A stretch of DNA of 64,000 nucleotides from the NCBI GenBank assembly GCA_019894975.1, contig JAGXNO010000006.1, forward strand, positions 39,051 to 103,050, read 5' to 3'. Shown here one piece after another: positions 1 to 64,000 of this stretch. This DNA is from Promethearchaeota archaeon. Its GTDB lineage: Archaea; Asgardarchaeota; Lokiarchaeia; Sigyniarchaeales; SOKP01. The first letter of the stretch is position 1. The number at the start of each line of letters is the position of its first letter. The translations under genes and the position numbers were made by a program. The notes below the pieces were generated by a model, which saw only the letters and a program-made list of their open reading frames with translations, was not told the origin of the DNA and did no database searches.

Positions 1-437
1 TCTTGAATCGTCCCTCCCTCTAAGCTATTTCGTTTGGGAAATTTTTTATCTTCAATAATAACCATCGAAACACCCATATCTTCTAAAGCACGAATGAAAT
101 ATTCGAAATTCGCAGCTTCTCCGCCAGTATCTCCATCAATTATTATTGGTTTGTTTGAACCATTTAAAATTTGTCTAACAGTTTCGTATCTTGATTCCAA
201 TCCAATTAATCCAATATCGGGATATCCCTTAGCAGCACTATCAGTAAAACTACTAATCCAAAAACCGTCGAATTCAAGAATTTCATCTTGATGATGTTCT
301 CTTATGTTGTTTGCTATTATTGCACTAAGCCCGTTGTGTACTTCTAAGATTTTAACAATCTTTTTGTTGTGAAGTAATTCCTTCAACATTCTTCTTCTTA
401 CATGAGGAAGTTTACTGTTTTGTTTTTTGAATTCCAT
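1..437 (-). CDS. pepM: Phosphoenolpyruvate mutase (5' part; runs off left edge; absent from ORF track)
   Basis: Manual translation from ATG at 437: MEFKKQNSKLPHVRRRMLKELLHNKKIVKILEVHNGLSAII...FDGFWISSFTDSAAKGYPDI...KPIIIDGDTGG...GVSMVIIEDKKFPKRNSLEGGTIQ. It has the ICL/PEPM-family DGDTG motif and the PepM-diagnostic EDK-x5-NS motif (nt 53..24). Confidence 0.93.
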   Translation of the reverse strand, partial: MEFKKQNSKLPHVRRRMLKELLHNKKIVKILEVHNGLSAIIANNIREHHQDEILEFDGFWISSFTDSAAKGYPDIGLIGLESRYETVRQILNGSNKPIIIDGDTGGEAANFEYFIRALEDMGVSMVIIEDKKFPKRNSLEGGTIQ

Positions 438-603
438 TTTTATCACTTAGACATTCAGTTAGAATAAAATTTTGAAAAATTCTGGTTTAGGGAATGGTTA
501 GAATACCTAAATACATAAATATTAAAAAATTAATTAGTTTTTACATTTAGATTGATGTTTTGAATAAAAATAATAGGAAAAAAAAGATTAGTCTATAATA
601 TAT

Positions 604-1917
604 TTATAAATACTCTTTTCTCTCGGGCAAACTCTTCCAGTCTAATAATAAAACTAAACCACCTATTAGTGCTATTATTACCCAAAGTAAAAAAGCAGCC
701 CATGATCCCGCTGTGTCAATAAGGGCTCCTGAGGTAAAAGTAGTAATAGCAGCTCCAATATATCCCCATCCATCGATAAATCCCGTAGCAGCGGAGGCTG
801 CCTTCCGTGTAGCAAATTCCATAGGTATTGTAGAAACTAAAAGTGCATGCGGTGCAAAATTCAAAATCCCAATTAAAATCAATACAGGAATTCCAAAAAC
901 CAAATCAAGAGGGGGAAGTACTGTATAAATTAATAATACTAAGGATAGCAATATAAAAAAAGCGCATATTACAGGGATTCTTCTTTTTCCAGCAAATTTA
1001 TCAGAAATCCACGCACCTAGAAGAACTCCAATCAGACCCCCCAAGGGGTAGAAAATAGATTTCCAAACACCAAAAATACTCGTACCAGTTACTTCAGGAC
1101 TGAGTAGATATGGAAGCCAGTCTGTTAATCCATATCTTACCATATTCAAACAAAATAAACCAAAAGAAGCAAATAGAACAGTTTTGGTAAATAGAACTGT
1201 TTTAACAGTGTACTTAAAACCAACAAATTCATCGTCACGACATTCACCCATTACCATTTGACCTTCACATTCTTCTTCGATAGTTGGTAAACCAACCTCT
1301 TCAGGAGCATTTCTACAGCGTGCATAAAAATGTATCGCCAAAATCAACATGATAATTCCTGGAACTATAAATGAGAATCGCCAATTTAAACTAAGTGACT
1401 TAGTAATAACTATTGCAATTATCCAGGATACAACACCCCCCAGTAAATATGATGTAGCAAGTCTACTTGACCATTTCCCTCTGTCTTCTGCCGGGTACCA
1501 ATTAGCGATAGTTTTCACAGAAGGTGCCCATCCCATTGACTGAAAATATCCATTTAAACCCCAAAACAAGAATGCTACCCATATTAAATCAAATGCAGTT
1601 CCCATAAACAAATTGATGACTGAAGATACTATTAATCCTATTGCTATGAAACGCCTAGCTCCTATTTTATCACCTAAAAACCCATTAACAAATTGTCCAA
1701 AAGCATATGCCAGGAAAAATGTTGTCCCTACTAATCCCATTACAGTAGCTGAAATCCCATATTCAGACATAATAAATGGTTTCGCAATTGAAATATTAGT
1801 ACGGCCAATATAGTAAATCATGTAAGTAATCCAAACTGTGAAAAATATTCGCATTCTCCAGGATTTAAACTGAGATTTTACCTCGGCTTCACTTTTAGTA
1901 TTTAAATTTTCATTCAT
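604..1917 (-). CDS. MFS transporter, organophosphate:Pi antiporter (GlpT/UhpT/PgtP-like) family
   Basis: About 12 hydrophobic segments; N-terminal YYIGRTNISIAKP resembles GlpT helix 1; GFLGDKIGARR motif A; NGYFQSMGWAP; NWYPAEDRG. Confidence 0.85.
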   Translation of the reverse strand: MNENLNTKSEAEVKSQFKSWRMRIFFTVWITYMIYYIGRTNISIAKPFIMSEYGISATVMGLVGTTFFLAYAFGQFVNGFLGDKIGARRFIAIGLIVSSVINLFMGTAFDLIWVAFLFWGLNGYFQSMGWAPSVKTIANWYPAEDRGKWSSRLATSYLLGGVVSWIIAIVITKSLSLNWRFSFIVPGIIMLILAIHFYARCRNAPEEVGLPTIEEECEGQMVMGECRDDEFVGFKYTVKTVLFTKTVLFASFGLFCLNMVRYGLTDWLPYLLSPEVTGTSIFGVWKSIFYPLGGLIGVLLGAWISDKFAGKRRIPVICAFFILLSLVLLIYTVLPPLDLVFGIPVLILIGILNFAPHALLVSTIPMEFATRKAASAATGFIDGWGYIGAAITTFTSGALIDTAGSWAAFLLWVIIALIGGLVLLLDWKSLPERKEYL

Positions 1918-1945
1918 TTTCTTTACTCATATTTATATTTGTTAT

Positions 1946-2869
1946 CTATATTTTGCCATCTTTTATTAATTGTTGAGCATATTCAAAATCTTCGTCTGTA
2001 TCCATTTCCACCCATTCTCCTTTTATGTCTACTGAATACATTGGATAACCTCTGATAATAAGTTCCTCAAGCATATCTGTTAAATATGCCTTTTGTATTG
2101 AGGTAGCATCATGGAATCGTCCCTCAAACTTGCATGTCTTATTATATTTCGCACGATTATAATTGCGCATCAATATTTCTGCTCCTTTTTTTGAAAATTT
2201 CCCGAGACCGATGAATTCTCCATGACCAACATCAGGATTATAAAATTTTGATAGATGAATGATCTTACCATCTTCTACAATTGCTAACTCAGCTTCATCT
2301 GTAGGATGTTTTGTTCTTCCTTCATATCTTTTCCTCCAATCAGTATCTACGATAAAACTAAAATCGTAAGGTGAATCCATTAGCTTTTTAACAACATTAT
2401 CACTGTACAAAATATCTGAATATGTGAAAATAAAACCATCTTTCATTGCCTCCTCAGCGTAAAATAAAGATTCTAGAATATTATTATTATAATAATCATC
2501 ATTATCATAGTAGGCAATATTAGGTAAGTCAATTTTATCTTTTTGAAATCCTCGAACAATAGCAAAATCATCTATACCATTTTGACGAAAAACATCCATT
2601 GTCCGTTCAAGGATGCTTTTACCTTCAATTTCTAATAAACACTTTGGCTTATATTCCGTTAGAGGTCTTAATCTTGTACTCGGACCTGCAGCTATTATGA
2701 TTACTTTCATTTCTCTTACTTCCTTTTTTGTTTCATATCGTCTTACAATTCGCTCTAAAAGCGAAATATGTTCATTAAATTTTTCAGATGTTTTTTTATA
2801 TCCGATTTCTTTGACACTATCATAAACTTTCTTAATTTCTTCAAGATCAGAATATTTTTGTTTCGGCAT
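1946..2869 (-). CDS. LicC/PntC-type (phosphocholine/phosphonate) cytidylyltransferase with N-terminal HTH-like extension
   Basis: IIAAGPSTRLRPLTEYKPKCLLEI nucleotidyltransferase motif from residue ~54, YSDILY, GEFIGL, WVEMDTDED; preceded by a ~53-aa helical extension. Confidence 0.8.
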   Translation of the reverse strand: MPKQKYSDLEEIKKVYDSVKEIGYKKTSEKFNEHISLLERIVRRYETKKEVREMKVIIIAAGPSTRLRPLTEYKPKCLLEIEGKSILERTMDVFRQNGIDDFAIVRGFQKDKIDLPNIAYYDNDDYYNNNILESLFYAEEAMKDGFIFTYSDILYSDNVVKKLMDSPYDFSFIVDTDWRKRYEGRTKHPTDEAELAIVEDGKIIHLSKFYNPDVGHGEFIGLGKFSKKGAEILMRNYNRAKYNKTCKFEGRFHDATSIQKAYLTDMLEELIIRGYPMYSVDIKGEWVEMDTDEDFEYAQQLIKDGKI

Positions 2870-3148
2870 ATAATTATCTGAATGGTTTAATAACTTTACA
2901 AGTGCATTTACCTATAAAAACTTTTAGGAATTTTATCTTCAAAAGATTTTTTGGTTATATAGAAAACTATGAAATCTTATATAGGTAAATGGATTAGATT
3001 TTCATTTATTTATTAGGTATTCAAATCATTCTTTCCCTAACTTTAAATATCTTTTCTTTCTTATTCATTATTTTATAAGAACTCTTAGGAGTGTCAAAAG
3101 AAATATTTTATAATTCAATAAGTTTTTCAGGAGAAAAACAAGTATTAG

Positions 3149-4654
3149 TTATTTGTAATATTTTCTTAAATGTTTGTTAAAATACAGAGGAAAGTATAAT
3201 ATCCAAACAACTATTTCTTTCCATCTTTGGATCAATTGTCCTCTTCTTGCAATTATTGATCTTAATACAAATTTAACAAAACCAGTTTTGTTTTTCTGGT
3301 CTGACACATCATTTAATTTTGTATCCAGAAAAATAAAACGCTTTGTATATTTTCTATTCTTCTTTATTAATTTTTTTAGACCAAATCCCGTTAATCGATT
3401 ATAAAAAAGTATTGTAATGAATTCCTGGTCTTTCAATAATCCTTGGGATCTTAAATCTTCTTTTCTTATTATTTGGTTATCTTTCTTAAGATGATCCCTA
3501 AGAAATCTCACTAATTGGGGCGGAAATTGATCAGGTATTAAAATTTTTTCGGATTTTAAGGATACTAACGTACTCTGTTGATAGAGAGTACTTAAGATTG
3601 ATCCAAAATAACTATAAGCTTCAATCTCAGACTGGAGATAAAACTGATGCAAATCATTATATATCTCAGGATGCTTCTGACTTACGTCTTTTTTTTCCAA
3701 ATGATCTTCCTTTAAGTCAAATAACGAGAACTTCCCATTATCATTTAGTAATTTCCATCGATCTTCTATTATCATCGTTTTTTTAATTGATTGAAACATT
3801 AAATAACAATCTCCTCGAATTTTCCTATTTATATTGACATTAATATTATCTTCAATCAATTTCTTAAAAGATGTGGATTCTCTTTTATACGTGGGTTTAA
3901 AATCTAGATAATCAAGAATTGTCTCCATAAGATCCAAGAGGTATACGCGTTCTGTGAATACCTTTGGTTTAGATTTAGTAATGCTTTTAGGTAGCTTCAT
4001 AAATAATGCTGGTTGCATAGAGGACTGATGAATATCATCGAAATGCAGCAACTTCGCCTTTTTGTATAAATTCTTATCATAATATCCATGATCAGAATTA
4101 AGGATGAAAATTGAATCTTCCCAAAATTCATTTTCCTTCAAATAGCTTATAATTTTATTGATGTATAAATTCGCTTTAGGATCACTAGGTCTAAAGAATA
4201 AAAAAACAAGATTTTTCTGATTAGGTAAAATTTCTTGGGCAACTTGCATAAAAAGTTCATAAATTTCCTTACCATCTAACCAATGATCTCCTTGGTATAA
4301 TTCCTCCACAAAATATGGAGGTAAAATCTCTTTGGTAATTTCTACCTGTTCTCTTCCGAATATAATTGATTGGATATTGTAATTCTCCCTTTTTAGGGGA
4401 TAAATGAAATTTTCATGTTCTAAACTTGGCAAGTTTTCTAATGTGCGATAATAATCAGGAAAAATATAATAAGGAAATCTGCCCGTTAAAAAGGAAATAA
4501 GAGATAAGTTAGTAGAAGGAAATTGAGAAATACAATCTTCGAAATAAAATCCTTCATTATCATTTTTTAAAGTCTTATATACAGGAAGTAAACTATGTAA
4601 ATCTGGTCGTTCATAATTACATATTGAGTCAGTTACAATCCAGAAAATATTCAT
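3149..4654 (-). CDS. Alkaline phosphatase/sulfatase-superfamily protein with extra C-terminal domain
   Basis: NIFWIVTDS first metal ligand, SQFPSTNLS nucleophile region (no CxPxR), NSDHG, LFDLKEDHLEKKDV. Confidence 0.75.
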   Translation of the reverse strand: MNIFWIVTDSICNYERPDLHSLLPVYKTLKNDNEGFYFEDCISQFPSTNLSLISFLTGRFPYYIFPDYYRTLENLPSLEHENFIYPLKRENYNIQSIIFGREQVEITKEILPPYFVEELYQGDHWLDGKEIYELFMQVAQEILPNQKNLVFLFFRPSDPKANLYINKIISYLKENEFWEDSIFILNSDHGYYDKNLYKKAKLLHFDDIHQSSMQPALFMKLPKSITKSKPKVFTERVYLLDLMETILDYLDFKPTYKRESTSFKKLIEDNINVNINRKIRGDCYLMFQSIKKTMIIEDRWKLLNDNGKFSLFDLKEDHLEKKDVSQKHPEIYNDLHQFYLQSEIEAYSYFGSILSTLYQQSTLVSLKSEKILIPDQFPPQLVRFLRDHLKKDNQIIRKEDLRSQGLLKDQEFITILFYNRLTGFGLKKLIKKNRKYTKRFIFLDTKLNDVSDQKNKTGFVKFVLRSIIARRGQLIQRWKEIVVWILYFPLYFNKHLRKYYK

Positions 4655-4843
4655 TATCCCACCGGGCTACGTAATACTGTTTTTACCTAATTCAAACAAA
4701 ATGTATTTAATTATGAAATGTGTAAAAGAAAATTGTTAAAAAGATAAAAAGTTAATGTCGTAATTACAATTGAAGAGCTTTACAAGATTATAGCCAATTC
4801 GTGCTAGGAGAATTAATCTCCGTAAAAAGTGAGTTAAGATTTT

Positions 4844-5947
4844 TTATTTTATCACACATTTTTTATATATATCTAAAACTGTCAATGCACTTTCTTCCCA
4901 GGAGTACAACTTTATTCTTTCTAATCCTTTTTTAATTAGAGTCTTTCGTAGTACTTCATCACTTAGTAATTGAATAATTTTATCTGCTAATTCAGTGGGA
5001 TCTGAATTGTCTTTTAGGATCAATGCTGAATCACCAACTATTTCAGGAATTGCAAAAGCCTTTGATGTAATTACGGGGCACCCACATGCCATTGCTTCTA
5101 AATTTGGCATTCCAAAACCTTCAAAAAAGGATGGAAATAAAAACATCTCTGCATTATTCAAAAGGTTAATAACATCATTAACAGGTAAAAAACCTGTGAA
5201 AATAATATTATCGAGGATTTTTTCATTCTTAGCAAATTGTAATACTCGACTGTTTTTCCAACCTTTTCCTCCTAGAACTAACATTAAATCTTTTTTTTCT
5301 CTATTTATTATAGAAAATGCTTTTAAAATTGTCCAAGGATTTTTTCTTTCAGAAAATTTGCTTAAATGAAAAATGAAATGAGAATCAATGCCATATTTTT
5401 CATTTATCTTTTCAGATTTCTTTTCATAAACTCTAAAATCTTTATCCACAGCACTATGTGTAAAGAAGACCCTATTCTCTCTTACCCCATACTGATAAGT
5501 TACAAAATTTTTACCTGCGTTAGATCCTGAAAAAATATAATCCATCTTTCTAAAATAAACAGGCTTAATCAATTTCGAATGGATTCTTTTTAATTTATTG
5601 AATTGGTCTGGAAAGTAAAGTTCTGCTGCACCACCTCCATGAACAGTGGTTAGTTTCTTAGGTTTTTTTAACCATACGGGAGAAAGAATAGTTAAAGGGT
5701 AATAGTGAAGAATATCAAAATTTTCTTTTTTAAGTTTGAAATGTGCGAGTAATGGATTCTTTGGGATTATTAATTCTGTAGTTTTTTCATAAATTTCATG
5801 ATCATTTTTGGAATAATGAATCAGAACGATATTAAAATTTTTATTAAGTTTTAAGATATGAGATACGAGTTGTCTTAAATGAGACCCACTTCCACTAGTC
5901 CCTTGATCTATAGGTCTTGTAAATATTCCGATTTTTGGTTTACTCAT
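4844..5947 (-). CDS. Glycosyltransferase family 4
   Basis: FPSFFEGFGMPNLEAMACGCPVI (EX7E), ERKN. Confidence 0.92.
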   Translation of the reverse strand: MSKPKIGIFTRPIDQGTSGSGSHLRQLVSHILKLNKNFNIVLIHYSKNDHEIYEKTTELIIPKNPLLAHFKLKKENFDILHYYPLTILSPVWLKKPKKLTTVHGGGAAELYFPDQFNKLKRIHSKLIKPVYFRKMDYIFSGSNAGKNFVTYQYGVRENRVFFTHSAVDKDFRVYEKKSEKINEKYGIDSHFIFHLSKFSERKNPWTILKAFSIINREKKDLMLVLGGKGWKNSRVLQFAKNEKILDNIIFTGFLPVNDVINLLNNAEMFLFPSFFEGFGMPNLEAMACGCPVITSKAFAIPEIVGDSALILKDNSDPTELADKIIQLLSDEVLRKTLIKKGLERIKLYSWEESALTVLDIYKKCVIK

Positions 5948-5975
5948 AGTTTTATCAAATCTACAAAAATTAGTT

Positions 5976-6785
5976 CTAATTTACAATCGATTGATGAATT
6001 TTGATGACATCCTTTTCAATATTTTTTGCTTTGATTACCATGAATGTGATAAATACACCTCCCATGAAAATTACATAAACGATCATAATTGCTTCTAAAA
6101 TCCAGAATAACGTGAAATATATATACAACAACCAACCAATAAAGAAAATAGATGTGATCATATGAGTATGACTAAAAGCGTTTGTAAGATTTATAAAGAT
6201 AGCTTTGATGAGTTTCATCAGGCTCTTTTTAGAGGCTTTTTGTTCTTTTAACTCACCTTCTACTTCTATATTTTTATTTATGCTGCTTTTAGCGGAAGCA
6301 ACAGTGGCTATCTTACGAACTCTCCTTATCCCGATTAAAAAAAACGTTGCTATAATCCCAAAGAAGATATATAAAAATTCCGAATTGATTTTAAAGATGG
6401 AAAACCCAAATGTGAAAAAAAACCAACTTTGGAAAAATAAATGTCCAATTTCATCATAGTATATTCCCCTAAGTGATGTTTTTTTTTTATATCGAGCAAC
6501 TTCACCGTCAACTTCATCAGAAATATAGTAAACATATAGTAGGATAAATCCAATTATTATGAACAAATTATTACCAATCCCAATAAAAATTAAGCCTAAT
6601 AAACCTATTATAGAACCGGAAATTGTTATAAAATTTGCAGAAATTCGGGTTTTTACCAAGATCCATGTTATATATTTTGAGATAAAAGTAAAGATTGCAT
6701 GCCACCAATCTCTTTTAATCTTTCGTTTCTCAAGTTTGCTGCCTTGAATTATCTGTTTGAATTCTTTAAAACTTTCTGATGTCAT
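5976..6785 (-). CDS. CDP-alcohol phosphotransferase family membrane protein
   Basis: SANFIT plus DEVDGEVARYKKKTSLRGIYYDEIGH (DxxDGxxAR...GxxxD; fourth Asp is His); multiple TM helices. Confidence 0.85.
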   Translation of the reverse strand: MTSESFKEFKQIIQGSKLEKRKIKRDWWHAIFTFISKYITWILVKTRISANFITISGSIIGLLGLIFIGIGNNLFIIIGFILLYVYYISDEVDGEVARYKKKTSLRGIYYDEIGHLFFQSWFFFTFGFSIFKINSEFLYIFFGIIATFFLIGIRRVRKIATVASAKSSINKNIEVEGELKEQKASKKSLMKLIKAIFINLTNAFSHTHMITSIFFIGWLLYIYFTLFWILEAIMIVYVIFMGGVFITFMVIKAKNIEKDVIKIHQSIVN

Positions 6786-6939
6786 TATTTATCTCTTTTT
6801 AATTTTATACTTGTTATAATGGGAAATTATATGAAAAATTATTGGTTTTTTAAATTCTTCAAATAATAAATTTAATTTGAGATTCATTATTTTGTATTTT
6901 TAAAAAATACAAATTTAAGAGAAAATTCACGTCGATCCT

Positions 6940-8592
6940 ATGGAACCTGAGCAACGAGAGAAATTACCGTTAGAGCGTAATACAGAATATAAAAATTTGG
7001 CCACGAACACGTTTTATTCATTTTTAATAAATTATGGGTCCCATTTTTTTACGCTTGTCTACTCATTTCTTTTAGCGAGATTAATAACAGATGAATCATG
7101 GGATTTCTTAATTCTGGCAACTTCTTATATCACAATTATTGTAATAATAACATCAATATTACCCCCAGGTTTAAACTATGCATTGAATTATTACATTCCA
7201 AGGTATCTAGCCTTAAATCAGAAGTATAAAATAAAATCATTAATCAGAAATTCATTAAAAGCAAAATTATCCTTTTTAATACCTGTTTTTATTATTAGTG
7301 TTATTGCGTTTAATATGTTTCAGGTTCTTTTTGCTATTAATTTAGAAGACAAGATAACACTTTTATATATACTTTCACCCCTTATTATCGTTCATAGTTT
7401 GACAAGAATATTAGAATCTATAAACCGTGGTTTTAGTAGATTTAACTATAATTTTTTATATTTAATTATGAAAAACTTGATACATATTTTACCTCTTATG
7501 ATTTTCTTCATTTTTGATATTAATATTACCGTAGAAGGTATTGCCATCATTGTAATGATTTCTTTTTTAATTCCATTTATTTTTAATTGTATATCTGTTT
7601 CTATATTATATTTAAGGATTAAATCATCTGAAACTAAACAAAACTCATTTAAAAAGGATATTTCGAAGACTTTTAAATACGGAAGTTATATAGGAATTAC
7701 TGATCTAATAAATAGAACTTGGAAAGAAACCCAACTTCAAGGTATTGGGATTTTTGAGTCAGCAGGGGCAGTCACGGGCTATAATATTGCTATTAATTAT
7801 CAAAGTTTATCTTTTTATTCTGTTCAGTCTATTAGTATTCCTCTGTTAACGTCTTTTACGAGTTTAACAACTAAAGAGAATTTTGATAAAGTAAATAAAA
7901 TCTATCGAATTGCTTATAAAATCACTCTCTTCTTATTACTAATTATTACAGGAGCCCTATTTTTTAGTATTGAGTTTTTATTAGACTTTGTCTTTCTAGA
8001 AGACCGCTTAATCTATTCGAACATTCTCAGATTATATCTAATCGCGGGGATCTTTCAGATTTTAGGAGAATTTATGCAAGCGTTTTTAAATGCTCAGCAT
8101 AAAGTGAAAATTACGTTGGGGTTGAAAGTTTTTTATATGTTATATTATATACCATTATTTTTTATTGGGCTTATCTATTTTGGCGTAGAAGGGGCCATAG
8201 TGCTTGGATTACTACTTGGAAATTTTATTTCTTTAGTTATTCAAATCATAGTGACCTATAAAATTGGAAAAATCAAATTAAATCTTCAAAAAATTATAAC
8301 TCAATACCTAATATTTTTCATTTCATTAGCTACAACAATAATCTTAAAATCTTTTATATATAAGGATTTAAGTTTAAGACTCATTGAAGATTTAGGGTTA
8401 ACTCTGTTCAAAAATTTTGATTTTCTGTCTATAGGGTTATTCCTTATACTTTTTATATTGCTAAATTTAGTATTTAACACGGTTAGTGACACCGATATTA
8501 AAAATTTCGAATCACTCTTAAATAAAGAAAGATTTTTAGATAGAGCTTTACAAAAAGGTTTAAATGGACTTAAGAAATTTACAAGAGGTTAG
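6940..8592 (+). CDS. Oligosaccharide flippase (Wzx/MOP superfamily)
   Basis: About 14 TM segments, KNLATNTFYS...LLARL N-terminus, glycan-locus context. Confidence 0.8.
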   Translation: MEPEQREKLPLERNTEYKNLATNTFYSFLINYGSHFFTLVYSFLLARLITDESWDFLILATSYITIIVIITSILPPGLNYALNYYIPRYLALNQKYKIKSLIRNSLKAKLSFLIPVFIISVIAFNMFQVLFAINLEDKITLLYILSPLIIVHSLTRILESINRGFSRFNYNFLYLIMKNLIHILPLMIFFIFDINITVEGIAIIVMISFLIPFIFNCISVSILYLRIKSSETKQNSFKKDISKTFKYGSYIGITDLINRTWKETQLQGIGIFESAGAVTGYNIAINYQSLSFYSVQSISIPLLTSFTSLTTKENFDKVNKIYRIAYKITLFLLLIITGALFFSIEFLLDFVFLEDRLIYSNILRLYLIAGIFQILGEFMQAFLNAQHKVKITLGLKVFYMLYYIPLFFIGLIYFGVEGAIVLGLLLGNFISLVIQIIVTYKIGKIKLNLQKIITQYLIFFISLATTIILKSFIYKDLSLRLIEDLGLTLFKNFDFLSIGLFLILFILLNLVFNTVSDTDIKNFESLLNKERFLDRALQKGLNGLKKFTRG

Positions 8593-8668
8593 AATACTTT
8601 ATAAAATTTGTACAGTTAATTAATTATTAAAAATTTAATAATTCACTCATATTGGGTTAATCAAGAAA

Positions 8669-9394
8669 ATGAACCAGAATATTCTTAGAAGGCTTTTCAG
8701 GATTATCAATAGGTTTAATCCTATAAAGAAATCCCTTCAAAATAAATTTAACTTACCATTTAAATTTGTTAAAAATGAATGGTATGTTAATGAACGCATT
8801 GTAGAAATCCCTTTTGTTTTAAATCACCTAGAACTTGATGGGAAAGGAAGACGCGTTTTAGAATTTGGATGCGCTAGAAGTTATCTAGCCATACAATTAG
8901 CTTCTTTAGGTTATAAAGTCGTCGCAATCGATCTTGAAGATTATAGGTATCGTCACCCAAATTTAAAGTTTCATAAAATAAACATTTTTGATTTTAACGA
9001 TGATATTGGATTTGATTATATTACGGCAGTGTCTATAATAGAACATATTGGTCTTGGAACATATGGGGATAAACCGAGTTTTGATGATATATTTAGAATT
9101 TCAACAAAATTATCAGAATTAGTAAAACCAGAGGGTTTAATTATAATAACTGTTCCCTTTGGGAAAAAATTTGTCAATAATTTTTATAGATCGTTTACTC
9201 ATGATGAAGTAAGATCTCTCTTTAAGGATAAGAATTTAAAATTAGTTGAAGAACAATATTTTCGTAGAAAACAATATAAATATTGGCGAAAGTGCGATTT
9301 AGAAGAAGCTTTATCTATTTCTAATACACCAGAGGACCGGGGGCTGACCGGGATGAATTGTGTGGGGTGTTTTATTTGGAAAAAGATAAGCTAG
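8669..9394 (+). CDS. Class I SAM-dependent methyltransferase (DUF268-like)
   Basis: NERIVEIP, VLEFGCA, SIIEHIGLGTYGD, IITVPFG. Confidence 0.8.
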   Translation: MNQNILRRLFRIINRFNPIKKSLQNKFNLPFKFVKNEWYVNERIVEIPFVLNHLELDGKGRRVLEFGCARSYLAIQLASLGYKVVAIDLEDYRYRHPNLKFHKINIFDFNDDIGFDYITAVSIIEHIGLGTYGDKPSFDDIFRISTKLSELVKPEGLIIITVPFGKKFVNNFYRSFTHDEVRSLFKDKNLKLVEEQYFRRKQYKYWRKCDLEEALSISNTPEDRGLTGMNCVGCFIWKKIS

Positions 9395-9427
9395 AATCAA
9401 AAAAATTACGATTTTTTAATTAATTTG

Positions 9428-10396
9428 TTAAACTTTCTCTTTATTTATTAACCATGAATAAGTTCTTTGTAATCCTTCGTCAATATTAACTTGAGGGGAA
9501 AATCCTAGTAGTTTCTTTGCTTTATCTATATTTGAATGAGTAATATCAACATCTCCTTTCTGTTTTTCAGTATATACAACTTTTTTAGGTTTGTTCGTGA
9601 CGTTATACATTTTGTTAATTAGTTCATTTACGTTTATTGGTTTTGAATATCCTAGATTAAACGCTTCACCCGATGAATTATTCTTCTCCGCAGATAGAAT
9701 TAAACCTTGTATTATATCAGAAACGTAAGTAAAATCTCTAAGTTGTTCTCCATCTCCATAAATAACTAACTCTTTATTATGACGGATTAAGTTAAAGAAT
9801 TTAGCTATCGCCATATCGGGACGACCACGTGGACCATAAACTGTATAAAATCTTAAGCTCGTGATAGGTAAATCATATTCTCTAAAATAATAATCAGCAT
9901 ATATTTCACTAGAGAGTTTCGATATAGCATAAGGAGATATTGGTGTTTTAGGATGTTCTTCATCTACAGGAGTATAAATGGGATTGCCATATACGGAAGA
10001 AGAGGAAGCATTTACAACTTTTTTAACATTTTTCGTCACTGCATAATCTAAAATTTTTACGATACCTAAAATATTGTTTCTCATTACTTCTATTTTATTT
10101 TGAACTGAAAATCTTACTCCTGCATGAGCAGCTAGGTGAAAAATAATATCTATCTCAGGTTCAATTTTCTCGTAGGTTGAATTGTCTAATAAATCACTAT
10201 TAATTATTTGAAAATCTTTAAAATCTACATTACTCATTCTAACTTCTTCAATATACTCTTCTTTCCCTTTATAATAGCGTTCATTAAAGTTATCAATAAT
10301 AACTACGTAATTTCTATTTACTAATAACTTCTCAAAAAGGTGCGAACCAATAAATCCAGCACCCCCTGTAATCAAAATGTTTTTATTTTTTATCAT
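9428..10396 (-). CDS. NAD-dependent NDP-sugar epimerase (UDP-glucuronate 4-epimerase-like)
   Basis: TGGAGFIG, HLAAHAGVRFS, SSSSVYG, YAISK, RFYTVYGPRGRPDMA. Confidence 0.88.
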   Translation of the reverse strand: MIKNKNILITGGAGFIGSHLFEKLLVNRNYVVIIDNFNERYYKGKEEYIEEVRMSNVDFKDFQIINSDLLDNSTYEKIEPEIDIIFHLAAHAGVRFSVQNKIEVMRNNILGIVKILDYAVTKNVKKVVNASSSSVYGNPIYTPVDEEHPKTPISPYAISKLSSEIYADYYFREYDLPITSLRFYTVYGPRGRPDMAIAKFFNLIRHNKELVIYGDGEQLRDFTYVSDIIQGLILSAEKNNSSGEAFNLGYSKPINVNELINKMYNVTNKPKKVVYTEKQKGDVDITHSNIDKAKKLLGFSPQVNIDEGLQRTYSWLINKEKV

Positions 10397-10499
10397 GAAA
10401 TTTGAAGTTTATAGGTAATTTAGAGGACATAAGGAAGAAAACAATATTTATGTTATTGAAAATCCAAAAATAATATTTTTTTGTAAAAATACAGAGAAA

Positions 10500-11666
10500 T
10501 TAGTCTTCTCCAAGATTATATATCCTTTCAAAATTTCGAATATTATTTTCCCATAAATAATGATTTTTTATCATTTTCAATCCATTTTCTTTAAATTTAC
10601 TACTTAGATCATGATTATCTAAAAGGCGTTTTATACACTTTGCATAACAATTAAAATTTTCCACTTCACACATAAGTCCATTATTCATATGGCTCACCAA
10701 ATCTTTTGTGCCCGCAATATTGCTTGTTACTATAGGTACTTGGTAAATCATTGCTTCCATTAAGACTCCCGCTAAACCTTCTCCACGGCTTGGGAAAAAA
10801 AGAATGTCTGCTTCATTGTAAAAGTTATGTACATCAAGTCTAGAACCTGTAAATACGAATTTATCGTTTAAATTTAAATCTTTAACCAATTGAATTGCTC
10901 TATTTCTTTCAGGACCATCTCCAACTAAAATAAATCTCACGTTTTCATTCTTAATTAGATTCGCTGTCTTAATAATTAAATCAATACCTTTTCGATTGTT
11001 ATGAAGACCAACAAATAGAATAATTTTTTCATTCTCCTTTATACCAAACATATTTCTGATATTTCTATCAGAAGGTTTAATGTCTAAATCAATGCCTGGA
11101 GGTGTGATTCTTATCTTCTTTTGGGGCACTCCCGCTTTTTTTGAATATTTTAAAAATGACTTTCCATAGATAGATATATAGTTAGAAGCGAAAAAAGCAG
11201 TTTTACCTATTGTCTTAAAAAAGATTTTAAAAAAAATGTCCAAAATTGATGATGCTTTAAAAGAATAACCTGGGAAAGTATCCATTGTAAGAATTAATAT
11301 TTTTTTCTTAAAGAAAAGGAGTTTTAATAAGCAAGTAATAAATGTGTTGGGATAGAAGGGTACCCAAACGTGGATTATATCATTTTCCTTTAAAATTTTC
11401 CAACAATTCTTTATAAATCCTAAGTTTGCGGGGATAGGCCATATAAATCCTGACTTTTTGGTCCATATGGGGTAAGTTATTAAATTAATTCCCTCGAAAT
11501 CATCATAATGCCTTGTTTTTTCTCTTTTTCCTATGAATTTCTGTCTGGGTGTTAATATTGATATTTTGTAATCCTTCTCTTTCAATGAGTTCATTATGAA
11601 GGAAATTGGTCTTCTGATGTTAATTCCTGGGTTCACATAACAGATTTTTTTACACTTTTTACTCAT
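10500..11666 (-). CDS. Glycosyltransferase family 4
   Basis: NRKG, VGDGPE, PSRGEGLAGVLMEAM. Confidence 0.92.
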   Translation of the reverse strand: MSKKCKKICYVNPGINIRRPISFIMNSLKEKDYKISILTPRQKFIGKREKTRHYDDFEGINLITYPIWTKKSGFIWPIPANLGFIKNCWKILKENDIIHVWVPFYPNTFITCLLKLLFFKKKILILTMDTFPGYSFKASSILDIFFKIFFKTIGKTAFFASNYISIYGKSFLKYSKKAGVPQKKIRITPPGIDLDIKPSDRNIRNMFGIKENEKIILFVGLHNNRKGIDLIIKTANLIKNENVRFILVGDGPERNRAIQLVKDLNLNDKFVFTGSRLDVHNFYNEADILFFPSRGEGLAGVLMEAMIYQVPIVTSNIAGTKDLVSHMNNGLMCEVENFNCYAKCIKRLLDNHDLSSKFKENGLKMIKNHYLWENNIRNFERIYNLGED

Positions 11667-11828
11667 AAATAAGAAAAAGAATAAAACTCTTTTTAAATTA
11701 TCCTTTCAGTATTGAAGGGATTATGAAAGAATAGTGCAAAGAGATAAATAATTATTATTTTATATAACGGAATATTTTAACACATATCATAATTTATAAA
11801 AAATATTGTCTTAAAGTAATATTTTAAG

Positions 11829-12689
11829 TTGTTTTTAAAAAATTATAGTGTTTATAAGTTGAAACTAACATCAACCTCTCAGAATTCAAATCTATCGAAT
11901 AAAAGTATAAAGAATAAAGAGGTTAATTATAAATTCCCGGGATTAAATCTTGGAGTTGTGATTCCAGCGTATAATGAAGAATTAAACATTGGAAGAACGC
12001 TTGATCAAATCCCAAAAAATATTTCAGATAATTTATGTGTTATAGTAGTTGATGATGGCTCAAAAGATAAGACTTACGAAATTGCAAGTAAATATGATAT
12101 CACAATCCTTAAACATCCCAAAAATCGAGGTAACGGCGCTGCTACAAAAACGGGATTAGAATTTTGTAGAGAAAAGAATTTTGAATTGGTAATTATCCTA
12201 GATGCTGATGGACAACATCCACCAAAATATATTGATGATTTTATAACATCAATCATGGAAGATAGTGTTGAATTTGTTATAGGGAATCGATTTAAACAAT
12301 ATTATAATATGGATGTCAATCGAAAATTATGCTCAAAATTGATGACTGCATTCTATTTCTTATTTCTGCATAAAAAAATAGCAGATCCTACAAATGGTTA
12401 TCGGGCTTTATCTTCCAAATTAATACAAAATATAGAATTTGAATCAGAGTATTCCTTGACACAGGAAATGCTTTTTAAAATTTTACCCTATTATAAATAC
12501 AAAGAGATTCCTATTAAGCTTAATCCGAGAGATAACGGAGAATCTTTTATCAAAATCAAGAATTATCTTACAAAGATAGTATTACTCTTTATTAAATTCT
12601 ATGTTTTTCCAAAAATAAAGAGAATAACTCATAAAATTTTAAGCGAAGAGTTTAGAAATAGAGTTAAAACGTATTATCTAAAAACGTAA
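11829..12689 (+). CDS. Glycosyltransferase family 2 (DPM1/polyprenol-phosphate glycosyltransferase-like); start uncertain
   Basis: VIPAYNEE, VDDGSKD, NRGNGAA, DADGQHPP, DPTNGYRA. Confidence 0.9.
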   Translation: MFLKNYSVYKLKLTSTSQNSNLSNKSIKNKEVNYKFPGLNLGVVIPAYNEELNIGRTLDQIPKNISDNLCVIVVDDGSKDKTYEIASKYDITILKHPKNRGNGAATKTGLEFCREKNFELVIILDADGQHPPKYIDDFITSIMEDSVEFVIGNRFKQYYNMDVNRKLCSKLMTAFYFLFLHKKIADPTNGYRALSSKLIQNIEFESEYSLTQEMLFKILPYYKYKEIPIKLNPRDNGESFIKIKNYLTKIVLLFIKFYVFPKIKRITHKILSEEFRNRVKTYYLKT

Positions 12690-12824
12690 TTCAAACTTAT
12701 ATGAATCTTTAATTTTATCTTTTTAAAAATCATTAGCTATTTATTCTCGACCTATTGTAAATATTTTTAAGAAGGAAATCTATGTTTCTTATATAGAATT
12801 TAACACAGAAATTGTGAGAATAAG

Positions 12825-14465
12825 TTGGATAAAGAAAGAATCCTAAAAGAAGCCCAAAGAATAGCAAAAGAATTCTCTTTTTGGATGGTTTCTGGTAATA
12901 TCGCTCATTTATATGGTCATGTTTATGAGACTCCAGAAAAAAATTTTGAATTAGAACTAAAATTTGATGAAACTTTTCCAAATAAACCTCCTCAATTGAT
13001 CTTTCACAAGGAAATTAAAGAATTGCTAGGAGAGATTCATTTAGAGAAATATAATCAATGGAACCCAGAGTTCAAAGTAGTCGATATTATCAAGGAACTA
13101 AAATTAAAAATTCAGGAAGCAGCAAATCTTTCAAAGACAGAAATAAAAGAAGAATTAAGTCCATTAGAAACAGCTGAAGAAAACTATGATGCTTCAGATT
13201 CTGAGGAATTTCTTGCTCCTGATCTAAATGAATACCCGGAAGAATTCCAACCAGAAGACTATATAACACCCTCAGATTTTAATAACGATTTAATTGATAG
13301 CGACCAAACATCGACAACTTTCTCAGAAGATAATAAGATCGAATCATATCAAGAACCAATTTTTGATGATACGGAACAACTAAGTTTAGAATTGACTACA
13401 GAATTAGGAATAATTCAACAAGAATATGCTTATGACCAAAAAGGGTCATCTGCTGCTGATATTAATGTTTATATTACAATTACGCTCTCAAAAACTTTTA
13501 TTATCTCTTTAAATTTTACAAATTTTCCAGAAAAACCCTTAATATCCCTGCCAGACGAAGTTAAAAATATTTTGATAGATCCAGAAAAAACATTAGATAC
13601 TTTGAAAAATTGGAATTCTAAAAATCCAGTACATATTATTGATATTATCCGTGAATTGGAAAGGAAGCTCTATTTTATCAAGGAAATAGAATCTCAATAT
13701 AAACACATTTCTGGTGAATATCAGTGTGAAAAAATTCCCGATAGTTTAACATCTGTTAAGGTCCATTTACTCACTTACGGTTTCAAGGAATATCTGGTAG
13801 TATTAGATCTAGAGCCCTATCCCAAACCCCCTATTATTGAATTACCATCTGAACTCCAGCACATTATTAATGTTCCCATCTCTGAGCTAAAATCATTCCA
13901 TAGCTGGATTGAAAACGAGACAGATGCAGTGGAAATTATTAGAGAGATCTCTTGGCTAGTAGATAAAAATTCTAGAATTAATTTTGAGATTGATTTATTG
14001 AAAGACCATTATAAAAACATTAAGTATGACCCCATTACCGCAATTCTTCTTGTTGAAATGAAGGGAAAAATGAAAACAGAAGATCTCACATTTGAATTTC
14101 AAATTAATTTACCTCCTGATTATCCTATGAAAGTACCTGATATAAAAGTGGTAAATGAATTTGAATTAGAAGCCCATGAGAAAATAAAAAATGATTTACA
14201 TGCTTCTTTTGATGACTTCTTTAAGGAATGGACACCCTTTAGTTATCTTGTTGATTTATTTAATTTAGTTTCTAAGAAAATATTCGAAGTATCCGTAGTA
14301 TCGTGTGTTATTTGCCACAAAATTGAATGTCCAAGTTGTACTAAAAAGATAGCGGGAGATGATAGTTGCCATACAGAATGCCCACATTGTAATAGAGCAT
14401 ATCATCGCCACTGTTGGGAACAAACTATACAATCATTTGGCAAATGTGGTTTTTGTCTTAGATAA
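12825..14465 (+). CDS. Multi-UEV/RWD (E2-like fold) protein with C-terminal C4HC3 RING-like zinc finger; putative E3 ubiquitin ligase
   Basis: Four repeats with (F/Y)PxxP turns (FPNKPP, FPEKP, YPKPP, YPMKVP), each followed by W...(V/I)(D/E)(I/L); C-terminal CVIC..CPSC..CPHCNRAYHRHCW..GKCGFC. Confidence 0.72.
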   Translation: MDKERILKEAQRIAKEFSFWMVSGNIAHLYGHVYETPEKNFELELKFDETFPNKPPQLIFHKEIKELLGEIHLEKYNQWNPEFKVVDIIKELKLKIQEAANLSKTEIKEELSPLETAEENYDASDSEEFLAPDLNEYPEEFQPEDYITPSDFNNDLIDSDQTSTTFSEDNKIESYQEPIFDDTEQLSLELTTELGIIQQEYAYDQKGSSAADINVYITITLSKTFIISLNFTNFPEKPLISLPDEVKNILIDPEKTLDTLKNWNSKNPVHIIDIIRELERKLYFIKEIESQYKHISGEYQCEKIPDSLTSVKVHLLTYGFKEYLVVLDLEPYPKPPIIELPSELQHIINVPISELKSFHSWIENETDAVEIIREISWLVDKNSRINFEIDLLKDHYKNIKYDPITAILLVEMKGKMKTEDLTFEFQINLPPDYPMKVPDIKVVNEFELEAHEKIKNDLHASFDDFFKEWTPFSYLVDLFNLVSKKIFEVSVVSCVICHKIECPSCTKKIAGDDSCHTECPHCNRAYHRHCWEQTIQSFGKCGFCLR

Positions 14466-14622
14466 AAGCCTCAACCAATAACTACAAAATGAATTACAAG
14501 TCCATAATTCATTCTATTTTATTACTTCTTAAATTTACAGATCTTTACCTTTAAGATTATATTCTTTACATTAAATTTTTTAGTTTAACCATCTTATAAT
14601 AAACATTCATATTCATAACAAG

Positions 14623-17600
14623 ATGATATACTTGGAATTATTAGAAAAAAAGCTAGATCTACTAAAATTAGAAGAAAAAATATTGAATTTTTGGAATGAA
14701 AAGGAGATCTATGCAAAAATTAGGGAAAACGAACAGGGAAAAGAAACTTGGAGATTTATAGATGGACCCCCATACACCACAGGATCTATTCATTTAGGAA
14801 CAGCTTGGAACAAGATTCTCAAGGATTATCTTATAAAATATAAAAGAATGAGAGGGTATAAGGTTACAGATACTCCTGGTTATGATACTCATGGATTACC
14901 AATAGAAGTACAAATGGAAAAACAGTTGGGAATAGATAACAAACAGCAAATTATTGAGTATGGTGTAGATAAATTCATTACGAATTGCAAAGAATATGCT
15001 CAGAAGAATTTAAAAATAATGAATGATCAATTCAAAAGGTTAGGATGTCTTTTCTGGGATTGGGAAAACCCCTATATCACCTTTAAGAATAGTTATATTG
15101 AAGGAATTTGGTGGACTTTGAAAAAAGCGTGGGAAAATAAATTGCTTATCCAATTTTATAAACCTCTGAATTGCTGCCCCCGATGTGCAACGGCTCTTGC
15201 CAAGCATGAACATGAATATAAAAATGTTATTGACACTAGTCTTTTCCTTAAAATTAAATCAACTGAAATGGACGATACTTATTTTATCATCTGGACAACA
15301 ACTCCATGGACATTAGTCGCTAATGAGGCAATAATGGCAAATCCTATTGCTGAATATGCAAAAGTGAAAATTGAAGATTTAGATGAATATTGGATTTTAT
15401 CTAAAGCATCATTAGTACATTTAATTTCAGGAGAATTGGGTTACAAATACAAAATCGTAGAGAATTTTATTGGTGAAGATTTGGAAGGGATGAGGTATGT
15501 CCATCCTTTAATAGAAGAGGTCCCATTTCAGAAGGAATTAGAAAAACAGAGTGATAAAGTCCATACAATTATTTTATCTGAAGAGTATGTTTCAGCTTCT
15601 GAAGGTGTTGGATTAGTTCACTCAGCCCCAGGACATGGTCCCGAAGATTTTGAAGTAGGAGTAGCTAATAATATCCCGGTCTTCAATCCCGTAGATATAA
15701 GAGGTAGATATACAAAGGATGCCGGGATTTATGAGGGAAAATTTGTGTTTGATGCTAATGAAGAAATATTAGACTTATTGAAAAAAAAAGAGACTCTCAT
15801 ATTTACAAGTGAAATTGAACATGAGTATGCTCATTGTTGGAGATGTGATTCAAAATTAGTGTATAGAGCTACCAACCAATGGTTTTTTAAAACAGAAAGC
15901 ATTGTATCAGATTTATTAGAAAAAAACAGTGAAATCTACTGGGTTCCAGATTGGGCAGGAAATAGATGGTTTAAAAGTTGGTTAAGCAGTTTAAAGGATT
16001 GGTGTATCTCTAGACAGCGATTTTGGGGTGTACCTCTGAGTGTATGGATTTGTGATGATGAAAATTGCGGCGATATTACTGTAATTGGCTCCTCTAAAGA
16101 GTTAAAGGAATTATCTGGAGAGATTCCTGAAGATCTGCATCGACCTTGGATTGATCAGGTCACTTGGAAATGTAAAAAGTGCGACAAGGGTACAAAAAGG
16201 AGGATTCCAGATATTCTAGATGTGTGGTTAGACTCTGGTTCTGTAATGTGGGCTGCCCAAGAAGTTTATGATGGAAAAAGTCATTATGATACGTGGATTC
16301 CTGCTGATTTCATCCTTGAGGGAAAAGATCAAATTAGAGGTTGGTTTAACACATTACTATGCAGTGCAATGGTATCATCTGGGCGTAAAAATTATAACGC
16401 GTGCTATATGCATGGATGGACGTTAAGAAACAAACAAAAAATGAGTAAATCCAAAGGAACTCAGATCCTTCCTGAAAATCTAATTGATGGCTCATTAGAA
16501 GAGTTGGCAAAAAATAAGTCTTACTCTAAAATAAAGGGAATTGAGACCTTTCGTCTTTATTCTATAGGCGTAACCCAACCTGGTCGTGATTTTAACTTCA
16601 GTACAAAGGAATATGCTGATACATATAAGGTAATCAATACAATATGGAATGTATTTGTATACGCAGGTGAAAAATTGAGTCTAGCAGAATATGATCGCTC
16701 TAAGAATAAGGTTGATGAGAATTCTCTGAATCTATTAGATAAATGGGTCATTTCAAGGTTACATTCTACGATTAAAAGAGTCACTGAATTATCAGATGAG
16801 TATAAGCTCCCCTGGATCACAGGTGAACTAAGAGAATTCATTATTAACGATATTAGTAGATGGTATATCATGCTAAATCGAGAAAAGTTAGATATTTATT
16901 CTGAGAGTCCCGATAAATTCATGGTTATGACTGTGTTATTTGACCTTTTATTGAAAGTTATACTCCTTTTAGCTCCAATCAATCCAATGTTAACTGAGGA
17001 AATTTACCTTAAAATGTTCAAACCTTATATGACTTCAATTGGACTAAAGGAAACTGAGAGTATTCATTTACAGAATTGGCCCATTTTTCAAGAAGATAAG
17101 ATTAATTTAGACTTAGAAGACCAAATGTTATTTACTAGAGATTTAATCGAATTAATACGTGCTCTAAAAGAAGATAATAAAATCAGACTCAGGTGGCCGA
17201 ATAAAAAGATAATAATCGAACCAAAAGAGGGGATGCCTGAATTAACTTTTCCTGAGATTATTAAACAAATTGGAAATGTGAAAGAATTAGAAATAAAGGA
17301 TTCTGTAAAGAGTAATAAAAATCTTGTGCAAGCTGAATCAAAATATTGCACTATATATTTGGACATTAGCCTCGATGAAACTCTTTTAGCTGAACGTGTA
17401 GTAAATGATTTGGTGAGAAACCTTCAATTCTCTCGTAAAAAGAACAATTTCAAAGTCGGAGAAAAGATTGAATTATCTATTGGTACAAATATAGAATATT
17501 TAAATGAATATATTAAGAAAAATAGAGATACTATTTCAGATAAAGTCACTGTTCAGAAACTTGATATTATTGAAGGAGAATTACCAAAAGATGAAAAAAA

Positions 17601-17769
17601 GGTTTTTGGGGAATTAAACTTATGCCCCAATAGTAATTGTTCTGCTTCATTGAAAGAAAACATCATCACTAAACTCGAAAAAGATAATGATATTAATTGT
17701 CCCTATTGTGGTATGAAGTTAAAAATGGATAACATCAGACCAATAACCTTTAGTTTTCTCAAAGTATAG
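14623..17769 (+). CDS. ileS: Isoleucyl-tRNA synthetase (archaeal/eukaryotic type)
   Basis: DGPPY, HLGT (HIGH), WTTTPWTL, DWCISRQRFWG, EGKDQIRGWF, KMSKS. Confidence 0.97.
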   Translation: MIYLELLEKKLDLLKLEEKILNFWNEKEIYAKIRENEQGKETWRFIDGPPYTTGSIHLGTAWNKILKDYLIKYKRMRGYKVTDTPGYDTHGLPIEVQMEKQLGIDNKQQIIEYGVDKFITNCKEYAQKNLKIMNDQFKRLGCLFWDWENPYITFKNSYIEGIWWTLKKAWENKLLIQFYKPLNCCPRCATALAKHEHEYKNVIDTSLFLKIKSTEMDDTYFIIWTTTPWTLVANEAIMANPIAEYAKVKIEDLDEYWILSKASLVHLISGELGYKYKIVENFIGEDLEGMRYVHPLIEEVPFQKELEKQSDKVHTIILSEEYVSASEGVGLVHSAPGHGPEDFEVGVANNIPVFNPVDIRGRYTKDAGIYEGKFVFDANEEILDLLKKKETLIFTSEIEHEYAHCWRCDSKLVYRATNQWFFKTESIVSDLLEKNSEIYWVPDWAGNRWFKSWLSSLKDWCISRQRFWGVPLSVWICDDENCGDITVIGSSKELKELSGEIPEDLHRPWIDQVTWKCKKCDKGTKRRIPDILDVWLDSGSVMWAAQEVYDGKSHYDTWIPADFILEGKDQIRGWFNTLLCSAMVSSGRKNYNACYMHGWTLRNKQKMSKSKGTQILPENLIDGSLEELAKNKSYSKIKGIETFRLYSIGVTQPGRDFNFSTKEYADTYKVINTIWNVFVYAGEKLSLAEYDRSKNKVDENSLNLLDKWVISRLHSTIKRVTELSDEYKLPWITGELREFIINDISRWYIMLNREKLDIYSESPDKFMVMTVLFDLLLKVILLLAPINPMLTEEIYLKMFKPYMTSIGLKETESIHLQNWPIFQEDKINLDLEDQMLFTRDLIELIRALKEDNKIRLRWPNKKIIIEPKEGMPELTFPEIIKQIGNVKELEIKDSVKSNKNLVQAESKYCTIYLDISLDETLLAERVVNDLVRNLQFSRKKNNFKVGEKIELSIGTNIEYLNEYIKKNRDTISDKVTVQKLDIIEGELPKDEKKVFGELNLCPNSNCSASLKENIITKLEKDNDINCPYCGMKLKMDNIRPITFSFLKV

Positions 17770-18021
17770 GATTGATTATTTGTATTTTTTTTTATTCAAT
17801 TTTAACGAGTTGAAATCTAAGAGATTCTCTCTAATATACAACTTATTTCGATATTTTTGACAAAGTTATCAATTTGAATGAAATTCAAATTAGAGGTGTT
17901 TTAGAGTTTGCAATTGTGAATTTTTTGAACTGAATATCTTGTAGAATTAAAACTACGAACGTAAAATACTCACTCAATCATATGTGAAAACATTTAAATA
18001 AATAAATGTTAAATATATATT

Positions 18022-20097
18022 ATGTCTAGTAAATCTAAATTAATAACTGCAATTGTATTACTAGCCGTTGGTGCTGGTTTAATACCAACTGGTCTTGTAA
18101 CAAACGATTACCTACGAGATCAAGTCTACGATGGAGTCCCTGAAGCTATGCTTAAGATTAAAGCTGATGCGGTTCCGGGTTTAGAAGATAAGATCCCGGT
18201 TTTAGGACTACCTGATATACTTAAGGGTGTTTTTGACCTAGCCTCTGCTGGGGTGGAACCGCTATTAAAAGTAAAAGCAACTCCTGACTCGTTATTGGGT
18301 TTAAAAGCTGAGATAGAAGGACAATTATTGGGTATAATTAACTTCGCAACATTAGCGCAAGGTATGGCCTTTGCTTTTAACACATTGAATGTATCCGTAG
18401 GACCAGCAGCCGCTTTAGACACATTCTTTAATAATGCTACGTATGCAGATCCTTACATATCTTTACCTAGTATTGCTATGATTGTGACAAATTTGAGTTA
18501 TTCACTTGCTGCGGCACAAGCATTATTATTTGATGGTATCTACGATGGGTCTTTTGTTAATCCATGGGGTTTACCTAGCAATACTGTTATGGGAATACTT
18601 GAGGAAATGGAATTCGGTACTGGAGCAAGCAACTTTTATACATTTATGGGAAATGCTTGGTATTGGAAATATGTAATAGGACCCTATTCTTACCCAATGG
18701 ATTCAGCGATGTATTTATACAACGCTACAGAAGCACAATTACTATCAATAACCGCTGGAGGTTATATGGATTGGGCATTTGCAAATTGGGTTCCCGGCGC
18801 GTTTGCAGCAACTTTTGGGATAACTGTTGCGGAAGCTCTTTCTACAGGTTTTTATCGACAATGGGCAAATGCTACATTTTTCGATGATGGAATCGATATT
18901 GGAGCATTTCTTGGTATTTCTGAGCTTAAGGGATTTGAAGTCGGGCTTCCTGATCCTACAAATATATCTATTGCAACTTGTATAGATCTATGGAATGTCT
19001 CACACCCATTATCATTTACAAATGAAAATGGATTGATGGACTGGTTAGATGCGGGTCTTGGGGATACTGACTTACAAACGACATTAATGACAACATTTAG
19101 CCTTACACCAACTCAACTGACAATGATAATTACGTGGTTAAGCAATTTCATTGACAATGTCACCCCTGCGTTAGTATTAGACGCAACCGGACAGACAGTA
19201 AGCCAACTTGCTACCTTAGCATTCTATGAACAATGGGCGAATGGTACCATATTTGGCGAAGTTGTTCTCCCTGATGGCTTTCTAGGTGAAATTGATGCTT
19301 CCTTCGGCGGAGCAGCTTACTTTGAAATAGGATTACCTTCACCAAGTGGTTTATCATTAGCTGAATGTATAAACTTATGGGATGTATTTAATGACAAAAC
19401 ATTCTTTTATGGTCCCAGTTTCACGAGTGTATGGTTACCTGCTTTGATGGGTGGTCCAACAACCGCTATTGAAACATACTTTTTGGTTAGTGCGGGTGAG
19501 GCAGCTGACCTTGTAACTTGGTTACGAGCTTTCGCAGATATGACAGGTGATCCTGCCACTAGTAAAGCAGCCATGGTGCTCGCTTATGACTATGGTCAAA
19601 CAATAACACAAATTGCTACAGCAGCGTTCTATGAACAATGGTCCAATGGAACCATTAATGGTGACGATGCTCTTCCAGATGGTTTTCTAGCTGAAAGAGT
19701 ACCGCCTATTTATGGGCCACCTTACTTTGAGATTGGTCTAAGCTTTTCAGCAACTCTAACACTTACTCAATGTGCAGCACTTTGGAATGTAAATAGTGAA
19801 TATTCCTTAGTAACTGTAAGTGGCATTCATAAATGGTACAAAGCAGCAGAAGGAAACACGATGTATACAACACTGGCAACACAAAATGGTGGCTTAAATT
19901 TTGTTCAAATGGGTGCAATTTTAGAGTGGCTACCCGTATTCAGAGATGTAATCGTGAATATTCTAGCTGAGGACGATAAGAATTTACCTATGGAACCATA
20001 TGATTTAGGTCAGACTTTAGCAATCAGTTTAGGTGCTGGGGGCGGAGCTTTAGCTGCTTTAGGCGTAGTACTACTTATACTTTCTAGGAGATCATAA
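18022..20097 (+). CDS. Large extracellular repeat protein with N- and C-terminal membrane anchors (putative surface glycoprotein)
   Basis: Hydrophobic N-terminal helix and C-terminal GAGGGALAALGVVLLILSRRS; three internal repeats; about 10 N-x-S/T sequons. Confidence 0.75.
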   Translation: MSSKSKLITAIVLLAVGAGLIPTGLVTNDYLRDQVYDGVPEAMLKIKADAVPGLEDKIPVLGLPDILKGVFDLASAGVEPLLKVKATPDSLLGLKAEIEGQLLGIINFATLAQGMAFAFNTLNVSVGPAAALDTFFNNATYADPYISLPSIAMIVTNLSYSLAAAQALLFDGIYDGSFVNPWGLPSNTVMGILEEMEFGTGASNFYTFMGNAWYWKYVIGPYSYPMDSAMYLYNATEAQLLSITAGGYMDWAFANWVPGAFAATFGITVAEALSTGFYRQWANATFFDDGIDIGAFLGISELKGFEVGLPDPTNISIATCIDLWNVSHPLSFTNENGLMDWLDAGLGDTDLQTTLMTTFSLTPTQLTMIITWLSNFIDNVTPALVLDATGQTVSQLATLAFYEQWANGTIFGEVVLPDGFLGEIDASFGGAAYFEIGLPSPSGLSLAECINLWDVFNDKTFFYGPSFTSVWLPALMGGPTTAIETYFLVSAGEAADLVTWLRAFADMTGDPATSKAAMVLAYDYGQTITQIATAAFYEQWSNGTINGDDALPDGFLAERVPPIYGPPYFEIGLSFSATLTLTQCAALWNVNSEYSLVTVSGIHKWYKAAEGNTMYTTLATQNGGLNFVQMGAILEWLPVFRDVIVNILAEDDKNLPMEPYDLGQTLAISLGAGGGALAALGVVLLILSRRS
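18844..19850 (+). repeat. Three intragenic ~125-135 aa repeats (FY.QW.N.T...DG...FE(V/I)GL...C..LW...W)
   Basis: FYRQWANAT (~18850), FYEQWANGT (~19222), FYEQWSNGT (~19627), each followed by FEVGL/FEIGL and CIDLW/CINLW/CAALW. Confidence 0.85.
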
Positions 20098-20120
20098 AAA
20101 ACCAAATAATTTCAAAAAGA

Positions 20121-20150
20121 TTTATTTTTTTTTATTATTTTTTATTTTTA
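20121..20150 (+). terminator. Putative U-rich archaeal terminator between convergent genes
   Basis: tttatttttttttattattttttattttta just downstream of the stop at 20097; similar tracts follow ileS (17785-17793) and the acyl-CoA ligase (~62302-62321). Confidence 0.4.
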
Positions 20151-20170
20151 GTCTTATGCTCTGATTGAAC

Positions 20171-21211
20171 TTAAGTTCTTTTTTCAAAATATTTTAGCCA
20201 ATACTTATACATTTCTTTAAGCGTTGTTTCAATAGGGGTAATTGGAACCCAACCCAAATCTTCTTTTATCTTAGTATTGTCTCCTATAACTATATCTTCA
20301 TCGGTTTTTCTAACTTTTTGAGGTGTATTCTTTATAACTTGTATTTTTTCTTTAGAAAAACTTAATATAATATCTAAAAGTCTGCGAATTTGAATTTTTT
20401 TATTCGAACATACATTATAAGTTTCTCCAGGTTTCCCCTTTAACGCTGCAAGCCATATTGCTTCTTTCGAATCTTTAATATCTGTGAAATCTCTATAAGG
20501 GTTTAAATTCCCAACTTGAATAATAGGTTCACTCTGTCCTAATTCGATTTTAGCTACTTTCCTTATAAAATCTGAAGGTGCATCATTAGTTCTTCGAATA
20601 CCTGTTTGATTAAAAAATCTGAGATTAATAATCTCAATTCCAAAATTAATATAATATTGACGAGCCAATAATTCAGTGGCAATTTTACTAATACCATATG
20701 GATGGATTGCTAATAGAGGATCATCCTCTTTCAGTGGTCGGTTGAGTTGAACGCTGGTACCATACTCTGCGCTCGTACAAGCAGTTACAACTCTCGTTTT
20801 TAATTTAAATTTTTTAATAGACTCAAAAATATTTATTGTTCCTATGATATTGGTTTTAATTGTTTCGATAGGTTCTTCCCAAGAACGTAAAATATAGGGT
20901 TGTGCTGCGAAATGAAATAGAATATCTGGTTCTACTTTTCTTATAATTTTTTCTAATAGAGTCGCATTCTTTATATCACACTCAAGGAGTGTAAATCTCT
21001 TATTAGCTGTTGGTATTTTAATTAATTCTCCGTGGAATTCTAACTTGTCATCATCTATAAAATTCAATTTGTTGTTGGTATAGTGAGATAAGTCTCTATA
21101 CTCTTGATTTGGGCGATCTATACCATAGAGTGCAATATTTTTTGTCATACAAAAATCGGTTAAATGAGACCCAATAAAACCGTTTACTCCGGTAATAAGA
21201 ATTTTTTCCAT
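20171..21211 (-). CDS. GDP-sugar SDR (GMD/RMD family; GDP-4-keto-6-deoxy-sugar reductase-like)
   Basis: TGVNGFIGSH, HFAAQ, TSAEYG, YGISK, RFFNQTG, VGNLNPYRDF. Confidence 0.8.
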   Translation of the reverse strand: MEKILITGVNGFIGSHLTDFCMTKNIALYGIDRPNQEYRDLSHYTNNKLNFIDDDKLEFHGELIKIPTANKRFTLLECDIKNATLLEKIIRKVEPDILFHFAAQPYILRSWEEPIETIKTNIIGTINIFESIKKFKLKTRVVTACTSAEYGTSVQLNRPLKEDDPLLAIHPYGISKIATELLARQYYINFGIEIINLRFFNQTGIRRTNDAPSDFIRKVAKIELGQSEPIIQVGNLNPYRDFTDIKDSKEAIWLAALKGKPGETYNVCSNKKIQIRRLLDIILSFSKEKIQVIKNTPQKVRKTDEDIVIGDNTKIKEDLGWVPITPIETTLKEMYKYWLKYFEKRT

Positions 21212-21240
21212 TTCTCTTCACAGTTGTTATTTTTGCTATT

Positions 21241-22374
21241 TTATTTCAATAAATTTTTTTCTTTAAGTTCTTTAAAGGCACTTTCAGTCTTATCTATAGA
21301 TACATTTCCTTGTAATTCAATCCATTTAATATATTCTTCAATTCCTTGTTTAAAAGAAACTTTTGGGTCATAACCTAACGTGTTTTTAATTTTTGAAATA
21401 TCTGCTACACAATGTCTTACGTCTCCAACTCTATATTGTTGATTATAGATGGGTTTTAATGTAGGATTAATTTTGTCTGTTATTATTTCTGCTACTTCTC
21501 GAATAGTTATTGGGATCCCTGTACCAACATTAAAGATCTTACCATTAGCTGCTTGATTGTTTAAAGCTAATAGTGAAGCCTGACATACATCACTAACATT
21601 GACGAAATCTCTCGATTGTAAACCATCTTCAAAAACAATTGGATGATTGCCGTTCAACAATCTTGAACTAAAAATCGAACAAACACCAGTATAAGGATTT
21701 GATAGAGCTTGTCTTGGTCCATAAACTAAAAAATATCTCAGGATAGCAATATTTATGCCAAATACCTCCCCAATCATCAAACTCATTTCTTCTTGAACTT
21801 TCTTTGATAAAGCATAAATAGAACTAGGATCATAGGGCGTGTTTTCGTCCGTAAGAGCAGGTTTTACTTTACCTCCACAATCGGGGCAATTTAACTCCCA
21901 ATCTTTCTTTTTTAACTGATTAGGAAGTCTTAATTTAGGATAAATTACCCCGCATTTAGGGCAAAGAGCTTTTCCGTCGCCATAAACTGTATTAGATGAT
22001 GCTATTATAACCTTTCTTATATTATGTTCTGAATTAACAAGAATATTGAGTAGATTAGCCATACCATTAATGTTATTATCAATATAATTACTAATTTGAT
22101 ACATAGATTGTCCTACTCCCACCCTTGCAGCTAAATGGAATATAATATCATTTGATTTAACCACTTCTTCAAATTTTTCATAATTGGTTACTGAACCTCT
22201 GATGAACCGAGCTTCTTTATTCAAGTAATCTGGAAGATTATCATTCTTACCGTGAACCTGCTCCTCTAGTTGATCATAGACAGTAACAACATAATCGGTA
22301 TTTTCTATCAAGAAATCAACTAAATGGGATCCAATGAATCCTGCCCCACCAGTAATTAAAATTTTTTTTGCCAT
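21241..22374 (-). CDS. NAD-dependent epimerase/dehydratase with CxxC..CxxC insertion
   Basis: TGGAGFIGSH, HLAARVGVGQSMY, CPKC/CPDC insertion, YALSK, YGPRQALSNPYTGV. Confidence 0.88.
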   Translation of the reverse strand: MAKKILITGGAGFIGSHLVDFLIENTDYVVTVYDQLEEQVHGKNDNLPDYLNKEARFIRGSVTNYEKFEEVVKSNDIIFHLAARVGVGQSMYQISNYIDNNINGMANLLNILVNSEHNIRKVIIASSNTVYGDGKALCPKCGVIYPKLRLPNQLKKKDWELNCPDCGGKVKPALTDENTPYDPSSIYALSKKVQEEMSLMIGEVFGINIAILRYFLVYGPRQALSNPYTGVCSIFSSRLLNGNHPIVFEDGLQSRDFVNVSDVCQASLLALNNQAANGKIFNVGTGIPITIREVAEIITDKINPTLKPIYNQQYRVGDVRHCVADISKIKNTLGYDPKVSFKQGIEEYIKWIELQGNVSIDKTESAFKELKEKNLLK

Positions 22375-22549
22375 AAAAAAAATATCTCTAAATTTATAGC
22401 TTTAAATAGTTTATAAGATTTGATTTAAAATAAGGAATTTGATAATACAATTAATAATTCGTTGAGAATTCAACATTAATGAGTTAATTCAGTTATATTA
22501 AATTATAAAGAATAAAACTAATTAATCTTAATTTCATTAATAAATTAGA

Positions 22550-23521
22550 ATGAACTTTAAAGAAAAGAATGTATTGGTGACGGGGGCAGCAGGATTTATA
22601 GGAAGTAACTTAACTATAGAGTTAGTTAATTTAGGTGCCAATGTAATTGGTTTTGACAATTTATTCAATGGTAGAATCGAAAATATAGAAGAAATTTTAG
22701 AAAATAAGTCCTTTAAATTTATTAAAGGAGACATAAGAGATTTTAATTTTTTATTAGAAGTATTTGAAGGTATAGATATAATCTACCATGTAGCTGCTTT
22801 TACAAGTGTTCCCCAATCAGTTCTAATGCCCGAATCTTGTAATGATGTTAATGTAAATGGTACTCTAAATGTATTAAATGCTGCTAGGAAAAGGGATATT
22901 GAAAAAATTATATATTCTTCAAGTTCTTCTGTTTATGGAGATACTCCTACTCTTCCCAAAAAAGAAGATATGCCAAGACATCCCATCTCTCCCTATGGAG
23001 TATCAAAATTAGCTTGTGAAGGATATATGCAAGTTTTTCACAAAATCTATGGTTTAAGAACTTTATCTTTACGATATTTTAATGTTTTTGGACCAAGACA
23101 AAAAGATTCACCTTATAGTGGAGTCATTGCCATATGGCTTGGAAGATTACTTAATAATAAAGATTTAATAATATTTGGAAATGGAGAACAATCTAGAGAT
23201 TTCACTTACGTAAAAGATGTTGTTCACGCTAATCTACTAGCTGCAGAACAAGGCATCTCGGGAGAGATTATAAATATAGGAGCAGGTGCTCCAATCACCT
23301 TATCAAATTTAGCAAAATTAATGTTAAAGTTGACAAAAAAAGAAAAGTTAAATATAAGTTATACGGATACTAGGTCTGGGGATATTTTTCATAGTTATGC
23401 AGATATTTCTAAGGCGAAAGAACTCTTAAATTTTCAACCAAAATTTAATCAAGAAGAAGGACTTAAAGACTACTTTAATTGGTACTGTCATAAATATAAA
23501 GTTAGTTTAGATCTGAACTAA
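22550..23521 (+). CDS. UDP-GlcNAc/UDP-Glc 4-epimerase (WbpP-like SDR)
   Basis: TGAAGFIGSN, SVPQS, SSSSVYGD, YGVSK, RYFNVFGPRQ..SPYSGVI. Confidence 0.88.
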   Translation: MNFKEKNVLVTGAAGFIGSNLTIELVNLGANVIGFDNLFNGRIENIEEILENKSFKFIKGDIRDFNFLLEVFEGIDIIYHVAAFTSVPQSVLMPESCNDVNVNGTLNVLNAARKRDIEKIIYSSSSSVYGDTPTLPKKEDMPRHPISPYGVSKLACEGYMQVFHKIYGLRTLSLRYFNVFGPRQKDSPYSGVIAIWLGRLLNNKDLIIFGNGEQSRDFTYVKDVVHANLLAAEQGISGEIINIGAGAPITLSNLAKLMLKLTKKEKLNISYTDTRSGDIFHSYADISKAKELLNFQPKFNQEEGLKDYFNWYCHKYKVSLDLN

Positions 23522-23569
23522 CTTGGTTAATGCAAGAAAATATCTTATCTTTTTGATAGTTATTAGCTA

Positions 23570-24100
23570 TTATGGTAGAAAACCCATTTCATTCAACGAC
23601 TTTAAAATAATTTTTTTACTTTCTTCAACTGTCTGTTTATCCGTTTCTACAACTATATCCGCATTGTCAGGATCTTCGAAAGGATGGTCAATCCCTGTAA
23701 AGTCTTTTATCTCACCTGCTCGTGCTTTCGCGTACATTCCTTTTACATCTCTATTTTCACATTCTTCAATAGAGCACCTAACATAAACAAGAATATAATT
23801 CTCGATTTCATTTCGAGAATATGCTCTTATCTTGTTATAAGGAGAAACGAAAGATGCAAGGACAGCAACCCCATTACGAGATAGTAATTTTGCTACAAAA
23901 GTCACTCTTTCAATATTCATATTTCGATCTTCTTCTGTAAATCCCAAATCTCTCGTTAAACTCTTTCGAACGATATCACCATCCAATCTTTCAACTTTCA
24001 TTCCTTTCTTTTTCAGTTCATCAGCTAGGACATCTGCCAGTACAGTTTTTCCAGAACATGGAAGTCCGGTAAACCATAACGTAAACCCTTTATGTTCCAT
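23570..24100 (-). CDS. cysC: Adenylyl-sulfate (APS) kinase
   Basis: WFTGLPCSGKT P-loop, LDGDIVR, DLGF, RDVKGMY, FTGIDHPFE. Confidence 0.95.
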   Translation of the reverse strand: MEHKGFTLWFTGLPCSGKTVLADVLADELKKKGMKVERLDGDIVRKSLTRDLGFTEEDRNMNIERVTFVAKLLSRNGVAVLASFVSPYNKIRAYSRNEIENYILVYVRCSIEECENRDVKGMYAKARAGEIKDFTGIDHPFEDPDNADIVVETDKQTVEESKKIILKSLNEMGFLP

Positions 24101-24117
24101 TCTATATTTTACCTCTT

Positions 24118-25506
24118 TTATAAATTAATTACATTTCCTTCGAAATCTAATGGTATTTTTACACCTAAAATGTTCAAGGAAGTAGGTGCTATGTCTAAGA
24201 TACTTCTTTCTCCTAAATCTTTTCCTATCTTCTTTTTTGGATCAAAAATTATATAAACTCCATGCCAGTCATGAACAGCATCATCAGGGCCAGTATCATT
24301 CTCATCAAGATACATTGAATCATACCCCACTGTTCCTGCTGATCTCCAATTTAAATTATCAAAATATACTAATAAATCAGGAGCATCTCCACGAATAATT
24401 TCGTATAATTCTTCCGGTTTGTACACTTTTGTATTCATAGGTTTTCCATTAGCATCCTTAATAGTCTTTAATTTTTTTGCGATTTCATTTCGAATGGTTT
24501 CATAATCTTCTTCTTTGATTATACCATTAATCTCTCTTCCTTCTAAATTCAAGAAAATTCGAGCATAATATCCTCCCCAACCCCAAGCATAAGTATTATC
24601 CCAATCTATATCAGCATTTTCAATTCTAGTTTTAGATTGTGGTTTAGTTTTGAATTTTAATAATCCTAATTTTTCTAAAGCCATATTTACACAGATTAAT
24701 CCTTTCATGGCCTTAGCACCATGATCAGATACAATCATTACTGATGTCTCTTCGTTTAATAATTCCAATATTTCTCCAATTTCATTGTCTAAGTATGAAT
24801 AGTACTTTTTCATCTCATTTTCGAATATATTACCCTCCTCATATTTTGGATGCTCTTTATCATAGAATTTCCAAAAAGCGTGATGAAATCTATCTAAACC
24901 AATAATTACAAAATGAAAGTAATCCCATTCTTTTGTTTGTAGTAAGTATCTGACTGTTTTGAATTGCATTCGTGTCATTTTATAAATTTCGTCTAGTAGA
25001 ACCTCTTTTTTCTCAACTCTGAAGTTAACATCAAAAATATATTCCCCGATATTTTCTTGGATTTCTTCTTTTAATTCTGGAGGATACGTAAATTCTGTAG
25101 TATTATCTGGAGTTATAAACCCAGAAACAAGACATCCATTAATTTTCTGAACAGGATATGTAGGAGGTATTCCCAATATACACGATTTTAATCCTTTTTC
25201 GCCAATAATATCCCAAACTTTTTGCTCCCTTATGTTGTAGGAAGATGCTATCCAAAAGTCATTATATGAATTTTCTTTTCTGTGTCTAAAACCATATAAA
25301 CCTAATGTTCCAGCTTTTTTTCCTGTAGCCATTACCATCCAAGCAGGAATTGTAATTGGAGGATCCGACGTTCTGAGTTTCCCGTAAACTCCTAATTTCA
25401 TTAGTTTCGATATATTGGGACAATTTTCCTTAAAATCTTCAAATAAGGTTTTTGGAGCTGCGCAATCTAACCCAATAATAACTAGCTTTTTTTTTTTTTT
25501 TGGCAT
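24118..25506 (-). CDS. Alkaline phosphatase superfamily, nucleotide pyrophosphatase/phosphodiesterase-like protein
   Basis: IIGLDCA, PPITIPAW (Thr nucleophile), DRFHH, VSDHG, DDAVH, DIAPT. Confidence 0.85.
   Translation of the reverse strand: MPKKKKKLVIIGLDCAAPKTLFEDFKENCPNISKLMKLGVYGKLRTSDPPITIPAWMVMATGKKAGTLGLYGFRHRKENSYNDFWIASSYNIREQKVWDIIGEKGLKSCILGIPPTYPVQKINGCLVSGFITPDNTTEFTYPPELKEEIQENIGEYIFDVNFRVEKKEVLLDEIYKMTRMQFKTVRYLLQTKEWDYFHFVIIGLDRFHHAFWKFYDKEHPKYEEGNIFENEMKKYYSYLDNEIGEILELLNEETSVMIVSDHGAKAMKGLICVNMALEKLGLLKFKTKPQSKTRIENADIDWDNTYAWGWGGYYARIFLNLEGREINGIIKEEDYETIRNEIAKKLKTIKDANGKPMNTKVYKPEELYEIIRGDAPDLLVYFDNLNWRSAGTVGYDSMYLDENDTGPDDAVHDWHGVYIIFDPKKKIGKDLGERSILDIAPTSLNILGVKIPLDFEGNVINL
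25487..25501 (-). repeat. 15-nt poly(A) tract (coding strand) in codons 2-7 of the AP-superfamily gene
   Basis: Run of 15 T on the + strand; reads ATG CCA AAA AAA AAA AAA AAG (MPKKKKK). Confidence 0.9.
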
Positions 25507-25559
25507 GGTTTCTTACATTTTATATTAAAATCATTTTTTTAAAGGTTGAGAATAAAATT

Positions 25560-26708
25560 TTAAACTACAAACGGATGGTCATATTTTAAAATCACCTCAG
25601 CGATCTCGGGACGCATCACTTCTATGCTAGGTGATTTTCCTGTCTGTAATGCTGCTCTTATCTCTCTGCCTGCAAAGTAATTCTGCATTTCAGGTGGATG
25701 AGGACAAATTTTATCATTGACAACTGCATTGCATTTGCTACACTTTGAAAAGGATCTAAACTTGATTGGTTCAATTCCTAAATCTGGAAAGTTATCAAAG
25801 ATGTAATGAGCATCGTATGGCCCATAATAGTCTCCTACTCCCGCATGATCTCTTCCAATAATAATGTGATCGCATCCAAAATTTTTTCTTGCTATTGCAT
25901 GGAAAATTGCTTCTTTAGGACCGGCATATCTCATCTCAGTTTCGAACGTGCTTAATACAACCCTATTCTTAGGATAATATTCTTTAATTAATGCCTTATA
26001 TGATTCAATTATCACTTCATCTAAGAAATCTCCTTTTTTCTTCTTCCCGATAACGGGGTTTATAAAAAGTCCATCAACATAGGTTAATCCTGCTTTTTGA
26101 ACATACTCATGACCTAGGTGTGGGGGATTTCTTGTTTGAAATGCAACGACTCTATCCCATCCTTTTTCTTTAAATAGTACTCTTGTTTCAACTGGTTTTA
26201 AATCCAAATCTGGGAAATTTGCTTTAGGTTCATTAATTAAGTAAATTTCACCTCCAATGAGTTTTTCTTCGTAATTATAAACATCATTTACTCCTGGATG
26301 GTTTTGATCTAATGTACCATACGTTTTTTCAGCGTATTGCTTTTTTTCATAGCTATATATCGTTTGTACATTCATGAGAGCTATTGGAATATCATTAGTA
26401 TCTGTAAGAATAATTTGATCATCAGGTTTTATGCTCTTCGCCTCTTTAATAGGAAGATCTAGGGTAATTGGAAACGGCCATGCAATATCATTCTCTAAGT
26501 ACATAGTATCTAGTGTGTAATAAAAGTCATTTTCGTTCATAAATCCCTCTAAAGGACTATAAACTCCAAAGGAAATATTTTTAATCACTTTCAATGTTTC
26601 TGGTCTAACAGGAAACTTCGTAAATTCATGCATTTCCTCCAATATTCTATCTTTTTCAATTTTGGGCAAAACTTTATTAACCAATGTGCCTCCATGTGGT
26701 TTAATCAT
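25560..26708 (-). CDS. sat: Sulfate adenylyltransferase (ATP sulfurylase, Sat type)
   Basis: PHGG, SPLEGFM, AFQTRNPPHLGHE, MRYAGPKEA, GRDHAGVG. Confidence 0.96.
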   Translation of the reverse strand: MIKPHGGTLVNKVLPKIEKDRILEEMHEFTKFPVRPETLKVIKNISFGVYSPLEGFMNENDFYYTLDTMYLENDIAWPFPITLDLPIKEAKSIKPDDQIILTDTNDIPIALMNVQTIYSYEKKQYAEKTYGTLDQNHPGVNDVYNYEEKLIGGEIYLINEPKANFPDLDLKPVETRVLFKEKGWDRVVAFQTRNPPHLGHEYVQKAGLTYVDGLFINPVIGKKKKGDFLDEVIIESYKALIKEYYPKNRVVLSTFETEMRYAGPKEAIFHAIARKNFGCDHIIIGRDHAGVGDYYGPYDAHYIFDNFPDLGIEPIKFRSFSKCSKCNAVVNDKICPHPPEMQNYFAGREIRAALQTGKSPSIEVMRPEIAEVILKYDHPFVV

Positions 26709-26749
26709 TATTTACACAACCTTTTTTATTTTATCAAGTGGTCCATTAT

Positions 26750-26989
26750 TCAATCGATATATCCTAAGTCTCGTAATCTGCTTTTGACTTTTTCTTCTTC
26801 TTCTTTAGTAAAGGCTTGTTTTGAGCGCTCTTCTTCTTCAATAGAAGAAAGTACCTGCCTCAATATATATGTAACATAGCTTGAAACACTAGCAAAACCA
26901 GTACCTTTCATTCTTTCTTTTATTTTCTTAGCTAACGGTTTAGGAATCGACACTGTTGTATATTCCACTTTATACTCATCTTCAGTCAT
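26750..26989 (-). CDS. Ribbon-helix-helix (CopG-like) protein with C-terminal RLRDLGY tail
   Basis: YTTVSIPKPLAKKIKERM..GFASVSSYVTYILR (RHH pattern), followed by EEEEKVKSRLRDLGYID. Confidence 0.8.
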   Translation of the reverse strand: MTEDEYKVEYTTVSIPKPLAKKIKERMKGTGFASVSSYVTYILRQVLSSIEEEERSKQAFTKEEEEKVKSRLRDLGYID

Positions 26990-27076
26990 AATTACTTACC
27001 TTGTTAAGATATTTATTGTTAATATACATATCATTATATTTAATGCTATGTAATGATAGATAATTAAAATGTATTA

Positions 27077-27298
27077 TTGAACTTTATAAAATTTATTTAT
27101 GTCAATACAGATTCTAAACTTGGGGATATTTTACACAGTTATAGAACTCAGAACAAATTAACATTTTTAATTGATATTGATGGAGGAGTAAATTTTAAGA
27201 ATGCAATAATACTACATACAGACATTTTAACTAGCGTTAGTACTATTTTAAAAGCTGAAGACCTAAATTATATTATACAACAATTAAAAAAGCCTTAA
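27077..27298 (+). pseudogene. C-terminal remnant of ribulose-phosphate 3-epimerase (rpe-like)
   Basis: LIDIDGGVNFKNA...DILTSVSTILKAEDLNYIIQQLK resembles the RPE C-terminus (VDGGIN...AD..V.GS.IF.AED); the N-terminal two thirds are absent. Confidence 0.55.
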
Positions 27299-27360
27299 AT
27301 TTCTAAAGAGGATAGGAATGGTAAGTATAGAAATTCCCTCCTTATTTACCTTCATAAATC

Positions 27361-28143
27361 TTATCCGAATCTAGCATAAATATCTCCACAAAGGAGATCA
27401 TCTGGATCTGAATTTAAAATTTCACATAATTTTTCTCTGGAAGACCATGTTTGTTGATTAAAACTATATCTTTCATCTTTGACATAATTAAATTTAACTT
27501 TTCCAAAAGATTCTAAAAGTTTCATACACGTCAGCGCATCATCAATAAATTCTTTAGTGAATTCAAAACTAATTATTGGGATCTTTTGGGAGAGACCCTT
27601 CAGCACTTCAACTTCAAATCCTTCAACATCTATTTTGCAGAATTTTGGCAATCCATACAATTTAATTAAGTGGTCTAATGTTGTAATTTCAACTTTTTGT
27701 TTAATCGTCCACTCATGATCTTTTGAAAATCTACCTTCTTTCTTCCACTTCTCTGATAATGTAGCAATTGCTTTTGCATCCTCACATATTGAGATCGTGC
27801 TTATACATTCCTTTTCTCCTAGAGCTTTTCTAACTATCATTACCCTTTTATTCTTTCCAAATCTTGAATATAGATCTTTTAAACATTGTAATTGTGGTTC
27901 AACAGATACTACATGTGTTTTCATTCTTAAAAAATTCATTGTATACTCTCCTAAATTTGCTCCAATATCAAAAACCAAATCTCCCTTTTGTAGAAATTGT
28001 GAATAAAAGGAAACCATCTGAAAATATTCTTTAATCTCCCATGGAAAAAAGGATTTATATTTCAAAAAGAAGTTTCTTAAGTGAGGATAAACTGTAGAAT
28101 TTCCAAGGATTCTTCTAATTTGAGTTCTTACCTTAAAAATCAT
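27361..28143 (-). CDS. FkbM-family methyltransferase
   Basis: FDIGANLG, VEPQ, KIDVEGFEVEVLKG. Confidence 0.9.
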   Translation of the reverse strand: MIFKVRTQIRRILGNSTVYPHLRNFFLKYKSFFPWEIKEYFQMVSFYSQFLQKGDLVFDIGANLGEYTMNFLRMKTHVVSVEPQLQCLKDLYSRFGKNKRVMIVRKALGEKECISTISICEDAKAIATLSEKWKKEGRFSKDHEWTIKQKVEITTLDHLIKLYGLPKFCKIDVEGFEVEVLKGLSQKIPIISFEFTKEFIDDALTCMKLLESFGKVKFNYVKDERYSFNQQTWSSREKLCEILNSDPDDLLCGDIYARFG

Positions 28144-28232
28144 ATTATGATATGAAATGAGAAAAGTGTTTAATATATTATTTAGTATCCTTCAAATTAT
28201 AATAAATTTATTTTAGAAGAAATCTTATAATT

Positions 28233-28676
28233 TTAGTATAGAAACGGAAAACGAGCTTGCCAACCTCGTAGAAATACATTTAAATTAGGTATCATTTTCA
28301 TAGCTGGCTTTAATGTCAAATACGGTAAAGGATATAATCCTAATTTCCAAAAAAACAAACATAACTTTCTATTCAGTGTTTTAATTTTTGATACAACTGG
28401 ATTCTTATATATTGGGAAAGGTTTAAAACCTTCTTTCTTTAAAAACTCTCTTTCAATTGAAGTTATTTTTCCCAAAACCCATAATAAAGAATTTGATTTA
28501 AGTGATTTTGAGATATATTTCACTAAAAATTTCAATTCACTCTGATTTTCTATTGTTTCTAAAATTCCAATATCATAAGAATGCCATTTTTGATTCCTAT
28601 TTTATATTGTAGTTTTTATTTGATTGGACTCAAAATTGAAAACTTAGCCAGAACTAATCAAATCCCCATTTGTGAA
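28233..28676 (-). pseudogene. Degraded gene remnant of unknown family
   Basis: The 100-aa ORF continues upstream in frame as protein-like sequence (FTNGDLISSG*VFNFESNQIKTTI*NRNQKWHSYDIGILE...) with TAA stops at 28644-46 and 28602-04; no in-frame ATG before the gmd stop. Confidence 0.45.
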
Positions 28677-29738
28677 TTATTCATTAAAAGATTTCATGTA
28701 ATTTATTTTTTTAACATTCTCTAAATCAGCGTTGACCATAATTTCGATTAATTCATTGAAATTTACTTTTGGATGCCAATTTAATTCTTTTTTTGCTTTT
28801 GATGAATCACCTAATAAAAAATTTACATCTAATGGGCGATAAAATTTTGGAATGACCTCAATTATGATTTTTCCAGTATTAGAATCTATTCCCTTTTCAT
28901 TAATTCCTTCTCCTTGCCATTCAATATCAAAATCAAGTAGTTTTGCCGCTTTTTCAGCAAATTCCCTAACAGTATGGGTTTCATTAGTCGCTATAACAAA
29001 ATCATCGGCTTTATCATTTTGTAATATTAACCACATTGCTTCAACATAATCTTTAGCATACCCCCAATCTCGTTTAGCATCAAGATTTCCTAAAAACAGC
29101 TTTTCTTGAAGCCCTAATTTAATCCTTGCTAAAGATAAGGTGATTTTCCGTGTAACAAAATTTTCACCTCTTCTCGGAGACTCATGATTAAAAAGAATTC
29201 CATTACACGCAAACATATTGTATGCTTCTCGATAAACTCTAGTCATATAATAAGCAAAGGCTTTTGCACATCCATAAGGACTGCTTGGTAGAAAAGGGGT
29301 TACCTCATTTTGAATCTGATTTGAACTATTCCCAAACATTTCTGAACTTGAAGCTTGATAGAATTTAGTCTTAATAGTAAAATCTTTAAGTGCATCCAAT
29401 ATTCTAACAACTCCTAACCCTACAACATCACATGTATATTCTGGAATTTTAAAACTTACACCCACATGACTCTGTGCAGCTAAATTATAAATTTCATCTG
29501 GTTTACATTTTCTAATTATTCTATTTAAAGAACTTGAATCTCCCATATCCCCGTAAAATATTTCAATATTCTCAGTATTGTAATTATATGTTTTGTAGTA
29601 CAAACTTTCAATTCTCTCTCTATTCATAATGCTTGAACGCCGAACAATTCCATATACTTTATATCCCTTTTTAATTAAAAATTCAGTTAAGAATGACCCA
29701 TCTTGTCCTGTTATTCCAGTTATTAATGCCCTTTTCAG
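28677..29738 (-). CDS. gmd: GDP-mannose 4,6-dehydratase (start extended to CTG at 29738)
   Basis: In-frame upstream of the ORF-track start: (L)KRALITGITGQDGSFLTEFLIKKGYKVYGIVRRSS; NLAAQSHV, QASSSEMFG, SPYGCAK, NHESPRRGENFVTRK. Confidence 0.95.
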   Translation of the reverse strand: MKRALITGITGQDGSFLTEFLIKKGYKVYGIVRRSSIMNRERIESLYYKTYNYNTENIEIFYGDMGDSSSLNRIIRKCKPDEIYNLAAQSHVGVSFKIPEYTCDVVGLGVVRILDALKDFTIKTKFYQASSSEMFGNSSNQIQNEVTPFLPSSPYGCAKAFAYYMTRVYREAYNMFACNGILFNHESPRRGENFVTRKITLSLARIKLGLQEKLFLGNLDAKRDWGYAKDYVEAMWLILQNDKADDFVIATNETHTVREFAEKAAKLLDFDIEWQGEGINEKGIDSNTGKIIIEVIPKFYRPLDVNFLLGDSSKAKKELNWHPKVNFNELIEIMVNADLENVKKINYMKSFNE

Positions 29739-29898
29739 ATTTAACCCCTCTAAAGAATATCTATTTTTAAATAGATTAGGAACTAAAAATATATTAATTT
29801 TATTTAATTATCCTATGTATTGAATATGAAAAAGATTCATATTTATGGAATTCTATATAAATAATTTCAATATATCCAAAGATTGAGATGGTTCAAAT

Positions 29899-30834
29899 AT
29901 GATGGATAAAAATTCAAAGATTTATATTGCTGGTCATGCTGGATTAGTTGGTTCTGCAATTTCTCGATTTTTAAAAAGAGAAGGCTATACAAACTTATTA
30001 AACCGGACTCACAAGGAATTGGATTTACAAGATCAAAAAAAAGTTAATGAATTCTTTATAGAAGAGTCGCCGGATTATGTTTTTTTAGCAGCCGCAAAAG
30101 TTGGAGGAATACTATCTAATAATACTTATCCTGCTCAATTTATTTATAGTAATTTAGAAATCCAAAATAATATTATCCATGCTTGTTATGAATATAAAGT
30201 TAAAAAATTATTATTTCTTGGAAGTTCTTGTATTTATCCTAAGTTTGCGCCTCAACCTATACACGAAGATGCTCTTCTAAGTGGAAAATTAGAACCAACA
30301 AATCAAGCATATGCTATAGCTAAAATTGCTGGTATAATAATGTGTCAATCATACAATACGGAATATAATACTAATTTTATTAGTGTAATGCCAACGAATC
30401 TTTATGGTCCAAATGATCATTATGATTTATATAATTCACACGTTTTACCTGCTTTAATTAGAAAAGTTCATGAAGCAAAAATAGCAAATTCTGATACTGT
30501 TGAAATTTGGGGAACAGGTACAGTCAGAAGAGAATTCTTATATATTGATGATTTAGCCGAAGCATGTGTATTTTTAATGAATATCTATGATGATAGTGAA
30601 ATTATCAACATTGGAACAGGAGAAGATATAACAATAAAAGATTTAGCAAACACTATTAGAGAAGTGATTGGTTTTAAAGGAGAATTTCATTTTGATAAAA
30701 CGAAACCAGATGGAACTCCACGAAAGCAATTAAACGTACAAAAAATTAATAACCTTGGTTGGAAGTCAAAAATAGATTTGAAAACGGGAATAGAATTAAC
30801 GTATAAAGATTATTTAGAAGAAAAAGGAAAATAA
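29899..30834 (+). CDS. fcl: GDP-L-fucose synthase
   Basis: [45 protein letters not shown]. Confidence 0.95.
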
Positions 30835-30947
30835 GAAGTTTAAAGTTAGATAAACTACTTGAAAAAACTACTTTGTATGGTAAGTTTTAATTAATTTTTT
30901 TTAATAATTACATATTAACCAAATAAAAAATAAGATATGTTAATACA

Positions 30948-31712
30948 ATGAAAGAGAAAAGGCATTCCAAATCCTTTTTAAGGAATTTCATTAAACCTAT
31001 AATTAATATCTCAAATATAAAGCATGCTATTCCAAAATACATTAAATATATAAGAGATTGGAAAAAATATTCCCGGATGAATTATGCAGAAGAAATGAGT
31101 CTAACAAATTCAATCCCAACATTATTTGATGATCTTGTAAAAACACCTTTTGATTCTCACTATTTTTACCAAGATATTTGGGCATTTAAAAAAATTCTTG
31201 AATTGGGATCTGATTCTCATGTAGATATTGGCTCAAAAATATATTTTGTAGGATTTTTAACAGCAATTAAAGAAGTTAAATTTATTGATATAAGACCATT
31301 AAAAGCTAATTTAGATAATCTAAAATCAATTAAAGGAAGTATTCTCTCAATTCCGTTTGAAGATGATTCAGTTAACTCAATTTCATGTCTTCATGTGGCG
31401 GAACATATAGGACTTGGAAGATACGGCGATCCTCTAGATCCTTTAGGCACTAAAAAAGCAACAAAAGAATTATCTAGAGTTTTAGCTAAAGGAGGAAATT
31501 TATTTTTTTCTTTACCAATTGGAAAACCACGTTTATGTTTTAATAGTCATAGGATGCATTCATCTGGACAGATTTTAGAATATTTCTCAGATTTAGAGCT
31601 CATCGAACTTTCGGGGGTTGTTGATGGAGGTAACTATTTTCAAAATATTAATAGAAATAAACTAGATTCATGTACTTATGGATGTGGCTTTTTTCATTTT
31701 ACTAAAAATTAA
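30948..31712 (+). CDS. DUF268-like SAM-dependent methyltransferase
   Basis: HYFYQDIWA, HVDIGS, HVAEHIGLGRYGDPLDP. Confidence 0.82.
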   Translation: MKEKRHSKSFLRNFIKPIINISNIKHAIPKYIKYIRDWKKYSRMNYAEEMSLTNSIPTLFDDLVKTPFDSHYFYQDIWAFKKILELGSDSHVDIGSKIYFVGFLTAIKEVKFIDIRPLKANLDNLKSIKGSILSIPFEDDSVNSISCLHVAEHIGLGRYGDPLDPLGTKKATKELSRVLAKGGNLFFSLPIGKPRLCFNSHRMHSSGQILEYFSDLELIELSGVVDGGNYFQNINRNKLDSCTYGCGFFHFTKN

Positions 31713-31783
31713 TTTATATAAAATATTTTTAATACCTTAAATTCAAAATTATAATAAAATCTATTCAAATTGGTTTCAAACTT

Positions 31784-32476
31784 ATGGAACAATTGAAGAA
31801 AATTACAAAAGATACGATTAAATTCAAAACTAAGGATCTCTATAATCAGAGTAGAGAAGATAGAGTCAAATTTATTGCTAGAAAATTCAAGAATTACTTA
31901 AAAGAATCAGTACTAGATGTTGGCTGTGATGAGGGTTATCTCAGAGAATTATTATCTGTTGATGTAAAATATATAGGGATTGATATGTCTGGAAAGCCTG
32001 ACTTTGTTGTCAATCTAGAAAAAGATAAATTGAGTAAATTTGATGATAAGAGCTTTTATACTGTAGTCTGTACAGATGTTTTAGAGCATTTGGGTAATTT
32101 ACATGATGTTTTTGACGATATTTGCAGAGTTTCTAAAAAATATGCAATAATTTCCCTCCCAAATTCATGGGTCAATTTCAAATATCCCCTAATTAGTGGT
32201 AAAAAAGAGTATAAAAGGTATGGGTTACCTATAAATAATCCCGTAGATCGACATAAATGGTTTTTTAATTATGAAGAAGCATTAAAATTCATAAAGGAAA
32301 GGGTTAAGATGAATAATTTTAGGATAAGATATCATTTTCCTGTTCCATATCATTATAATAGTATAAGACACCAATTATTTCATGTATTTTTTAAAATCTA
32401 TTACAAAAACAAGTATGGGTATGAAAATCTATTCTATAGAAATCTTTGGGCCCTCATAGAGAGATCAGAGCTTTAA
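31784..32476 (+). CDS. Class I SAM-dependent methyltransferase
   Basis: VLDVGCDEG, CTDVLEHL, IISLPN. Confidence 0.85.
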   Translation: MEQLKKITKDTIKFKTKDLYNQSREDRVKFIARKFKNYLKESVLDVGCDEGYLRELLSVDVKYIGIDMSGKPDFVVNLEKDKLSKFDDKSFYTVVCTDVLEHLGNLHDVFDDICRVSKKYAIISLPNSWVNFKYPLISGKKEYKRYGLPINNPVDRHKWFFNYEEALKFIKERVKMNNFRIRYHFPVPYHYNSIRHQLFHVFFKIYYKNKYGYENLFYRNLWALIERSEL

Positions 32477-32493
32477 AATAATAGGATGCGAAT

Positions 32494-33525
32494 TTAGAAC
32501 TTTAACCAGCCTTTCATATATCTATAATCCCAATTTTTATGGATACCAACATAAAACCAATCTTTTGGGGCTATTACAATTTTCTCTGGGTTTTCATTTA
32601 GATATGCACCCCACCAGCTAAACGTGGAGTTTGCAATTATTTGATGATCACAGCAAGACATTAAATACAATTCAAGATAATCTTTTTCTTGAGGGAATAT
32701 GAAATCTATAGAAGGATATATCTCCTCCATATATTTCCTAACGAACTCATGATCCGAAGAAAAAATAACTATTTTTAAATTATCATTAGGAAAATTTTCT
32801 TTAAAATAAGCAATGGATTTAGAATAATAATCAGATTCCGATAATAATGGTAGAGCGTGTCTTTCTGGATTAATTAAAATATCACCTCTTCTAATATGTA
32901 ATGCTATCGTTGGATTTTCTCTAAGATAAATTTCGGGGTATTTTCTTGTCAAATATTCTTTTTCAGAGGGATCTATGAAAAACAAAATAGGTAGTAATTT
33001 ATCTCTGAATTTATCAAAATATTTATCACTTGCAAAATGGCCATTAAATATAATACCACTGTATTTTGTGAGGTCGCAAATTTCAGTTGGTTTAGAAATT
33101 TTGTGATAACCTCTCTGTTTTTGCTGATAAAGAAAGAGATTATAGGGTCGTTGTTTAACAAGTGGGAGCTTTCGAAAAGCAGTATCCCAATAAACGGGTC
33201 TTGTCTTTGCCCCACTTGGGGAACTTTTAATTTTTTTGAAAACAGGAGTTATAGAATGCTCCCATCCATAGGTTAAAACTGTTGATATTTCATATAATTG
33301 ATTTCCTAAACCCCCTTTTAGTTTTACTGAAACAATTTTTTTAGTAGATACTAAATTAGTGTTTATTTTAGCCAAAACTTTCGTTATTAGGGGTAATTTC
33401 TTGATAAATTGTTGTAATTTCTCTGTTCTATTATAATCAGTTTTTATAAAACGTCCTAACCGCCAATATTGATCACTTAGAGCATCTATTATTGAGAGGA
33501 TTGTTTTTTTTAAAGAATCTTTCAT
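32494..33525 (-). CDS. Alpha-1,2-fucosyltransferase (GT11)
   Basis: GGLGNQLY, HIRRGD, IIANSTFSWWGAYL, P..W: the GT11 signature motifs. Confidence 0.9.
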   Translation of the reverse strand: MKDSLKKTILSIIDALSDQYWRLGRFIKTDYNRTEKLQQFIKKLPLITKVLAKINTNLVSTKKIVSVKLKGGLGNQLYEISTVLTYGWEHSITPVFKKIKSSPSGAKTRPVYWDTAFRKLPLVKQRPYNLFLYQQKQRGYHKISKPTEICDLTKYSGIIFNGHFASDKYFDKFRDKLLPILFFIDPSEKEYLTRKYPEIYLRENPTIALHIRRGDILINPERHALPLLSESDYYSKSIAYFKENFPNDNLKIVIFSSDHEFVRKYMEEIYPSIDFIFPQEKDYLELYLMSCCDHQIIANSTFSWWGAYLNENPEKIVIAPKDWFYVGIHKNWDYRYMKGWLKF

Positions 33526-33553
33526 TTTTGCGTCTAATAATTTTTCAATATAA

Positions 33554-33995
33554 TTATTCTTGTTGATTTTTTAAAATTTCACTTACTTTCATGAAAATAT
33601 TTTTTTCATTTAAACCATAAGCATTTAAGATATCACTTCTCTTACCAGATCGTCCAAATGTATCTTGAATTGCAACAAATTCCATAATTATTGGAAAATT
33701 TTCAGAAATTATTCTTGAAATTATACTTCCAAAGCCACAATAGATATTATGTTCTTCAATTACCGCAATTCCTTCAACATCTTTTATTTCCTTTATTAAT
33801 TGGGCTTTATCTATAGGCTTAATTGTTGATAAATTTATAATTTTTATTGAGATATTTAACTTTTTCTCAATATTTTGAGCAGATTTTAATTCCAGGATGA
33901 CCAGATTGGGCAATGTAAATCATTTTTAGAATATCCTTTTTAATCTCAAGGATTTCTGAAGTTATTTCTTTAATTTCTGGGATTGATAAAGTCAT
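33554..33995 (-). pseudogene. Transketolase deletion chimera (start of N-subunit fused out of frame to end of C-subunit)
   Basis: ATG at 33995 gives MTLSIPEIKEITSEILEIKKDILKMIYIAQSGHPG (TK N-terminus, SGHPG). At ~33890 the sequence switches to another frame encoding LKSAQNIEKKLNISIKIINLSTIKPID...EEHN..GFGS..DTFGRSG (TK C-terminal domain). Confidence 0.85.
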
Positions 33996-34027
33996 AATAA
34001 TTTTTAAAAATTAAAATTCTTATTCAA

Positions 34028-35014
34028 TTAAAGTTCCAATATATATTTTTTTAGTTTCTCAGAATTGAAGAATTCTATAGGTGGTAAAGAAGCCGAAAGC
34101 TCAGCGCCATATAGAGCTAGTTTTGCTGAATCCATTATAGGGAGTTTTGCGGCAAAAGATAAACCTAAGATAGCCATGATGGCACTTCCAACAGAGGCAA
34201 AGGTTCTAAAAGGTTCCTTTAATATGGATGGAATATTTTCAATCTTTTCTTTTTCTTTTGAATACAAATAAGATTCAGATTCTAAATAAGTTAGCAGTAC
34301 ATTTTTACATTTTGATGAATGCAAAATTTTCTTGGCCGCTATTGATATACTTGTTTCAGTACAACAATCTATTGATAAAGATTTTAATGCTTTATAAAGA
34401 TTGATTTTAATTAAATCAACATTTTCATATAAATAATAATTAGCTATGTTCGGACGGGCAATGATGGGTATTCCTTTAAAATCCTGTTCCAACAAATTTA
34501 ATAAATTTTGAACAAAATGATCGTTAAACATTCCACCTATGCCATAATCCAAAATTACTATGGCGTCGATAGATTCTGCTTTTGATCGGATATATTTAAA
34601 TAATGCATCATAAATAGAATTACTAATCTCATTTATGTAATGAGATTCCATTCGAAGTATGTGTTGGTTCATAGCCTTAATTCGAGTTATCTGAGGAGTC
34701 TTGATATTATTATCAATGATAATACCAGAAGAGTTTAGATTCAACTCCTCAATTTTTTTTAGATAAAAATTTCCCTCATAATCATTACCGATAATGGTAC
34801 AAAAATCAGGTATACCTCCTAAAGACTTGATAAATTGAAGAACTAATCCCATACCTCCTATATATGTTAGTATCTCCTCAATTTTTATATTAGGAACAGG
34901 AGCATCTGGAGAAATTCTATCAGCATTTCCTATAATATATTTATCTATTAAAGCTTCTCCAATAATAAGCAACTTTTTGTTTGTCCATTTATGTATATCG
35001 TCAGCAAGAGCCAT
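34028..35014 (-). CDS. PfkB-fold, RfaE/HldE heptose-7-phosphate kinase-like protein (degenerate active site)
   Basis: IGEALIDKYIIGNADRISPDAPVP, LDYGIG; the C-terminal DxxGAGD motif reads TFASVGSA. Confidence 0.75.
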   Translation of the reverse strand: MALADDIHKWTNKKLLIIGEALIDKYIIGNADRISPDAPVPNIKIEEILTYIGGMGLVLQFIKSLGGIPDFCTIIGNDYEGNFYLKKIEELNLNSSGIIIDNNIKTPQITRIKAMNQHILRMESHYINEISNSIYDALFKYIRSKAESIDAIVILDYGIGGMFNDHFVQNLLNLLEQDFKGIPIIARPNIANYYLYENVDLIKINLYKALKSLSIDCCTETSISIAAKKILHSSKCKNVLLTYLESESYLYSKEKEKIENIPSILKEPFRTFASVGSAIMAILGLSFAAKLPIMDSAKLALYGAELSASLPPIEFFNSEKLKKYILEL

Positions 35015-35025
35015 TTTTAGAGCAA

Positions 35026-35682
35026 TTATTTCCTTAATTTAGTTTGTAATTTTTCCCAATCAGATAAAAACGCATTTAATCCTTTATCGGTGTTTGGATG
35101 TTTAAACATTTTTTCTAAAACAGCAAATGGGATAGTTGCAATATGTGCACCCGACTTTGCAGATTCTATAACGTGTCTTGAATTTCGAACACTGGCAACG
35201 ATTATTTCAGACTTAAAATTGTATGCTTTAATAATTACCATTGACTCTCGTATCATGTCAATTTCATTTTGTCCGTTATCCATTAACCTTCCTATAAATG
35301 GACTGATATAAGAAGCTCCCGCTTTTGCAGCTATTAAAACTTGATTTTGAGAAAAAACTAAAGTCACATTTGTTTTAATTCCTTCATTTTCGAGAATTTT
35401 AACTGCCTTTATTCCTTCTTTTGTCATAGGAATTTTAATAACTATGTTAGGTGCAAGAGTGGAAAGTTCTCGTGCTTCTTCTACCATTTTTTCTGTTTTC
35501 AATCCAATAACTTCTGCACTTATTGGACCTTCAACGATTTTACAAATCTTTTTAAGCTGTTCTTTTGGTTCCCGACCTTCTCTAGATAATAAAGTTGGAT
35601 TGGTTGTTACACCATCTATGATGCCTAAGGCTTGCATCTCTCTTATTTGATCCAAATTTGCAGTATCTATGAAAAATTTCAT
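35026..35682 (-). CDS. tal: Transaldolase (short TalC/FSA family)
   Basis: [16 protein letters not shown] (Glu), VIKIP (Schiff-base Lys), SPFIGR (Phe, transaldolase-type), ASVR. Confidence 0.9.
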
Positions 35683-35710
35683 ATTAATTTATAGATAATT
35701 TTGAATTCAA

Positions 35711-36319
35711 TTAAATTTTTTGAGCAAAATCTAATAAGTTTTGAAACACCAAATCTGGTTTTAGTTGATCATCTTTTTTTTGTTCTTCTTTACCATAACC
35801 CGTTAAAACTAAAACAGTCTTACACTTTGCAATTTTACCTGTTTTTATGTCATTCAATGTATCTCCGACCATGAAGGAGTTTGATAAATCAATATTAATA
35901 TCATAGGCTTTTTGAGCAATATCATGAATAGATAATCCAAATTTATAAAACTGATTGAACGCCCCAATTAGTGCTACAGATAAAGATGATGAGCCTCCCA
36001 TTCCAGAACCCGCAGGTAATTCTGAATAGATATCAATGTTAAAACCATCTTTAATATTAAGGAAATTAATGGTTCATTTAAAAATTCCTAAATCTTCATT
36101 ATATTCTTTATCTCCGAGTATAAATTCTTTAGTTTCAGTTAGAATTGGCGAAGAAACTCGAATTAATTCATCTGTCCGTGGTTTTATTGTAATATAAACA
36201 TACCGATCTATTGCTGTGCTAATAACACAACCACCATTTTCCATGCAATAAGGAGCCATATCAGTTCCTCCACCACCAAAACTTATACGAAAAGGAGCTT
36301 TAGATCGAATAATTACCAT
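35711..36319 (-). pseudogene. HddA-like GHMP kinase N-half fused in frame to GmhB-like phosphatase C-terminus, with internal TGA
   Basis: One frame 36319..35711: APFRISFGGGGTD...GIFK*TINF...ELPAGSGMGGSSS...AQKAYDI|NIDLSNSFMVGDTLNDIKTG..CKTVLVLTGYG. TGA at 36076-74; junction at ~35895. Confidence 0.85.
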
Positions 36320-36441
36320 TATTATTAGTTCATTTAAAATTTATTATCGTTTTTCCATTCATTCCCAATAAATTTGAAAAATTAAAAGTTTTTTTTGGTA
36401 TGTGTATATTACTATTCCTAAATATAAATATTGGAATATTC

Positions 36442-37485
36442 ATGAAAACAATCTTAATAACGGGTTCAGATGGTTTCATAGGTTCTCATTTGACAGACTT
36501 TTGTCTTATGAAAGGATTTCGAGTTATTGCTTTAAAAAAACCAACAAGAAACGTGATAAACTTAATTAGATATACTGACGGAAAACGTGATTTTACCATT
36601 GAAGAACTATCAGAGTTTAAATTAAAAAAAATTCGGATTCCTACAAACAATAAAAATCTATTAATTTTGGAATGTGATATTAAAAATGCCGATTTAATTG
36701 AAGTTTTAGTGGAAGAATTTAGACCAAAAATGATATTTCATTTTGCTGCTCAACCACTTGTTATTCCATCTTGGGAGGATCCAATAGATACTATAAGAAC
36801 TAATGTTATTGGCACGATAAATGTCTTTGAACCAATAAAAAAACATAAACTCAACATAAAAGTTATTCTTGCTTGTTCTAGTGCAGAATATGGTACTACT
36901 ACAGATTTAGACCGAGCATTAAAAGAGACTGACTTACTCTTGGCAATACATCCATATGGAATTAGTAAAATAGCAGCAGAGCTTCTTGCACGTCAATATT
37001 TTATAAATTATGGAATAGAGGTGATTAATTTAAGATTTTTTAATCAAACAGGTCCCAGAAAAGAAAATGATGTTGTTTCTGATTTTGTTATAAAAGTAGC
37101 AAAAATAGATTCAGGAATCGCTGAACCTATAATTAATGTTGGTAATATTAATACATACCGGGATATAACAGGCATAAAAGACACCATACAAGCAACATGG
37201 TTAGCGGCTACAAGGGGAACTCCTGGAGAAACCTACAATGTATGTTCAGGTAGAAAAATTTATATTCGGGAGATTTTAGAAAAAATATTAAAATTTTCGA
37301 ATAATGAGATTAAAATAAAGGAGGACACTGAAGAAAAATTAAGAAAAACAGACGAAAAAATTATTTTAGGTGATAATTCTAAAATAAAAAAAGAACTGGG
37401 TTTCAAAATTTCTCAATCTATTGATGAACTTTTAAGAGAAACATATGAATATTGGATTGAGTATTTTTCTTCTGATACTTGCTAA
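36442..37485 (+). CDS. GDP-sugar SDR (GMD/RMD family), paralog of 20171..21211
   Basis: MKTILITGSDGFIGSHLTDFC, HFAAQP, SSAEYG, LLAIHPYGISK, RFFNQTG; start moved to ATG 36442 by comparison with the paralog. Confidence 0.8.
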   Translation: MKTILITGSDGFIGSHLTDFCLMKGFRVIALKKPTRNVINLIRYTDGKRDFTIEELSEFKLKKIRIPTNNKNLLILECDIKNADLIEVLVEEFRPKMIFHFAAQPLVIPSWEDPIDTIRTNVIGTINVFEPIKKHKLNIKVILACSSAEYGTTTDLDRALKETDLLLAIHPYGISKIAAELLARQYFINYGIEVINLRFFNQTGPRKENDVVSDFVIKVAKIDSGIAEPIINVGNINTYRDITGIKDTIQATWLAATRGTPGETYNVCSGRKIYIREILEKILKFSNNEIKIKEDTEEKLRKTDEKIILGDNSKIKKELGFKISQSIDELLRETYEYWIEYFSSDTC

Positions 37486-37521
37486 TTTATACCAAACTAA
37501 TGGTACACAAGATATAGCTAA

Positions 37522-38898
37522 TTAAAGATCAAATCCATAGAGTCTTTTGTCTCCTTTTTTTCTAAATTGCTTATAAGCGGTCTGATAACGCTCTTTTGTT
37601 TCTTCTGTGTTTGGAATATCTATCATTACTTGTGAAAGACCTAATCTATGCAATTCTGGATATTCGACGAAAATTGCAAACAATTTTTGTAAATGAGAAA
37701 GTTGATTTTTATATCTTCCAGGAAAATTTAATTTACTTGAATCAAAAAAATTAGAACTCAAGTCGCTAAAATCTCCCATATAATATTCTTGTTGTCTACA
37801 ATATTCTCCCAGTTTTGTTCCGGGATATGGTTGATATATTGAAACCCAAGCATAATCAGGTTTCGCCTCAATATTCATTTCAAGAGTTGCTAAGTCATCT
37901 TCTAGTGAGCCCGTAGGCAAACCAATGATGTTTTGTAACATAAGTCTTATCCCATGTTCTCTAAGGAGAATAGTTGCCTTGATTATTTGTTCTCTCGTCA
38001 TTCTCCTATTTAAAATGTTGTTTCTCAATCTATCATTTGCAGTTTCTGCTGCAATATGAACACTATAACAACCTGCTTGCTTCAATTGGTTAACAATCTC
38101 TTCATCAACCGTGTTTGGTCTTACATGACAATGGAAAGGTAAATTAACTCTCTTAGCATATTCCTTGGTAAAATCTTTTAACCATTTTTTATTTAACGTA
38201 AAGGTATCATCCTGAAAATAAACAAACCTTGTTGGGGAAGATTTCACTACATCTTCAATTTCATCTACTAAAGAGATAACATTTCTGAACCTAACCCTTT
38301 TCCCTTTATTGCTATATAATTGCGAATATTTTTCATTAAAACAGTAAGAACAATTATAGGGGCAGCCTCTTGAAGCTATAAAATGTTTTATCGGTCCTTT
38401 TTTTATTTCTGGGAACTGGAATACTATTTCTCTATCTGGAAAAGGTAGCGAATCTATATCTGCCAAGGGTCGGACTCCATTTTGTATTATTCTTCCATTT
38501 CTTTTAACAAAAAGATTTTCTATTTGAGTTATATCTTCTGCTTTTTCTTGTTTATTTAAAAGATCGACAAATGCTGGTTCTCCTTCTCCTCTGCATACAA
38601 TATCCACACCATCTTGATTTATTAATTCCGGGAAAAAGGTTGGATGTGGGCCTCCAAAAACACTTAAAAATTGATAGGTCCTCTTTAATGATTGATTAAG
38701 ATCTAAAAAGAGATCTTGATCTCCAGTCATAAGACTATAGGCTACAATATCAGGTTCAAATTCTTCAACCTTTTTTTCTAAATCATCTGAGATTCTTGCC
38801 AAATCTGTTTTATGACCTGCAGCTTTTGCAGCCGCAGATAAATACATTATGCCAAGAGGTTCAATTATAAATGGTTTTGTAATGAATAAGACTTTCAT
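37522..38898 (-). CDS. Cobalamin-binding radical SAM protein (class B methyltransferase-like)
   Basis: EPLGIMYLSA, GGPHPTFFPE, RGEGE (B12 domain); SRGCPYNCSYC (CxxxCxxC); DDTF; PYPGT. Confidence 0.9.
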   Translation of the reverse strand: MKVLFITKPFIIEPLGIMYLSAAAKAAGHKTDLARISDDLEKKVEEFEPDIVAYSLMTGDQDLFLDLNQSLKRTYQFLSVFGGPHPTFFPELINQDGVDIVCRGEGEPAFVDLLNKQEKAEDITQIENLFVKRNGRIIQNGVRPLADIDSLPFPDREIVFQFPEIKKGPIKHFIASRGCPYNCSYCFNEKYSQLYSNKGKRVRFRNVISLVDEIEDVVKSSPTRFVYFQDDTFTLNKKWLKDFTKEYAKRVNLPFHCHVRPNTVDEEIVNQLKQAGCYSVHIAAETANDRLRNNILNRRMTREQIIKATILLREHGIRLMLQNIIGLPTGSLEDDLATLEMNIEAKPDYAWVSIYQPYPGTKLGEYCRQQEYYMGDFSDLSSNFFDSSKLNFPGRYKNQLSHLQKLFAIFVEYPELHRLGLSQVMIDIPNTEETKERYQTAYKQFRKKGDKRLYGFDL

Positions 38899-39080
38899 TT
38901 AGTAAAAAAATTACCTTATTGTTTTTAAATATTTACTTAAGATAACCATCGTGAGGGAAATTAAGGATTCTCCCTTCCTTAAATAAAAAACTTTAAATCA
39001 AGAAAATGATTGATATTAAACAAAATGCCTTTAATTATTGTCTTGAATGCAATATCTACAATAAACTTGATAAATTGTAA

Positions 39081-40274
39081 TTGATCTTCTCGGAAAAAAA
39101 CAACATGAAAAAATATGTATTGCTAATTACTATTAGAGTATTAAAACTCATCAATCAACAACAAAAATTAAAGTTAATAATAAAAAGTCATTTTATAGTT
39201 AAAGAAGGCAAGATTAACTCCCAAATTGCCTTTTTAATGAGATACATTTTAAATATTAAAATGCTTTATGATTTTACGTTTGAAAAAATTATCAAATCTG
39301 ATTTTGAAAAGGTAAAATTCTTTTTTAGTAAAGAAAAAAGAGACTATATTCGAGATTATGCTTACATTAAATATCATATAAAAAAATATAATCAATATCA
39401 GAATCAATATAATATTCCTGGAACAAAAAATATCAGTGGATTAAAATTTTATAATGATCCAAATGTATATCCTCACTTTCAAAAAGATCTAGCAAGATTT
39501 AAAGATCTATTAGTCTTACTCGTGAGTCAAAAAGCTAATGTGACATTTTATAAATTTGGGGATGGAGACTATTATTTTTTACAACAAATAGAGCATGGAA
39601 GTGCAAAACCAGGAGTGAGAGCTTTAAGTAAAACTTATAGTGAGATAAATATCAAACCTTTTATGGAAGGAGTGCTAAAAAATGATTACATTATTGCAGA
39701 TATATTCCCCGGAAGGAATACCATGTTTAATGAATTATTTCCAAAGAGAGAACGGGATTTTCCATCTGATTACTGTCATGCATTGGTAGCAAATAAATGG
39801 TTTTTTAAGACCTTTAAAGGAAAAATCGGTTTAATAGGGGCAAGAGAAAAACTAAAAATAATAGAACAACTAATGCAATATAGAGAATATAGAGAATATC
39901 TAGGAATTGATAAATTTAGTGATTATATTTATATCCCTCAAAAATTTGCAGCTGATGATATCAATACTCTTGAAATAAGTATTGCAAAGCAATTAAAAAA
40001 CTCAAAATCGGAAATATTTTTGTTAGGGATCGGTCATGTGAAATCTGCCCTATTATATAGATTTAAAAAATATAAAGAGGCTGTTTACGTCGATGTTGGG
40101 GGTGCGATTGATGCAATAGCGGGGGTAATGAATATTCGTCGTTTACATATGGCAAAATGGGTAAATTATCAAATCAAGAATTATGATTACTCAAATATAG
40201 ATTATATGAATTATCAGGGATGGGGGAAGCATGTCAATTTAAATAATCATAATTCGTATAAAAACAAAAGTTGA
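39081..40274 (+). CDS. Putative GT-D-fold (DUF1792-like) glycosyltransferase; true start probably a downstream ATG
   Basis: FYKFGDGDY resembles the GT-D RFGDGE motif; LLGIG and DVGGAID resemble the GT-D C-terminal motifs. Confidence 0.55.
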   Translation: MIFSEKNNMKKYVLLITIRVLKLINQQQKLKLIIKSHFIVKEGKINSQIAFLMRYILNIKMLYDFTFEKIIKSDFEKVKFFFSKEKRDYIRDYAYIKYHIKKYNQYQNQYNIPGTKNISGLKFYNDPNVYPHFQKDLARFKDLLVLLVSQKANVTFYKFGDGDYYFLQQIEHGSAKPGVRALSKTYSEINIKPFMEGVLKNDYIIADIFPGRNTMFNELFPKRERDFPSDYCHALVANKWFFKTFKGKIGLIGAREKLKIIEQLMQYREYREYLGIDKFSDYIYIPQKFAADDINTLEISIAKQLKNSKSEIFLLGIGHVKSALLYRFKKYKEAVYVDVGGAIDAIAGVMNIRRLHMAKWVNYQIKNYDYSNIDYMNYQGWGKHVNLNNHNSYKNKS

Positions 40275-40325
40275 AATTTTCAAATATAGAGTTCTTATTA
40301 AAAGATTGCTTCACGAGATATTATT

Positions 40326-41390
40326 TTATTCAATTTTTTCGTTTGGAATAATTGCAAACAAAATTGTTTCAGCTCTACCAGTAGAAAAATGGTCTATATA
40401 AAATTTGTAGTTTAAATTAAAAGAATTAATGTATTTAGGTATTTTATATATGTGTTCAATTTTGTGATAAATAGAAATTGCCAATTTTGGTTGATATTTT
40501 ATAATTGTTTCTTTAGCACCTAATAATCCGGCGACCTCTGCCCCTTCAATATCCATTTTAATAAAATCAATTTTAGCAAGTTTTTTCTCTTTTACAAAAT
40601 CATCAATTGAAATCGTTATTAATTTCTCTGTTGAGTTTTTTTCATTATTGAAAAAAACAACTCCACTAACACCATCTTCATAAAAATTGAGTTCTGTATT
40701 ACTATCTTTCCAAATAGGACGTTTATTAATTTCAATTATATCTTTTAGATTAGGATTTAAATTTAAATTTTCTTTAAAAATTTTTAAATTTCTCTCTAGA
40801 AATTCAAATGAAAAAACTTTACCAAAAATTCCCGTCTTTGCTGCAAAATATAAGGCTGTATCTCCCCAACAAGCTCCTGCATCTATAACATAATCTCCTT
40901 TTTCTACCTCTATTATATTATTGTGTTTATATCGATACTGCTCGATTAAAAATGCAAAAGCTAAACTTGCATTATCATCATATACTCTTAGTGGAAATCC
41001 TATTGACCTTAAATTAAATAGATTTAATTTATATTTCCCATCATCTATAACTTGATTAGAATCGTATAAGCTTTCAAAAAAAGAATTTTTATTTATCCAT
41101 TTTATATTGGCAATGGGAGAAACAAAAACATTTTCAAAGCCAAATACTCTTGCAGAGAGTAATCTAATAAAAACTTGTTTTGAGTATTGATCTTCTAGTA
41201 AATTATAGATTTGAGAAAAATTTCTTAGTTTTCTTATTATTTTAAGAATATTTTTAAGTCTATAGCATTTTTCAAGAAATATTTTGAGAGGGTGTTTCTT
41301 TGCATATATTATCTCTTTTTTGACGAATATTTGTATAGGAAAGAGATCAGAAATCAATTTTATTCCAAATTTTAAATAAAACTTCAACAA
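40326..41390 (-). CDS. FkbM-family methyltransferase
   Basis: VIDAGACWGDTALYFA, IKMDIEGAE, PKLAISIYH. Confidence 0.9.
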   Translation of the reverse strand: MLKFYLKFGIKLISDLFPIQIFVKKEIIYAKKHPLKIFLEKCYRLKNILKIIRKLRNFSQIYNLLEDQYSKQVFIRLLSARVFGFENVFVSPIANIKWINKNSFFESLYDSNQVIDDGKYKLNLFNLRSIGFPLRVYDDNASLAFAFLIEQYRYKHNNIIEVEKGDYVIDAGACWGDTALYFAAKTGIFGKVFSFEFLERNLKIFKENLNLNPNLKDIIEINKRPIWKDSNTELNFYEDGVSGVVFFNNEKNSTEKLITISIDDFVKEKKLAKIDFIKMDIEGAEVAGLLGAKETIIKYQPKLAISIYHKIEHIYKIPKYINSFNLNYKFYIDHFSTGRAETILFAIIPNEKIE

Positions 41391-41683
41391 AGGAAAATCT
41401 CTGCAAATTCAATAAATAACTATATTATCAATCAATTTAAATAATTTAAATTTTACCCCGATTAGAAAAATTAATACAGATAAGAAATGTCGATTTATAT
41501 TTACATGATTAGTTAACTTGTAAATAATTAATCAGCCATTTGCTCTATTCTATAAGAAATTTAAATTCAGGTTATAAAAAATGTAATATTATTTGACTCC
41601 TTGAATCTAATTTAGAATAATTCTATATTATGTATGTAGATCCCATATTTCTTCTGAAATACAAGATGAAGTTTTTTGTATCA

Positions 41684-42757
41684 TCAAAATAAACCTTCAT
41701 AGATTTTTTTAGTTTCTAAAGCATTTCTTTTCCATTCAAGGTCATCCGCTGTTATAAAGTTATTCTCCCCCATTTTTGTTAATTTGTCTTTATTTTGTAT
41801 TGCTTCTTCTAATGCATTTAACAATCCATCCGGTTTTTTAGGATTATAAAGAAATGCTCCTTTTTCATTTACTAATTCTGGAATACAACCCAATCGAGGA
41901 GCTATAACGGGTTTTCCAAAACTCATAGCTAAAAAAATCCCTCCTGGTGTAAGTATTTTTTTATATGAAAATATAATTAAATCAGATGCATTGATATAAA
42001 TCTGAATTTGATCTTGAGCGATGAAGTTTAACATAGGTTGAATATTTGGACTATTCTTTATTCGATTGAGAATGTCTTTCTTGATTTGATTATTCTTTGG
42101 TTTCCCAACTATCAGAAGTTTAACATTTTTATCTCTACTTAACTTTTTAAAACTCTTAATGAGGTGTAAAATTCCTTTATAAGGTCTTATTGAACCAAAA
42201 AATAAAAACACAAGGTCATCGCTTCTTAAGTTTAGATGATTTCGCGCCTTTTCCTTAGAAATCTGATTCTCAAAACATTTAAAAAAACCATGACTAATTA
42301 TATGGATCTTGTTTTCGGGTGCTCCAAACTCTTTTATGAATTTCTTTTTAGCATATTTGCATTGACAAATAATAGCATCAACCTTTTTGGAAAAAAAATT
42401 CTTAATTACTTTTTCCATCTTTGGATAAGCACATTCATGACTATATAAATTATGTATAGTCCAGACTAATTTTGCTCTTAGCAGATATTTTAAAATGTAG
42501 ACATCAATGATGAATGTTAAAGATTTTATCAATGCTCCTATTCTATTTTTAGTGCTAAAACCAGCATAACCCTCAATCCAATGCATATGTATAAAGTTAG
42601 TCTTCAAATTCAGGACATTTCTTGAAATTGGAAATAAAGGTGCTATTTTTTTTAATTTTATCGGAAAAATTACTTGAAAACCTTCATTATAAAGGTCATT
42701 TGCGACACAATGGCATCCAAATCCTATATTGGGCATAAAAATTATTTTTTTTTTCAA
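41684..42757 (-). CDS. Glycosyltransferase family 4
   Basis: HMHW, WTIHN, FFGSIRPYKG, AMSFGKPVIAP. Confidence 0.88.
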   Translation of the reverse strand: MKKKIIFMPNIGFGCHCVANDLYNEGFQVIFPIKLKKIAPLFPISRNVLNLKTNFIHMHWIEGYAGFSTKNRIGALIKSLTFIIDVYILKYLLRAKLVWTIHNLYSHECAYPKMEKVIKNFFSKKVDAIICQCKYAKKKFIKEFGAPENKIHIISHGFFKCFENQISKEKARNHLNLRSDDLVFLFFGSIRPYKGILHLIKSFKKLSRDKNVKLLIVGKPKNNQIKKDILNRIKNSPNIQPMLNFIAQDQIQIYINASDLIIFSYKKILTPGGIFLAMSFGKPVIAPRLGCIPELVNEKGAFLYNPKKPDGLLNALEEAIQNKDKLTKMGENNFITADDLEWKRNALETKKIYEGLF

Positions 42758-43102
42758 TTATTTTTCCCATTTTCACGAAAATTTTTGAATGTATAATCAG
42801 TATGAGACAATAATAGAATACGCTCCTTCACTATTAATTTTTTGGTTCGACAATATATTGCAATGGATTATCCAATAATTTATTGTATAAACTCCTTTTC
42901 CCAAAAGATTTTTAAGATTTTTTTAATATTAAAAATTGATGAAATTAAAGAGTTTTATTTCTAAAATCGAAATTTTTTACGAAAAATATCTATCAAGAAT
43001 AGAAAAGGGTTATTTATTAAAATTTGATTTTATTTATAGAAATTATTTACGTTTAGTAAGAGGTTTTAGATTTTTTCCAAAAATCCTGAAAAAATCCCCT
43101 GG

Positions 43103-43759
43103 ATGAACAATACTTTAAAAAATAGAGAAGAAGTAAACCTTGCTATTAAAATCATTAAAGCTTCGAATTTAAATCTTCATAATGTTCCTGAGAAAAATTG
43201 GGACTCATTAATTGCTTTAAAAATAATAACTCAAAATACAAATAGTTCAGCGAAGATTTTGGATGCGGGAGGTGAAAAGGTTTCTTTAATTCTTTTTTGG
43301 CTTTATCAATTAGGATTCTCTAATTTGAAATGTTTGAATTTACTGTTTGAAAAAAGGATGAAAAGAGGGAAAATTGAATTTATTCCTGGAGATTTAACCA
43401 AGACCGACTTTCCTAATAATCATTTTGACATCATTACATGTATTAGTGTAATTGAACATGGTGTAGATGAAGCAAAATATTTTAAAGAGATGAATAGAAT
43501 TTTAAAAAAAGGGGGTTTACTTATTACATCTACTGATTATTGGGAAAGTAAAATAGATACTAGCGGGAAATTCGAATTTAACAACCCAATTTTTATTTAC
43601 GATAGAGATTCGGTTAAAAGATTATTAAATATTGCCTTTAAATCAAATTTCAGATTATTTGGTCCAGAAATAGACCTAAATTGTCAATATAAAGTAGTAA
43701 ATTGGAACAGGTTTAATTTAGATTATACTTTTCTAATTTTTTGCTTACAAAAAATGTGA
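43103..43759 (+). CDS. Class I SAM-dependent methyltransferase
   Basis: ILDAGG, FDIITCISVIEHG, RILKKGGLLITSTD. Confidence 0.85.
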   Translation: MNNTLKNREEVNLAIKIIKASNLNLHNVPEKNWDSLIALKIITQNTNSSAKILDAGGEKVSLILFWLYQLGFSNLKCLNLLFEKRMKRGKIEFIPGDLTKTDFPNNHFDIITCISVIEHGVDEAKYFKEMNRILKKGGLLITSTDYWESKIDTSGKFEFNNPIFIYDRDSVKRLLNIAFKSNFRLFGPEIDLNCQYKVVNWNRFNLDYTFLIFCLQKM

Positions 43760-43787
43760 AAAAATTTGACTCGTTTACAAATTGGTT

Positions 43788-44756
43788 TTAGGTATTTAGT
43801 TTTATGAATATATCTTCTAGACTTGTTTCTAATTCTTTAATTTGCTTAATAGGATATTTTTGAAGAATTCCAAATATTTTTGGATAACAATGTCGATCTT
43901 GAATATTAAAAAATACATTATCTTTATTCCTCTCTACATCACTAATGTAATTTAGAGTACTTAATTCATCACTTAATTCTATAATTTTATCTAAACCGAT
44001 CTTTATTTGAATTTTGATTTCTTTTTGAAGGAATTTTACAAAATTTTCTTTTGTATCAACTTTTATAATATTCCCTTCTTTAAGAAAACCAATCCTACTA
44101 CATATAGCTTCTACTACATTCATTTGATGAGATGCTATCATTATGGTTTTATTGAGATTTTTTAATACAGTCATTAAATCACTAACTATGGTTGGATCTA
44201 AGCCTAGCATTGGTTCGTCTAGGAATAGAATTTTTGAATCTATTAATAAAATCCTTGCCAAGGCTAATTTTATCTTCATACCACTAGAGTAGGTCTCTAC
44301 TAACTGATGTAACTTATTTGTTAAACCCAACATTTCAATGATGTCCTTTATTTTCCCTTCATAATTCTTTATATTATAGATTTTAGCGAAGAATTTTAGA
44401 TTTTTATAACCTGTTAGTCTATAATATATCATATCGGCTCCAAGCAACAAGCCTACATTCTTTTTTACGAAATATTGTTCTTTTAAGACATTTCTACCAA
44501 GAATTTTGGCATAACCCTCTGATGGTTGTATTAGAGATGTTAGAATTGAGAGTAAAGTTGTTTTACCTGCTCCATTTGGGCCAAGTAAACCAAATATTTC
44601 ACCTTCCTTTATTTTTAAATTTATTTTATTTAATGCTGTTAATTGCTGAGCTTTTCCTCTTATCTTGTATCTTTTTGTTAAATTAAATGTTTCTATCACA
44701 TAGTTTTCATCAATTATCTCATTTAACTTGGGTAAATTATCAATATTTGTTGTCAT
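43788..44756 (-). CDS. ABC transporter ATP-binding protein (ABC-2/DrrA-like)
   Basis: GPNGAGKTT, YSSGMK, FLDEP, SHQM; probable ATG at 44756, immediately after the permease stop. Confidence 0.92.
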   Translation of the reverse strand: MTTNIDNLPKLNEIIDENYVIETFNLTKRYKIRGKAQQLTALNKINLKIKEGEIFGLLGPNGAGKTTLLSILTSLIQPSEGYAKILGRNVLKEQYFVKKNVGLLLGADMIYYRLTGYKNLKFFAKIYNIKNYEGKIKDIIEMLGLTNKLHQLVETYSSGMKIKLALARILLIDSKILFLDEPMLGLDPTIVSDLMTVLKNLNKTIMIASHQMNVVEAICSRIGFLKEGNIIKVDTKENFVKFLQKEIKIQIKIGLDKIIELSDELSTLNYISDVERNKDNVFFNIQDRHCYPKIFGILQKYPIKQIKELETSLEDIFIKLNT

Positions 44757-44757
44757 G

Positions 44758-45591
44758 CTAATATCCAGATATTCCAAATTTATCATAGAATGTATTGAAA
44801 AGATAGACTGAAAAAATTGGTAATATTATTGTACCTCCTATAACTACAATAAGGTGAATTGGAGTTAAAAATGCTATAGCTGATTCAAAATCAATTCCCA
44901 TTAGCCAAACAATTCGTATTAAATCAATAAAATAATAAATAGGATTTAATAAAATAATGGGTCGTATAATTTCAGGAAAAATTTGTAAAGGATAACTCAA
45001 ACAACCCAACCAGAATAAAAGCGTCAATCCAAGTTCGAACACACTATAGATCCCTTCTTTTGTAATAACCAAAATCCCCAATATCAATCCTAAACATCCA
45101 AATAAGACTGAAATAGATAGAAATGAAAGAATAACAAGAATAAGATAAAAAATGTTTATTGGGAATAATATATAGGCGATAATAAAGAAAGCGATAAAAG
45201 GAATACTCACCAATATGATTTCAGCTATGAGAAAACCAAATAGAAGGACATAACGATTTACAGGGGCAACCATTAAAGCCTGTAGAGTTTTCCAATATTT
45301 TTCTCGGTTAAATAAATATGGAAAATTAAGGACAATTTTTCTCAAAAATTGAACACAGAAGGCAATAAATAAGAATAGAACAAAATTTGCACCCGTCCAA
45401 TATCCAAATTGATAATCCTCTCTTATTGTAAAAATTACATTAAAAATAATTAATGGCATCAAAATCTGAATGAACGGGTTAAAATATCGTGTAAAAATTG
45501 ATAATTTAAATCTAAATTCAAGATAAAGATTTCTTTCTACAAAAGCTTTTATTTGCTTGATATTAGTTCTTAAAGATTTTTTGGATACCAT
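44758..45591 (-). CDS. ABC-2 type transporter permease
   Basis: About 6 TM segments, REKYWKTLQALMVAPV, YPL..P...LNPIYYFIDLIR. Confidence 0.88.
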   Translation of the reverse strand: MVSKKSLRTNIKQIKAFVERNLYLEFRFKLSIFTRYFNPFIQILMPLIIFNVIFTIREDYQFGYWTGANFVLFLFIAFCVQFLRKIVLNFPYLFNREKYWKTLQALMVAPVNRYVLLFGFLIAEIILVSIPFIAFFIIAYILFPINIFYLILVILSFLSISVLFGCLGLILGILVITKEGIYSVFELGLTLLFWLGCLSYPLQIFPEIIRPIILLNPIYYFIDLIRIVWLMGIDFESAIAFLTPIHLIVVIGGTIILPIFSVYLFNTFYDKFGISGY

Positions 45592-45829
45592 ATTAAATAA
45601 CAATTTGGGAAAGTGGTATTATGATTTAATTATAAGGTTAACAAAATCGTATCTTGAAAATATTAAATTCTACTTATCTATTAAATTTTGGTGTTAGAAT
45701 CCATTTCCAATTATTTTTTTAGACGAGGAAACCTTTTCTCAAAAAGAAAGAGAATTTTTTGTATTTAACATTAAAAGCAACTATGGAGAAAGTACCAATG
45801 GTGAATATATTTCATCGAAAAATACAAGT

Positions 45830-47020
45830 CTATTTAAATAAATTCTTTATTAAATTTGATAAATCTCTTATAGATTTTTCGATAGAGAACTTATTATATA
45901 TCTCATCTATTTCATGTTCTGATATGAATATGGGATTTTTTATTATTTCATCAATTTCCTTAATCCATAATTTGAGATCTATAGGGAGTATTCTTAAAAA
46001 TTTTTTATCTTTTAAAAAGTAATTTGCGCCACAATTCGGAGAAGAAATAACAGGAGTACCATTTAGAATACTTTCAATTATTATCCTTCCAAATGCATCT
46101 GTTAAAAAAGATGGGACTAATGTAATACTTGAGCTTTGATATAACTCATCTAAAACCTTATTTGGAACACGTCCAAAGTTCGTGATCTTTGTCTGAATAT
46201 CACTTAATTTCTTATCAGGAATTAGATTTCCGACTATTACAATTTTATAGTCTTCTGGAATTTCCTTTGCTAACCTTAAAATAAAATCTAAACCTTTATG
46301 AGATGATTCATAACTTGGAATGATAAATAAAAGTTCCTTCTTTTTTTTGGTTGTATTATTCCTTTCCTTTTCATCGATAGGGGTAATGTTCATTATCTTT
46401 ATCTTTTCTGATTTTATCTGACGTGTTAAAAAGGATTTTATTAATTTTGATGCAACCAAAATAACTGTGGCTTTATTTAATATAGCTAAATTCAATTTAC
46501 ATGAAAAATATCTAATCATATATGCGAGGTTAGATATAGAGGCTTTTAGAGAATGTTCCCATTCTTTAGGTTTATTACCTATTAATACTCTTAAAGATCT
46601 CCATTTTCTAATACAATCATAACAAATTTTTCTGTTCTCAATTCTTGGGCATGCTTTACCATAACCAATAATATCTACAAATTTAGGACAAAAATCTGAA
46701 GAATCACGCACAATGTTGATAATCGGGATTTGGCATAATTTTGCAGCTATAGTTGCTGCAAATGATATTCTAGTTTGAGTAATTATAATGTCTGGTTTGA
46801 TTTTTTTGATAGTTAGAAGAATTTTTGGGATAAGAACGTAGTTTTCAAGACTTATCCTCTTAAATATTTTTTGATATATTAGATTAGGTTTACCAAAGTA
46901 ATATTCAATTTGAAAATCTTCTGTTTTTTTTAAACCGAGGGATATATTTAATATACTCTTTTCTGCGCCTCCAATGCCTTTATTTTTTAAACGTGGTAAA
47001 ATTAGGAGTATTTTTATCAT
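45830..47020 (-). CDS. Glycosyltransferase family 4 with Cys-rich insertion
   Basis: GGAE, DFCPK..C..CYDC, HKG, VPSFLTDAFGRIIIES. Confidence 0.85.
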   Translation of the reverse strand: MIKILLILPRLKNKGIGGAEKSILNISLGLKKTEDFQIEYYFGKPNLIYQKIFKRISLENYVLIPKILLTIKKIKPDIIITQTRISFAATIAAKLCQIPIINIVRDSSDFCPKFVDIIGYGKACPRIENRKICYDCIRKWRSLRVLIGNKPKEWEHSLKASISNLAYMIRYFSCKLNLAILNKATVILVASKLIKSFLTRQIKSEKIKIMNITPIDEKERNNTTKKKKELLFIIPSYESSHKGLDFILRLAKEIPEDYKIVIVGNLIPDKKLSDIQTKITNFGRVPNKVLDELYQSSSITLVPSFLTDAFGRIIIESILNGTPVISSPNCGANYFLKDKKFLRILPIDLKLWIKEIDEIIKNPIFISEHEIDEIYNKFSIEKSIRDLSNLIKNLFK

Positions 47021-47176
47021 ATCTAATGCATTTAGTAAGAAGTCTTATTTTATAAAGTAATAATTGAATTAATAATTATAATACATTTGATAAATATTGT
47101 AAAAATTATATTAAAATTGCCTTAAATTTTTAATAATTAAATTAAAAACACAGCTTTAATTATTATTAATCATAGT

Positions 47177-48328
47177 ATGGAAGATCTTATACCTATTAAA
47201 GATGTAATTGAAGAAAACATTCGAGTCCAAGAACTTGAGAAACAAGGTTTCATTATTAAACCAGAAAAAATAGAAGATTATTTAAAAGATTTTAAAGATC
47301 AAAAATCTGCTCTACCAGATAAAACTTATTGGAAAAATAAACGAGTTCTGATTACGGGGATAAGTGGTTTTGCGGGTAGTCATTTAGCCGAACAACTATT
47401 AGATTTAAATTGCGAAGTTCATGGAACAATAAGAAGACACGCTGTACCGATGCATGAAAACATTGAGCACTTAAGAGGGAAAATTTTTTTACATGAAGCA
47501 GATATTACCAGCGCTGAAAGACTGTATAGTATCTTTGAGGAAATAAAACCGAATGCCGTGTTTCATCTTGCAGCGGAGTCTTTTGTACCTACATCATTTA
47601 GAGAACCAGTAAGAGTAACTCATAACAATATTGTGGGAACTATAAAGATTTTTGAAGCTGCTAGAAGATTTGATGATGAATTGGAAAGTATTCAAGTCGC
47701 ATGTAGTAGTGAACAGTATGGGTTAGTAGATCCTAATGAAATCCCTGTAACTGAAGACATTAAAAAAAATCCATTTCGACCAAGAAGTATCTATGGAATA
47801 ACTAAATGTGCTACAGAACAAATAGCTTGGCTATACTATAATGCTTACCGTGTTCCATCAGTCATCAGTCGGGGATTTAATCACGAAGGTCCAAGAAGAG
47901 GTATCCAATTTGTAACTAGTGTCATACATAGACAAATTGTAGAGATTCTAAACAAGAAGAGAGAAAACATTATTATAGGAAATCCTAATGCAATTAGAGA
48001 TTTTACACATGTTAAAGATACGGTTAATGCCTACATTATCTTAAGCGAGAAAAAGATTTTTGGTGAACCCTTTAATGTTTGTTCAGGTAAAGGTATTACT
48101 ATTGCCGATTATGCGAAATTAGCAATAAATCTTTATAATTTGAAGACAAATATCTTTGTAGATAAAAAAAGACTGAGACCCAGCGAGGTACCATTATTGA
48201 TTGGCAGAAATGATAAAATTTTAAGGGAGACTGGATGGAGACCAACAAGATCTATAATTGAAATAATAAAAGAAGGAGTTGAATACTTCCAACAACATCC
48301 AGAACAATTAGGGATTGAAGCTCATTAA
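47177..48328 (+). CDS. GDP-mannose 4,6-dehydratase-like SDR
   Basis: ITGISGFAGSH, HLAAESFVPTSF, SSEQYG, YGITK, FNHEGPRRG. Confidence 0.85.
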   Translation: MEDLIPIKDVIEENIRVQELEKQGFIIKPEKIEDYLKDFKDQKSALPDKTYWKNKRVLITGISGFAGSHLAEQLLDLNCEVHGTIRRHAVPMHENIEHLRGKIFLHEADITSAERLYSIFEEIKPNAVFHLAAESFVPTSFREPVRVTHNNIVGTIKIFEAARRFDDELESIQVACSSEQYGLVDPNEIPVTEDIKKNPFRPRSIYGITKCATEQIAWLYYNAYRVPSVISRGFNHEGPRRGIQFVTSVIHRQIVEILNKKRENIIIGNPNAIRDFTHVKDTVNAYIILSEKKIFGEPFNVCSGKGITIADYAKLAINLYNLKTNIFVDKKRLRPSEVPLLIGRNDKILRETGWRPTRSIIEIIKEGVEYFQQHPEQLGIEAH

Positions 48329-48416
48329 TTTTGAAATCCAATTAATGTTTAAATCAAGAGTAGATTATTCTGAAAATATCAAAATTTTATTATACTTATT
48401 TTTATTATAATTTTTA

Positions 48417-49883
48417 ATGAAAAGAGAACGAGATAAAAAGGCAGTTATACTAATAACAATAGATGCTTTAAGGGCAGATCATTTGGGACCTTATGGATAT
48501 CAACTACGTACTGCACCAAATTTAGAAAAATTCGTTGAAAAAGGAACTATCTTTATGAATGCTGTAGCAAATGGCCCTGAATCTCCAACTTCATTTTCAT
48601 CAATCTTTACTTCAATTTTACCTCTTTTGGATGGAGGATTTAGCCCATTACCTAGAGAAAAAATTACAATAGCTCAAATATTAAACGAATATGGAATTTT
48701 TACTTATGGAATTCATTGTAATCCTAATCTTGGAAGTTTCTTTAACTATGATCGTGGATTTAATATCTTTATAGATGGAGAAAGATTTAGAACTGTATCC
48801 AAAATAAAAGAGAATAAAAACCTTAAGCAAATAACTTTCTCACTTATAAGTACGATTATATTTAATATAAAATTTTTTAATAAATTGATGTATCGGTTAA
48901 AAGGTTTTAATAAAGTAAAAGGATGGCTCAGAAAAATACCTCTTATTACAGATATAATACTACCATTTATACCAATTGCTTACAATGCTCCCTACGTAAC
49001 TAATCGAGTTATATCCGTATTAGCCAAAAAAAAGAAGCCAATCTTTTTATGGGCTCATTATATGGATGTTCATAACCCATATAACCCCCCCACTCGAAAT
49101 ATCTTAAATTTTACAAAAAAGGACATCTCTCTTAATCGTAAAGAGTATTTAAATGAAAATTTATTAAAAAAAAAGAAAAAAATTAAAATTACACCCGCTA
49201 TATTGGATGATCTGAAGCTTCTTTATAATGGTGAAATAAATTATGTTGATGAATACTTAGGAAAACTTTTAGAATTCATTCAGGTCCGATTTCAAAATAA
49301 TTGTTTAATAATTATTACTTCAGACCATGGAGAAAGTTTTTATGAACATGGTTTTTTTGGCCATCAAGCTAATCTTTTTGAAGAATTATTACACGTTCCA
49401 CTCTTTATCGTTGAATTGGGAAAAAATATTGAACTACATAAAATTCAAGAAAATGTTCAATTACTTGACATCGCACCAACAATACTTAATTATTTTGGAA
49501 TTCCTATTCCAGATAACTTTCAAGGTGAAAGCCTTTTACCATTAGTTGACGAAAATTCAAGTTATAGAGAAAGATTCATAATTTCCGAATGTTATCAAAA
49601 AAATGGGATAATGAAAAGAAATAAGGATGAAGGATTTATAATGATCTCTATTAGATCCGATGAATGGAAATATATCCATGATGAGGAAAATAATCAAGAA
49701 TTTCTTTTCAATTTAAAATCAGATCCAAAAGAACAAAGTAATTTAATTAACAAAGAGTTAATTAAGGCAAATAAATTTAGAGAAATTAGAGATGAACACG
49801 TAAATAAAATAAGTTTGGTTGATGAAAAGTCAAAAATATTAAGAAACATTGAAACTTTAGATTTGAAAAAAAGTTTAAAATAA
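48417..49883 (+). CDS. Sulfatase-fold protein lacking the formylglycine motif
   Basis: ITIDALRADHL, GPESPTSFSSIFTS, HYMDVHNPY, SDHGE, HVPL, DIAPTIL. Confidence 0.85.
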   Translation: MKRERDKKAVILITIDALRADHLGPYGYQLRTAPNLEKFVEKGTIFMNAVANGPESPTSFSSIFTSILPLLDGGFSPLPREKITIAQILNEYGIFTYGIHCNPNLGSFFNYDRGFNIFIDGERFRTVSKIKENKNLKQITFSLISTIIFNIKFFNKLMYRLKGFNKVKGWLRKIPLITDIILPFIPIAYNAPYVTNRVISVLAKKKKPIFLWAHYMDVHNPYNPPTRNILNFTKKDISLNRKEYLNENLLKKKKKIKITPAILDDLKLLYNGEINYVDEYLGKLLEFIQVRFQNNCLIIITSDHGESFYEHGFFGHQANLFEELLHVPLFIVELGKNIELHKIQENVQLLDIAPTILNYFGIPIPDNFQGESLLPLVDENSSYRERFIISECYQKNGIMKRNKDEGFIMISIRSDEWKYIHDEENNQEFLFNLKSDPKEQSNLINKELIKANKFREIRDEHVNKISLVDEKSKILRNIETLDLKKSLK

Positions 49884-49931
49884 GAAACTTATGAATCCCA
49901 TCAAATTAATAGAACAGATGAGTGTAAGTAA

Positions 49932-50666
49932 ATGATAAAAAGTCTTAAAATTCTCATAAACATTAAAAAAAATGGTATTATTATCCGTATTTTGAGAAAA
50001 CTTAGTTTTATTAAAGAAATTTATTATTTTTTAAAGTCTGAAATCGTTAAGAAGGTAACTCTTGAGTTTCCACCTTATAACATAAACAAGCATTACGATT
50101 TAATTAGTACTTCATGGGATCCTATAAGATATGGAACAATAGCTCTTGCTATAAACACTATTAAAAAAGAGAAGATTGAAGGAAAATTTGCAGAACTTGG
50201 AGTATTCCAAGGAAAAACAAGCCATATAATTCATTCTTTAGCTCCTGAAAAAAGACTTTACTTGTTTGATACTTTTGAAGGATTCCCAGTCGAATATTTA
50301 GACAATAAAACAGATAAGATCAGATTTAAAGACACCAAGTTAGATTTAGTTAAAAAAAATATTGGGAATTTAAATAATGTAATTATAAGGAAAGGAATCT
50401 TCCCTGAAACAGTTAAAGGTTTAGAATCGGAAATCTTTTCTTTTGTATATCTTGATGCAGATCTATATAAATCTACAAAAGAAGGTTTAAAATTTTTTTA
50501 CCCTAGAATTTCAGAAGGAGGTTATATATTTATACATGATTATAACAATCCCCAAGAATCAAATGCAGGAGTATTAAGAGCCGTTCAAGAATTTATGTCT
50601 GATAAAAAAGAAAAAATATTAGAAATACCGGACATATTAGGTTCCGTAGTAATTCGGAAACTTTAG
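49932..50666 (+). CDS. TylF/MycF-family sugar O-methyltransferase
   Basis: FAELGVFQG, LFDTFEGFP, KGIFPET, LDADLY, HDY. Confidence 0.9.
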   Translation: MIKSLKILINIKKNGIIIRILRKLSFIKEIYYFLKSEIVKKVTLEFPPYNINKHYDLISTSWDPIRYGTIALAINTIKKEKIEGKFAELGVFQGKTSHIIHSLAPEKRLYLFDTFEGFPVEYLDNKTDKIRFKDTKLDLVKKNIGNLNNVIIRKGIFPETVKGLESEIFSFVYLDADLYKSTKEGLKFFYPRISEGGYIFIHDYNNPQESNAGVLRAVQEFMSDKKEKILEIPDILGSVVIRKL

Positions 50667-50702
50667 ATAAAAATTTCATCCAAATGACAAAAAAGTAGAA
50701 AA

Positions 50703-51419
50703 TTAAATATTCAATTCCTTTTTTTGAATCTTAATTAGCTCTAAAATACCCTTTTCTCCTAACTCCATAATTTCATTCAGTTTATTTTTACTAAATGTAG
50801 CACCCTCGGCAGTTCCTTGAATTTCTATAATTTCTGAGTTTTCATTCATGACTAAATTAAAATCTACATCGACTTTAGAATCTTCATTATAATTCAAATC
50901 TAATAAAACTTGGCCGTTTTTAATACCTAATGAAATTGCTGCTAGTACTTTATAATCCGGAAAATCATATATTAGTTGTTGATTATACAGATAATTCATA
51001 GCATCAAAAACAGCAATAAAAGCTCCCGTAATAGCGGCACAACGCGTACCTCCATCTGCTTGTATAACATCACAATCTACTCTTATTGTTCTTTCACCAA
51101 GTTTCTCGTAGTTAAAAGCAGCACGCAAACTTCGTCCAATTAATCTTTGAATTTCCATGGATCTTCCTCTATTCGTATCTCTCTGATTTCTTACCTGAGT
51201 CGCTCTTGGTAACATTGAATATTCTGCTGTAATCCATCCAGTTCCAGTATCAACTAGAAATCTTGGTACTGACTCATTAACTGATGCTGTCACTATTATT
51301 TTAGTTTCTCCTTGCGTGATTAGTACAGAACCTTCTGGATATTTAAGAAAACCTCTTTTAATCGTAATATTTCTTAGTTCATTAAAATTCCGTCCATCAA
51401 TCCTTGCATTCCCAACCAT
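50703..51419 (-). CDS. rph: Ribonuclease PH (bacterial type)
   Basis: RIDGR, EGSVL, GWITAEYSMLPRAT, EIQRLIGRSLR, DCDVIQADGGTRCAAITG, EIQGTAEG. Confidence 0.92.
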   Translation of the reverse strand: MVGNARIDGRNFNELRNITIKRGFLKYPEGSVLITQGETKIIVTASVNESVPRFLVDTGTGWITAEYSMLPRATQVRNQRDTNRGRSMEIQRLIGRSLRAAFNYEKLGERTIRVDCDVIQADGGTRCAAITGAFIAVFDAMNYLYNQQLIYDFPDYKVLAAISLGIKNGQVLLDLNYNEDSKVDVDFNLVMNENSEIIEIQGTAEGATFSKNKLNEIMELGEKGILELIKIQKKELNI

Positions 51420-51540
51420 TTATAAAAAACCTAATTTTACTTTGTTTGTTATTTAGCATGAATTATGATTCATTCATGAGAAGAGTATAATATTATATGA
51501 TTAGTATAGTAAAAAAGTTACTAAAATAGATATTTTTTTT

Positions 51541-52647
51541 CTATTGCAACGCCATAGGATAAGATCCCAATATTTTATACCATATTACATTATCACTCAT
51601 TTTTTCAAGGATATTTTTAATCAAGGGATCATCTTTATTTCCCTCAAAATCCATAAGAAAAATATACTCCCAACGACCTCTTCTTCTTGGACGAGATTCG
51701 ATTTTTAATAAATTAATATTTGCATCAGCAAAAATCTCCAATACAGAATACAAAGCTCCTGGAGTATGTTTAGTGACAAAAATTATTGAGGTTTTAATTT
51801 TTCCTTCTTTATGATCATTTTCTCTTTTTGAAATTATTAGAAACCTTGTAAAATTCATGGGATTATCTTCAATATTAGAATTTAATATTTTCATGTTATA
51901 TAGTTTGCTTGAAAATTCTGTTCCTATTGCTGCATAGGACTCATCATCTAATTCTTGGACTTTTCGAATAGCTTCAGCTGTTGAGTTTACACTAACTAAA
52001 TCGACATTTGGTATATTTGCTTTAATCCACATTCTTGTTTGAGCTAAGGCTTGAGGGTGAGAAACTACAGTTTTGATTTTAGAAATATCTGAATTTTTCA
52101 CAGAAATAAGATTTTGAATAATTCTCAATTCAATTTCTCCATAAATGAGAACACTTTTTTCAATTAATAAATCAAGAGTTTCTCTGACTGTACCTTGAAG
52201 ACTATTTTCAATAGGAATGACTCCATAAGTAATTAAATCTTTTTCTAAGCTCTCGAATATTTCTAATGAACTACCAGCTGGAATGAATTCTGATCCCGCT
52301 TTAGGAAAATAATCTAAGGCTGCTTGATGAGTGAATGTTCCTTCCGGACCTAGATAACCCACTTTACTTGTTAAACCTTGAATTACTTTACTTGCGCTCA
52401 TGATCTCCTTCCAAATTGCTTCGATACTTGACTTTCTGAATATCTCTGACTTACTAGTAAGTCTTTTAATAATCTCCTCTTCTCTGTGAGGTTGGAAAAC
52501 TTTCATTTTTAATCTATCTTTTAGATTTCCTACAGTGATTACAATTTCTCCTCTTTCATTTAGGAGATTAATAATTTTATCATCTATATTATCAATTTTC
52601 TCTCTTAGATTTCTTAACTCATTTTTCAACTTGTTTTGATCATTCAT
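51541..52647 (-). CDS. pheA: Bifunctional chorismate mutase/prephenate dehydratase
   Basis: LREKIDNID..LLNER (CM), YLGPEGTF, PIENS, SHPQALAQ, TRF, KIESRP (ACT). Confidence 0.95.
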   Translation of the reverse strand: MNDQNKLKNELRNLREKIDNIDDKIINLLNERGEIVITVGNLKDRLKMKVFQPHREEEIIKRLTSKSEIFRKSSIEAIWKEIMSASKVIQGLTSKVGYLGPEGTFTHQAALDYFPKAGSEFIPAGSSLEIFESLEKDLITYGVIPIENSLQGTVRETLDLLIEKSVLIYGEIELRIIQNLISVKNSDISKIKTVVSHPQALAQTRMWIKANIPNVDLVSVNSTAEAIRKVQELDDESYAAIGTEFSSKLYNMKILNSNIEDNPMNFTRFLIISKRENDHKEGKIKTSIIFVTKHTPGALYSVLEIFADANINLLKIESRPRRRGRWEYIFLMDFEGNKDDPLIKNILEKMSDNVIWYKILGSYPMALQ

Positions 52648-52670
52648 CTCAGAATTACAACCATATCTTT

Positions 52671-54350
52671 TTAATTGAGCATGTATTCAATATTTACTTC
52701 TAAGGCAGAAACGGGAAATTCTAACTTAAAATTCAATAAAACCTCTGGACTGATTTCACCAATTTCACCAATAACGATATTTTTTAAATAAATTTCTCCA
52801 TATCGACCATCGATAAAACTTGGACTTTTACTTGGTTTTACATTATAATCATTGTAGTGTCCAAGTGAAATCATAATATAGTCTAACGTAGATTTTAGTT
52901 CAGTATAATTTGCATCCTCATGATAAGATACCGCAGATAAATGCACTTCTCTTTTTGTTCCTGTTTCTTCTTTTTGTGATAGTAATATTACATCACCGAC
53001 TTCAAAGATTTTTATCGGTTTTTCTTCAGATCGGTTTAAAAGTAAAGTATCCATTAATTTTGGGAGAAGTCGCGTTCTGGTTGTATTGAATTCTTTAGAA
53101 ACTGGATTGGCAATCTCAATATTATTTCCAACCTCAGAGTTTTGATTCATATATTTATATTGTTTATCCGAACTAGTAAGAATAAAATTAATAACTTCTA
53201 GATATCCTGCCCCAATCATTGTTTTTCTTATTCGATTTGAATATTCTTGTATTGGATGATATTGTCCAATACCACCTTCACGAATAGTAAGAGGTAAATT
53301 AATGTAACCATAACCAATAGCACATTCCTCTGCAAAATCAACAGGATGTATAATATCTCCTCTGTAAGCAGGTACTAATACATCTAAATATTCTTTCTCT
53401 TTAGATAGTTCTGCACCCATTCTTACTTTCCTAAAACATTTTACCATCTCCGAAGGCGTTAAATTCAATCCAATAATACTATTTATGTAGTCAATATTAA
53501 CCATCCATTTTGTTGGGGTTAAATCAGGTGTGGTTACAGCGTTTTTACCTGAATAATTTACTTTCACCGTTTCTAATTTTGCCCCCATATCTATCAACGT
53601 TGTTGATAGAATGTTTAATGCGAGATTCACGGCTTTTTCATCTGTACCTGTTAAATCTAAAAATAGATTTTTGGTTTCATCTGTTACAGTTGTAAGAACT
53701 CCATTAATGATAGGTGGAAAGGACAAAACTTCATCATTCTTATCAAAAATTATTGGATATACCTCTTTTCCTTCTAAAATATGTGCATATTCAATACCCT
53801 TCTCGTGCAATAATAAAATTTCTTCTAAATTCATGGGGTACCCATCCCCATGTAACGGAATGAAACTTACAGAATCAGGTTTTACCGCAGTATATCTATA
53901 GGGAGGCGAAACTTTATCAAAATCATGGACTCCTATTGCAACTTTTTTTCTATCCCTCCCTACTGCCCAATGTAAATGTTCTTGAATATTCATCAATGTA
54001 GCGACTTCATCTTCATCTAAATCAATATCTCGTATAACTCCACAGACTATATATGGACGGACTTTGTTTACAATGGGATCTACATTTAAAACTGTTTTTC
54101 CTTGAATAAATTCAAAAGTTGGAAGGCCTTCCTCAATTTCATAGTAACCCTTTAGAGCTCTCGCAATACCCTCAGGGCTAGAAAAATCTGGTCTATTGGG
54201 GTTATATTCAACTTTTACCTTTTGTTCTTCTTCATTAATATCTTCTAAATCCAAACTAATCCATTGAAGATCATATTCCAATTCTTTTAGCTCTAACTTC
54301 CTCCCCACTAATTTTTCTAATCTCTCTACCTTTAATTCAATTGTTGGCAT
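52671..54350 (-). CDS. pheT: Phenylalanyl-tRNA synthetase beta subunit (archaeal type)
   Basis: PNRPD, RPYI, IGVHD, SFPPIING, PAYRGDIIHPVDFAEE; GAGGTGA ribosome-binding site overlapping the pheS stop. Confidence 0.96.
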   Translation of the reverse strand: MPTIELKVERLEKLVGRKLELKELEYDLQWISLDLEDINEEEQKVKVEYNPNRPDFSSPEGIARALKGYYEIEEGLPTFEFIQGKTVLNVDPIVNKVRPYIVCGVIRDIDLDEDEVATLMNIQEHLHWAVGRDRKKVAIGVHDFDKVSPPYRYTAVKPDSVSFIPLHGDGYPMNLEEILLLHEKGIEYAHILEGKEVYPIIFDKNDEVLSFPPIINGVLTTVTDETKNLFLDLTGTDEKAVNLALNILSTTLIDMGAKLETVKVNYSGKNAVTTPDLTPTKWMVNIDYINSIIGLNLTPSEMVKCFRKVRMGAELSKEKEYLDVLVPAYRGDIIHPVDFAEECAIGYGYINLPLTIREGGIGQYHPIQEYSNRIRKTMIGAGYLEVINFILTSSDKQYKYMNQNSEVGNNIEIANPVSKEFNTTRTRLLPKLMDTLLLNRSEEKPIKIFEVGDVILLSQKEETGTKREVHLSAVSYHEDANYTELKSTLDYIMISLGHYNDYNVKPSKSPSFIDGRYGEIYLKNIVIGEIGEISPEVLLNFKLEFPVSALEVNIEYMLN

Positions 54351-54359
54351 TTCTTCACC

Positions 54360-55901
54360 TCACTTAAGATAAGATTGCTGTCTTAGCCAATTTAATGGAT
54401 TAACATAAAAATCTCTAATATCCTTTCGACCATAATAGGGTATTGCAATTCGTTCAAGTCCTTGTCCCCAAGCTAAAACTCGAGTTGGTTCCTTTAATCC
54501 CCAAGGATATGTCACTTCAGGACGAAATATCCCAGAACCTCCCATCTCTAGCCACTCTCCAAATTTATCATAATAAACTGAAACTTCCATAGAAGGCTCA
54601 GTATAAGGGAAAAATCCTGGTCTTGTAATAATTTTTTTAAATCCCATTTTTCTATAAAATTCTGACAATAATCCAATTAAATCACATAAGGTTACATTGT
54701 CATCAATCACGATTCCTTCTATTTGAGTAAATTCTGCTAAATGTGATTTATCAACTTTTTCATTACGAAATACCCTATCAATGCAAAACACCTTTATTGG
54801 CACTTTATCATTATTCCTATAAAATTCAGCTAATCTCCGCATAGTTGTAGCTGTAGTATGAGTCCTCAATACTGTTTTTTTAGCAGTCTCAATATCCCAT
54901 TTATATCCCCATCCTGTAGAACCTGATTCTCCCCCATTTTCATGCATATCTCGTACGGCCTTAACTCTATCTTTTTCCGGTAATTTAGCTGTTTTTGGAT
55001 TATTTAGATAGAATGTATCCTGCATTTCTCGAGCAGGATGATCTTGAGGTTGAAATAATGCATCAAAATTATAAAAAGCGCTTTCAATAATAGGACCTCT
55101 GATTTCTGTAAACCCCATCGATAAAAATATTTCTCGTATTTCATTGATTAAGTTAGTTAAAGGGTGAATTTTTCCCGCTTTTAATATCGGACCTGGTTTT
55201 GTTACATCAAAAGGTTTTAAATCTAAATTTTTCCAAGTACCTGAACTTAACATATCTGAGGTGATCTTACTAACTTGAGTTAACTCTTTTATCTTTGAAA
55301 CAGCAATTTTTTTACCCCCCTCAGTTAAATATAAAATCCGGTTGGTTTTCCGTGTTCTTTCTAATAATTTTCTCTTATTTAAAGTATCTAAAAGCTTTAC
55401 TTCAGCATTAGATAATTTAGAATAATCAAGAATACTATTTTCTTCGAACTTCTTAAAGAATTTTTCCACATCTGTTTGAGGAAATTCGTCTACAACAAGA
55501 AATAATGTATTTTCCCCTGTAGCTTTACTTTGACTTATCCATCTTCTTTTGTTTAAATTTGAAATTCCTACATAAAATATCTCGGGTTTTAATTTTGATT
55601 CTTTTAGCAATTCCTTTAATGTGATTTCTTTAATCCCTTCTTTTAGCATTAAATTTAATAGTTGGCGTTCAGGTAATCCCATCTTTAAATAATTCTTGCC
55701 CTCTTCATTTAATGAAATTTGATATAATTCTTCTTCCTTGAAACCACCTAGATTATGGTCAATTAATTCATTCACCGCTGACATAAGTACAATGTAATCA
55801 ATGTTCATCTCTTCTGCAATATCCGTAGCATTAACAATAGATTGCTTTTTCTTAAGCAATTTTAAAACTTCGAGAGTTTGTTTTTTTAATTTGACTATCA
55901 T
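54360..55901 (-). CDS. pheS: Phenylalanyl-tRNA synthetase alpha subunit (archaeal/eukaryotic type)
   Basis: N-terminal winged-helix region with LPE, NFDALFQPQDHPAREMQDTF, LRTHTT, FRNE, FPYTEPS, GLERIA. Confidence 0.97.
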   Translation of the reverse strand: MIVKLKKQTLEVLKLLKKKQSIVNATDIAEEMNIDYIVLMSAVNELIDHNLGGFKEEELYQISLNEEGKNYLKMGLPERQLLNLMLKEGIKEITLKELLKESKLKPEIFYVGISNLNKRRWISQSKATGENTLFLVVDEFPQTDVEKFFKKFEENSILDYSKLSNAEVKLLDTLNKRKLLERTRKTNRILYLTEGGKKIAVSKIKELTQVSKITSDMLSSGTWKNLDLKPFDVTKPGPILKAGKIHPLTNLINEIREIFLSMGFTEIRGPIIESAFYNFDALFQPQDHPAREMQDTFYLNNPKTAKLPEKDRVKAVRDMHENGGESGSTGWGYKWDIETAKKTVLRTHTTATTMRRLAEFYRNNDKVPIKVFCIDRVFRNEKVDKSHLAEFTQIEGIVIDDNVTLCDLIGLLSEFYRKMGFKKIITRPGFFPYTEPSMEVSVYYDKFGEWLEMGGSGIFRPEVTYPWGLKEPTRVLAWGQGLERIAIPYYGRKDIRDFYVNPLNWLRQQSYLK

Positions 55902-56077
55902 AAACTTCAGTTGTTACACTTTATTCTTTCGTTATTATTTTTGAAGCCTCTAATGTATATAAATTTTTTGTGAATTTAATCGTTATAATTTGCTCGATCT
56001 TGAACTAGAACAAATATCTATGATTTTTAATTCTTATTAATTAGCTTTCATAATGAATAAATTTATACTCATCCGCA

Positions 56078-56119
56078 GCCAAGGGATCAGTCTCAATACT
56101 GAAATTTTAATCCCTTGGC
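56078..56119. other. GC-rich intergenic stem-loop (perfect 10-bp inverted repeat)
   Basis: GCCAAGGGAT (56078-87) pairs with ATCCCTTGGC (56110-19); inner CAGT/ACTG mini-stem. Confidence 0.6.
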
Positions 56120-56265
56120 AAATTAAAGAAATTAACCCTATAGTGAGCTTGGCAGAGATATATATCGTAATAAGTAAGTTTGGGTAAAAAACACATAATA
56201 TTCTCTTCTCAAGCTATTGTATCATCTAAAATATATTAAGGAATAATCACTAAAAAAATTAACCT

Positions 56266-56709
56266 TTACATGTTCTCTCTTATTGAAGTAGAGCTAATTT
56301 TACTATTATTATTATCTTTTATCAGAGGAATTACAATCAAGATTAATGGTCCTAACCCTATTTTTTCTCTGCTTTCATTTAATTTTAAAGCATTTTCATA
56401 AGTTTCTTGACTTACTATTAGTCCTTCATACTCAGGGTCTTGAGCATAACTACTCATATCATTCCAATCTTTAATCTCAACAATATTAATCCTTTCTAGG
56501 TCCGCAAACGAACGAATATAGTTTTTTATGTTTGCTTTTCTCACATCATAATCCTCTAATTTTGAGGCAAATTGCTTATTTTCTAAAAGCTTCTGAGTAG
56601 TCAATCCAATTTCTACATGCTCAGAAACAGATAAAGCAGTTTTTAATAAAAGTTTATGACCCTTGTGAAGATGGTCGAAAGTACCACCCATACCGATTTT
56701 CTTTAGAAT
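56266..56709 (-). CDS. coaD: Phosphopantetheine adenylyltransferase (archaeal/eukaryotic type); probable ATT start at 56709
   Basis: (I)LKKIGMGGTFDHLHKGH, VSQET, KISSTSIR. Confidence 0.88.
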   Translation of the reverse strand: MLKKIGMGGTFDHLHKGHKLLLKTALSVSEHVEIGLTTQKLLENKQFASKLEDYDVRKANIKNYIRSFADLERINIVEIKDWNDMSSYAQDPEYEGLIVSQETYENALKLNESREKIGLGPLILIVIPLIKDNNNSKISSTSIRENM

Positions 56710-56737
56710 CTGGAAAACACCTTTTCGAATTCAAGAA

Positions 56738-57181
56738 TTATTTTAACTTTTTTTCAGAATTTTTTATTTGTTTCTTGTCCTCTGCTTCACTATTGGATTC
56801 AGTTGGTTTTTTCAATCTTACAGAATATATTTGCTTAACTTCCATCATATCGTCGCATTTATCACATTTATCAATTCTTCTAAAGACAAAATCTCCATTT
56901 TCGTAATTCCTAACTTTTGTCAAACCGCATAAGCTACAAATTAAAATAGTTAATGTTTGTCTTATAGGATCTGTTGGTTTTTTTTGCATTTGAATAAGCG
57001 ATGCCCCTAAACAAATTAGCATAAATCCTGTTGACCAACCTATAACCGCATCTGGAAGAATCCCCCCGTAGATAAATAGTGCTCCTAAAATAATTAGAAA
57101 TATTGAAAGTAGATTTTTTAGAACACTTTTAAACGTAACTCCCTTTTTTAATATATCCTCGTCGTTTTCTTCTTCTATCAT
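56738..57181 (-). CDS. Conserved membrane protein with C-terminal zinc ribbon
   Basis: Two TM helices, then CSLC...GDFVF...CDKC; probable ATG at 57181. Confidence 0.7.
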   Translation of the reverse strand: MIEEENDEDILKKGVTFKSVLKNLLSIFLIILGALFIYGGILPDAVIGWSTGFMLICLGASLIQMQKKPTDPIRQTLTILICSLCGLTKVRNYENGDFVFRRIDKCDKCDDMMEVKQIYSVRLKKPTESNSEAEDKKQIKNSEKKLK

Positions 57182-57300
57182 GGAAAATGATGTAATATCT
57201 CGTTTTCTATGCTTTATAATCGAAAAGAATAAATAAATTTTGTTATTATAAAACCTAAATACATACAATTATTCAATATCTGGTTAAGGTTTTAAAAAAA

Positions 57301-58443
57301 ATGTTAAATTTATTTCAATTGGGTTCTGGAGGAACTGATCCAGTAAGTTTAGTTATCCAGCTTTTATGGTTCGTTCTTATATTTATAAGTATTTTCTATG
57401 GTCAGAAAATTCAAGGATGGAAGGCTTCTAAAGAAATTCAAGCAGGTTTAGAAAAATTAAAAAAATGGAATGATGAATGTAAGGAAATCTTAATGAGTAA
57501 TTTTAAGGAATTTGCTGATACGAAGAAGACTCAAAAAGATTTGATGCTTCAACTCGAAGATTTTATTACCTTTGTTACGATTCCTCCTGTTTCTCTTGAT
57601 CCTTCTGGTATTATTTCTAAATTTGATCATGTAGTTGATGTTAGGGATTACCGTTTTAAAGAAGAAGTTGAGGCGTTAGCACCTAAAGCTGATGTTGTTC
57701 AAAAATTTAATTTAGAAAATCTATTAGAAGTTACGATGGCAATTGACTCTATCTACAGACTTATCAGACATTATCTTATACTAGGAAAAAAATCAAAATC
57801 AATGATTTTGCTTTTACAAATATCAATGCAATTAGGATTAATATTGGGTATGGCTAAAGCCTACTACTATGCTGCAAAAGCTTTTTCAGAAGGAAGTCCA
57901 ATTGGAGATGCTCTCGGGCCCTTGGTCACAGCTAGCTTTATCAGAGATGTATCTGATGGAGATGTGGAAGCGAAAGAAATCGTAAGAGATACAATTGTTC
58001 AAGAAATAAATTTCGAAGATCGAAAGATATTCGTGGTTAGAGCAAAAGGACCTGGAGGAACAGTAGGAAAACCTGGAAAAGCGATTAAAATGCTTATTGA
58101 TGAGCATGGTTCGGAAATCTCTCGAATAATAATGATTGATGCGGGTTTAAAATTAACGGGAGATAAAACAGGATCTATTGCTGTCGGGGTTGGTGCTGCT
58201 ATTGGAGGAATTGGTATCGAAAAGTATTTTATAGAGGAATCTTCCACAGAGAATGCAATTCCAATTGATGCTCTTATTTGTAAGCAATCACTTGAAGATG
58301 CTATAACCACAATGAAGAGACCAATTACTCAAAGTGTGCCAAAATTAGTTGAAAAAATAAAAATGGCTGTGAGAAAGAGAACGGAAAAGGGTTCAACAGT
58401 AATTATTGCTGGGATAGGAAATTCAATCGGAATAGGCATCTAG
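57301..58443 (+). CDS. DUF1512-family archaeal protein
   Basis: N-terminal TM, PVSLDPSG, PIGDALGP, AKGPGGTVGKPG, IDAGLKL, GAAIGG, GIGNSIGI. Confidence 0.78.
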   Translation: MLNLFQLGSGGTDPVSLVIQLLWFVLIFISIFYGQKIQGWKASKEIQAGLEKLKKWNDECKEILMSNFKEFADTKKTQKDLMLQLEDFITFVTIPPVSLDPSGIISKFDHVVDVRDYRFKEEVEALAPKADVVQKFNLENLLEVTMAIDSIYRLIRHYLILGKKSKSMILLLQISMQLGLILGMAKAYYYAAKAFSEGSPIGDALGPLVTASFIRDVSDGDVEAKEIVRDTIVQEINFEDRKIFVVRAKGPGGTVGKPGKAIKMLIDEHGSEISRIIMIDAGLKLTGDKTGSIAVGVGAAIGGIGIEKYFIEESSTENAIPIDALICKQSLEDAITTMKRPITQSVPKLVEKIKMAVRKRTEKGSTVIIAGIGNSIGIGI

Positions 58444-58649
58444 TCTTTTATTTTTATTCTATTTATTTTAAGTTTATATTTATTCTGTCACTCCTCAAAC
58501 GCTATTACCTTCTATTCTTGAAAGATTTTTTAAATTCACCTTAAATTAGAAAATAGAAATTGTTTTATAATTAAGGGAATAAGATTAATTAAACTTATAA
58601 AAAAATGAAATAAAGTAGTAAAATTATTCATTCAAAAGTATGAGGTGTA

Positions 58650-60527
58650 ATGAAAATTTACGGATATATGGGAAAAATATTAAGAGTAGATTTAGCAGAT
58701 GGTAAAATTACTGAGGAATTTCCTGACGATGAAACATTAAAGATGTATTTAGGAGGATCAGGATTAGCAACTAAATATATGATTGATGAAATGCCAAAAG
58801 GTATTGATCCTTTAGGACCTGAAAATAAACTCATTTTTATGACTGGGCCTCTAACAGGAACACCATCCCCTAGCACAGGAAGATATAGTGTATGTGCAAA
58901 ATCTCCCCTTACTGGAGTTTGGGGACAGGCGAATTCTGCGGGATTTTGGGGTCGAGATCTAAAAAGATCTGGCTTTGATGGTGTTATCTTTGAAGGAATT
59001 TCCCCAAAACCAGTGTACCTTGTTACTGAAGACGGAAAAGCGGAACTCAAAGACGCTTCGCATCTTTGGGGAAAAAATACTTCAGACACTACAAAAATGA
59101 TAAGAGAAGAATTAGGGAATAAATTTAATGTTGCTTGTATTGGGATAGGTGGGGAGAATTTAGTAAAGTATGCTGCTATAATGAATGATTGTGATGAACC
59201 TAATTATGGACGAGCTGCTGGAAGGTGTGGAATGGGTACGGTTATGGGTTCTAAAAAAGTTAAAGCGATTGCATCTAAAGGAAGTGCTAAAATAGAAGTA
59301 GCAAATCCAGAAGATTATAAATCTGAAGCTAAACAAAGATATGATTGGGTAAATCAGAGTATGTTAAAAATGACTCTTGAGGTATTCGGAACCGCTACAA
59401 TGGTGGATTTGGTAAATATTAAGGGAGGATTACCAACAAACAATTGGCAAACAGGTGTCTTTCCCGGTGCTGATAAAATTAATGGAACTGCGATAAATGA
59501 AACAATTCTTATAGGACGTAAACCATGCTTTGCCTGTCCGATAGCTTGTGGACGGGTTTCAGAAATAAAGGAAGGAAAATATAAAAGTACTGGGGAAGGT
59601 CCAGAATATGAATCGCTTGGAGCACTTGGAACGATGTGTGGTGTTGATAATTTAGAAGCAATTACGTTAGCACATTTTCTTTGTAATGAATGGGGTCTCG
59701 ATGTTATTTCTGCAGGTAATACCATTGGATTTGCAATGGAATGTTATCAGAAAGGAATATTAACTAAAGAAGACACGGAGGGTCTTGAATTTAATTTTGG
59801 GAATGCTGATCTAGTTGTAGACCTTATTGCAAAAATAGGTAAAAGAGAAGGAATTGGGGATTTACTAGCTGAAGGAACAAGAAATATGGCAGAAAAGTTA
59901 GGTAAAGGCTCTCACAAATTCGCCATGCATGTTAAAGGGTTAGAATTACCTGCCTATGATAGTCGAGCTGCCAAAATTACCGGATTAGCCTATGCTACAG
60001 CCAACCGAGGAGGATGCCATATAACTGGTTACATTGAAGGACCAGCCTTCTTGTCAATGCCATTTATGATTGTAGAGGACGCATCAGTAGGGGATGTTCT
60101 TTCGGAAAATCCAGAGGATACAAAAATTGTTAAAGAATTCGAAGATGCCTTTGGTTTATTTGATGCTATTGGTGGTTGTAAATTTATGGGTATGGTATTA
60201 ACCTCAGAAGATTGGGCATCACTTATTGAGAAACTTTTAGGTTATGATTTCACTAAAGAAGATTTTGCGAAAATGGGTGAAAGGCTATATAACTTAGCAA
60301 GAGTTTATAATGTAAGAGAGGGTGTTACTAGAGCTGATGATACCCTTCCTCCACGAATGCTAGAGGAACCTATGCCTGACGGTCCTGCGAGGGGAGAAAC
60401 TGTAAACCTAGATCCTCTTTTAGATGCATATTATGATTATCGCGGATGGGATAAGGAGACAGGCAAACCTACTAAAGAGAAACTCAAAGAATTAGGATTG
60501 GAATGGGCGATTAAAGAAATTTACTAA
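58650..60527 (+). CDS. aor: Tungsten-dependent aldehyde:ferredoxin oxidoreductase
   Basis: KSPLTG, AAGRCGMGTVMGSK, CFACPIAC, GPEYE, GLDVIS, RGGCH, YYDYRGWD; GAGGTG ribosome-binding site. Confidence 0.93.
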   Translation: MKIYGYMGKILRVDLADGKITEEFPDDETLKMYLGGSGLATKYMIDEMPKGIDPLGPENKLIFMTGPLTGTPSPSTGRYSVCAKSPLTGVWGQANSAGFWGRDLKRSGFDGVIFEGISPKPVYLVTEDGKAELKDASHLWGKNTSDTTKMIREELGNKFNVACIGIGGENLVKYAAIMNDCDEPNYGRAAGRCGMGTVMGSKKVKAIASKGSAKIEVANPEDYKSEAKQRYDWVNQSMLKMTLEVFGTATMVDLVNIKGGLPTNNWQTGVFPGADKINGTAINETILIGRKPCFACPIACGRVSEIKEGKYKSTGEGPEYESLGALGTMCGVDNLEAITLAHFLCNEWGLDVISAGNTIGFAMECYQKGILTKEDTEGLEFNFGNADLVVDLIAKIGKREGIGDLLAEGTRNMAEKLGKGSHKFAMHVKGLELPAYDSRAAKITGLAYATANRGGCHITGYIEGPAFLSMPFMIVEDASVGDVLSENPEDTKIVKEFEDAFGLFDAIGGCKFMGMVLTSEDWASLIEKLLGYDFTKEDFAKMGERLYNLARVYNVREGVTRADDTLPPRMLEEPMPDGPARGETVNLDPLLDAYYDYRGWDKETGKPTKEKLKELGLEWAIKEIY

Positions 60528-60565
60528 TTAATACTTCCAGCTTTGTAATATAGAAGGTGAAAATA

Positions 60566-62278
60566 ATGGGTGAAGAAAAAAAACTGACCTATGCGGATAA
60601 ACCATGGTTAAAATCATATTCGGTAGGACCGTTTAAGCTTAAACATTCAATGGAACCATACCCTAAGATAAATGTTTACAATTTCCTTGAAGAAAGTGCT
60701 ACAAAATTTCCTGATAATATAGCATGTATTTATTTAGAAGACGAAATTACATATAAGGATTTAAAGTTAAAGGTGGATAAGCTAGCAAATGCATTTATTG
60801 ATTTAGGTTTAAAAAAAGGAGATACCATAGCATCTGTTCTTCCTTCATGCCTAGAATTCATTATAGTCGACTATGCTGTAATGAAAATGGGTGCAATTCA
60901 CGTACCACTTAGTATATTGCATAAAACTGATGATTTAATTCATGAGTTAAAGGAAAGCAATGCAAAAACGGTATTTTGTTCATATAGGCGTCTCGATCGC
61001 ATTAAAGAAGCTAATAACGAAGTAGAAATTGAAACAGTTATCCATACTCCAACGCGTTTATTTCCCGATTACAAACTCCCTGATATGAAAGAGGTATCAG
61101 AACAAGGATATTACTCTTTAGAAGAATTATTAGAAAAATACGATCCACTTGAAAAAACAATTGAAGTAGATCCACAAGAAGATATTGCGCTTCTACCTTT
61201 TACTGGTGGTACAACTGGACTTCCAAAGGGGACAATGTTAACTCATTATAACATAACTACAAATGTAATTCAATTAATGCATTGGATGTTCGATCCCTTA
61301 AAGGTAGGGATTATTGGAAAAGCAGCTGTAGTAATTGCTGTTCCTATATTTCATGCCTATGGGCACTTTACTATACATTCATGCATTTCATTAGGATTAA
61401 AAATGTTTTTAATGGACCCAAGAGATATGGTGAGAATTGTTGAAGTTATAAAAATGAATCGTCCCTTTATGGTCACCGGCGTTCCTGCCCATTATATAAG
61501 ATTCCTTCAATTAGATATACCTAAAGCACCCATTTTTTACCTTTCTGGAGCAGCACCAATGCCACCTGAACTTGCCGATCAATTTGAACAAAAAACAGGA
61601 GTCCCGATGGGTGAAGGTTATGGTGCAACTGAAACATGCGCAGCTTGTACTGTCAATATTTCTCCCCTATCAAAGGTTACAGGATTTATGGCTTCCAAGA
61701 AAAATGGTGTAGGTGTACCCTTACCCGATACAGAAGTAAAAATTGTAGATCCAGAAACAGGTGAGGAGATACCATTTGGAGAATCTGGTGAGATATGGGT
61801 CCGTGGACCACAGGTAATGAAAGGTTATTGGCCAACACCAGGCAATGGTTTAACCGATGATAAGTGGCTTCCGATGGGTGATATTGGAAGAATGGATGAA
61901 GATGGCTATTTTTATATAGAAGATCGCATCAAGGATATGATTAATGTATCAGGAAATAAAGTATATTCAAGAGTGATTGATGATATTTTACATGAACACC
62001 CCGCAGTAAGTGTAGCAGGAGTAATAGGAATTCCTGATACAGAACGACCTGGTAGCGAAAGGGTTAAGGCATTTATTACTCTTCATAAAGAATTCGAGGG
62101 GAAAGTCTCAGAACAAGATATTATCAATCATTTAAAAGACAAAGTAAAACCGTATGCAGTTCCTAAGCATGTTGAATTTAGAAATGATCTTCCATTAACA
62201 TTAGCAATGAAACTTTTTAAACGAAAACTAAGAACTGAAGAAATTGCTAAAATGAAAGAAAGAGGAGAAATAAAGTAA
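60566..62278 (+). CDS. Long-chain acyl-CoA synthetase (AMP-binding)
   Basis: FTGGTTGLPKG, EGYGATE, RGPQVMKGYW, GDIG, DRIKDMI; ATG at 60566 follows GGTGA. Confidence 0.92.
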   Translation: MGEEKKLTYADKPWLKSYSVGPFKLKHSMEPYPKINVYNFLEESATKFPDNIACIYLEDEITYKDLKLKVDKLANAFIDLGLKKGDTIASVLPSCLEFIIVDYAVMKMGAIHVPLSILHKTDDLIHELKESNAKTVFCSYRRLDRIKEANNEVEIETVIHTPTRLFPDYKLPDMKEVSEQGYYSLEELLEKYDPLEKTIEVDPQEDIALLPFTGGTTGLPKGTMLTHYNITTNVIQLMHWMFDPLKVGIIGKAAVVIAVPIFHAYGHFTIHSCISLGLKMFLMDPRDMVRIVEVIKMNRPFMVTGVPAHYIRFLQLDIPKAPIFYLSGAAPMPPELADQFEQKTGVPMGEGYGATETCAACTVNISPLSKVTGFMASKKNGVGVPLPDTEVKIVDPETGEEIPFGESGEIWVRGPQVMKGYWPTPGNGLTDDKWLPMGDIGRMDEDGYFYIEDRIKDMINVSGNKVYSRVIDDILHEHPAVSVAGVIGIPDTERPGSERVKAFITLHKEFEGKVSEQDIINHLKDKVKPYAVPKHVEFRNDLPLTLAMKLFKRKLRTEEIAKMKERGEIK

Positions 62279-62418
62279 TTCAATTATAATTTGAAATTAA
62301 ATTTTTTTATTATTTTTTTTTGTGAAGTAAAAACTAGAATATTTATACCACTCTTTACTAAATAAAATATATAATAAAATAACCTATTGAAAAATTAAGC
62401 GAAATTTACTTATTAGAT

Positions 62419-62850
62419 GTGATAATAATGAAATTTGGAACACCAGAATGGGCAACCGCTTATGTTAAGGCAATTAATGGTAATGAAAACTATAGAGATG
62501 CCGCTGGACCTAGTGGGTTTCCACCTGATGGATGGGAAGGTGATTTTCTCTTTGTTGTTGAGCCTTCAGGCAATTTAGATCATGAGATTAGGATGTTTGT
62601 AGGACTTTATCATGGTGAATGTACTGGAGCATCAATACTGGGAGAAGGAGAAGAAAAAGATACCGAATATATTTTTTCCGGTAAATATGATGCGTGGGTG
62701 CAAGTATTAAAAAAGGAATTAGATCCTATACGTGGTATGCTCTCAGGTAAATTTAAATTACAAGGGGACATGGCTAAAGTTTTAAAAGCCACAAGAGCTG
62801 CACAAGAACTTGTTGTTTCCACTACAATGATTGATACTGAATTCTATTAG
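62419..62850 (+). CDS. SCP2 sterol/lipid-binding domain protein
   Basis: FGTPEW, LYHGEC, LDPIRGMLSGKFKLQGDMAKVL. Confidence 0.85.
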   Translation: MIIMKFGTPEWATAYVKAINGNENYRDAAGPSGFPPDGWEGDFLFVVEPSGNLDHEIRMFVGLYHGECTGASILGEGEEKDTEYIFSGKYDAWVQVLKKELDPIRGMLSGKFKLQGDMAKVLKATRAAQELVVSTTMIDTEFY

Positions 62851-62887
62851 AATTGAAGTAACTTTATTTACTTTTTTTTATTTTTAA

Positions 62888-63727
62888 TTGTATCTGACCA
62901 ATTTTGTAAAATTTAAAATGCCCTTTCACGAGAGTAATATTTCTGAATTAATTGAAAAACTTATTTTTTTCCTTGATTTAGATGGTACTATCTATTTAGA
63001 AAACAAATTGTTTAAAGGAGTACCTGAATTCTTAAAATTATTAAGAGATAGAAATAAACAATTTTATTTTCTTTCAAATAATTCAAGTCTTTCTACATCA
63101 GCTTATCTCGAGAAATTGAATAAGTTTAATCTTCATATTACTGAAGATAATCTCATTTTATCTCAACATCCTACAATAGAATATCTAAAAAAAGAACAAT
63201 ACAAGAAAATCTTTTTACTAGGTACAACATCACTTAAAAAGGAGTTTGAGAATGAAGGATTTGAATTAACTGAACGCGATCCTCAAATAATTGTCCTTGC
63301 TTTTGACAAAGAATTAACTTATGAACGATTAGTTAGAGCTACGAAATTACTTTTAAAAAAGGATTTTCCCTATATAGCAACCCATCTTGACAATAGATGC
63401 CCCACAGAGGAGGGATATATTCCAGATGCTGGGGGTATCGCAGCTTTATTATTTAAAACAGTAGAAAGAATGCCAAGGGTTTTTGGGAAACCCAACAAAG
63501 AAATGCTCTTGTTTAAATTAAATCAGCTAGGATTATCCCCTAAAGATGCAGTAATGATTGGTGATCGTCTTTATACTGATATAAAAATGGGCAAAAATGC
63601 TGGAGTGTCAACATGTTTATGCCTTTCTGGGGAAACAACAGTGGATATGATTAAAAATAGTGAGAATAAACCTGATTTTGTAATAAACGGAATATGGGAT
63701 CTTCTAGATGCATTCTACCAATTGTAA
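62888..63727 (+). CDS. HAD-IIA hydrolase (NagD-like); start probably ATG 62918
   Basis: DLDGT, LSNNS, GKP, IGDRLYTDI, LSGET. Confidence 0.92.
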   Translation: MYLTNFVKFKMPFHESNISELIEKLIFFLDLDGTIYLENKLFKGVPEFLKLLRDRNKQFYFLSNNSSLSTSAYLEKLNKFNLHITEDNLILSQHPTIEYLKKEQYKKIFLLGTTSLKKEFENEGFELTERDPQIIVLAFDKELTYERLVRATKLLLKKDFPYIATHLDNRCPTEEGYIPDAGGIAALLFKTVERMPRVFGKPNKEMLLFKLNQLGLSPKDAVMIGDRLYTDIKMGKNAGVSTCLCLSGETTVDMIKNSENKPDFVINGIWDLLDAFYQL

Positions 63728-63892
63728 AGAATCCCCTTTAATTCCCCCTTAAATTTTAGAAAGTTTTTTTTCCTAATTATGATTACTATACTTTGTAACA
63801 TTTTGTAGTTTACTAGCATTAAAAATAAAAACATGAAATTCTGTTCTTAATTTATTAAATCTTGAAAAATATAGAGATTTTTGCATATAAAA

Positions 63893-64000
63893 ATGACGAC
63901 CAGTGAAAAAAATAAGTTTGTTTATAGCTTCACCGAAGGAAATAAAGGATTAAAAAATTTATTAGGTGGAAAGGGAGCAAATCTAGCAGAGATGACTAAC
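63893..64000 (+). CDS. ppdK: Pyruvate phosphate dikinase (5' end; runs off right edge; absent from ORF track)
   Basis: MTTSEKNKFVYSFTEGNKGLKNLLGGKGANLAEMTN, the typical PPDK N-terminus. Confidence 0.88.
   Translation, partial: MTTSEKNKFVYSFTEGNKGLKNLLGGKGANLAEMTN

What the first reader, a model, noticed from the sequence alone, without database searches (positions are those of the whole stretch)
1..6785. Candidate phosphonate (C-P) biosynthesis and surface-glycan/lipid tailoring system in an Asgard-like archaeon
Seen in sequence: six co-oriented minus-strand genes. In transcription order they are a CDP-alcohol phosphotransferase, a GT4, a Thr-nucleophile sulfatase-fold protein, a LicC/PntC-type cytidylyltransferase, an OPA-family MFS transporter and a PEP mutase with the diagnostic EDKKFPKRNS motif (missed by the ORF track). 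The block is divergent from a flippase. Established: PepM catalyses the first C-P bond-forming step of nearly all phosphonate pathways, and PntC-type enzymes activate 2-aminoethylphosphonate as a CMP conjugate for phosphonoglycans and phosphonolipids. The archaeal case I know is Nitrosopumilus methylphosphonate; I know of none characterised in Asgard archaea. Inference: this organism makes a phosphonate, activates it with CTP and transfers it to a surface glycan or ether lipid.
Basis: partly seen in the sequence, partly recalled or inferred. Interest (0 to 1): 0.9.

Follow-up and report, generated by a model that had tools for sequence, protein, structure and literature searches.

The report
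Asgard hydroxyethylphosphonate cassette in glycan locus
This Loki-type Asgard archaeon carries a complete, ordinary-looking gene set for making the C-P compound 2-hydroxyethylphosphonate and activating it with CTP, sitting as an optional four-gene cassette inside a variable cell-surface glycan locus; a related cassette is also in the cultured strain Ca. Lokiarchaeum ossiferum, so the prediction can be tested.

Summary
Six co-oriented minus-strand genes (CDP-alcohol-phosphotransferase-like, GT4, Thr-type sulfatase-fold, LicC-like nucleotidyltransferase, OPA-type MFS, PepM N-terminus with EDKKFPKRNS) face a Wzx-like flippase.

The missing enzymes lie just left of the window. PepM (569 aa, fused to a PF12804 domain) is followed by an Fe-alcohol dehydrogenase, a second LicC/PntC-like nucleotidyltransferase and phosphonopyruvate decarboxylase. 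PepM and Ppd pass their NCBIfam equivalog cut-offs. No PhnW-type transaminase was found, so the predicted product is 2-hydroxyethylphosphonate (HEP), not AEP.

All named relatives are Asgard MAGs (mostly Promethearchaeota). pepM occurs in 42 of 400 genomes of the phylum, including cultured Ca. Lokiarchaeum ossiferum.

The four-gene core is a presence/absence cassette. Five pepM-less genomes of the same genus keep some or all of the in-window tailoring genes intact. In another genus the cassette and the NT307-MFS pair occupy the same slot. The in-window genes are therefore recurrent companions of pepM, not phosphonate-dedicated enzymes, and the transfer step stays inferred.

This is a new member of a known kind, the bacterial Pnt-type phosphonoglycan/phosphonolipid clusters. 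First-stage notes of this scan had already flagged this same locus. Interest is moderate.

The parts
1..446 (-). 5' part (N-terminal 148 aa) of the PepM-nucleotidyltransferase fusion gene. The full gene is 569 aa at G000:C142:37787-39496 (L002:8737-10446) and runs off the left edge of the window.
   Evidence: PF13714. TIGR02320 equivalog 349 bits against a cut-off of 319.55. EDKKFPKRNS motif. Groups with PepMs and not with PrpB-like paralogues.
604..1917 (-). OPA-family (GlpT/UhpC/PgtP-like) MFS organophosphate:phosphate antiporter homologue. Always paired with the NT307 gene.
   Evidence: MFS_1 E 2.5e-51. TIGR00881 245 bits, below its cut-off. GlpT 1PW4 E 1.3e-43 over the full length, with both positions I recall as the phosphate-binding Arg conserved. 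NT307->MFS adjacency holds in every locus examined.
1946..2869 (-). NT307: LicC/PntC-type nucleotidyltransferase (307 aa) with a ~50-aa N-terminal extension. Paralogue of the domain fused to PepM.
   Evidence: PF12804/PF00483. Best solved relative is LicC 1JYK, E 7e-15; it also hits 6PD1. Motif GPSTR-x8-PK keeps the Arg and Lys of the GXG(T/S)RX4-8PK consensus. 33% identical to the fused NT domain over 257 aa.
3149..4654 (-). Sulfatase-fold (alkaline-phosphatase superfamily) protein with Thr at the nucleophile position, no signal peptide, and an extra C-terminal helical/alpha-beta domain.
   Evidence: Pfam Sulfatase E 5.8e-9. AF2 model pLDDT 88.4. Foldseek best matches are S1 sulfatases and phosphonate monoester hydrolases, TM about 0.5-0.55. 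D9, S47, T48, D188-H189, H204 and D207 are conserved. The family was found only in Asgard MAGs and marine-sediment metagenomes.
4844..5947 (-). GT4 glycosyltransferase.
   Evidence: Glycos_transf_1 E 5.1e-38. Conserved next to the sulfatase-fold gene in related loci.
5976..6785 (-). CDP-alcohol-phosphotransferase-like membrane protein. Member of a large subfamily in which the fourth motif Asp is His (DxxDGxxAR-x8-G-x3-D-x3-H).
   Evidence: Weak PF01066 hit. Best solved relative is AF2299 4O6M, E 5e-5. The His is conserved in all orthologues and in 116 of 126 parsable top representatives.
6940..8592 (+). Divergently transcribed Wzx/MATE-like polysaccharide flippase.
   Evidence: Polysacc_synt and MatE. 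Conserved in this position in related loci.

Best explanation
The locus has two layers.

(B) An optional four-gene cassette lies just left of the window (G000:C142:34757-39496): PepM fused to a PF12804 domain, Fe-alcohol dehydrogenase, the LicC/PntC-like nucleotidyltransferase NT236, and phosphonopyruvate decarboxylase.
- It converts PEP -> phosphonopyruvate -> phosphonoacetaldehyde -> 2-hydroxyethylphosphonate (HEP).
- It then makes CMP-HEP, most likely through NT236.
- The PepM-fused domain has Glu where PntC has the essential Arg15. It may be non-catalytic or non-canonical.

(A) The in-window genes are a companion module of a variable surface-glycan island.
- NT307 and the OPA-type MFS form a fixed pair. 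I read it as import plus CTP activation of an organophosphate or organophosphonate head group, a Lic-like salvage route.
- The His-variant CDP-alcohol phosphotransferase, GT4 and the Thr-type sulfatase-fold enzyme act on the acceptor.

CMP-HEP is then transferred onto a cell-envelope glycoconjugate (glycan more likely than lipid). In this genome the only nearby candidates for that step are the His-variant CDP-OH enzyme and the sulfatase-fold enzyme. Other Asgard lineages use TagF-like or LicD enzymes.

Shown: gene identities, cassette structure, distribution and co-location.
Inferred: HEP as the end product, which NT acts on it, the transferase, the acceptor, and the direction and substrate of the MFS.
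For: Enzyme identities:
- PepM and Ppd pass equivalog cut-offs (349 against 319.55; 424.4 against 312.5).
- The Fe-ADH's best family is the phosphonate-associated TIGR03405.
- The genome has a single pepM and no PhnW (best 34.5 bits against a cut-off of 360.8).

Conservation of the core:
- PepM-NT/Fe-ADH/NT236/Ppd is conserved in every sufficiently long HEP-type locus among 26 named Asgard loci.
- The same core also occurs in a distant relative, there with LicD.

Nucleotidyltransferases:
- NT236 and NT307 hit LicC and the T. denticola PntC fusion 6PD1. Both keep the Arg and Lys of GXG(T/S)RX4-8PK.
- The fused domain has Glu at Arg15 in 115 of 115 family members. R15A PntC has under 10% activity (PMC6697681).

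Cassette behaviour:
- pepM-less genomes G195, G202 and G204 carry CDPOH-GT4-Sulf-NT307-MFS-(Epim)-X760 with exactly the four core genes missing.
- A 38-nt exact match links our Ppd-X760 spacer to the empty site in G204. Cassette GC (0.305) is close to the genome's (0.316).

Companions recur independently:
- In Ca. L. ossiferum a Fom1-type cassette abuts NT307 (59% identity) and MFS (56%).
- Outside the genus, the only two relatives of the CDP-OH protein in the phylum (G013, G234) lie 2.5 and 7 kb from pepM.
- A metagenomic His-variant sits beside CTP_transf_like and PEP_mutase genes.
- Sulf is present in 16 of 16 pepM+ genomes of the genus.

Same-slot alternative:
- L058 (pepM+) and L089 (pepM-) have flanks 90-96% identical. 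Between a TagF-like gene and the flippase they carry either the cassette or NT307-MFS.

Other points:
- The own genome has no TagF-like and no LicD gene.
- Glycan context: flippase, GT4s, GT2, sugar epimerases/dehydratases and methyltransferases surround the locus.
- Precedent: bacterial clusters with a ppm-fused PntC, a second PntC and CDP-OH or LicD transferases (PMC6697681, PMC8942020).
Against: - No biochemical or expression data.
- The Fe-ADH is below its equivalog cut-off (207.6 against 423.7), and its solved relatives are generic alcohol dehydrogenases.
- All five in-window tailoring genes persist without pepM. These loci also carry the His variant and the Thr nucleophile, so neither feature is a phosphonate-specific adaptation.
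- MFS orthologues are split about evenly between pepM+ (15) and pepM- (14) genomes.
- Five pepM+ genomes of the genus showed no CDP-OH gene.
- The L. ossiferum unit has no transferase or glycan gene next to it.
- The fold search gave no specific function for the sulfatase-fold protein.
- MpnS/HEPD-type HEP-consuming enzymes were not searched genome-wide.
Confidence: 0.7

Rival explanations
1. The in-window module (CDP-OH-like, GT4, sulfatase-fold, NT307, MFS) has nothing to do with phosphonate. It installs an ordinary phosphodiester head group, for example glycerol phosphate taken up by the GlpT-like MFS and activated to a CDP-alcohol. The HEP cassette is merely a neighbour, and its product is used elsewhere or released as a free small molecule.
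For: - The module is intact in pepM-less genomes.
- 14 of 29 MFS-bearing genomes lack pepM.
- NT307-MFS sits next to TagF-like CDP-glycerol-type transferases.
- The L. ossiferum cassette has no adjacent transferase.
- In G216 a sulfotransferase sits between GT4 and the sulfatase-fold gene, where the other loci have the CDP-OH gene.
Against: - Co-location with pepM recurs in independent lineages and with both PepM architectures.
- The cassette and NT307-MFS occupy the same slot in orthologous loci, which suggests interchangeable supply functions.
- The own genome has no other known class of CMP-phosphonate transferase, neither LicD nor TagF-like.
Confidence: 0.2
2. The pathway makes 2-aminoethylphosphonate, which is activated as CMP-AEP by PntC-type enzymes. 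This is the classical phosphonoglycan/phosphonolipid route.
For: - The NTs resemble PntC/LicC.
- AEP-type versions of the cassette, with Aminotran_5 in place of Fe-ADH, exist in related loci L057 and L060.
Against: - This genome's cassette has Fe-ADH at that position.
- No PhnW/AepZ anywhere in the genome: best 34.5 bits against a cut-off of 360.8, at 95% completeness.
Confidence: 0.05
3. HEP is only an intermediate towards methylphosphonate (as in Nitrosopumilus) or towards a fosfomycin/phosphinothricin-like natural product.
For: HEP is the branch point for those pathways. Fom1-type CyTase-PepM fusions occur in other Asgard genomes.
Against: - No cupin-type dioxygenase, radical-SAM methyltransferase or other tailoring enzyme is conserved in any of the loci examined.
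- MpnS and HEPD need O2, while cultured Lokiarchaeia are anaerobes (own knowledge).
Confidence: 0.04
4. The contig is misbinned bacterial DNA.
For: The cluster design matches bacterial Pnt clusters. The MAG shows 8.55% contamination.
Against: - The contig is 103 kb and carries Arf-family GTPase and E2/RWD genes.
- The same locus, with the same flanks, occurs in 26 named Asgard MAGs from independent studies.
- A related unit lies in the closed 6.04-Mb genome of Ca. L. ossiferum.
- Cassette GC equals genome GC.
Confidence: 0.01

Closest known systems
Bacterial phosphonyl-tailoring (Pnt) clusters of oral anaerobes (Treponema denticola, Olsenella uli, Atopobium rimae; Rice et al. 2019, PMC6697681)
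   Same: Ppm fused to a PF12804/PF01467 nucleotidyltransferase domain, plus a separate LicC-like PntC one or two genes away, plus Ppd. Glycan-tailoring genes nearby. The logic is cytidylyl activation followed by transfer to the cell surface.
   Different: Those clusters make AEP through an aminotransferase and use LicD-like transferases. Here an Fe-ADH predicts HEP, the genome has no LicD, the host is an archaeon, and the fused domain lacks the Arg15 equivalent.
'Burkholderiales_CDP-OH' ppm neighbourhoods (Group 1 predicted phosphonolipids) and the sulfatase-rich Selenomonas neighbourhoods (Group 4) (Li & Horsman 2022, PMC8942020)
   Same: Ppm-PntC fusion, second PntC and a CDP-OH-type phospholipid gene. 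Sulfatase-family genes occur next to ppm. The products are still uncharacterised.
   Different: The bacterial clusters are AEP- or 1-hydroxy-AEP-based. I could not compare their CDP-OH proteins with the His-variant subfamily found here.
Early fosfomycin steps: Fom1 (CyTase-PepM), Fom2 (Ppd), FomC (Fe-ADH)
   Same: PEP -> PnPy -> PnAA -> HEP -> CMP-HEP. Fom1-type N-terminal CyTase-PepM fusions are the second PepM architecture in Asgard genomes, including Ca. L. ossiferum.
   Different: No Fom3/Fom4-type downstream enzymes. In the window's genome the fused domain is C-terminal and belongs to the LicC/MobA fold class, not the CTP_transf_like class.
Nitrosopumilus maritimus methylphosphonate cluster
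   Same: An archaeal PepM/Ppd/alcohol dehydrogenase route through HEP, whose product is isolated as an adduct rather than as the free acid (PMC8942020). From my own recollection, not checked here, that cluster also carries nucleotidyltransferase and sulfatase-family genes.
   Different: No MpnS in or near any Asgard locus examined. Different phylum. An anaerobic host makes an O2-dependent step unlikely.
HEP-bearing exopolysaccharide of Stackebrandtia nassauensis (cited in PMC8942020)
   Same: HEP itself is the head group attached to a polysaccharide.
   Different: Actinobacterial. I did not compare the transfer machinery.
Lic pathway (LicB transporter, LicA, LicC, LicD) for phosphocholine decoration
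   Same: Import of a head-group precursor, CTP activation by a LicC-type enzyme, and transfer to a glycan. The NT307-MFS pair has that import-plus-activation logic.
   Different: The transporter is an OPA-type MFS, which implies an already phosphorylated or phosphonylated substrate. There is no kinase and no LicD.

Membership tests
PEP mutase (PepM/Ppm; TIGR02320) | Score above the equivalog cut-off and below the cut-offs of the sister families (phosphonopyruvate hydrolase, PrpB, CPEP mutase) | tested here: met
   349 bits against a cut-off of 319.55. PPH 157.7 against 374.4. PrpB 113.9 against 354.4. CPEP mutase 53.4 against 420. 351 bits in the genome search.
PEP mutase (PepM/Ppm; TIGR02320) | EDKxxxxxNS active-site motif | tested here: met
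   EDKKFPKRNS. Present in all 115 full-length relatives. The Asgard PrpB-like paralogues have EDQxWPKRCG instead and form a separate clade with 100/100 support.
PEP mutase (PepM/Ppm; TIGR02320) | A coupled PnPy-consuming enzyme that pulls the unfavourable equilibrium | tested here: met
   Ppd in the same operon-like run, TIGR03297 424.4 bits against a cut-off of 312.5. Conserved synteny.
Phosphonoacetaldehyde reductase (PhpC/FomC type; TIGR03405) | Equivalog score, and the position between PepM and Ppd | tested here: inconclusive
   Best NCBIfam hit, but 207.6 bits against a cut-off of 423.7. Solved relatives are generic Fe-ADHs. Synteny with PepM/Ppd holds in 22 loci.
PntC/LicC-type cytidylyltransferase | GXG(T/S)RX4-8PK motif with Arg15 and Lys25 (PMC6697681) | tested here: met
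   NT236 has GIGKR-x8-PK and NT307 has GPSTR-x8-PK. Both keep the Arg and the Lys, and each departs from the strict consensus at one other position (Lys for T/S in NT236; Ser for the second Gly in NT307). Best solved relatives are LicC 1JYK and 6PD1.
PntC/LicC-type cytidylyltransferase (domain fused to PepM) | GXG(T/S)RX4-8PK motif with Arg15 | tested here: not met
   The domain reads G-S-D-P-E-x3-PK: Glu at the Arg15 position and a shortened spacer, in 115 of 115 family members. The Lys of PK is kept. Activity cannot be judged from sequence.
PntC/LicC-type cytidylyltransferase | Substrate preference for a phosphonate (AEP or HEP) over phosphocholine or other phosphoesters | not testable with these tools
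   Needs an enzyme assay.
CDP-alcohol phosphotransferase (PF01066) | D1xxD2GxxAR...GxxxD3xxxD4 with all four Asp | tested here: not met
   D4 is His in the window's protein, in all orthologues and in 116 of 126 parsable top representatives. Pfam score is borderline (19.4 and 28.8 bits against a cut-off of 22). It is best described as a His-variant sister subfamily.
S1 formylglycine sulfatase / phosphonate monoester hydrolase | C/S-x-P-x-R formylglycine motif | tested here: not met
   The position reads T-N-L-S-L: Thr (Ser in 1 of 18) and no Pro or Arg. The fold is S1-like at TM about 0.5-0.55. The metal ligands D9 and D188-H189 are kept.
OPA family MFS (GlpT/UhpT/PgtP) | Full-length homology and the two phosphate-binding arginines | tested here: met
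   GlpT 1PW4 E 1.3e-43 over residues 11-421. Arg is aligned to the Arg of GlpT's 'LVRK' and 'LLRYG' motifs. That these are the binding residues is my own knowledge. Below all NCBIfam cut-offs, so the substrate is unknown.
Nitrosopumilus-type methylphosphonate system | MpnS next to the PepM/Ppd/ADH genes | tested here: not met
   No candidate gene in the cluster or in any related locus. A genome-wide search was not done because no reference sequence or family model was available.

The most novel reading that the evidence does not exclude
Asgard archaea, including cultivable Ca. Lokiarchaeum ossiferum, decorate their envelope with 2-hydroxyethylphosphonate. The decoration is serotype-like and modular. 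A de novo HEP cassette and an import-plus-activation pair (OPA-type MFS plus LicC-like NT) are interchangeable suppliers of the activated head group. A previously unrecognised His-variant branch of CDP-alcohol phosphotransferases, perhaps together with a Thr-nucleophile sulfatase-fold enzyme, is the CMP-phosphonate:alcohol phosphonotransferase. The product would be the first archaeal HEP-phosphonolipid or lipid-linked phosphonoglycan.
Probability: 0.3. Interest if true: 0.7.

Novelty: new member of a known kind. Interest (0 to 1): 0.5.

Why it matters
Little is known about the chemistry of the Asgard cell surface, which mediates the syntrophic contacts central to models of eukaryogenesis.

A phosphonate head group resists phosphatases. 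It would be a distinctive, easily detected (31P-NMR) surface or lipid marker, and a possible sedimentary source of C-P compounds.

A related cassette is present in a cultured strain, so the prediction can be tested directly. For phosphonate biochemistry, the locus offers natural presence/absence variants that could help identify the still unknown phosphonyl transferases.

The design itself is the known bacterial Pnt logic, and public annotation already labels several of these proteins 'phosphoenolpyruvate mutase'.

Tried and rejected
- **X760 (760-aa polytopic GT-C-like protein downstream of Ppd) as part of the phosphonate system: rejected as specific.** Atlas structural neighbours are DUF2206, DUF6541, STT3, PMT and ArnT. 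It is present in 47 of 53 genomes of the genus regardless of pepM, so it is a conserved neighbour.
- **His-for-Asp in the CDP-OH motif and the Thr nucleophile as phosphonate-specific adaptations: rejected.** Both are present in pepM-less loci.
- **Mobile-element origin of the cassette: no support.** There are no flanking repeats (the longest shared word between the two spacers is a 13-nt AT-rich match) and no GC deviation.
- **Foldseek on the sulfatase-fold model:** only generic S1 sulfatase and phosphonate monoester hydrolase matches, no functional clue.
- **PDB sequence search on X760:** no hits.
- **The listing of cluster members on ten distant PepM-NT proteins:** no names returned.
- **Literature searches:** phosphonate with Asgard, Lokiarchaeota or pepM found no paper on Asgard phosphonate biosynthesis. 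The library is incomplete, so this is not proof of absence.
- **Known phosphonate catabolism in the genome:** no PhnJ, and no PhnX above cut-off. Uptake by the MFS for phosphorus nutrition through known routes is therefore unlikely.

Full report
**1. Observation**

The window starts inside a run of six minus-strand ORFs: 3-446, 604-1917, 1946-2869, 3149-4654, 4844-5947 and 5976-6785. They face a plus-strand ORF at 6940-8592.

- PEP_mutase
- MFS_1
- NTP_transf_3 / NTP_transferase
- Sulfatase (C-terminal part only)
- Glycos_transf_1 / GT4
- a weak CDP-OH_P_transf hit
- Polysacc_synt / MatE for the divergent gene

The translation of 3-446 contains EDKKFPKRNS.

**2. What lies beyond the left edge**

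The window is G000:C142:39051-103050. I fetched the upstream DNA as L002 (window coordinate = L002 coordinate minus 10000).

The PepM ORF is 569 aa, with PEP_mutase at residues 21-281 and an NTP_transf_3 domain at 324-428. On the same strand, with spacers of -4 to 23 nt, it is followed by:
- a 381-aa Fe-alcohol dehydrogenase
- a 236-aa nucleotidyltransferase (NT236)
- a 378-aa thiamine-diphosphate enzyme

After a further 113 nt comes a 760-aa polytopic protein (X760).

NCBIfam results:
- PepM scores 349 bits on TIGR02320 (cut-off 319.55). It fails phosphonopyruvate hydrolase (157.7 against 374.4) and PrpB (113.9 against 354.4).
- The TPP enzyme is phosphonopyruvate decarboxylase (TIGR03297, 424.4 against 312.5).
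- The Fe-ADH's best model is the phosphonate-associated TIGR03405, but below its cut-off (207.6 against 423.7).

A maximum-likelihood tree puts the window's PepM inside the EDK...NS PepMs. A 100/100 branch separates these from the Asgard PrpB-like paralogues, which carry EDQxWPKRCG.

The genome has one pepM and no PhnW/AepZ transaminase (best 34.5 bits against 360.8). The predicted phosphonate is 2-hydroxyethylphosphonate (HEP).

**3. Whose genome**

All 26 named loci recovered with the PepM-NT alignment are Asgard MAGs. Most are Promethearchaeota or Promethearchaeia, with one labelled Odinarchaeota and one Hermodarchaeota.

The contig also carries an Arf-family GTPase and an E2/RWD protein. 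Cassette GC (0.305) matches the genome (0.316). Misbinning is excluded for practical purposes.

**4. Distribution**

In 400 genomes of the phylum, 42 have a pepM above cut-off, including 16 of 53 genomes in the window's genus. Two architectures occur:
- PepM with a C-terminal PF12804 domain, about 565-570 aa (ours)
- Fom1-like CTP_transf_like-PepM, about 435 aa

G138, which has the Fom1-like form, is Ca. Lokiarchaeum ossiferum B-35 (UYP47934.1, 6,035,313-bp contig). NCBI labels its PepM '2-methylisocitrate lyase'.

**5. Core cassette and variable partners**

Across the 26 loci, PepM-NT, Fe-ADH, NT236 and Ppd stay together wherever the contig is long enough. The one exception is L057, where an aminotransferase replaces the Fe-ADH. 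The longer order CDPOH-GT4-Sulf-NT307-MFS-core-(epimerase)-X760 holds in the closer relatives.

More distant versions of the fusion (55-57% identity) show the same core with other partners:
- with LicD and a TagF-like gene (L062)
- with Aminotran_5 in place of the Fe-ADH, plus three TagF-like genes (L060)

In other Asgard lineages the partners are:
- a TagF-like Glyphos_transf gene of about 400 aa next to the cassette (L046, L053, L055, L058)
- two LicD genes plus a His-variant CDP-OH gene (G013)

The window's own genome has no TagF-like and no LicD gene.

**6. The core is a presence/absence cassette**

Counts within the genus (53 genomes besides G000):

| Gene | Genomes with it | Relation to pepM |
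|---|---|---|
| pepM | 16 | - |
| Sulfatase-fold gene | 21 | all 16 pepM+ genomes, plus G195, G202, G204, G214 and G216 |
| CDP-OH gene | 16 | 11 pepM+ and 5 pepM- (G195, G202, G203, G204, G214) |
| X760 | 47 | independent of pepM |

The five pepM-less genomes that carry the sulfatase-fold gene are 88-100% complete.

The contiguous pepM-less loci of G195, G204 and G202 read flippase | CDPOH-GT4-Sulf-NT307-MFS-(epimerase)-X760. Exactly the four core genes are absent.

G204 is among the closest relatives of the window's genome by X760 identity (76%; MFS 86%), while several pepM+ genomes are more distant (57-62%). I infer at least two gain or loss events.

The spacer upstream of X760 shares a 38-nt exact match with the G204 empty site. 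There are no flanking repeats.

The pepM-less loci also carry His at the fourth motif position and Thr at the nucleophile position. Neither feature is an adaptation to phosphonate.

**7. Companions that recur independently**

NT307-MFS pair:
- NT307->MFS is a fixed pair in every context examined.
- In Ca. L. ossiferum the pair (59% and 56% identity) lies back-to-back with a Fom1-type cassette. Ribosomal-protein and other unrelated genes flank the unit.
- MFS orthologues occur in 29 other genomes of the phylum: 15 pepM+ and 14 pepM-.

Same-slot replacement:
- L058 (pepM+) and L089 (G237, pepM-) are orthologous loci with flanks 90-96% identical.
- Between a TagF-like gene (56% identical between the two loci) and the flippase (65%), they carry either the cassette or NT307-MFS.
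- I read these as alternative suppliers of an activated head group: de novo synthesis versus import plus activation.

MFS properties:
- It aligns over its full length with GlpT (E 1.3e-43).
- It has Arg at the two positions I recall as GlpT's phosphate-binding arginines.
- The genome lacks PhnJ and has no PhnX above cut-off. Catabolic uptake through known routes is therefore unlikely.

CDP-OH protein:
- It belongs to a large His-variant subfamily: 2452 representatives at E <= 1e-3, and 116 of 126 parsable top hits have His.
- In the phylum it occurs in only 19 of 400 genomes, 14 of them pepM+.
- The only two carriers outside the genus (G013, G234) have it 2.5 and 7 kb from a Fom1-type pepM.
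- One metagenomic member sits beside pepM. Another sits in a glycan locus with no pepM on its 6.3-kb contig.

**8. The three nucleotidyltransferases**

- NT236 and NT307 match LicC (1JYK) best, and also 6PD1, the T. denticola PntC-aminotransferase fusion.
- The PepM-fused domain is a full-length paralogue of NT307 (33% over 257 aa).
- Rice et al. define the consensus GXG(T/S)RX4-8PK. They show under 10% activity for R15A, K25A and K153A PntC (PMC6697681).
- NT236 and NT307 keep the Arg and the Lys. The fused domain has Glu at the Arg position and a shortened spacer in all 115 full-length family members.
- The same paper describes bacterial clusters with both a ppm-fused and a separate NT. That matches the arrangement here.
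- I therefore assign HEP cytidylylation to NT236 as the most likely candidate. The role of the fused domain is left open.

**9. The sulfatase-fold protein**

- The family was found only in Asgard MAGs and marine-sediment metagenomes: 58 hits, down to 37% identity.
- The AF2 model is confident (pLDDT 88.4, pTM 0.89).
- Its best structural matches are S1 sulfatases and phosphonate monoester hydrolases, at TM about 0.5-0.55 and 12-16% identity.
- D9, D188-H189, H204 and D207 are invariant. Thr48 (Ser in 1 of 18) replaces formylglycine.
- It is the most constant neighbour: 16 of 16 pepM+ genomes of the genus have it, and it lies directly upstream of PepM-NT in G179, G183 and G210.
- It also occurs without pepM, next to a sulfotransferase in G216 and near NT307-MFS in G143.
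- Its reaction cannot be deduced from these data.

**10. Comparison with known systems and novelty**

The logic matches the bacterial phosphonyl-tailoring pathway: a Ppm-NT fusion, a second PntC, then transfer to a surface polymer (PMC6697681). It also matches the 'Burkholderiales_CDP-OH' and sulfatase-rich neighbourhoods catalogued by Li and Horsman (PMC8942020).

The HEP branch is already known from fosfomycin, from Nitrosopumilus and from a Stackebrandtia exopolysaccharide.

What is new:
- the host lineage
- the cassette behaviour
- the same-slot alternative with NT307-MFS
- the recognition of the His-variant CDP-OH subfamily as a recurrent pepM companion

I found no paper on phosphonate biosynthesis in Asgard archaea. 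Public annotation does already call several of these proteins PEP mutase.

Verdict: a new member of a known kind, of moderate interest, and directly testable in a cultured strain.

Noticed in passing
G138 (Ca. Lokiarchaeum ossiferum B-35), L081:7796-14777: The cultured strain carries a compact six-gene unit: NT236, Fe-ADH, Ppd and CyTase-PepM on one strand, NT307 and MFS on the other. It lies between ribosomal-protein L1/L10, bactofilin-like and NUDIX genes. NCBI names its PepM '2-methylisocitrate lyase', which looks like a misannotation given the EDK...NS motif and 397.7 bits on TIGR02320.
   Followed up: partly
L002:3311-5593 (G000:C142:32361-34643), just left of the window: A 760-aa polytopic protein with no Pfam or PDB sequence hit. 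Its Atlas structural neighbours are GT-C enzymes (DUF2206, DUF6541, STT3, PMT, ArnT). It is near-universal in the genus (47 of 53), with two paralogue groups (>=53% and 37-46% identity).
   Followed up: partly
window 12825-14465 (+); also L046:16052-17707: A ~550-aa protein with ubiquitin-conjugating (UQ_con) and RWD domains, an Asgard eukaryote-signature-type gene. It recurs near the pepM cassette in a different Asgard lineage.
   Followed up: no
L002:121-1773 (G000:C142:29171-30823): A 550-aa protein with an Arf/Roc/Ras-type small GTPase domain at residues 88-220.
   Followed up: no
window 24118-26708 (-): A type I phosphodiesterase/NPP-family protein (462 aa, PF01663 E 2.7e-46) lies directly next to an ATP sulfurylase. 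An FkbM methyltransferase and GDP-mannose dehydratase/epimerase genes are nearby. This indicates sulfate and other decorations in the same glycan island.
   Followed up: no
window 18022-20097 (+): A 691-aa ORF with no Pfam hit coincides with the highest-GC segment of the window (0.396 against about 0.29).
   Followed up: no
L065:9053-9967 (G216:C87): In one pepM-less relative, a sulfotransferase (PF00685) sits between GT4 and the sulfatase-fold gene, where other genomes have the CDP-OH gene. The slot may exchange different anionic decorations.
   Followed up: partly
L002:5594-5706 compared with related loci: Most relatives have an extra NAD-dependent epimerase/dehydratase gene between Ppd and X760. 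It is absent from the window's genome, where the spacer is only 113 nt.
   Followed up: no
G225:C16:4364-4699 and G208:C20:50303-50536: Fragmentary copies of the CDP-OH gene: one carries an internal stop codon and the other is an 82-aa remnant. This suggests ongoing decay or turnover of this gene in some genomes.
   Followed up: no

Follow-up and report, generated by a model that had tools for sequence, protein, structure and literature searches.

A putative ubiquitin E3 ligase in Lokiarchaeia joins four pseudo-E2 domains to a RING-type finger in a FANCL-like architecture

In a 64,000-nucleotide stretch of a Promethearchaeota archaeon contig (JAGXNO010000006.1; hereafter the window), we identified a gene for a protein that carries four E2-derived domains without a catalytic cysteine and a C-terminal RING-type zinc finger. 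We propose, with a probability of roughly 60%, that this protein is a multidomain RING E3 ligase built on a pseudo-E2 scaffold, working in a eukaryote-like ubiquitin system of Lokiarchaeia; its activity is putative. This reading is favoured by the match of the finger profile to solved RING-H2 domains, including those of Pirh2 and RBX1, and by the nearest structural neighbours, all of which are either ligases combining RWD/UBC-like domains with a RING, or BRE. It is also favoured by the ubiquitin system encoded in the genome and by relatives whose genes adjoin an E1 gene or a double-RING gene. The position of the gene outside the ubiquitin operon of the source genome weakens it.

The gene is complete (12825..14465, + strand) and encodes 546 amino acids (aa) from a TTG start, with the stop codon at 14463-14465; the ORF was confirmed. 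The TTG start is supported by homologues, which begin with M-D-K-Q-R-I-L at the same column. Chance can be excluded: a protein homologue search returned 315 homologues at E ≤ 0.001, and the best 120 of these shared 57-100% identity with the query across 77-100% of its length. A search of the NCBIfam library with the protein gave nothing meaningful. Among the sequencing runs that contain the stretch, all were DNA metagenomes and no RNA run was listed. Within the window, the gene is flanked by a GT2 glycosyltransferase gene on one side and ileS on the other. The conserved neighbour in the source genome is ileS, and this linkage is kept in the genus, in some other genera and in one sister-family genome. 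Since the ileS linkage points to no function, the ileS/GT2 context was rejected as a functional clue.

Four mutually homologous, Cys-less, E2-derived folds (D1-D4) make up most of the protein. D1 (12825..13130, + strand; aa 1-102) is a pseudo-E2/UEV domain, D2 (13380..13673, + strand; aa 186-283) and D3 (13674..13964, + strand; aa 284-380) have UBC/UEV-like folds, and D4 (13965..14291, + strand; aa 381-489) is an RWD/UBC-like domain. The four domains aligned with one another by hhalign at E-values from 3e-21 to 1e-8 (probability 95-99%), and D1 and D4 still match the E2 family of the source genome. A preliminary description, made from the sequence, had proposed four E2-fold domains and considered that the repeats might not adopt a UBC/RWD fold. 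In agreement with the proposal, all four were modelled as UBC/RWD folds, including D2-D4, at a pLDDT of about 90 (structure model 1), and D1 scored above the cut-off of the Pfam UQ_con family (41.7 versus 27 bits). A second structure model had a mean pLDDT of 91 and a pTM of 0.79. Assignment to the RWD domain was supported by the gathering score of PF05773 together with RWD-like structure.

D1 has the UBC fold of an active E2 but neither the catalytic Cys nor the HPN motif that precedes it. When aligned to Rad6/Ubc2, D1 has GEIHL in place of GEICL, and a four-residue gap falls where E2s have HPN. With 102 aa, the domain does not include the C-terminal helices of full-length E2s. His72 does occupy the catalytic-Cys position in this protein, as had been noted, but His is found there in just 2/61 relatives and is not conserved. 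Most relatives have Gln (48/61), which rules out His72 as a catalytic substitute. Upstream of residue 494, the sole Cys of the whole protein is C301, which is not invariant. Each of D1-D4 has the character of a UEV or pseudo-E2, i.e. a UBC fold without an active-site Cys.

D1 is followed by an acidic, disordered linker (13131..13379, + strand; aa 103-185), which the preliminary description had put at about 85 aa and which comprises 83 residues, with 27 Asp/Glu, three Lys and no Arg. The linker was modelled at a pLDDT of 24-42. It contains a short linear motif (13203..13247, + strand; aa 127-141) with the consensus E-E-Y-I-T-P-D-L-N-A-Y-P-P-D-F, in which Pro132 and Pro138 are invariant. The motif is kept in two relatives that are 40-46% identical (P0123 and P0126).

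The RING-H2-type finger (14292..14462, + strand; aa 490-546) was defined from conservation, profile comparison with the PDB, Pfam, covariation and model 2. Its first cysteine is Cys494 at nucleotide 14304, and it has exactly ten Cys, as had been counted from about that position, plus His527 and His529. Across 107 sequences, every one of these twelve ligands is conserved to at least 90%, several of them without exception. The core ligands are C494, C497 / C519, C522 / H527, C530 / C541, C544, all invariant in this set except C519, which is at least 90% conserved. These eight residues follow the RING order C-x2-C...C-x(1-3)-C/H-x(2-4)-H/C-x2-C...C-x2-C, and the finger is of the C4HC3 type that the preliminary description had assigned. 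Compared with sequences in the PDB, the finger profile matched the RING of Pirh2 (E 1.8e-6), RBX1 (1.3e-4), EL5 and Arkadia (about 1e-4), and RBX2 and APC11 (about 1e-3 to 1e-2); PHD fingers were matched at about 1e-2. The significance of the RING matches comes from this finger-only profile, as a profile of the whole protein gave only E2 matches and sub-significant matches to RBX1. Model 2 shows the finger at a pLDDT of 79-92; it contains short strands, and ligands 5 and 6 are followed by a helix. No listed row of the fold searches with either model covered the finger.

Pfam comparisons of 101 related fingers gave Prok-RING_1 as the most frequent family (79/101, best E 5.6e-8), followed by zf-rbx1 (69/101, best relative E 1.2e-4), zf-RING_2 (60/101) and zf-ANAPC11 (38/101). 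For this protein, all Pfam RING models stayed under their curated cut-offs, which counts against an E3 ligase. The prokaryotic RING_1 family, to which a resemblance had been pointed out earlier, indeed ranks first among the Pfam models for the finger, but it is below the cut-off: Prok-RING_1 (PF14446) requires 29.1 bits and scored 17.1 with the whole protein and 22.3 with the finger alone. Likewise, zf-RING_2 reached 16.5 of 27.3 bits in this protein and zf-rbx1 11.9 of 31 bits. Three details of the finger also count against the ligase reading. The spacing of ligands 3-5 is PHD-like (C-x2-C-x4-H rather than C-x-H-x2-H), members of this subfamily have Gly instead of the customary Pro behind ligand 7, and the last finger Cys is not immediately followed by a basic residue.

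The finger probably has an accessory third zinc site formed by C502, C505, C515 and H529, as in RBX1. In a HMMER alignment (E 1.3e-4), nine ligands align residue for residue, with C494, C497, C502, C505, C515, C522, H527, H529 and C530 falling on Cys or His of RBX1. The Cys trio (C502, C505 and C515) and position 529 also vary together: when the trio is present, residue 529 is His or Cys in 99/100 sequences, whereas in the four sequences that lack the trio it is Ala, Asn or Arg (4/4), although C494 and C497 are retained. On the basis of this alignment and joint loss, the third site that had been raised as possible can be regarded, from sequence, as probable. The arrangement is that of RBX1/APC11-type fingers, i.e. 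a CxxC...C insert with a His beside ligand 6, and the order of ligands (CxxC, inserted CxxC...C, then an H-x-H-C block) is shared with RBX1, RBX2 and APC11. Unlike in these proteins, ligand pair 3/4 is C-x2-C (C519/C522) and not C-x-H. Fingers of the RBX1/RBX2/APC11 group have an N-terminal cullin-binding strand; the Lokiarchaeial finger starts directly after D4.

The genome provides a setting for a ligase. Besides four Cys-bearing E2s and 4-6 zf-RING_2 proteins, it encodes ubiquitin-like proteins, E1s and a JAMM protease, and it has an E1-E2-JAMM operon (the operon E2 is on contig C84). In one class-level relative (L039), the gene directly adjoins an E1 gene (C142-type), and in two others (L040 and L042) it adjoins a conserved double-RING protein gene. 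Given the E1 type next to this relative's gene, the E2 encoded beside the C142-type E1 may be a better candidate partner of the finger than the operon E2. The finger is also not confined to this architecture. A finger-only homologue search (word index, longer proteins allowed) found almost solely the same family, and the same finger also lies at the C-terminus of beta-helix, LRR and membrane proteins. We take it to be a portable effector module, which is evidence for the E3 reading.

An alternative, which we consider unlikely but worth weighing, is that the protein serves as a scaffold or adaptor that binds ubiquitin but has no catalytic role, in which the finger would be only structural or a docking module for proteins and the pseudo-E2 array would bind ubiquitin or protein partners, as in BRE/BABAM2, kinetochore RWD proteins or ESCRT-I UEVs. 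All four E2 folds are dead, and in the source genome the gene stands apart from any ubiquitin operon. BRE/BABAM2, the tandem UEV scaffold of BRCA1-A/BRISC, is likewise a tandem of dead E2 folds and was a top Foldseek match (E 1.8e-6 and 4e-6), and RWD tandems of Knl1, CENP-O and Mediator were among the structural matches too. In addition, three relatives (P0023, P0094 and P0116) passed the cut-off of Pfam BRE (PF06113), with 25.9-30.7 versus 25.8 bits, a cut-off that this protein did not reach. However, these matches span just 55-70 of 320 profile positions, and, unlike the Lokiarchaeial protein, BRE has no RING; its resemblance is short and local. The finger argues further against a mere scaffold, because its match to RING-H2 E3 domains is both specific and significant, and because it recurs C-terminally on unrelated binding domains, a pattern typical of E3s. 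The E1 and RING genes next to relatives also speak for a ligase.

The whole-chain comparison that stood out was with FANCL, the E3 of the Fanconi anaemia core complex, a protein of about 375 aa with an E2-like fold, a double RWD and a C4HC3 RING. FANCL (PDB 3k1l, 3zqs, 7kzp_L and 9a0j_L) was the best whole-chain Foldseek match, with an E-value of 1.7e-7 and collinear alignments of 391-407 columns. Together with the BRE match, this bears out the FANCL-like architecture of the preliminary description. In an Atlas shape search, FANCL clusters were at rows 2, 6 and 10, and the neighbours outside the protein's own family were FANCL, listerin, RWD+RING proteins and BRE. An Atlas sequence-feature search with the finger listed RING clusters of FANCL and of listerin; as no score reached 0.9, we treat this as a lead only. 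As in FANCL, several Cys-less UBC-like lobes precede a C-terminal C4HC3-type RING, and the module from D2 to the finger is equal in length to FANCL. The Lokiarchaeial protein differs from FANCL by an additional pseudo-E2 on a tether (D1), by its probable third zinc site and by repeats that are still recognisably alike and like archaeal E2s.

The two structures did not superpose as one rigid body. Over the full chain, TM was 0.22-0.25 and rmsd 17-21 A; just two-lobe pieces fitted, among them D2+D3 on the d2-d3 pair of FANCL (TM 0.64 normalised by the match, 171 residues, rmsd 3.7). Registers also differed, as the counterpart of the FANCL double RWD was D3+D4 in one search and D2+D3 in another. 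Pfam FANCL_d1, d2, d3 and FANCL_C had no match in this protein at E ≤ 10. Among relatives, the best match of FANCL_d1 (E 0.0059) fell on D4, the wrong domain, and FANCL_d2 gave E 0.3.

A second structural resemblance was to listerin. By Foldseek, D4 and the finger align to Ltn1 (8aaf_e, the Ltn1 chain in a ribosome-quality-control complex) at E 3.6e-4 over 199 columns with 18-20% identity, and the listerin-type UBC_like model (PF23009) matches D4 in 60/61 family members at E ≤ 1 (best E 9.3e-7); in this protein it scored 21.5 bits against a cut-off of 27. Unlike listerin, the Lokiarchaeial protein has no HEAT-repeat body, in agreement with the lack of any Pfam LTN1/HEAT model reported for it, and it has three additional UBC-like domains and three predicted zincs.

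These resemblances raise the question of descent, and the preliminary description had suggested an archaeal precursor or analogue of FANCL. An analogue fits the evidence; a precursor is not supported, nor is common descent with FANCL/listerin. It is doubtful that an RWD-RING supradomain (D4 plus finger), and with it the FANCL/listerin plan of several pseudo-E2 lobes and a RING, was born in Asgard archaea before eukaryotes, with the Lokiarchaeial family as its less diverged surviving sister. We consider it more doubtful still that the protein is a true archaeal orthologue or ancestor of FANCL, or of a RWD-RING lineage containing listerin, with an architecture that was inherited and not convergent. 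The collinear FANCL alignment, the D2+D3 fit and the two listerin matches of D4 are the points for such orthology. Against them stand the FANCL Pfam cut-offs that were never reached, the out-of-register FANCL_d1 match, the poor global superposition and the shifting register of the repeats. In addition, the repeats find their closest counterparts in one another and in archaeal E2s, with FANCL far behind, which suggests duplication within the lineage. Distribution across Asgard archaea, a check proposed in the preliminary description, also weakens the precursor reading, as complete copies turned up only in the protein's own class. There they occurred in 52/68 of the first family with the protein as query (48/68 with a profile), in 1-2/7 of a second, and in 1/1 of a third and of a fourth. 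None turned up in about 220 genomes from other families of the phylum, among them families with counts of 0/76, 0/28, 0/21 and 0/19.

It is highly improbable that the finger is instead a PHD-, C1- or Rubicon-homology-type reader of a peptide, lipid or small GTPase and the protein a targeting factor: the C-x2-C-x4-H-x2-C spacing is that of PHD fingers and weak Pfam matches exist (RH_dom in 47/61 members, best E 0.0017; PHDvar_NSD 41/101; C1_1 5/101; PHD 7/101), but every one of these is below its cut-off, RING families match better and more frequently, and the PDB matches are led by RING-H2 ligases, with E-values of 1e-6 to 1e-4.

For the favoured RING E3 ligase, we propose the following mechanism. 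The finger would be cross-braced, with site 1 formed by C494/C497 and H527/C530 and site 2 by C519/C522 and C541/C544, and would dock one of the four active E2~ubiquitin conjugates and promote ubiquitin transfer. D2, D3, D4 and the finger are predicted to pack into one rigid body that may serve as a platform for a substrate or partner, by analogy with the UBC-like/RWD lobes of FANCL and the RWD domain of listerin. D1 would be a UEV on the 83-residue acidic tether, which carries the conserved T-P-D-L-x-x-Y-P motif. It may bind ubiquitin non-covalently and thereby capture ubiquitylated targets or hold the acceptor ubiquitin in place during chain formation. Another option is that it mimics an E2 and so regulates the protein's own RING. 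A tethered dead D1 acting in cis on its own RING, as E2 mimic or as holder of the acceptor ubiquitin, would be a separate novelty.

The protein is most likely an undescribed, putative ubiquitin ligase that is built like FANCL and listerin. Archaeal ubiquitin systems described so far, including the Caldiarchaeum/Asgard ubiquitin operons, encode small single-domain RING proteins as E3s (PMC5654768; bioRxiv 10.1101/2023.07.25.550441). The protein shares with these a RING-type finger in an archaeon that has E1, E2 and ubiquitin, but differs in its 546 aa, its pseudo-E2 array and its gene lying outside the operon. In the literature searched, we found no description of a large modular archaeal E3 with its own pseudo-E2 platform; the closest published mention is one Asgard RWD-like sequence (PMC6601020). 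If the protein is active, Asgard archaea would have had an elaborate E3 architecture, inherited or convergent, with dead-E2 scaffolds, RWD-RING coupling and an RBX1-like three-zinc RING. With E1, E2, ubiquitin-like and JAMM genes in one genome, the system is experimentally tractable.

The system also bears on the divergence of RWD and UEV domains from E2s, a question raised for the RWDs of the kinetochore, Mediator and FANCL. Like the UEVs Mms2/Uev1 and TSG101/Vps23, the protein has E2 folds without a catalytic Cys, and Vps23-type UEV proteins are known from Asgard archaea (PMC9192718; bioRxiv 10.1101/2023.07.25.550441). Unlike these, it has no coiled-coil stalk or steadiness box, and it joins four copies and a RING in one chain. 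Relatives with three repeats also exist; they are ~375 aa long, as is the module from D2 to the finger.

The 546-aa protein encoded at 12825–14465 on the forward strand carries four E2-fold repeats lacking a catalytic cysteine (D1–D4) and a C-terminal RING-like zinc finger, and it is most likely a RING E3 ligase. From this anatomy we infer that the finger would recruit a charged E2, that the rigid D2–D4 body would bind substrate or partners and that the tethered UEV (D1) might bind ubiquitin or regulate the RING. E2s, UEV-Vps23 proteins, small RING E3s and a single RWD-like sequence are known from the Asgard literature, and no description of an array of pseudo-E2 domains joined to a RING was found in the searchable literature. 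The TTG start is sound, since the same M-D-K-Q-R-I-L opens the homologues at the same alignment column; an 82-aa antisense ORF overlapping it (12733–12981, reverse strand) is most likely spurious. A word-index search returned 315 homologues. Among the best 120 of these, identity to the query was 57–100%, full-length proteins measured 529–591 aa, with a few shorter and apparently fragmentary entries; the named homologues came from Promethearchaeota/Lokiarchaeia metagenome bins and were mostly labelled 'hypothetical protein', with 'E2 variant' appearing once. When 1.8 billion cluster representatives were searched exhaustively with HMMER, 126 matched at E ≤ 0.001.

The four E2-fold domains proposed in the preliminary description were borne out. 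A second structure model, spanning residues 186–546 and built from a 107-sequence alignment that included distant relatives, had a mean pLDDT of 91 and a pTM of 0.79, and D4 passed the Pfam RWD cut-off (34.7 bits versus 22.8). The high confidence of this model therefore implies that D2, D3, D4 and the finger are packed as a single body. All four repeats were mutually homologous by hhalign, most strongly D2–D3 (E 3e-21), followed by D1–D2 (1.5e-15), D1–D3 (4.6e-14), D1–D4 (2.6e-12) and both D2–D4 and D3–D4 (about 1e-8). Comparison with an alignment for the canonical E2 family of the same genome still picked out D4 and D1 (95.8% and 90.7% probability, respectively) but neither D2 nor D3. The simplest history suggested by these comparisons is that an E2-derived domain was duplicated repeatedly inside the lineage.

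Structural searches bear on the main rival reading, a non-catalytic BRE-like scaffold. With the full model, the top Foldseek matches were BRE (6gvw_C, E 1.8e-6) and FANCL (9a0j_L, E 2.4e-6). With the D2-to-finger model, FANCL came first (E 1.7e-7, 391–407 aligned columns), BRE second (E 4e-6) and Ltn1/listerin next (E 3.6e-4, 199 columns across D4 and the finger). Searching the ESM Atlas by shape recovered the Promethearchaeota cluster to which the protein belongs (TM 0.73), and the other matches listed were eukaryotic FANCL, listerin, RWD+RING and BRE clusters. As a lead only, a language-model look-up placed the finger alone with FANCL_C and listerin RING clusters, at scores under 0.9. True FANCL orthology is a lesser rival. 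D2 and D3 superpose on the d2–d3 pair of FANCL (TM 0.64 normalised by that match, rmsd 3.7, 171 residues), but the global TM is only about 0.23 with an rmsd of 17 Å, and no Pfam FANCL model reached its cut-off, the best being FANCL_d1 on D4 of a relative (E 0.006). The earlier FANCL-like claim thus holds for the architecture, which resembles both FANCL and listerin, but membership of either family is not supported.

Between residues 494 and 544 the finger has ten cysteines plus His527 and His529. C494, C497, C522, H527, C530, C541 and C544 were invariant in the 107-sequence alignment, and C502, P503, C505, C515, C519 and H529 were at least 90% conserved. Against all PDB sequences, a finger-only profile of 101 sequences matched the Pirh2/RCHY1 RING best (E 1.8e-6), then RBX1, EL5 and Arkadia (about 1e-4), RBX2 (0.003) and APC11 (0.007). 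PHD fingers scored no better than about 1e-2, and a reader-type finger is a lesser rival. When the 101 fingers were scanned one by one against Pfam, 79 matched Prok-RING_1 (best E 5.6e-8), 69 zf-rbx1, 60 zf-RING_2 and 38 zf-ANAPC11; the studied protein itself fell under the curated cut-off for all four.

The third zinc site suggested earlier gained support from an HMMER alignment with RBX1, in which C494/C497 lie opposite the first RBX1 cysteine pair, C502/C505/C515 opposite the three cysteines of the RBX1 insert, C522 opposite ligand 3 and H527-x-H529-C530 opposite the H-x-H-C block. In RBX1, the insert cysteines and the middle histidine form the third zinc site. Among 100 sequences with the cysteine trio, position 529 was His in 94 and Cys in 5 (99/100), whereas in all four without it the residue was Ala, Asn or Arg, with C494/C497 kept. 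Three of these four belong to distant relatives and one to a close relative, and loss therefore occurred independently at least twice. Since the trio and residue 529 vary together, an RBX1-like arrangement is supported. We conclude from these sequence comparisons that the finger is probably of the RING-H2 type, with a C4HC3 core to which an RBX1-like accessory site is added, although, unlike in RBX1-type fingers, the ligand 3/4 pair is C-x2-C and not C-x-H.

D1 is tethered by an acidic linker (residues 103–185; 27 Asp/Glu, 3 Lys and no Arg) that is disordered in the structure model. Within this otherwise variable segment, a short linear motif at 13203–13247 (residues 127–141; consensus E-E-Y-I-T-P-D-L-N-A-Y-P-P-D-F) is near-invariant, with Pro132 and Pro138 fully so, and is kept even in relatives of 40–46% identity. 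It is probably a docking motif. A looser Y-I-T-P-S repeat lies a few residues further on.

Relatives from the exhaustive search included 350–460-aa proteins with three repeats and the finger only, and forms with an N-terminal coiled coil or an extra small N-terminal RING. The finger alone, with its three predicted zinc sites, closes right-handed beta-helix/NosD proteins (P0179, P0182, P0186 and P0195), one LRR protein (P0201) and several membrane proteins (P0172, P0187, P0192, P0207 and P0212), all otherwise unrelated proteins in which the finger is 48–59% identical. Such a spread is what a portable E3 effector module should show, and suggests that candidate E3 ligases of modular build form a family in which the recognition domain varies. 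Among 300 genomes sampled across the phylum, where absence means not found in the genomes searched, complete copies occurred in 52/68 genomes of the studied genome's own family with a protein query (48/68 with a profile) and in 1–2/7 of a sister family in the same order. Two more families of the class, each sampled by one genome, had three-repeat relatives (1/1 each). Two genomes of one family in another class had a 299-aa frame matching D4 and the finger only (G088:C61:6802–7428 and G064:C116:5338–5748), a minimal RWD-RING protein. The other families searched gave no match, including 0/76, 0/28, 0/21 and 0/19 genomes. In one same-genus genome, second-copy fragments with TAA and TGA stops (G171:C86:100–427), near a 367-aa frame matching family residues 192–546, could reflect either a duplicate in decay or an error of assembly.

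By gene content, the genome encodes a full ubiquitin system. Several ubiquitin-like genes are present, and two loci lie outside the window: ubiquitin-like genes with an E1-E2-JAMM/MPN operon (C84:47238–52400), and a second E2 with a 532-aa E1 on the contig of the studied gene, about 35 kb upstream of it (C142:13384–17230). Four E2s exceed the UQ_con cut-off, and the two of them that were read have both HPN and the catalytic cysteine; four to six small zf-RING_2 proteins are also encoded. In a class-level relative (L039:4530–7176, reverse strand), an E1/ThiF gene directly follows the three-repeat-plus-finger gene, and, within the studied genome, its product is most similar to the C142 E1. Two genomes from separate families (L040:6001–8424, forward; L042:4781–7131, reverse) have, next after the homologue, a gene for a conserved protein with a zinc ribbon and a double RING (367–384 aa; the two copies 45% identical), of which the studied genome has no orthologue. 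The studied gene itself is flanked by a GT2 glycosyltransferase gene and, directly downstream, ileS (isoleucyl-tRNA synthetase; 14623–17769). ileS holds this position in 9/11 loci from the genus and also in another genus (G113), and in a genome of the sister family (G165) the two genes sit side by side in divergent orientation; the linkage seems to be a matter of inherited synteny and offers no clue to function. Beyond ileS, a 691-aa ORF (18022–20097) is rich in Ala, Gly and Thr, contains repeats and is hydrophobic at its two ends; the stretch in which it lies has a G+C content of 0.40 against about 0.29 around it.
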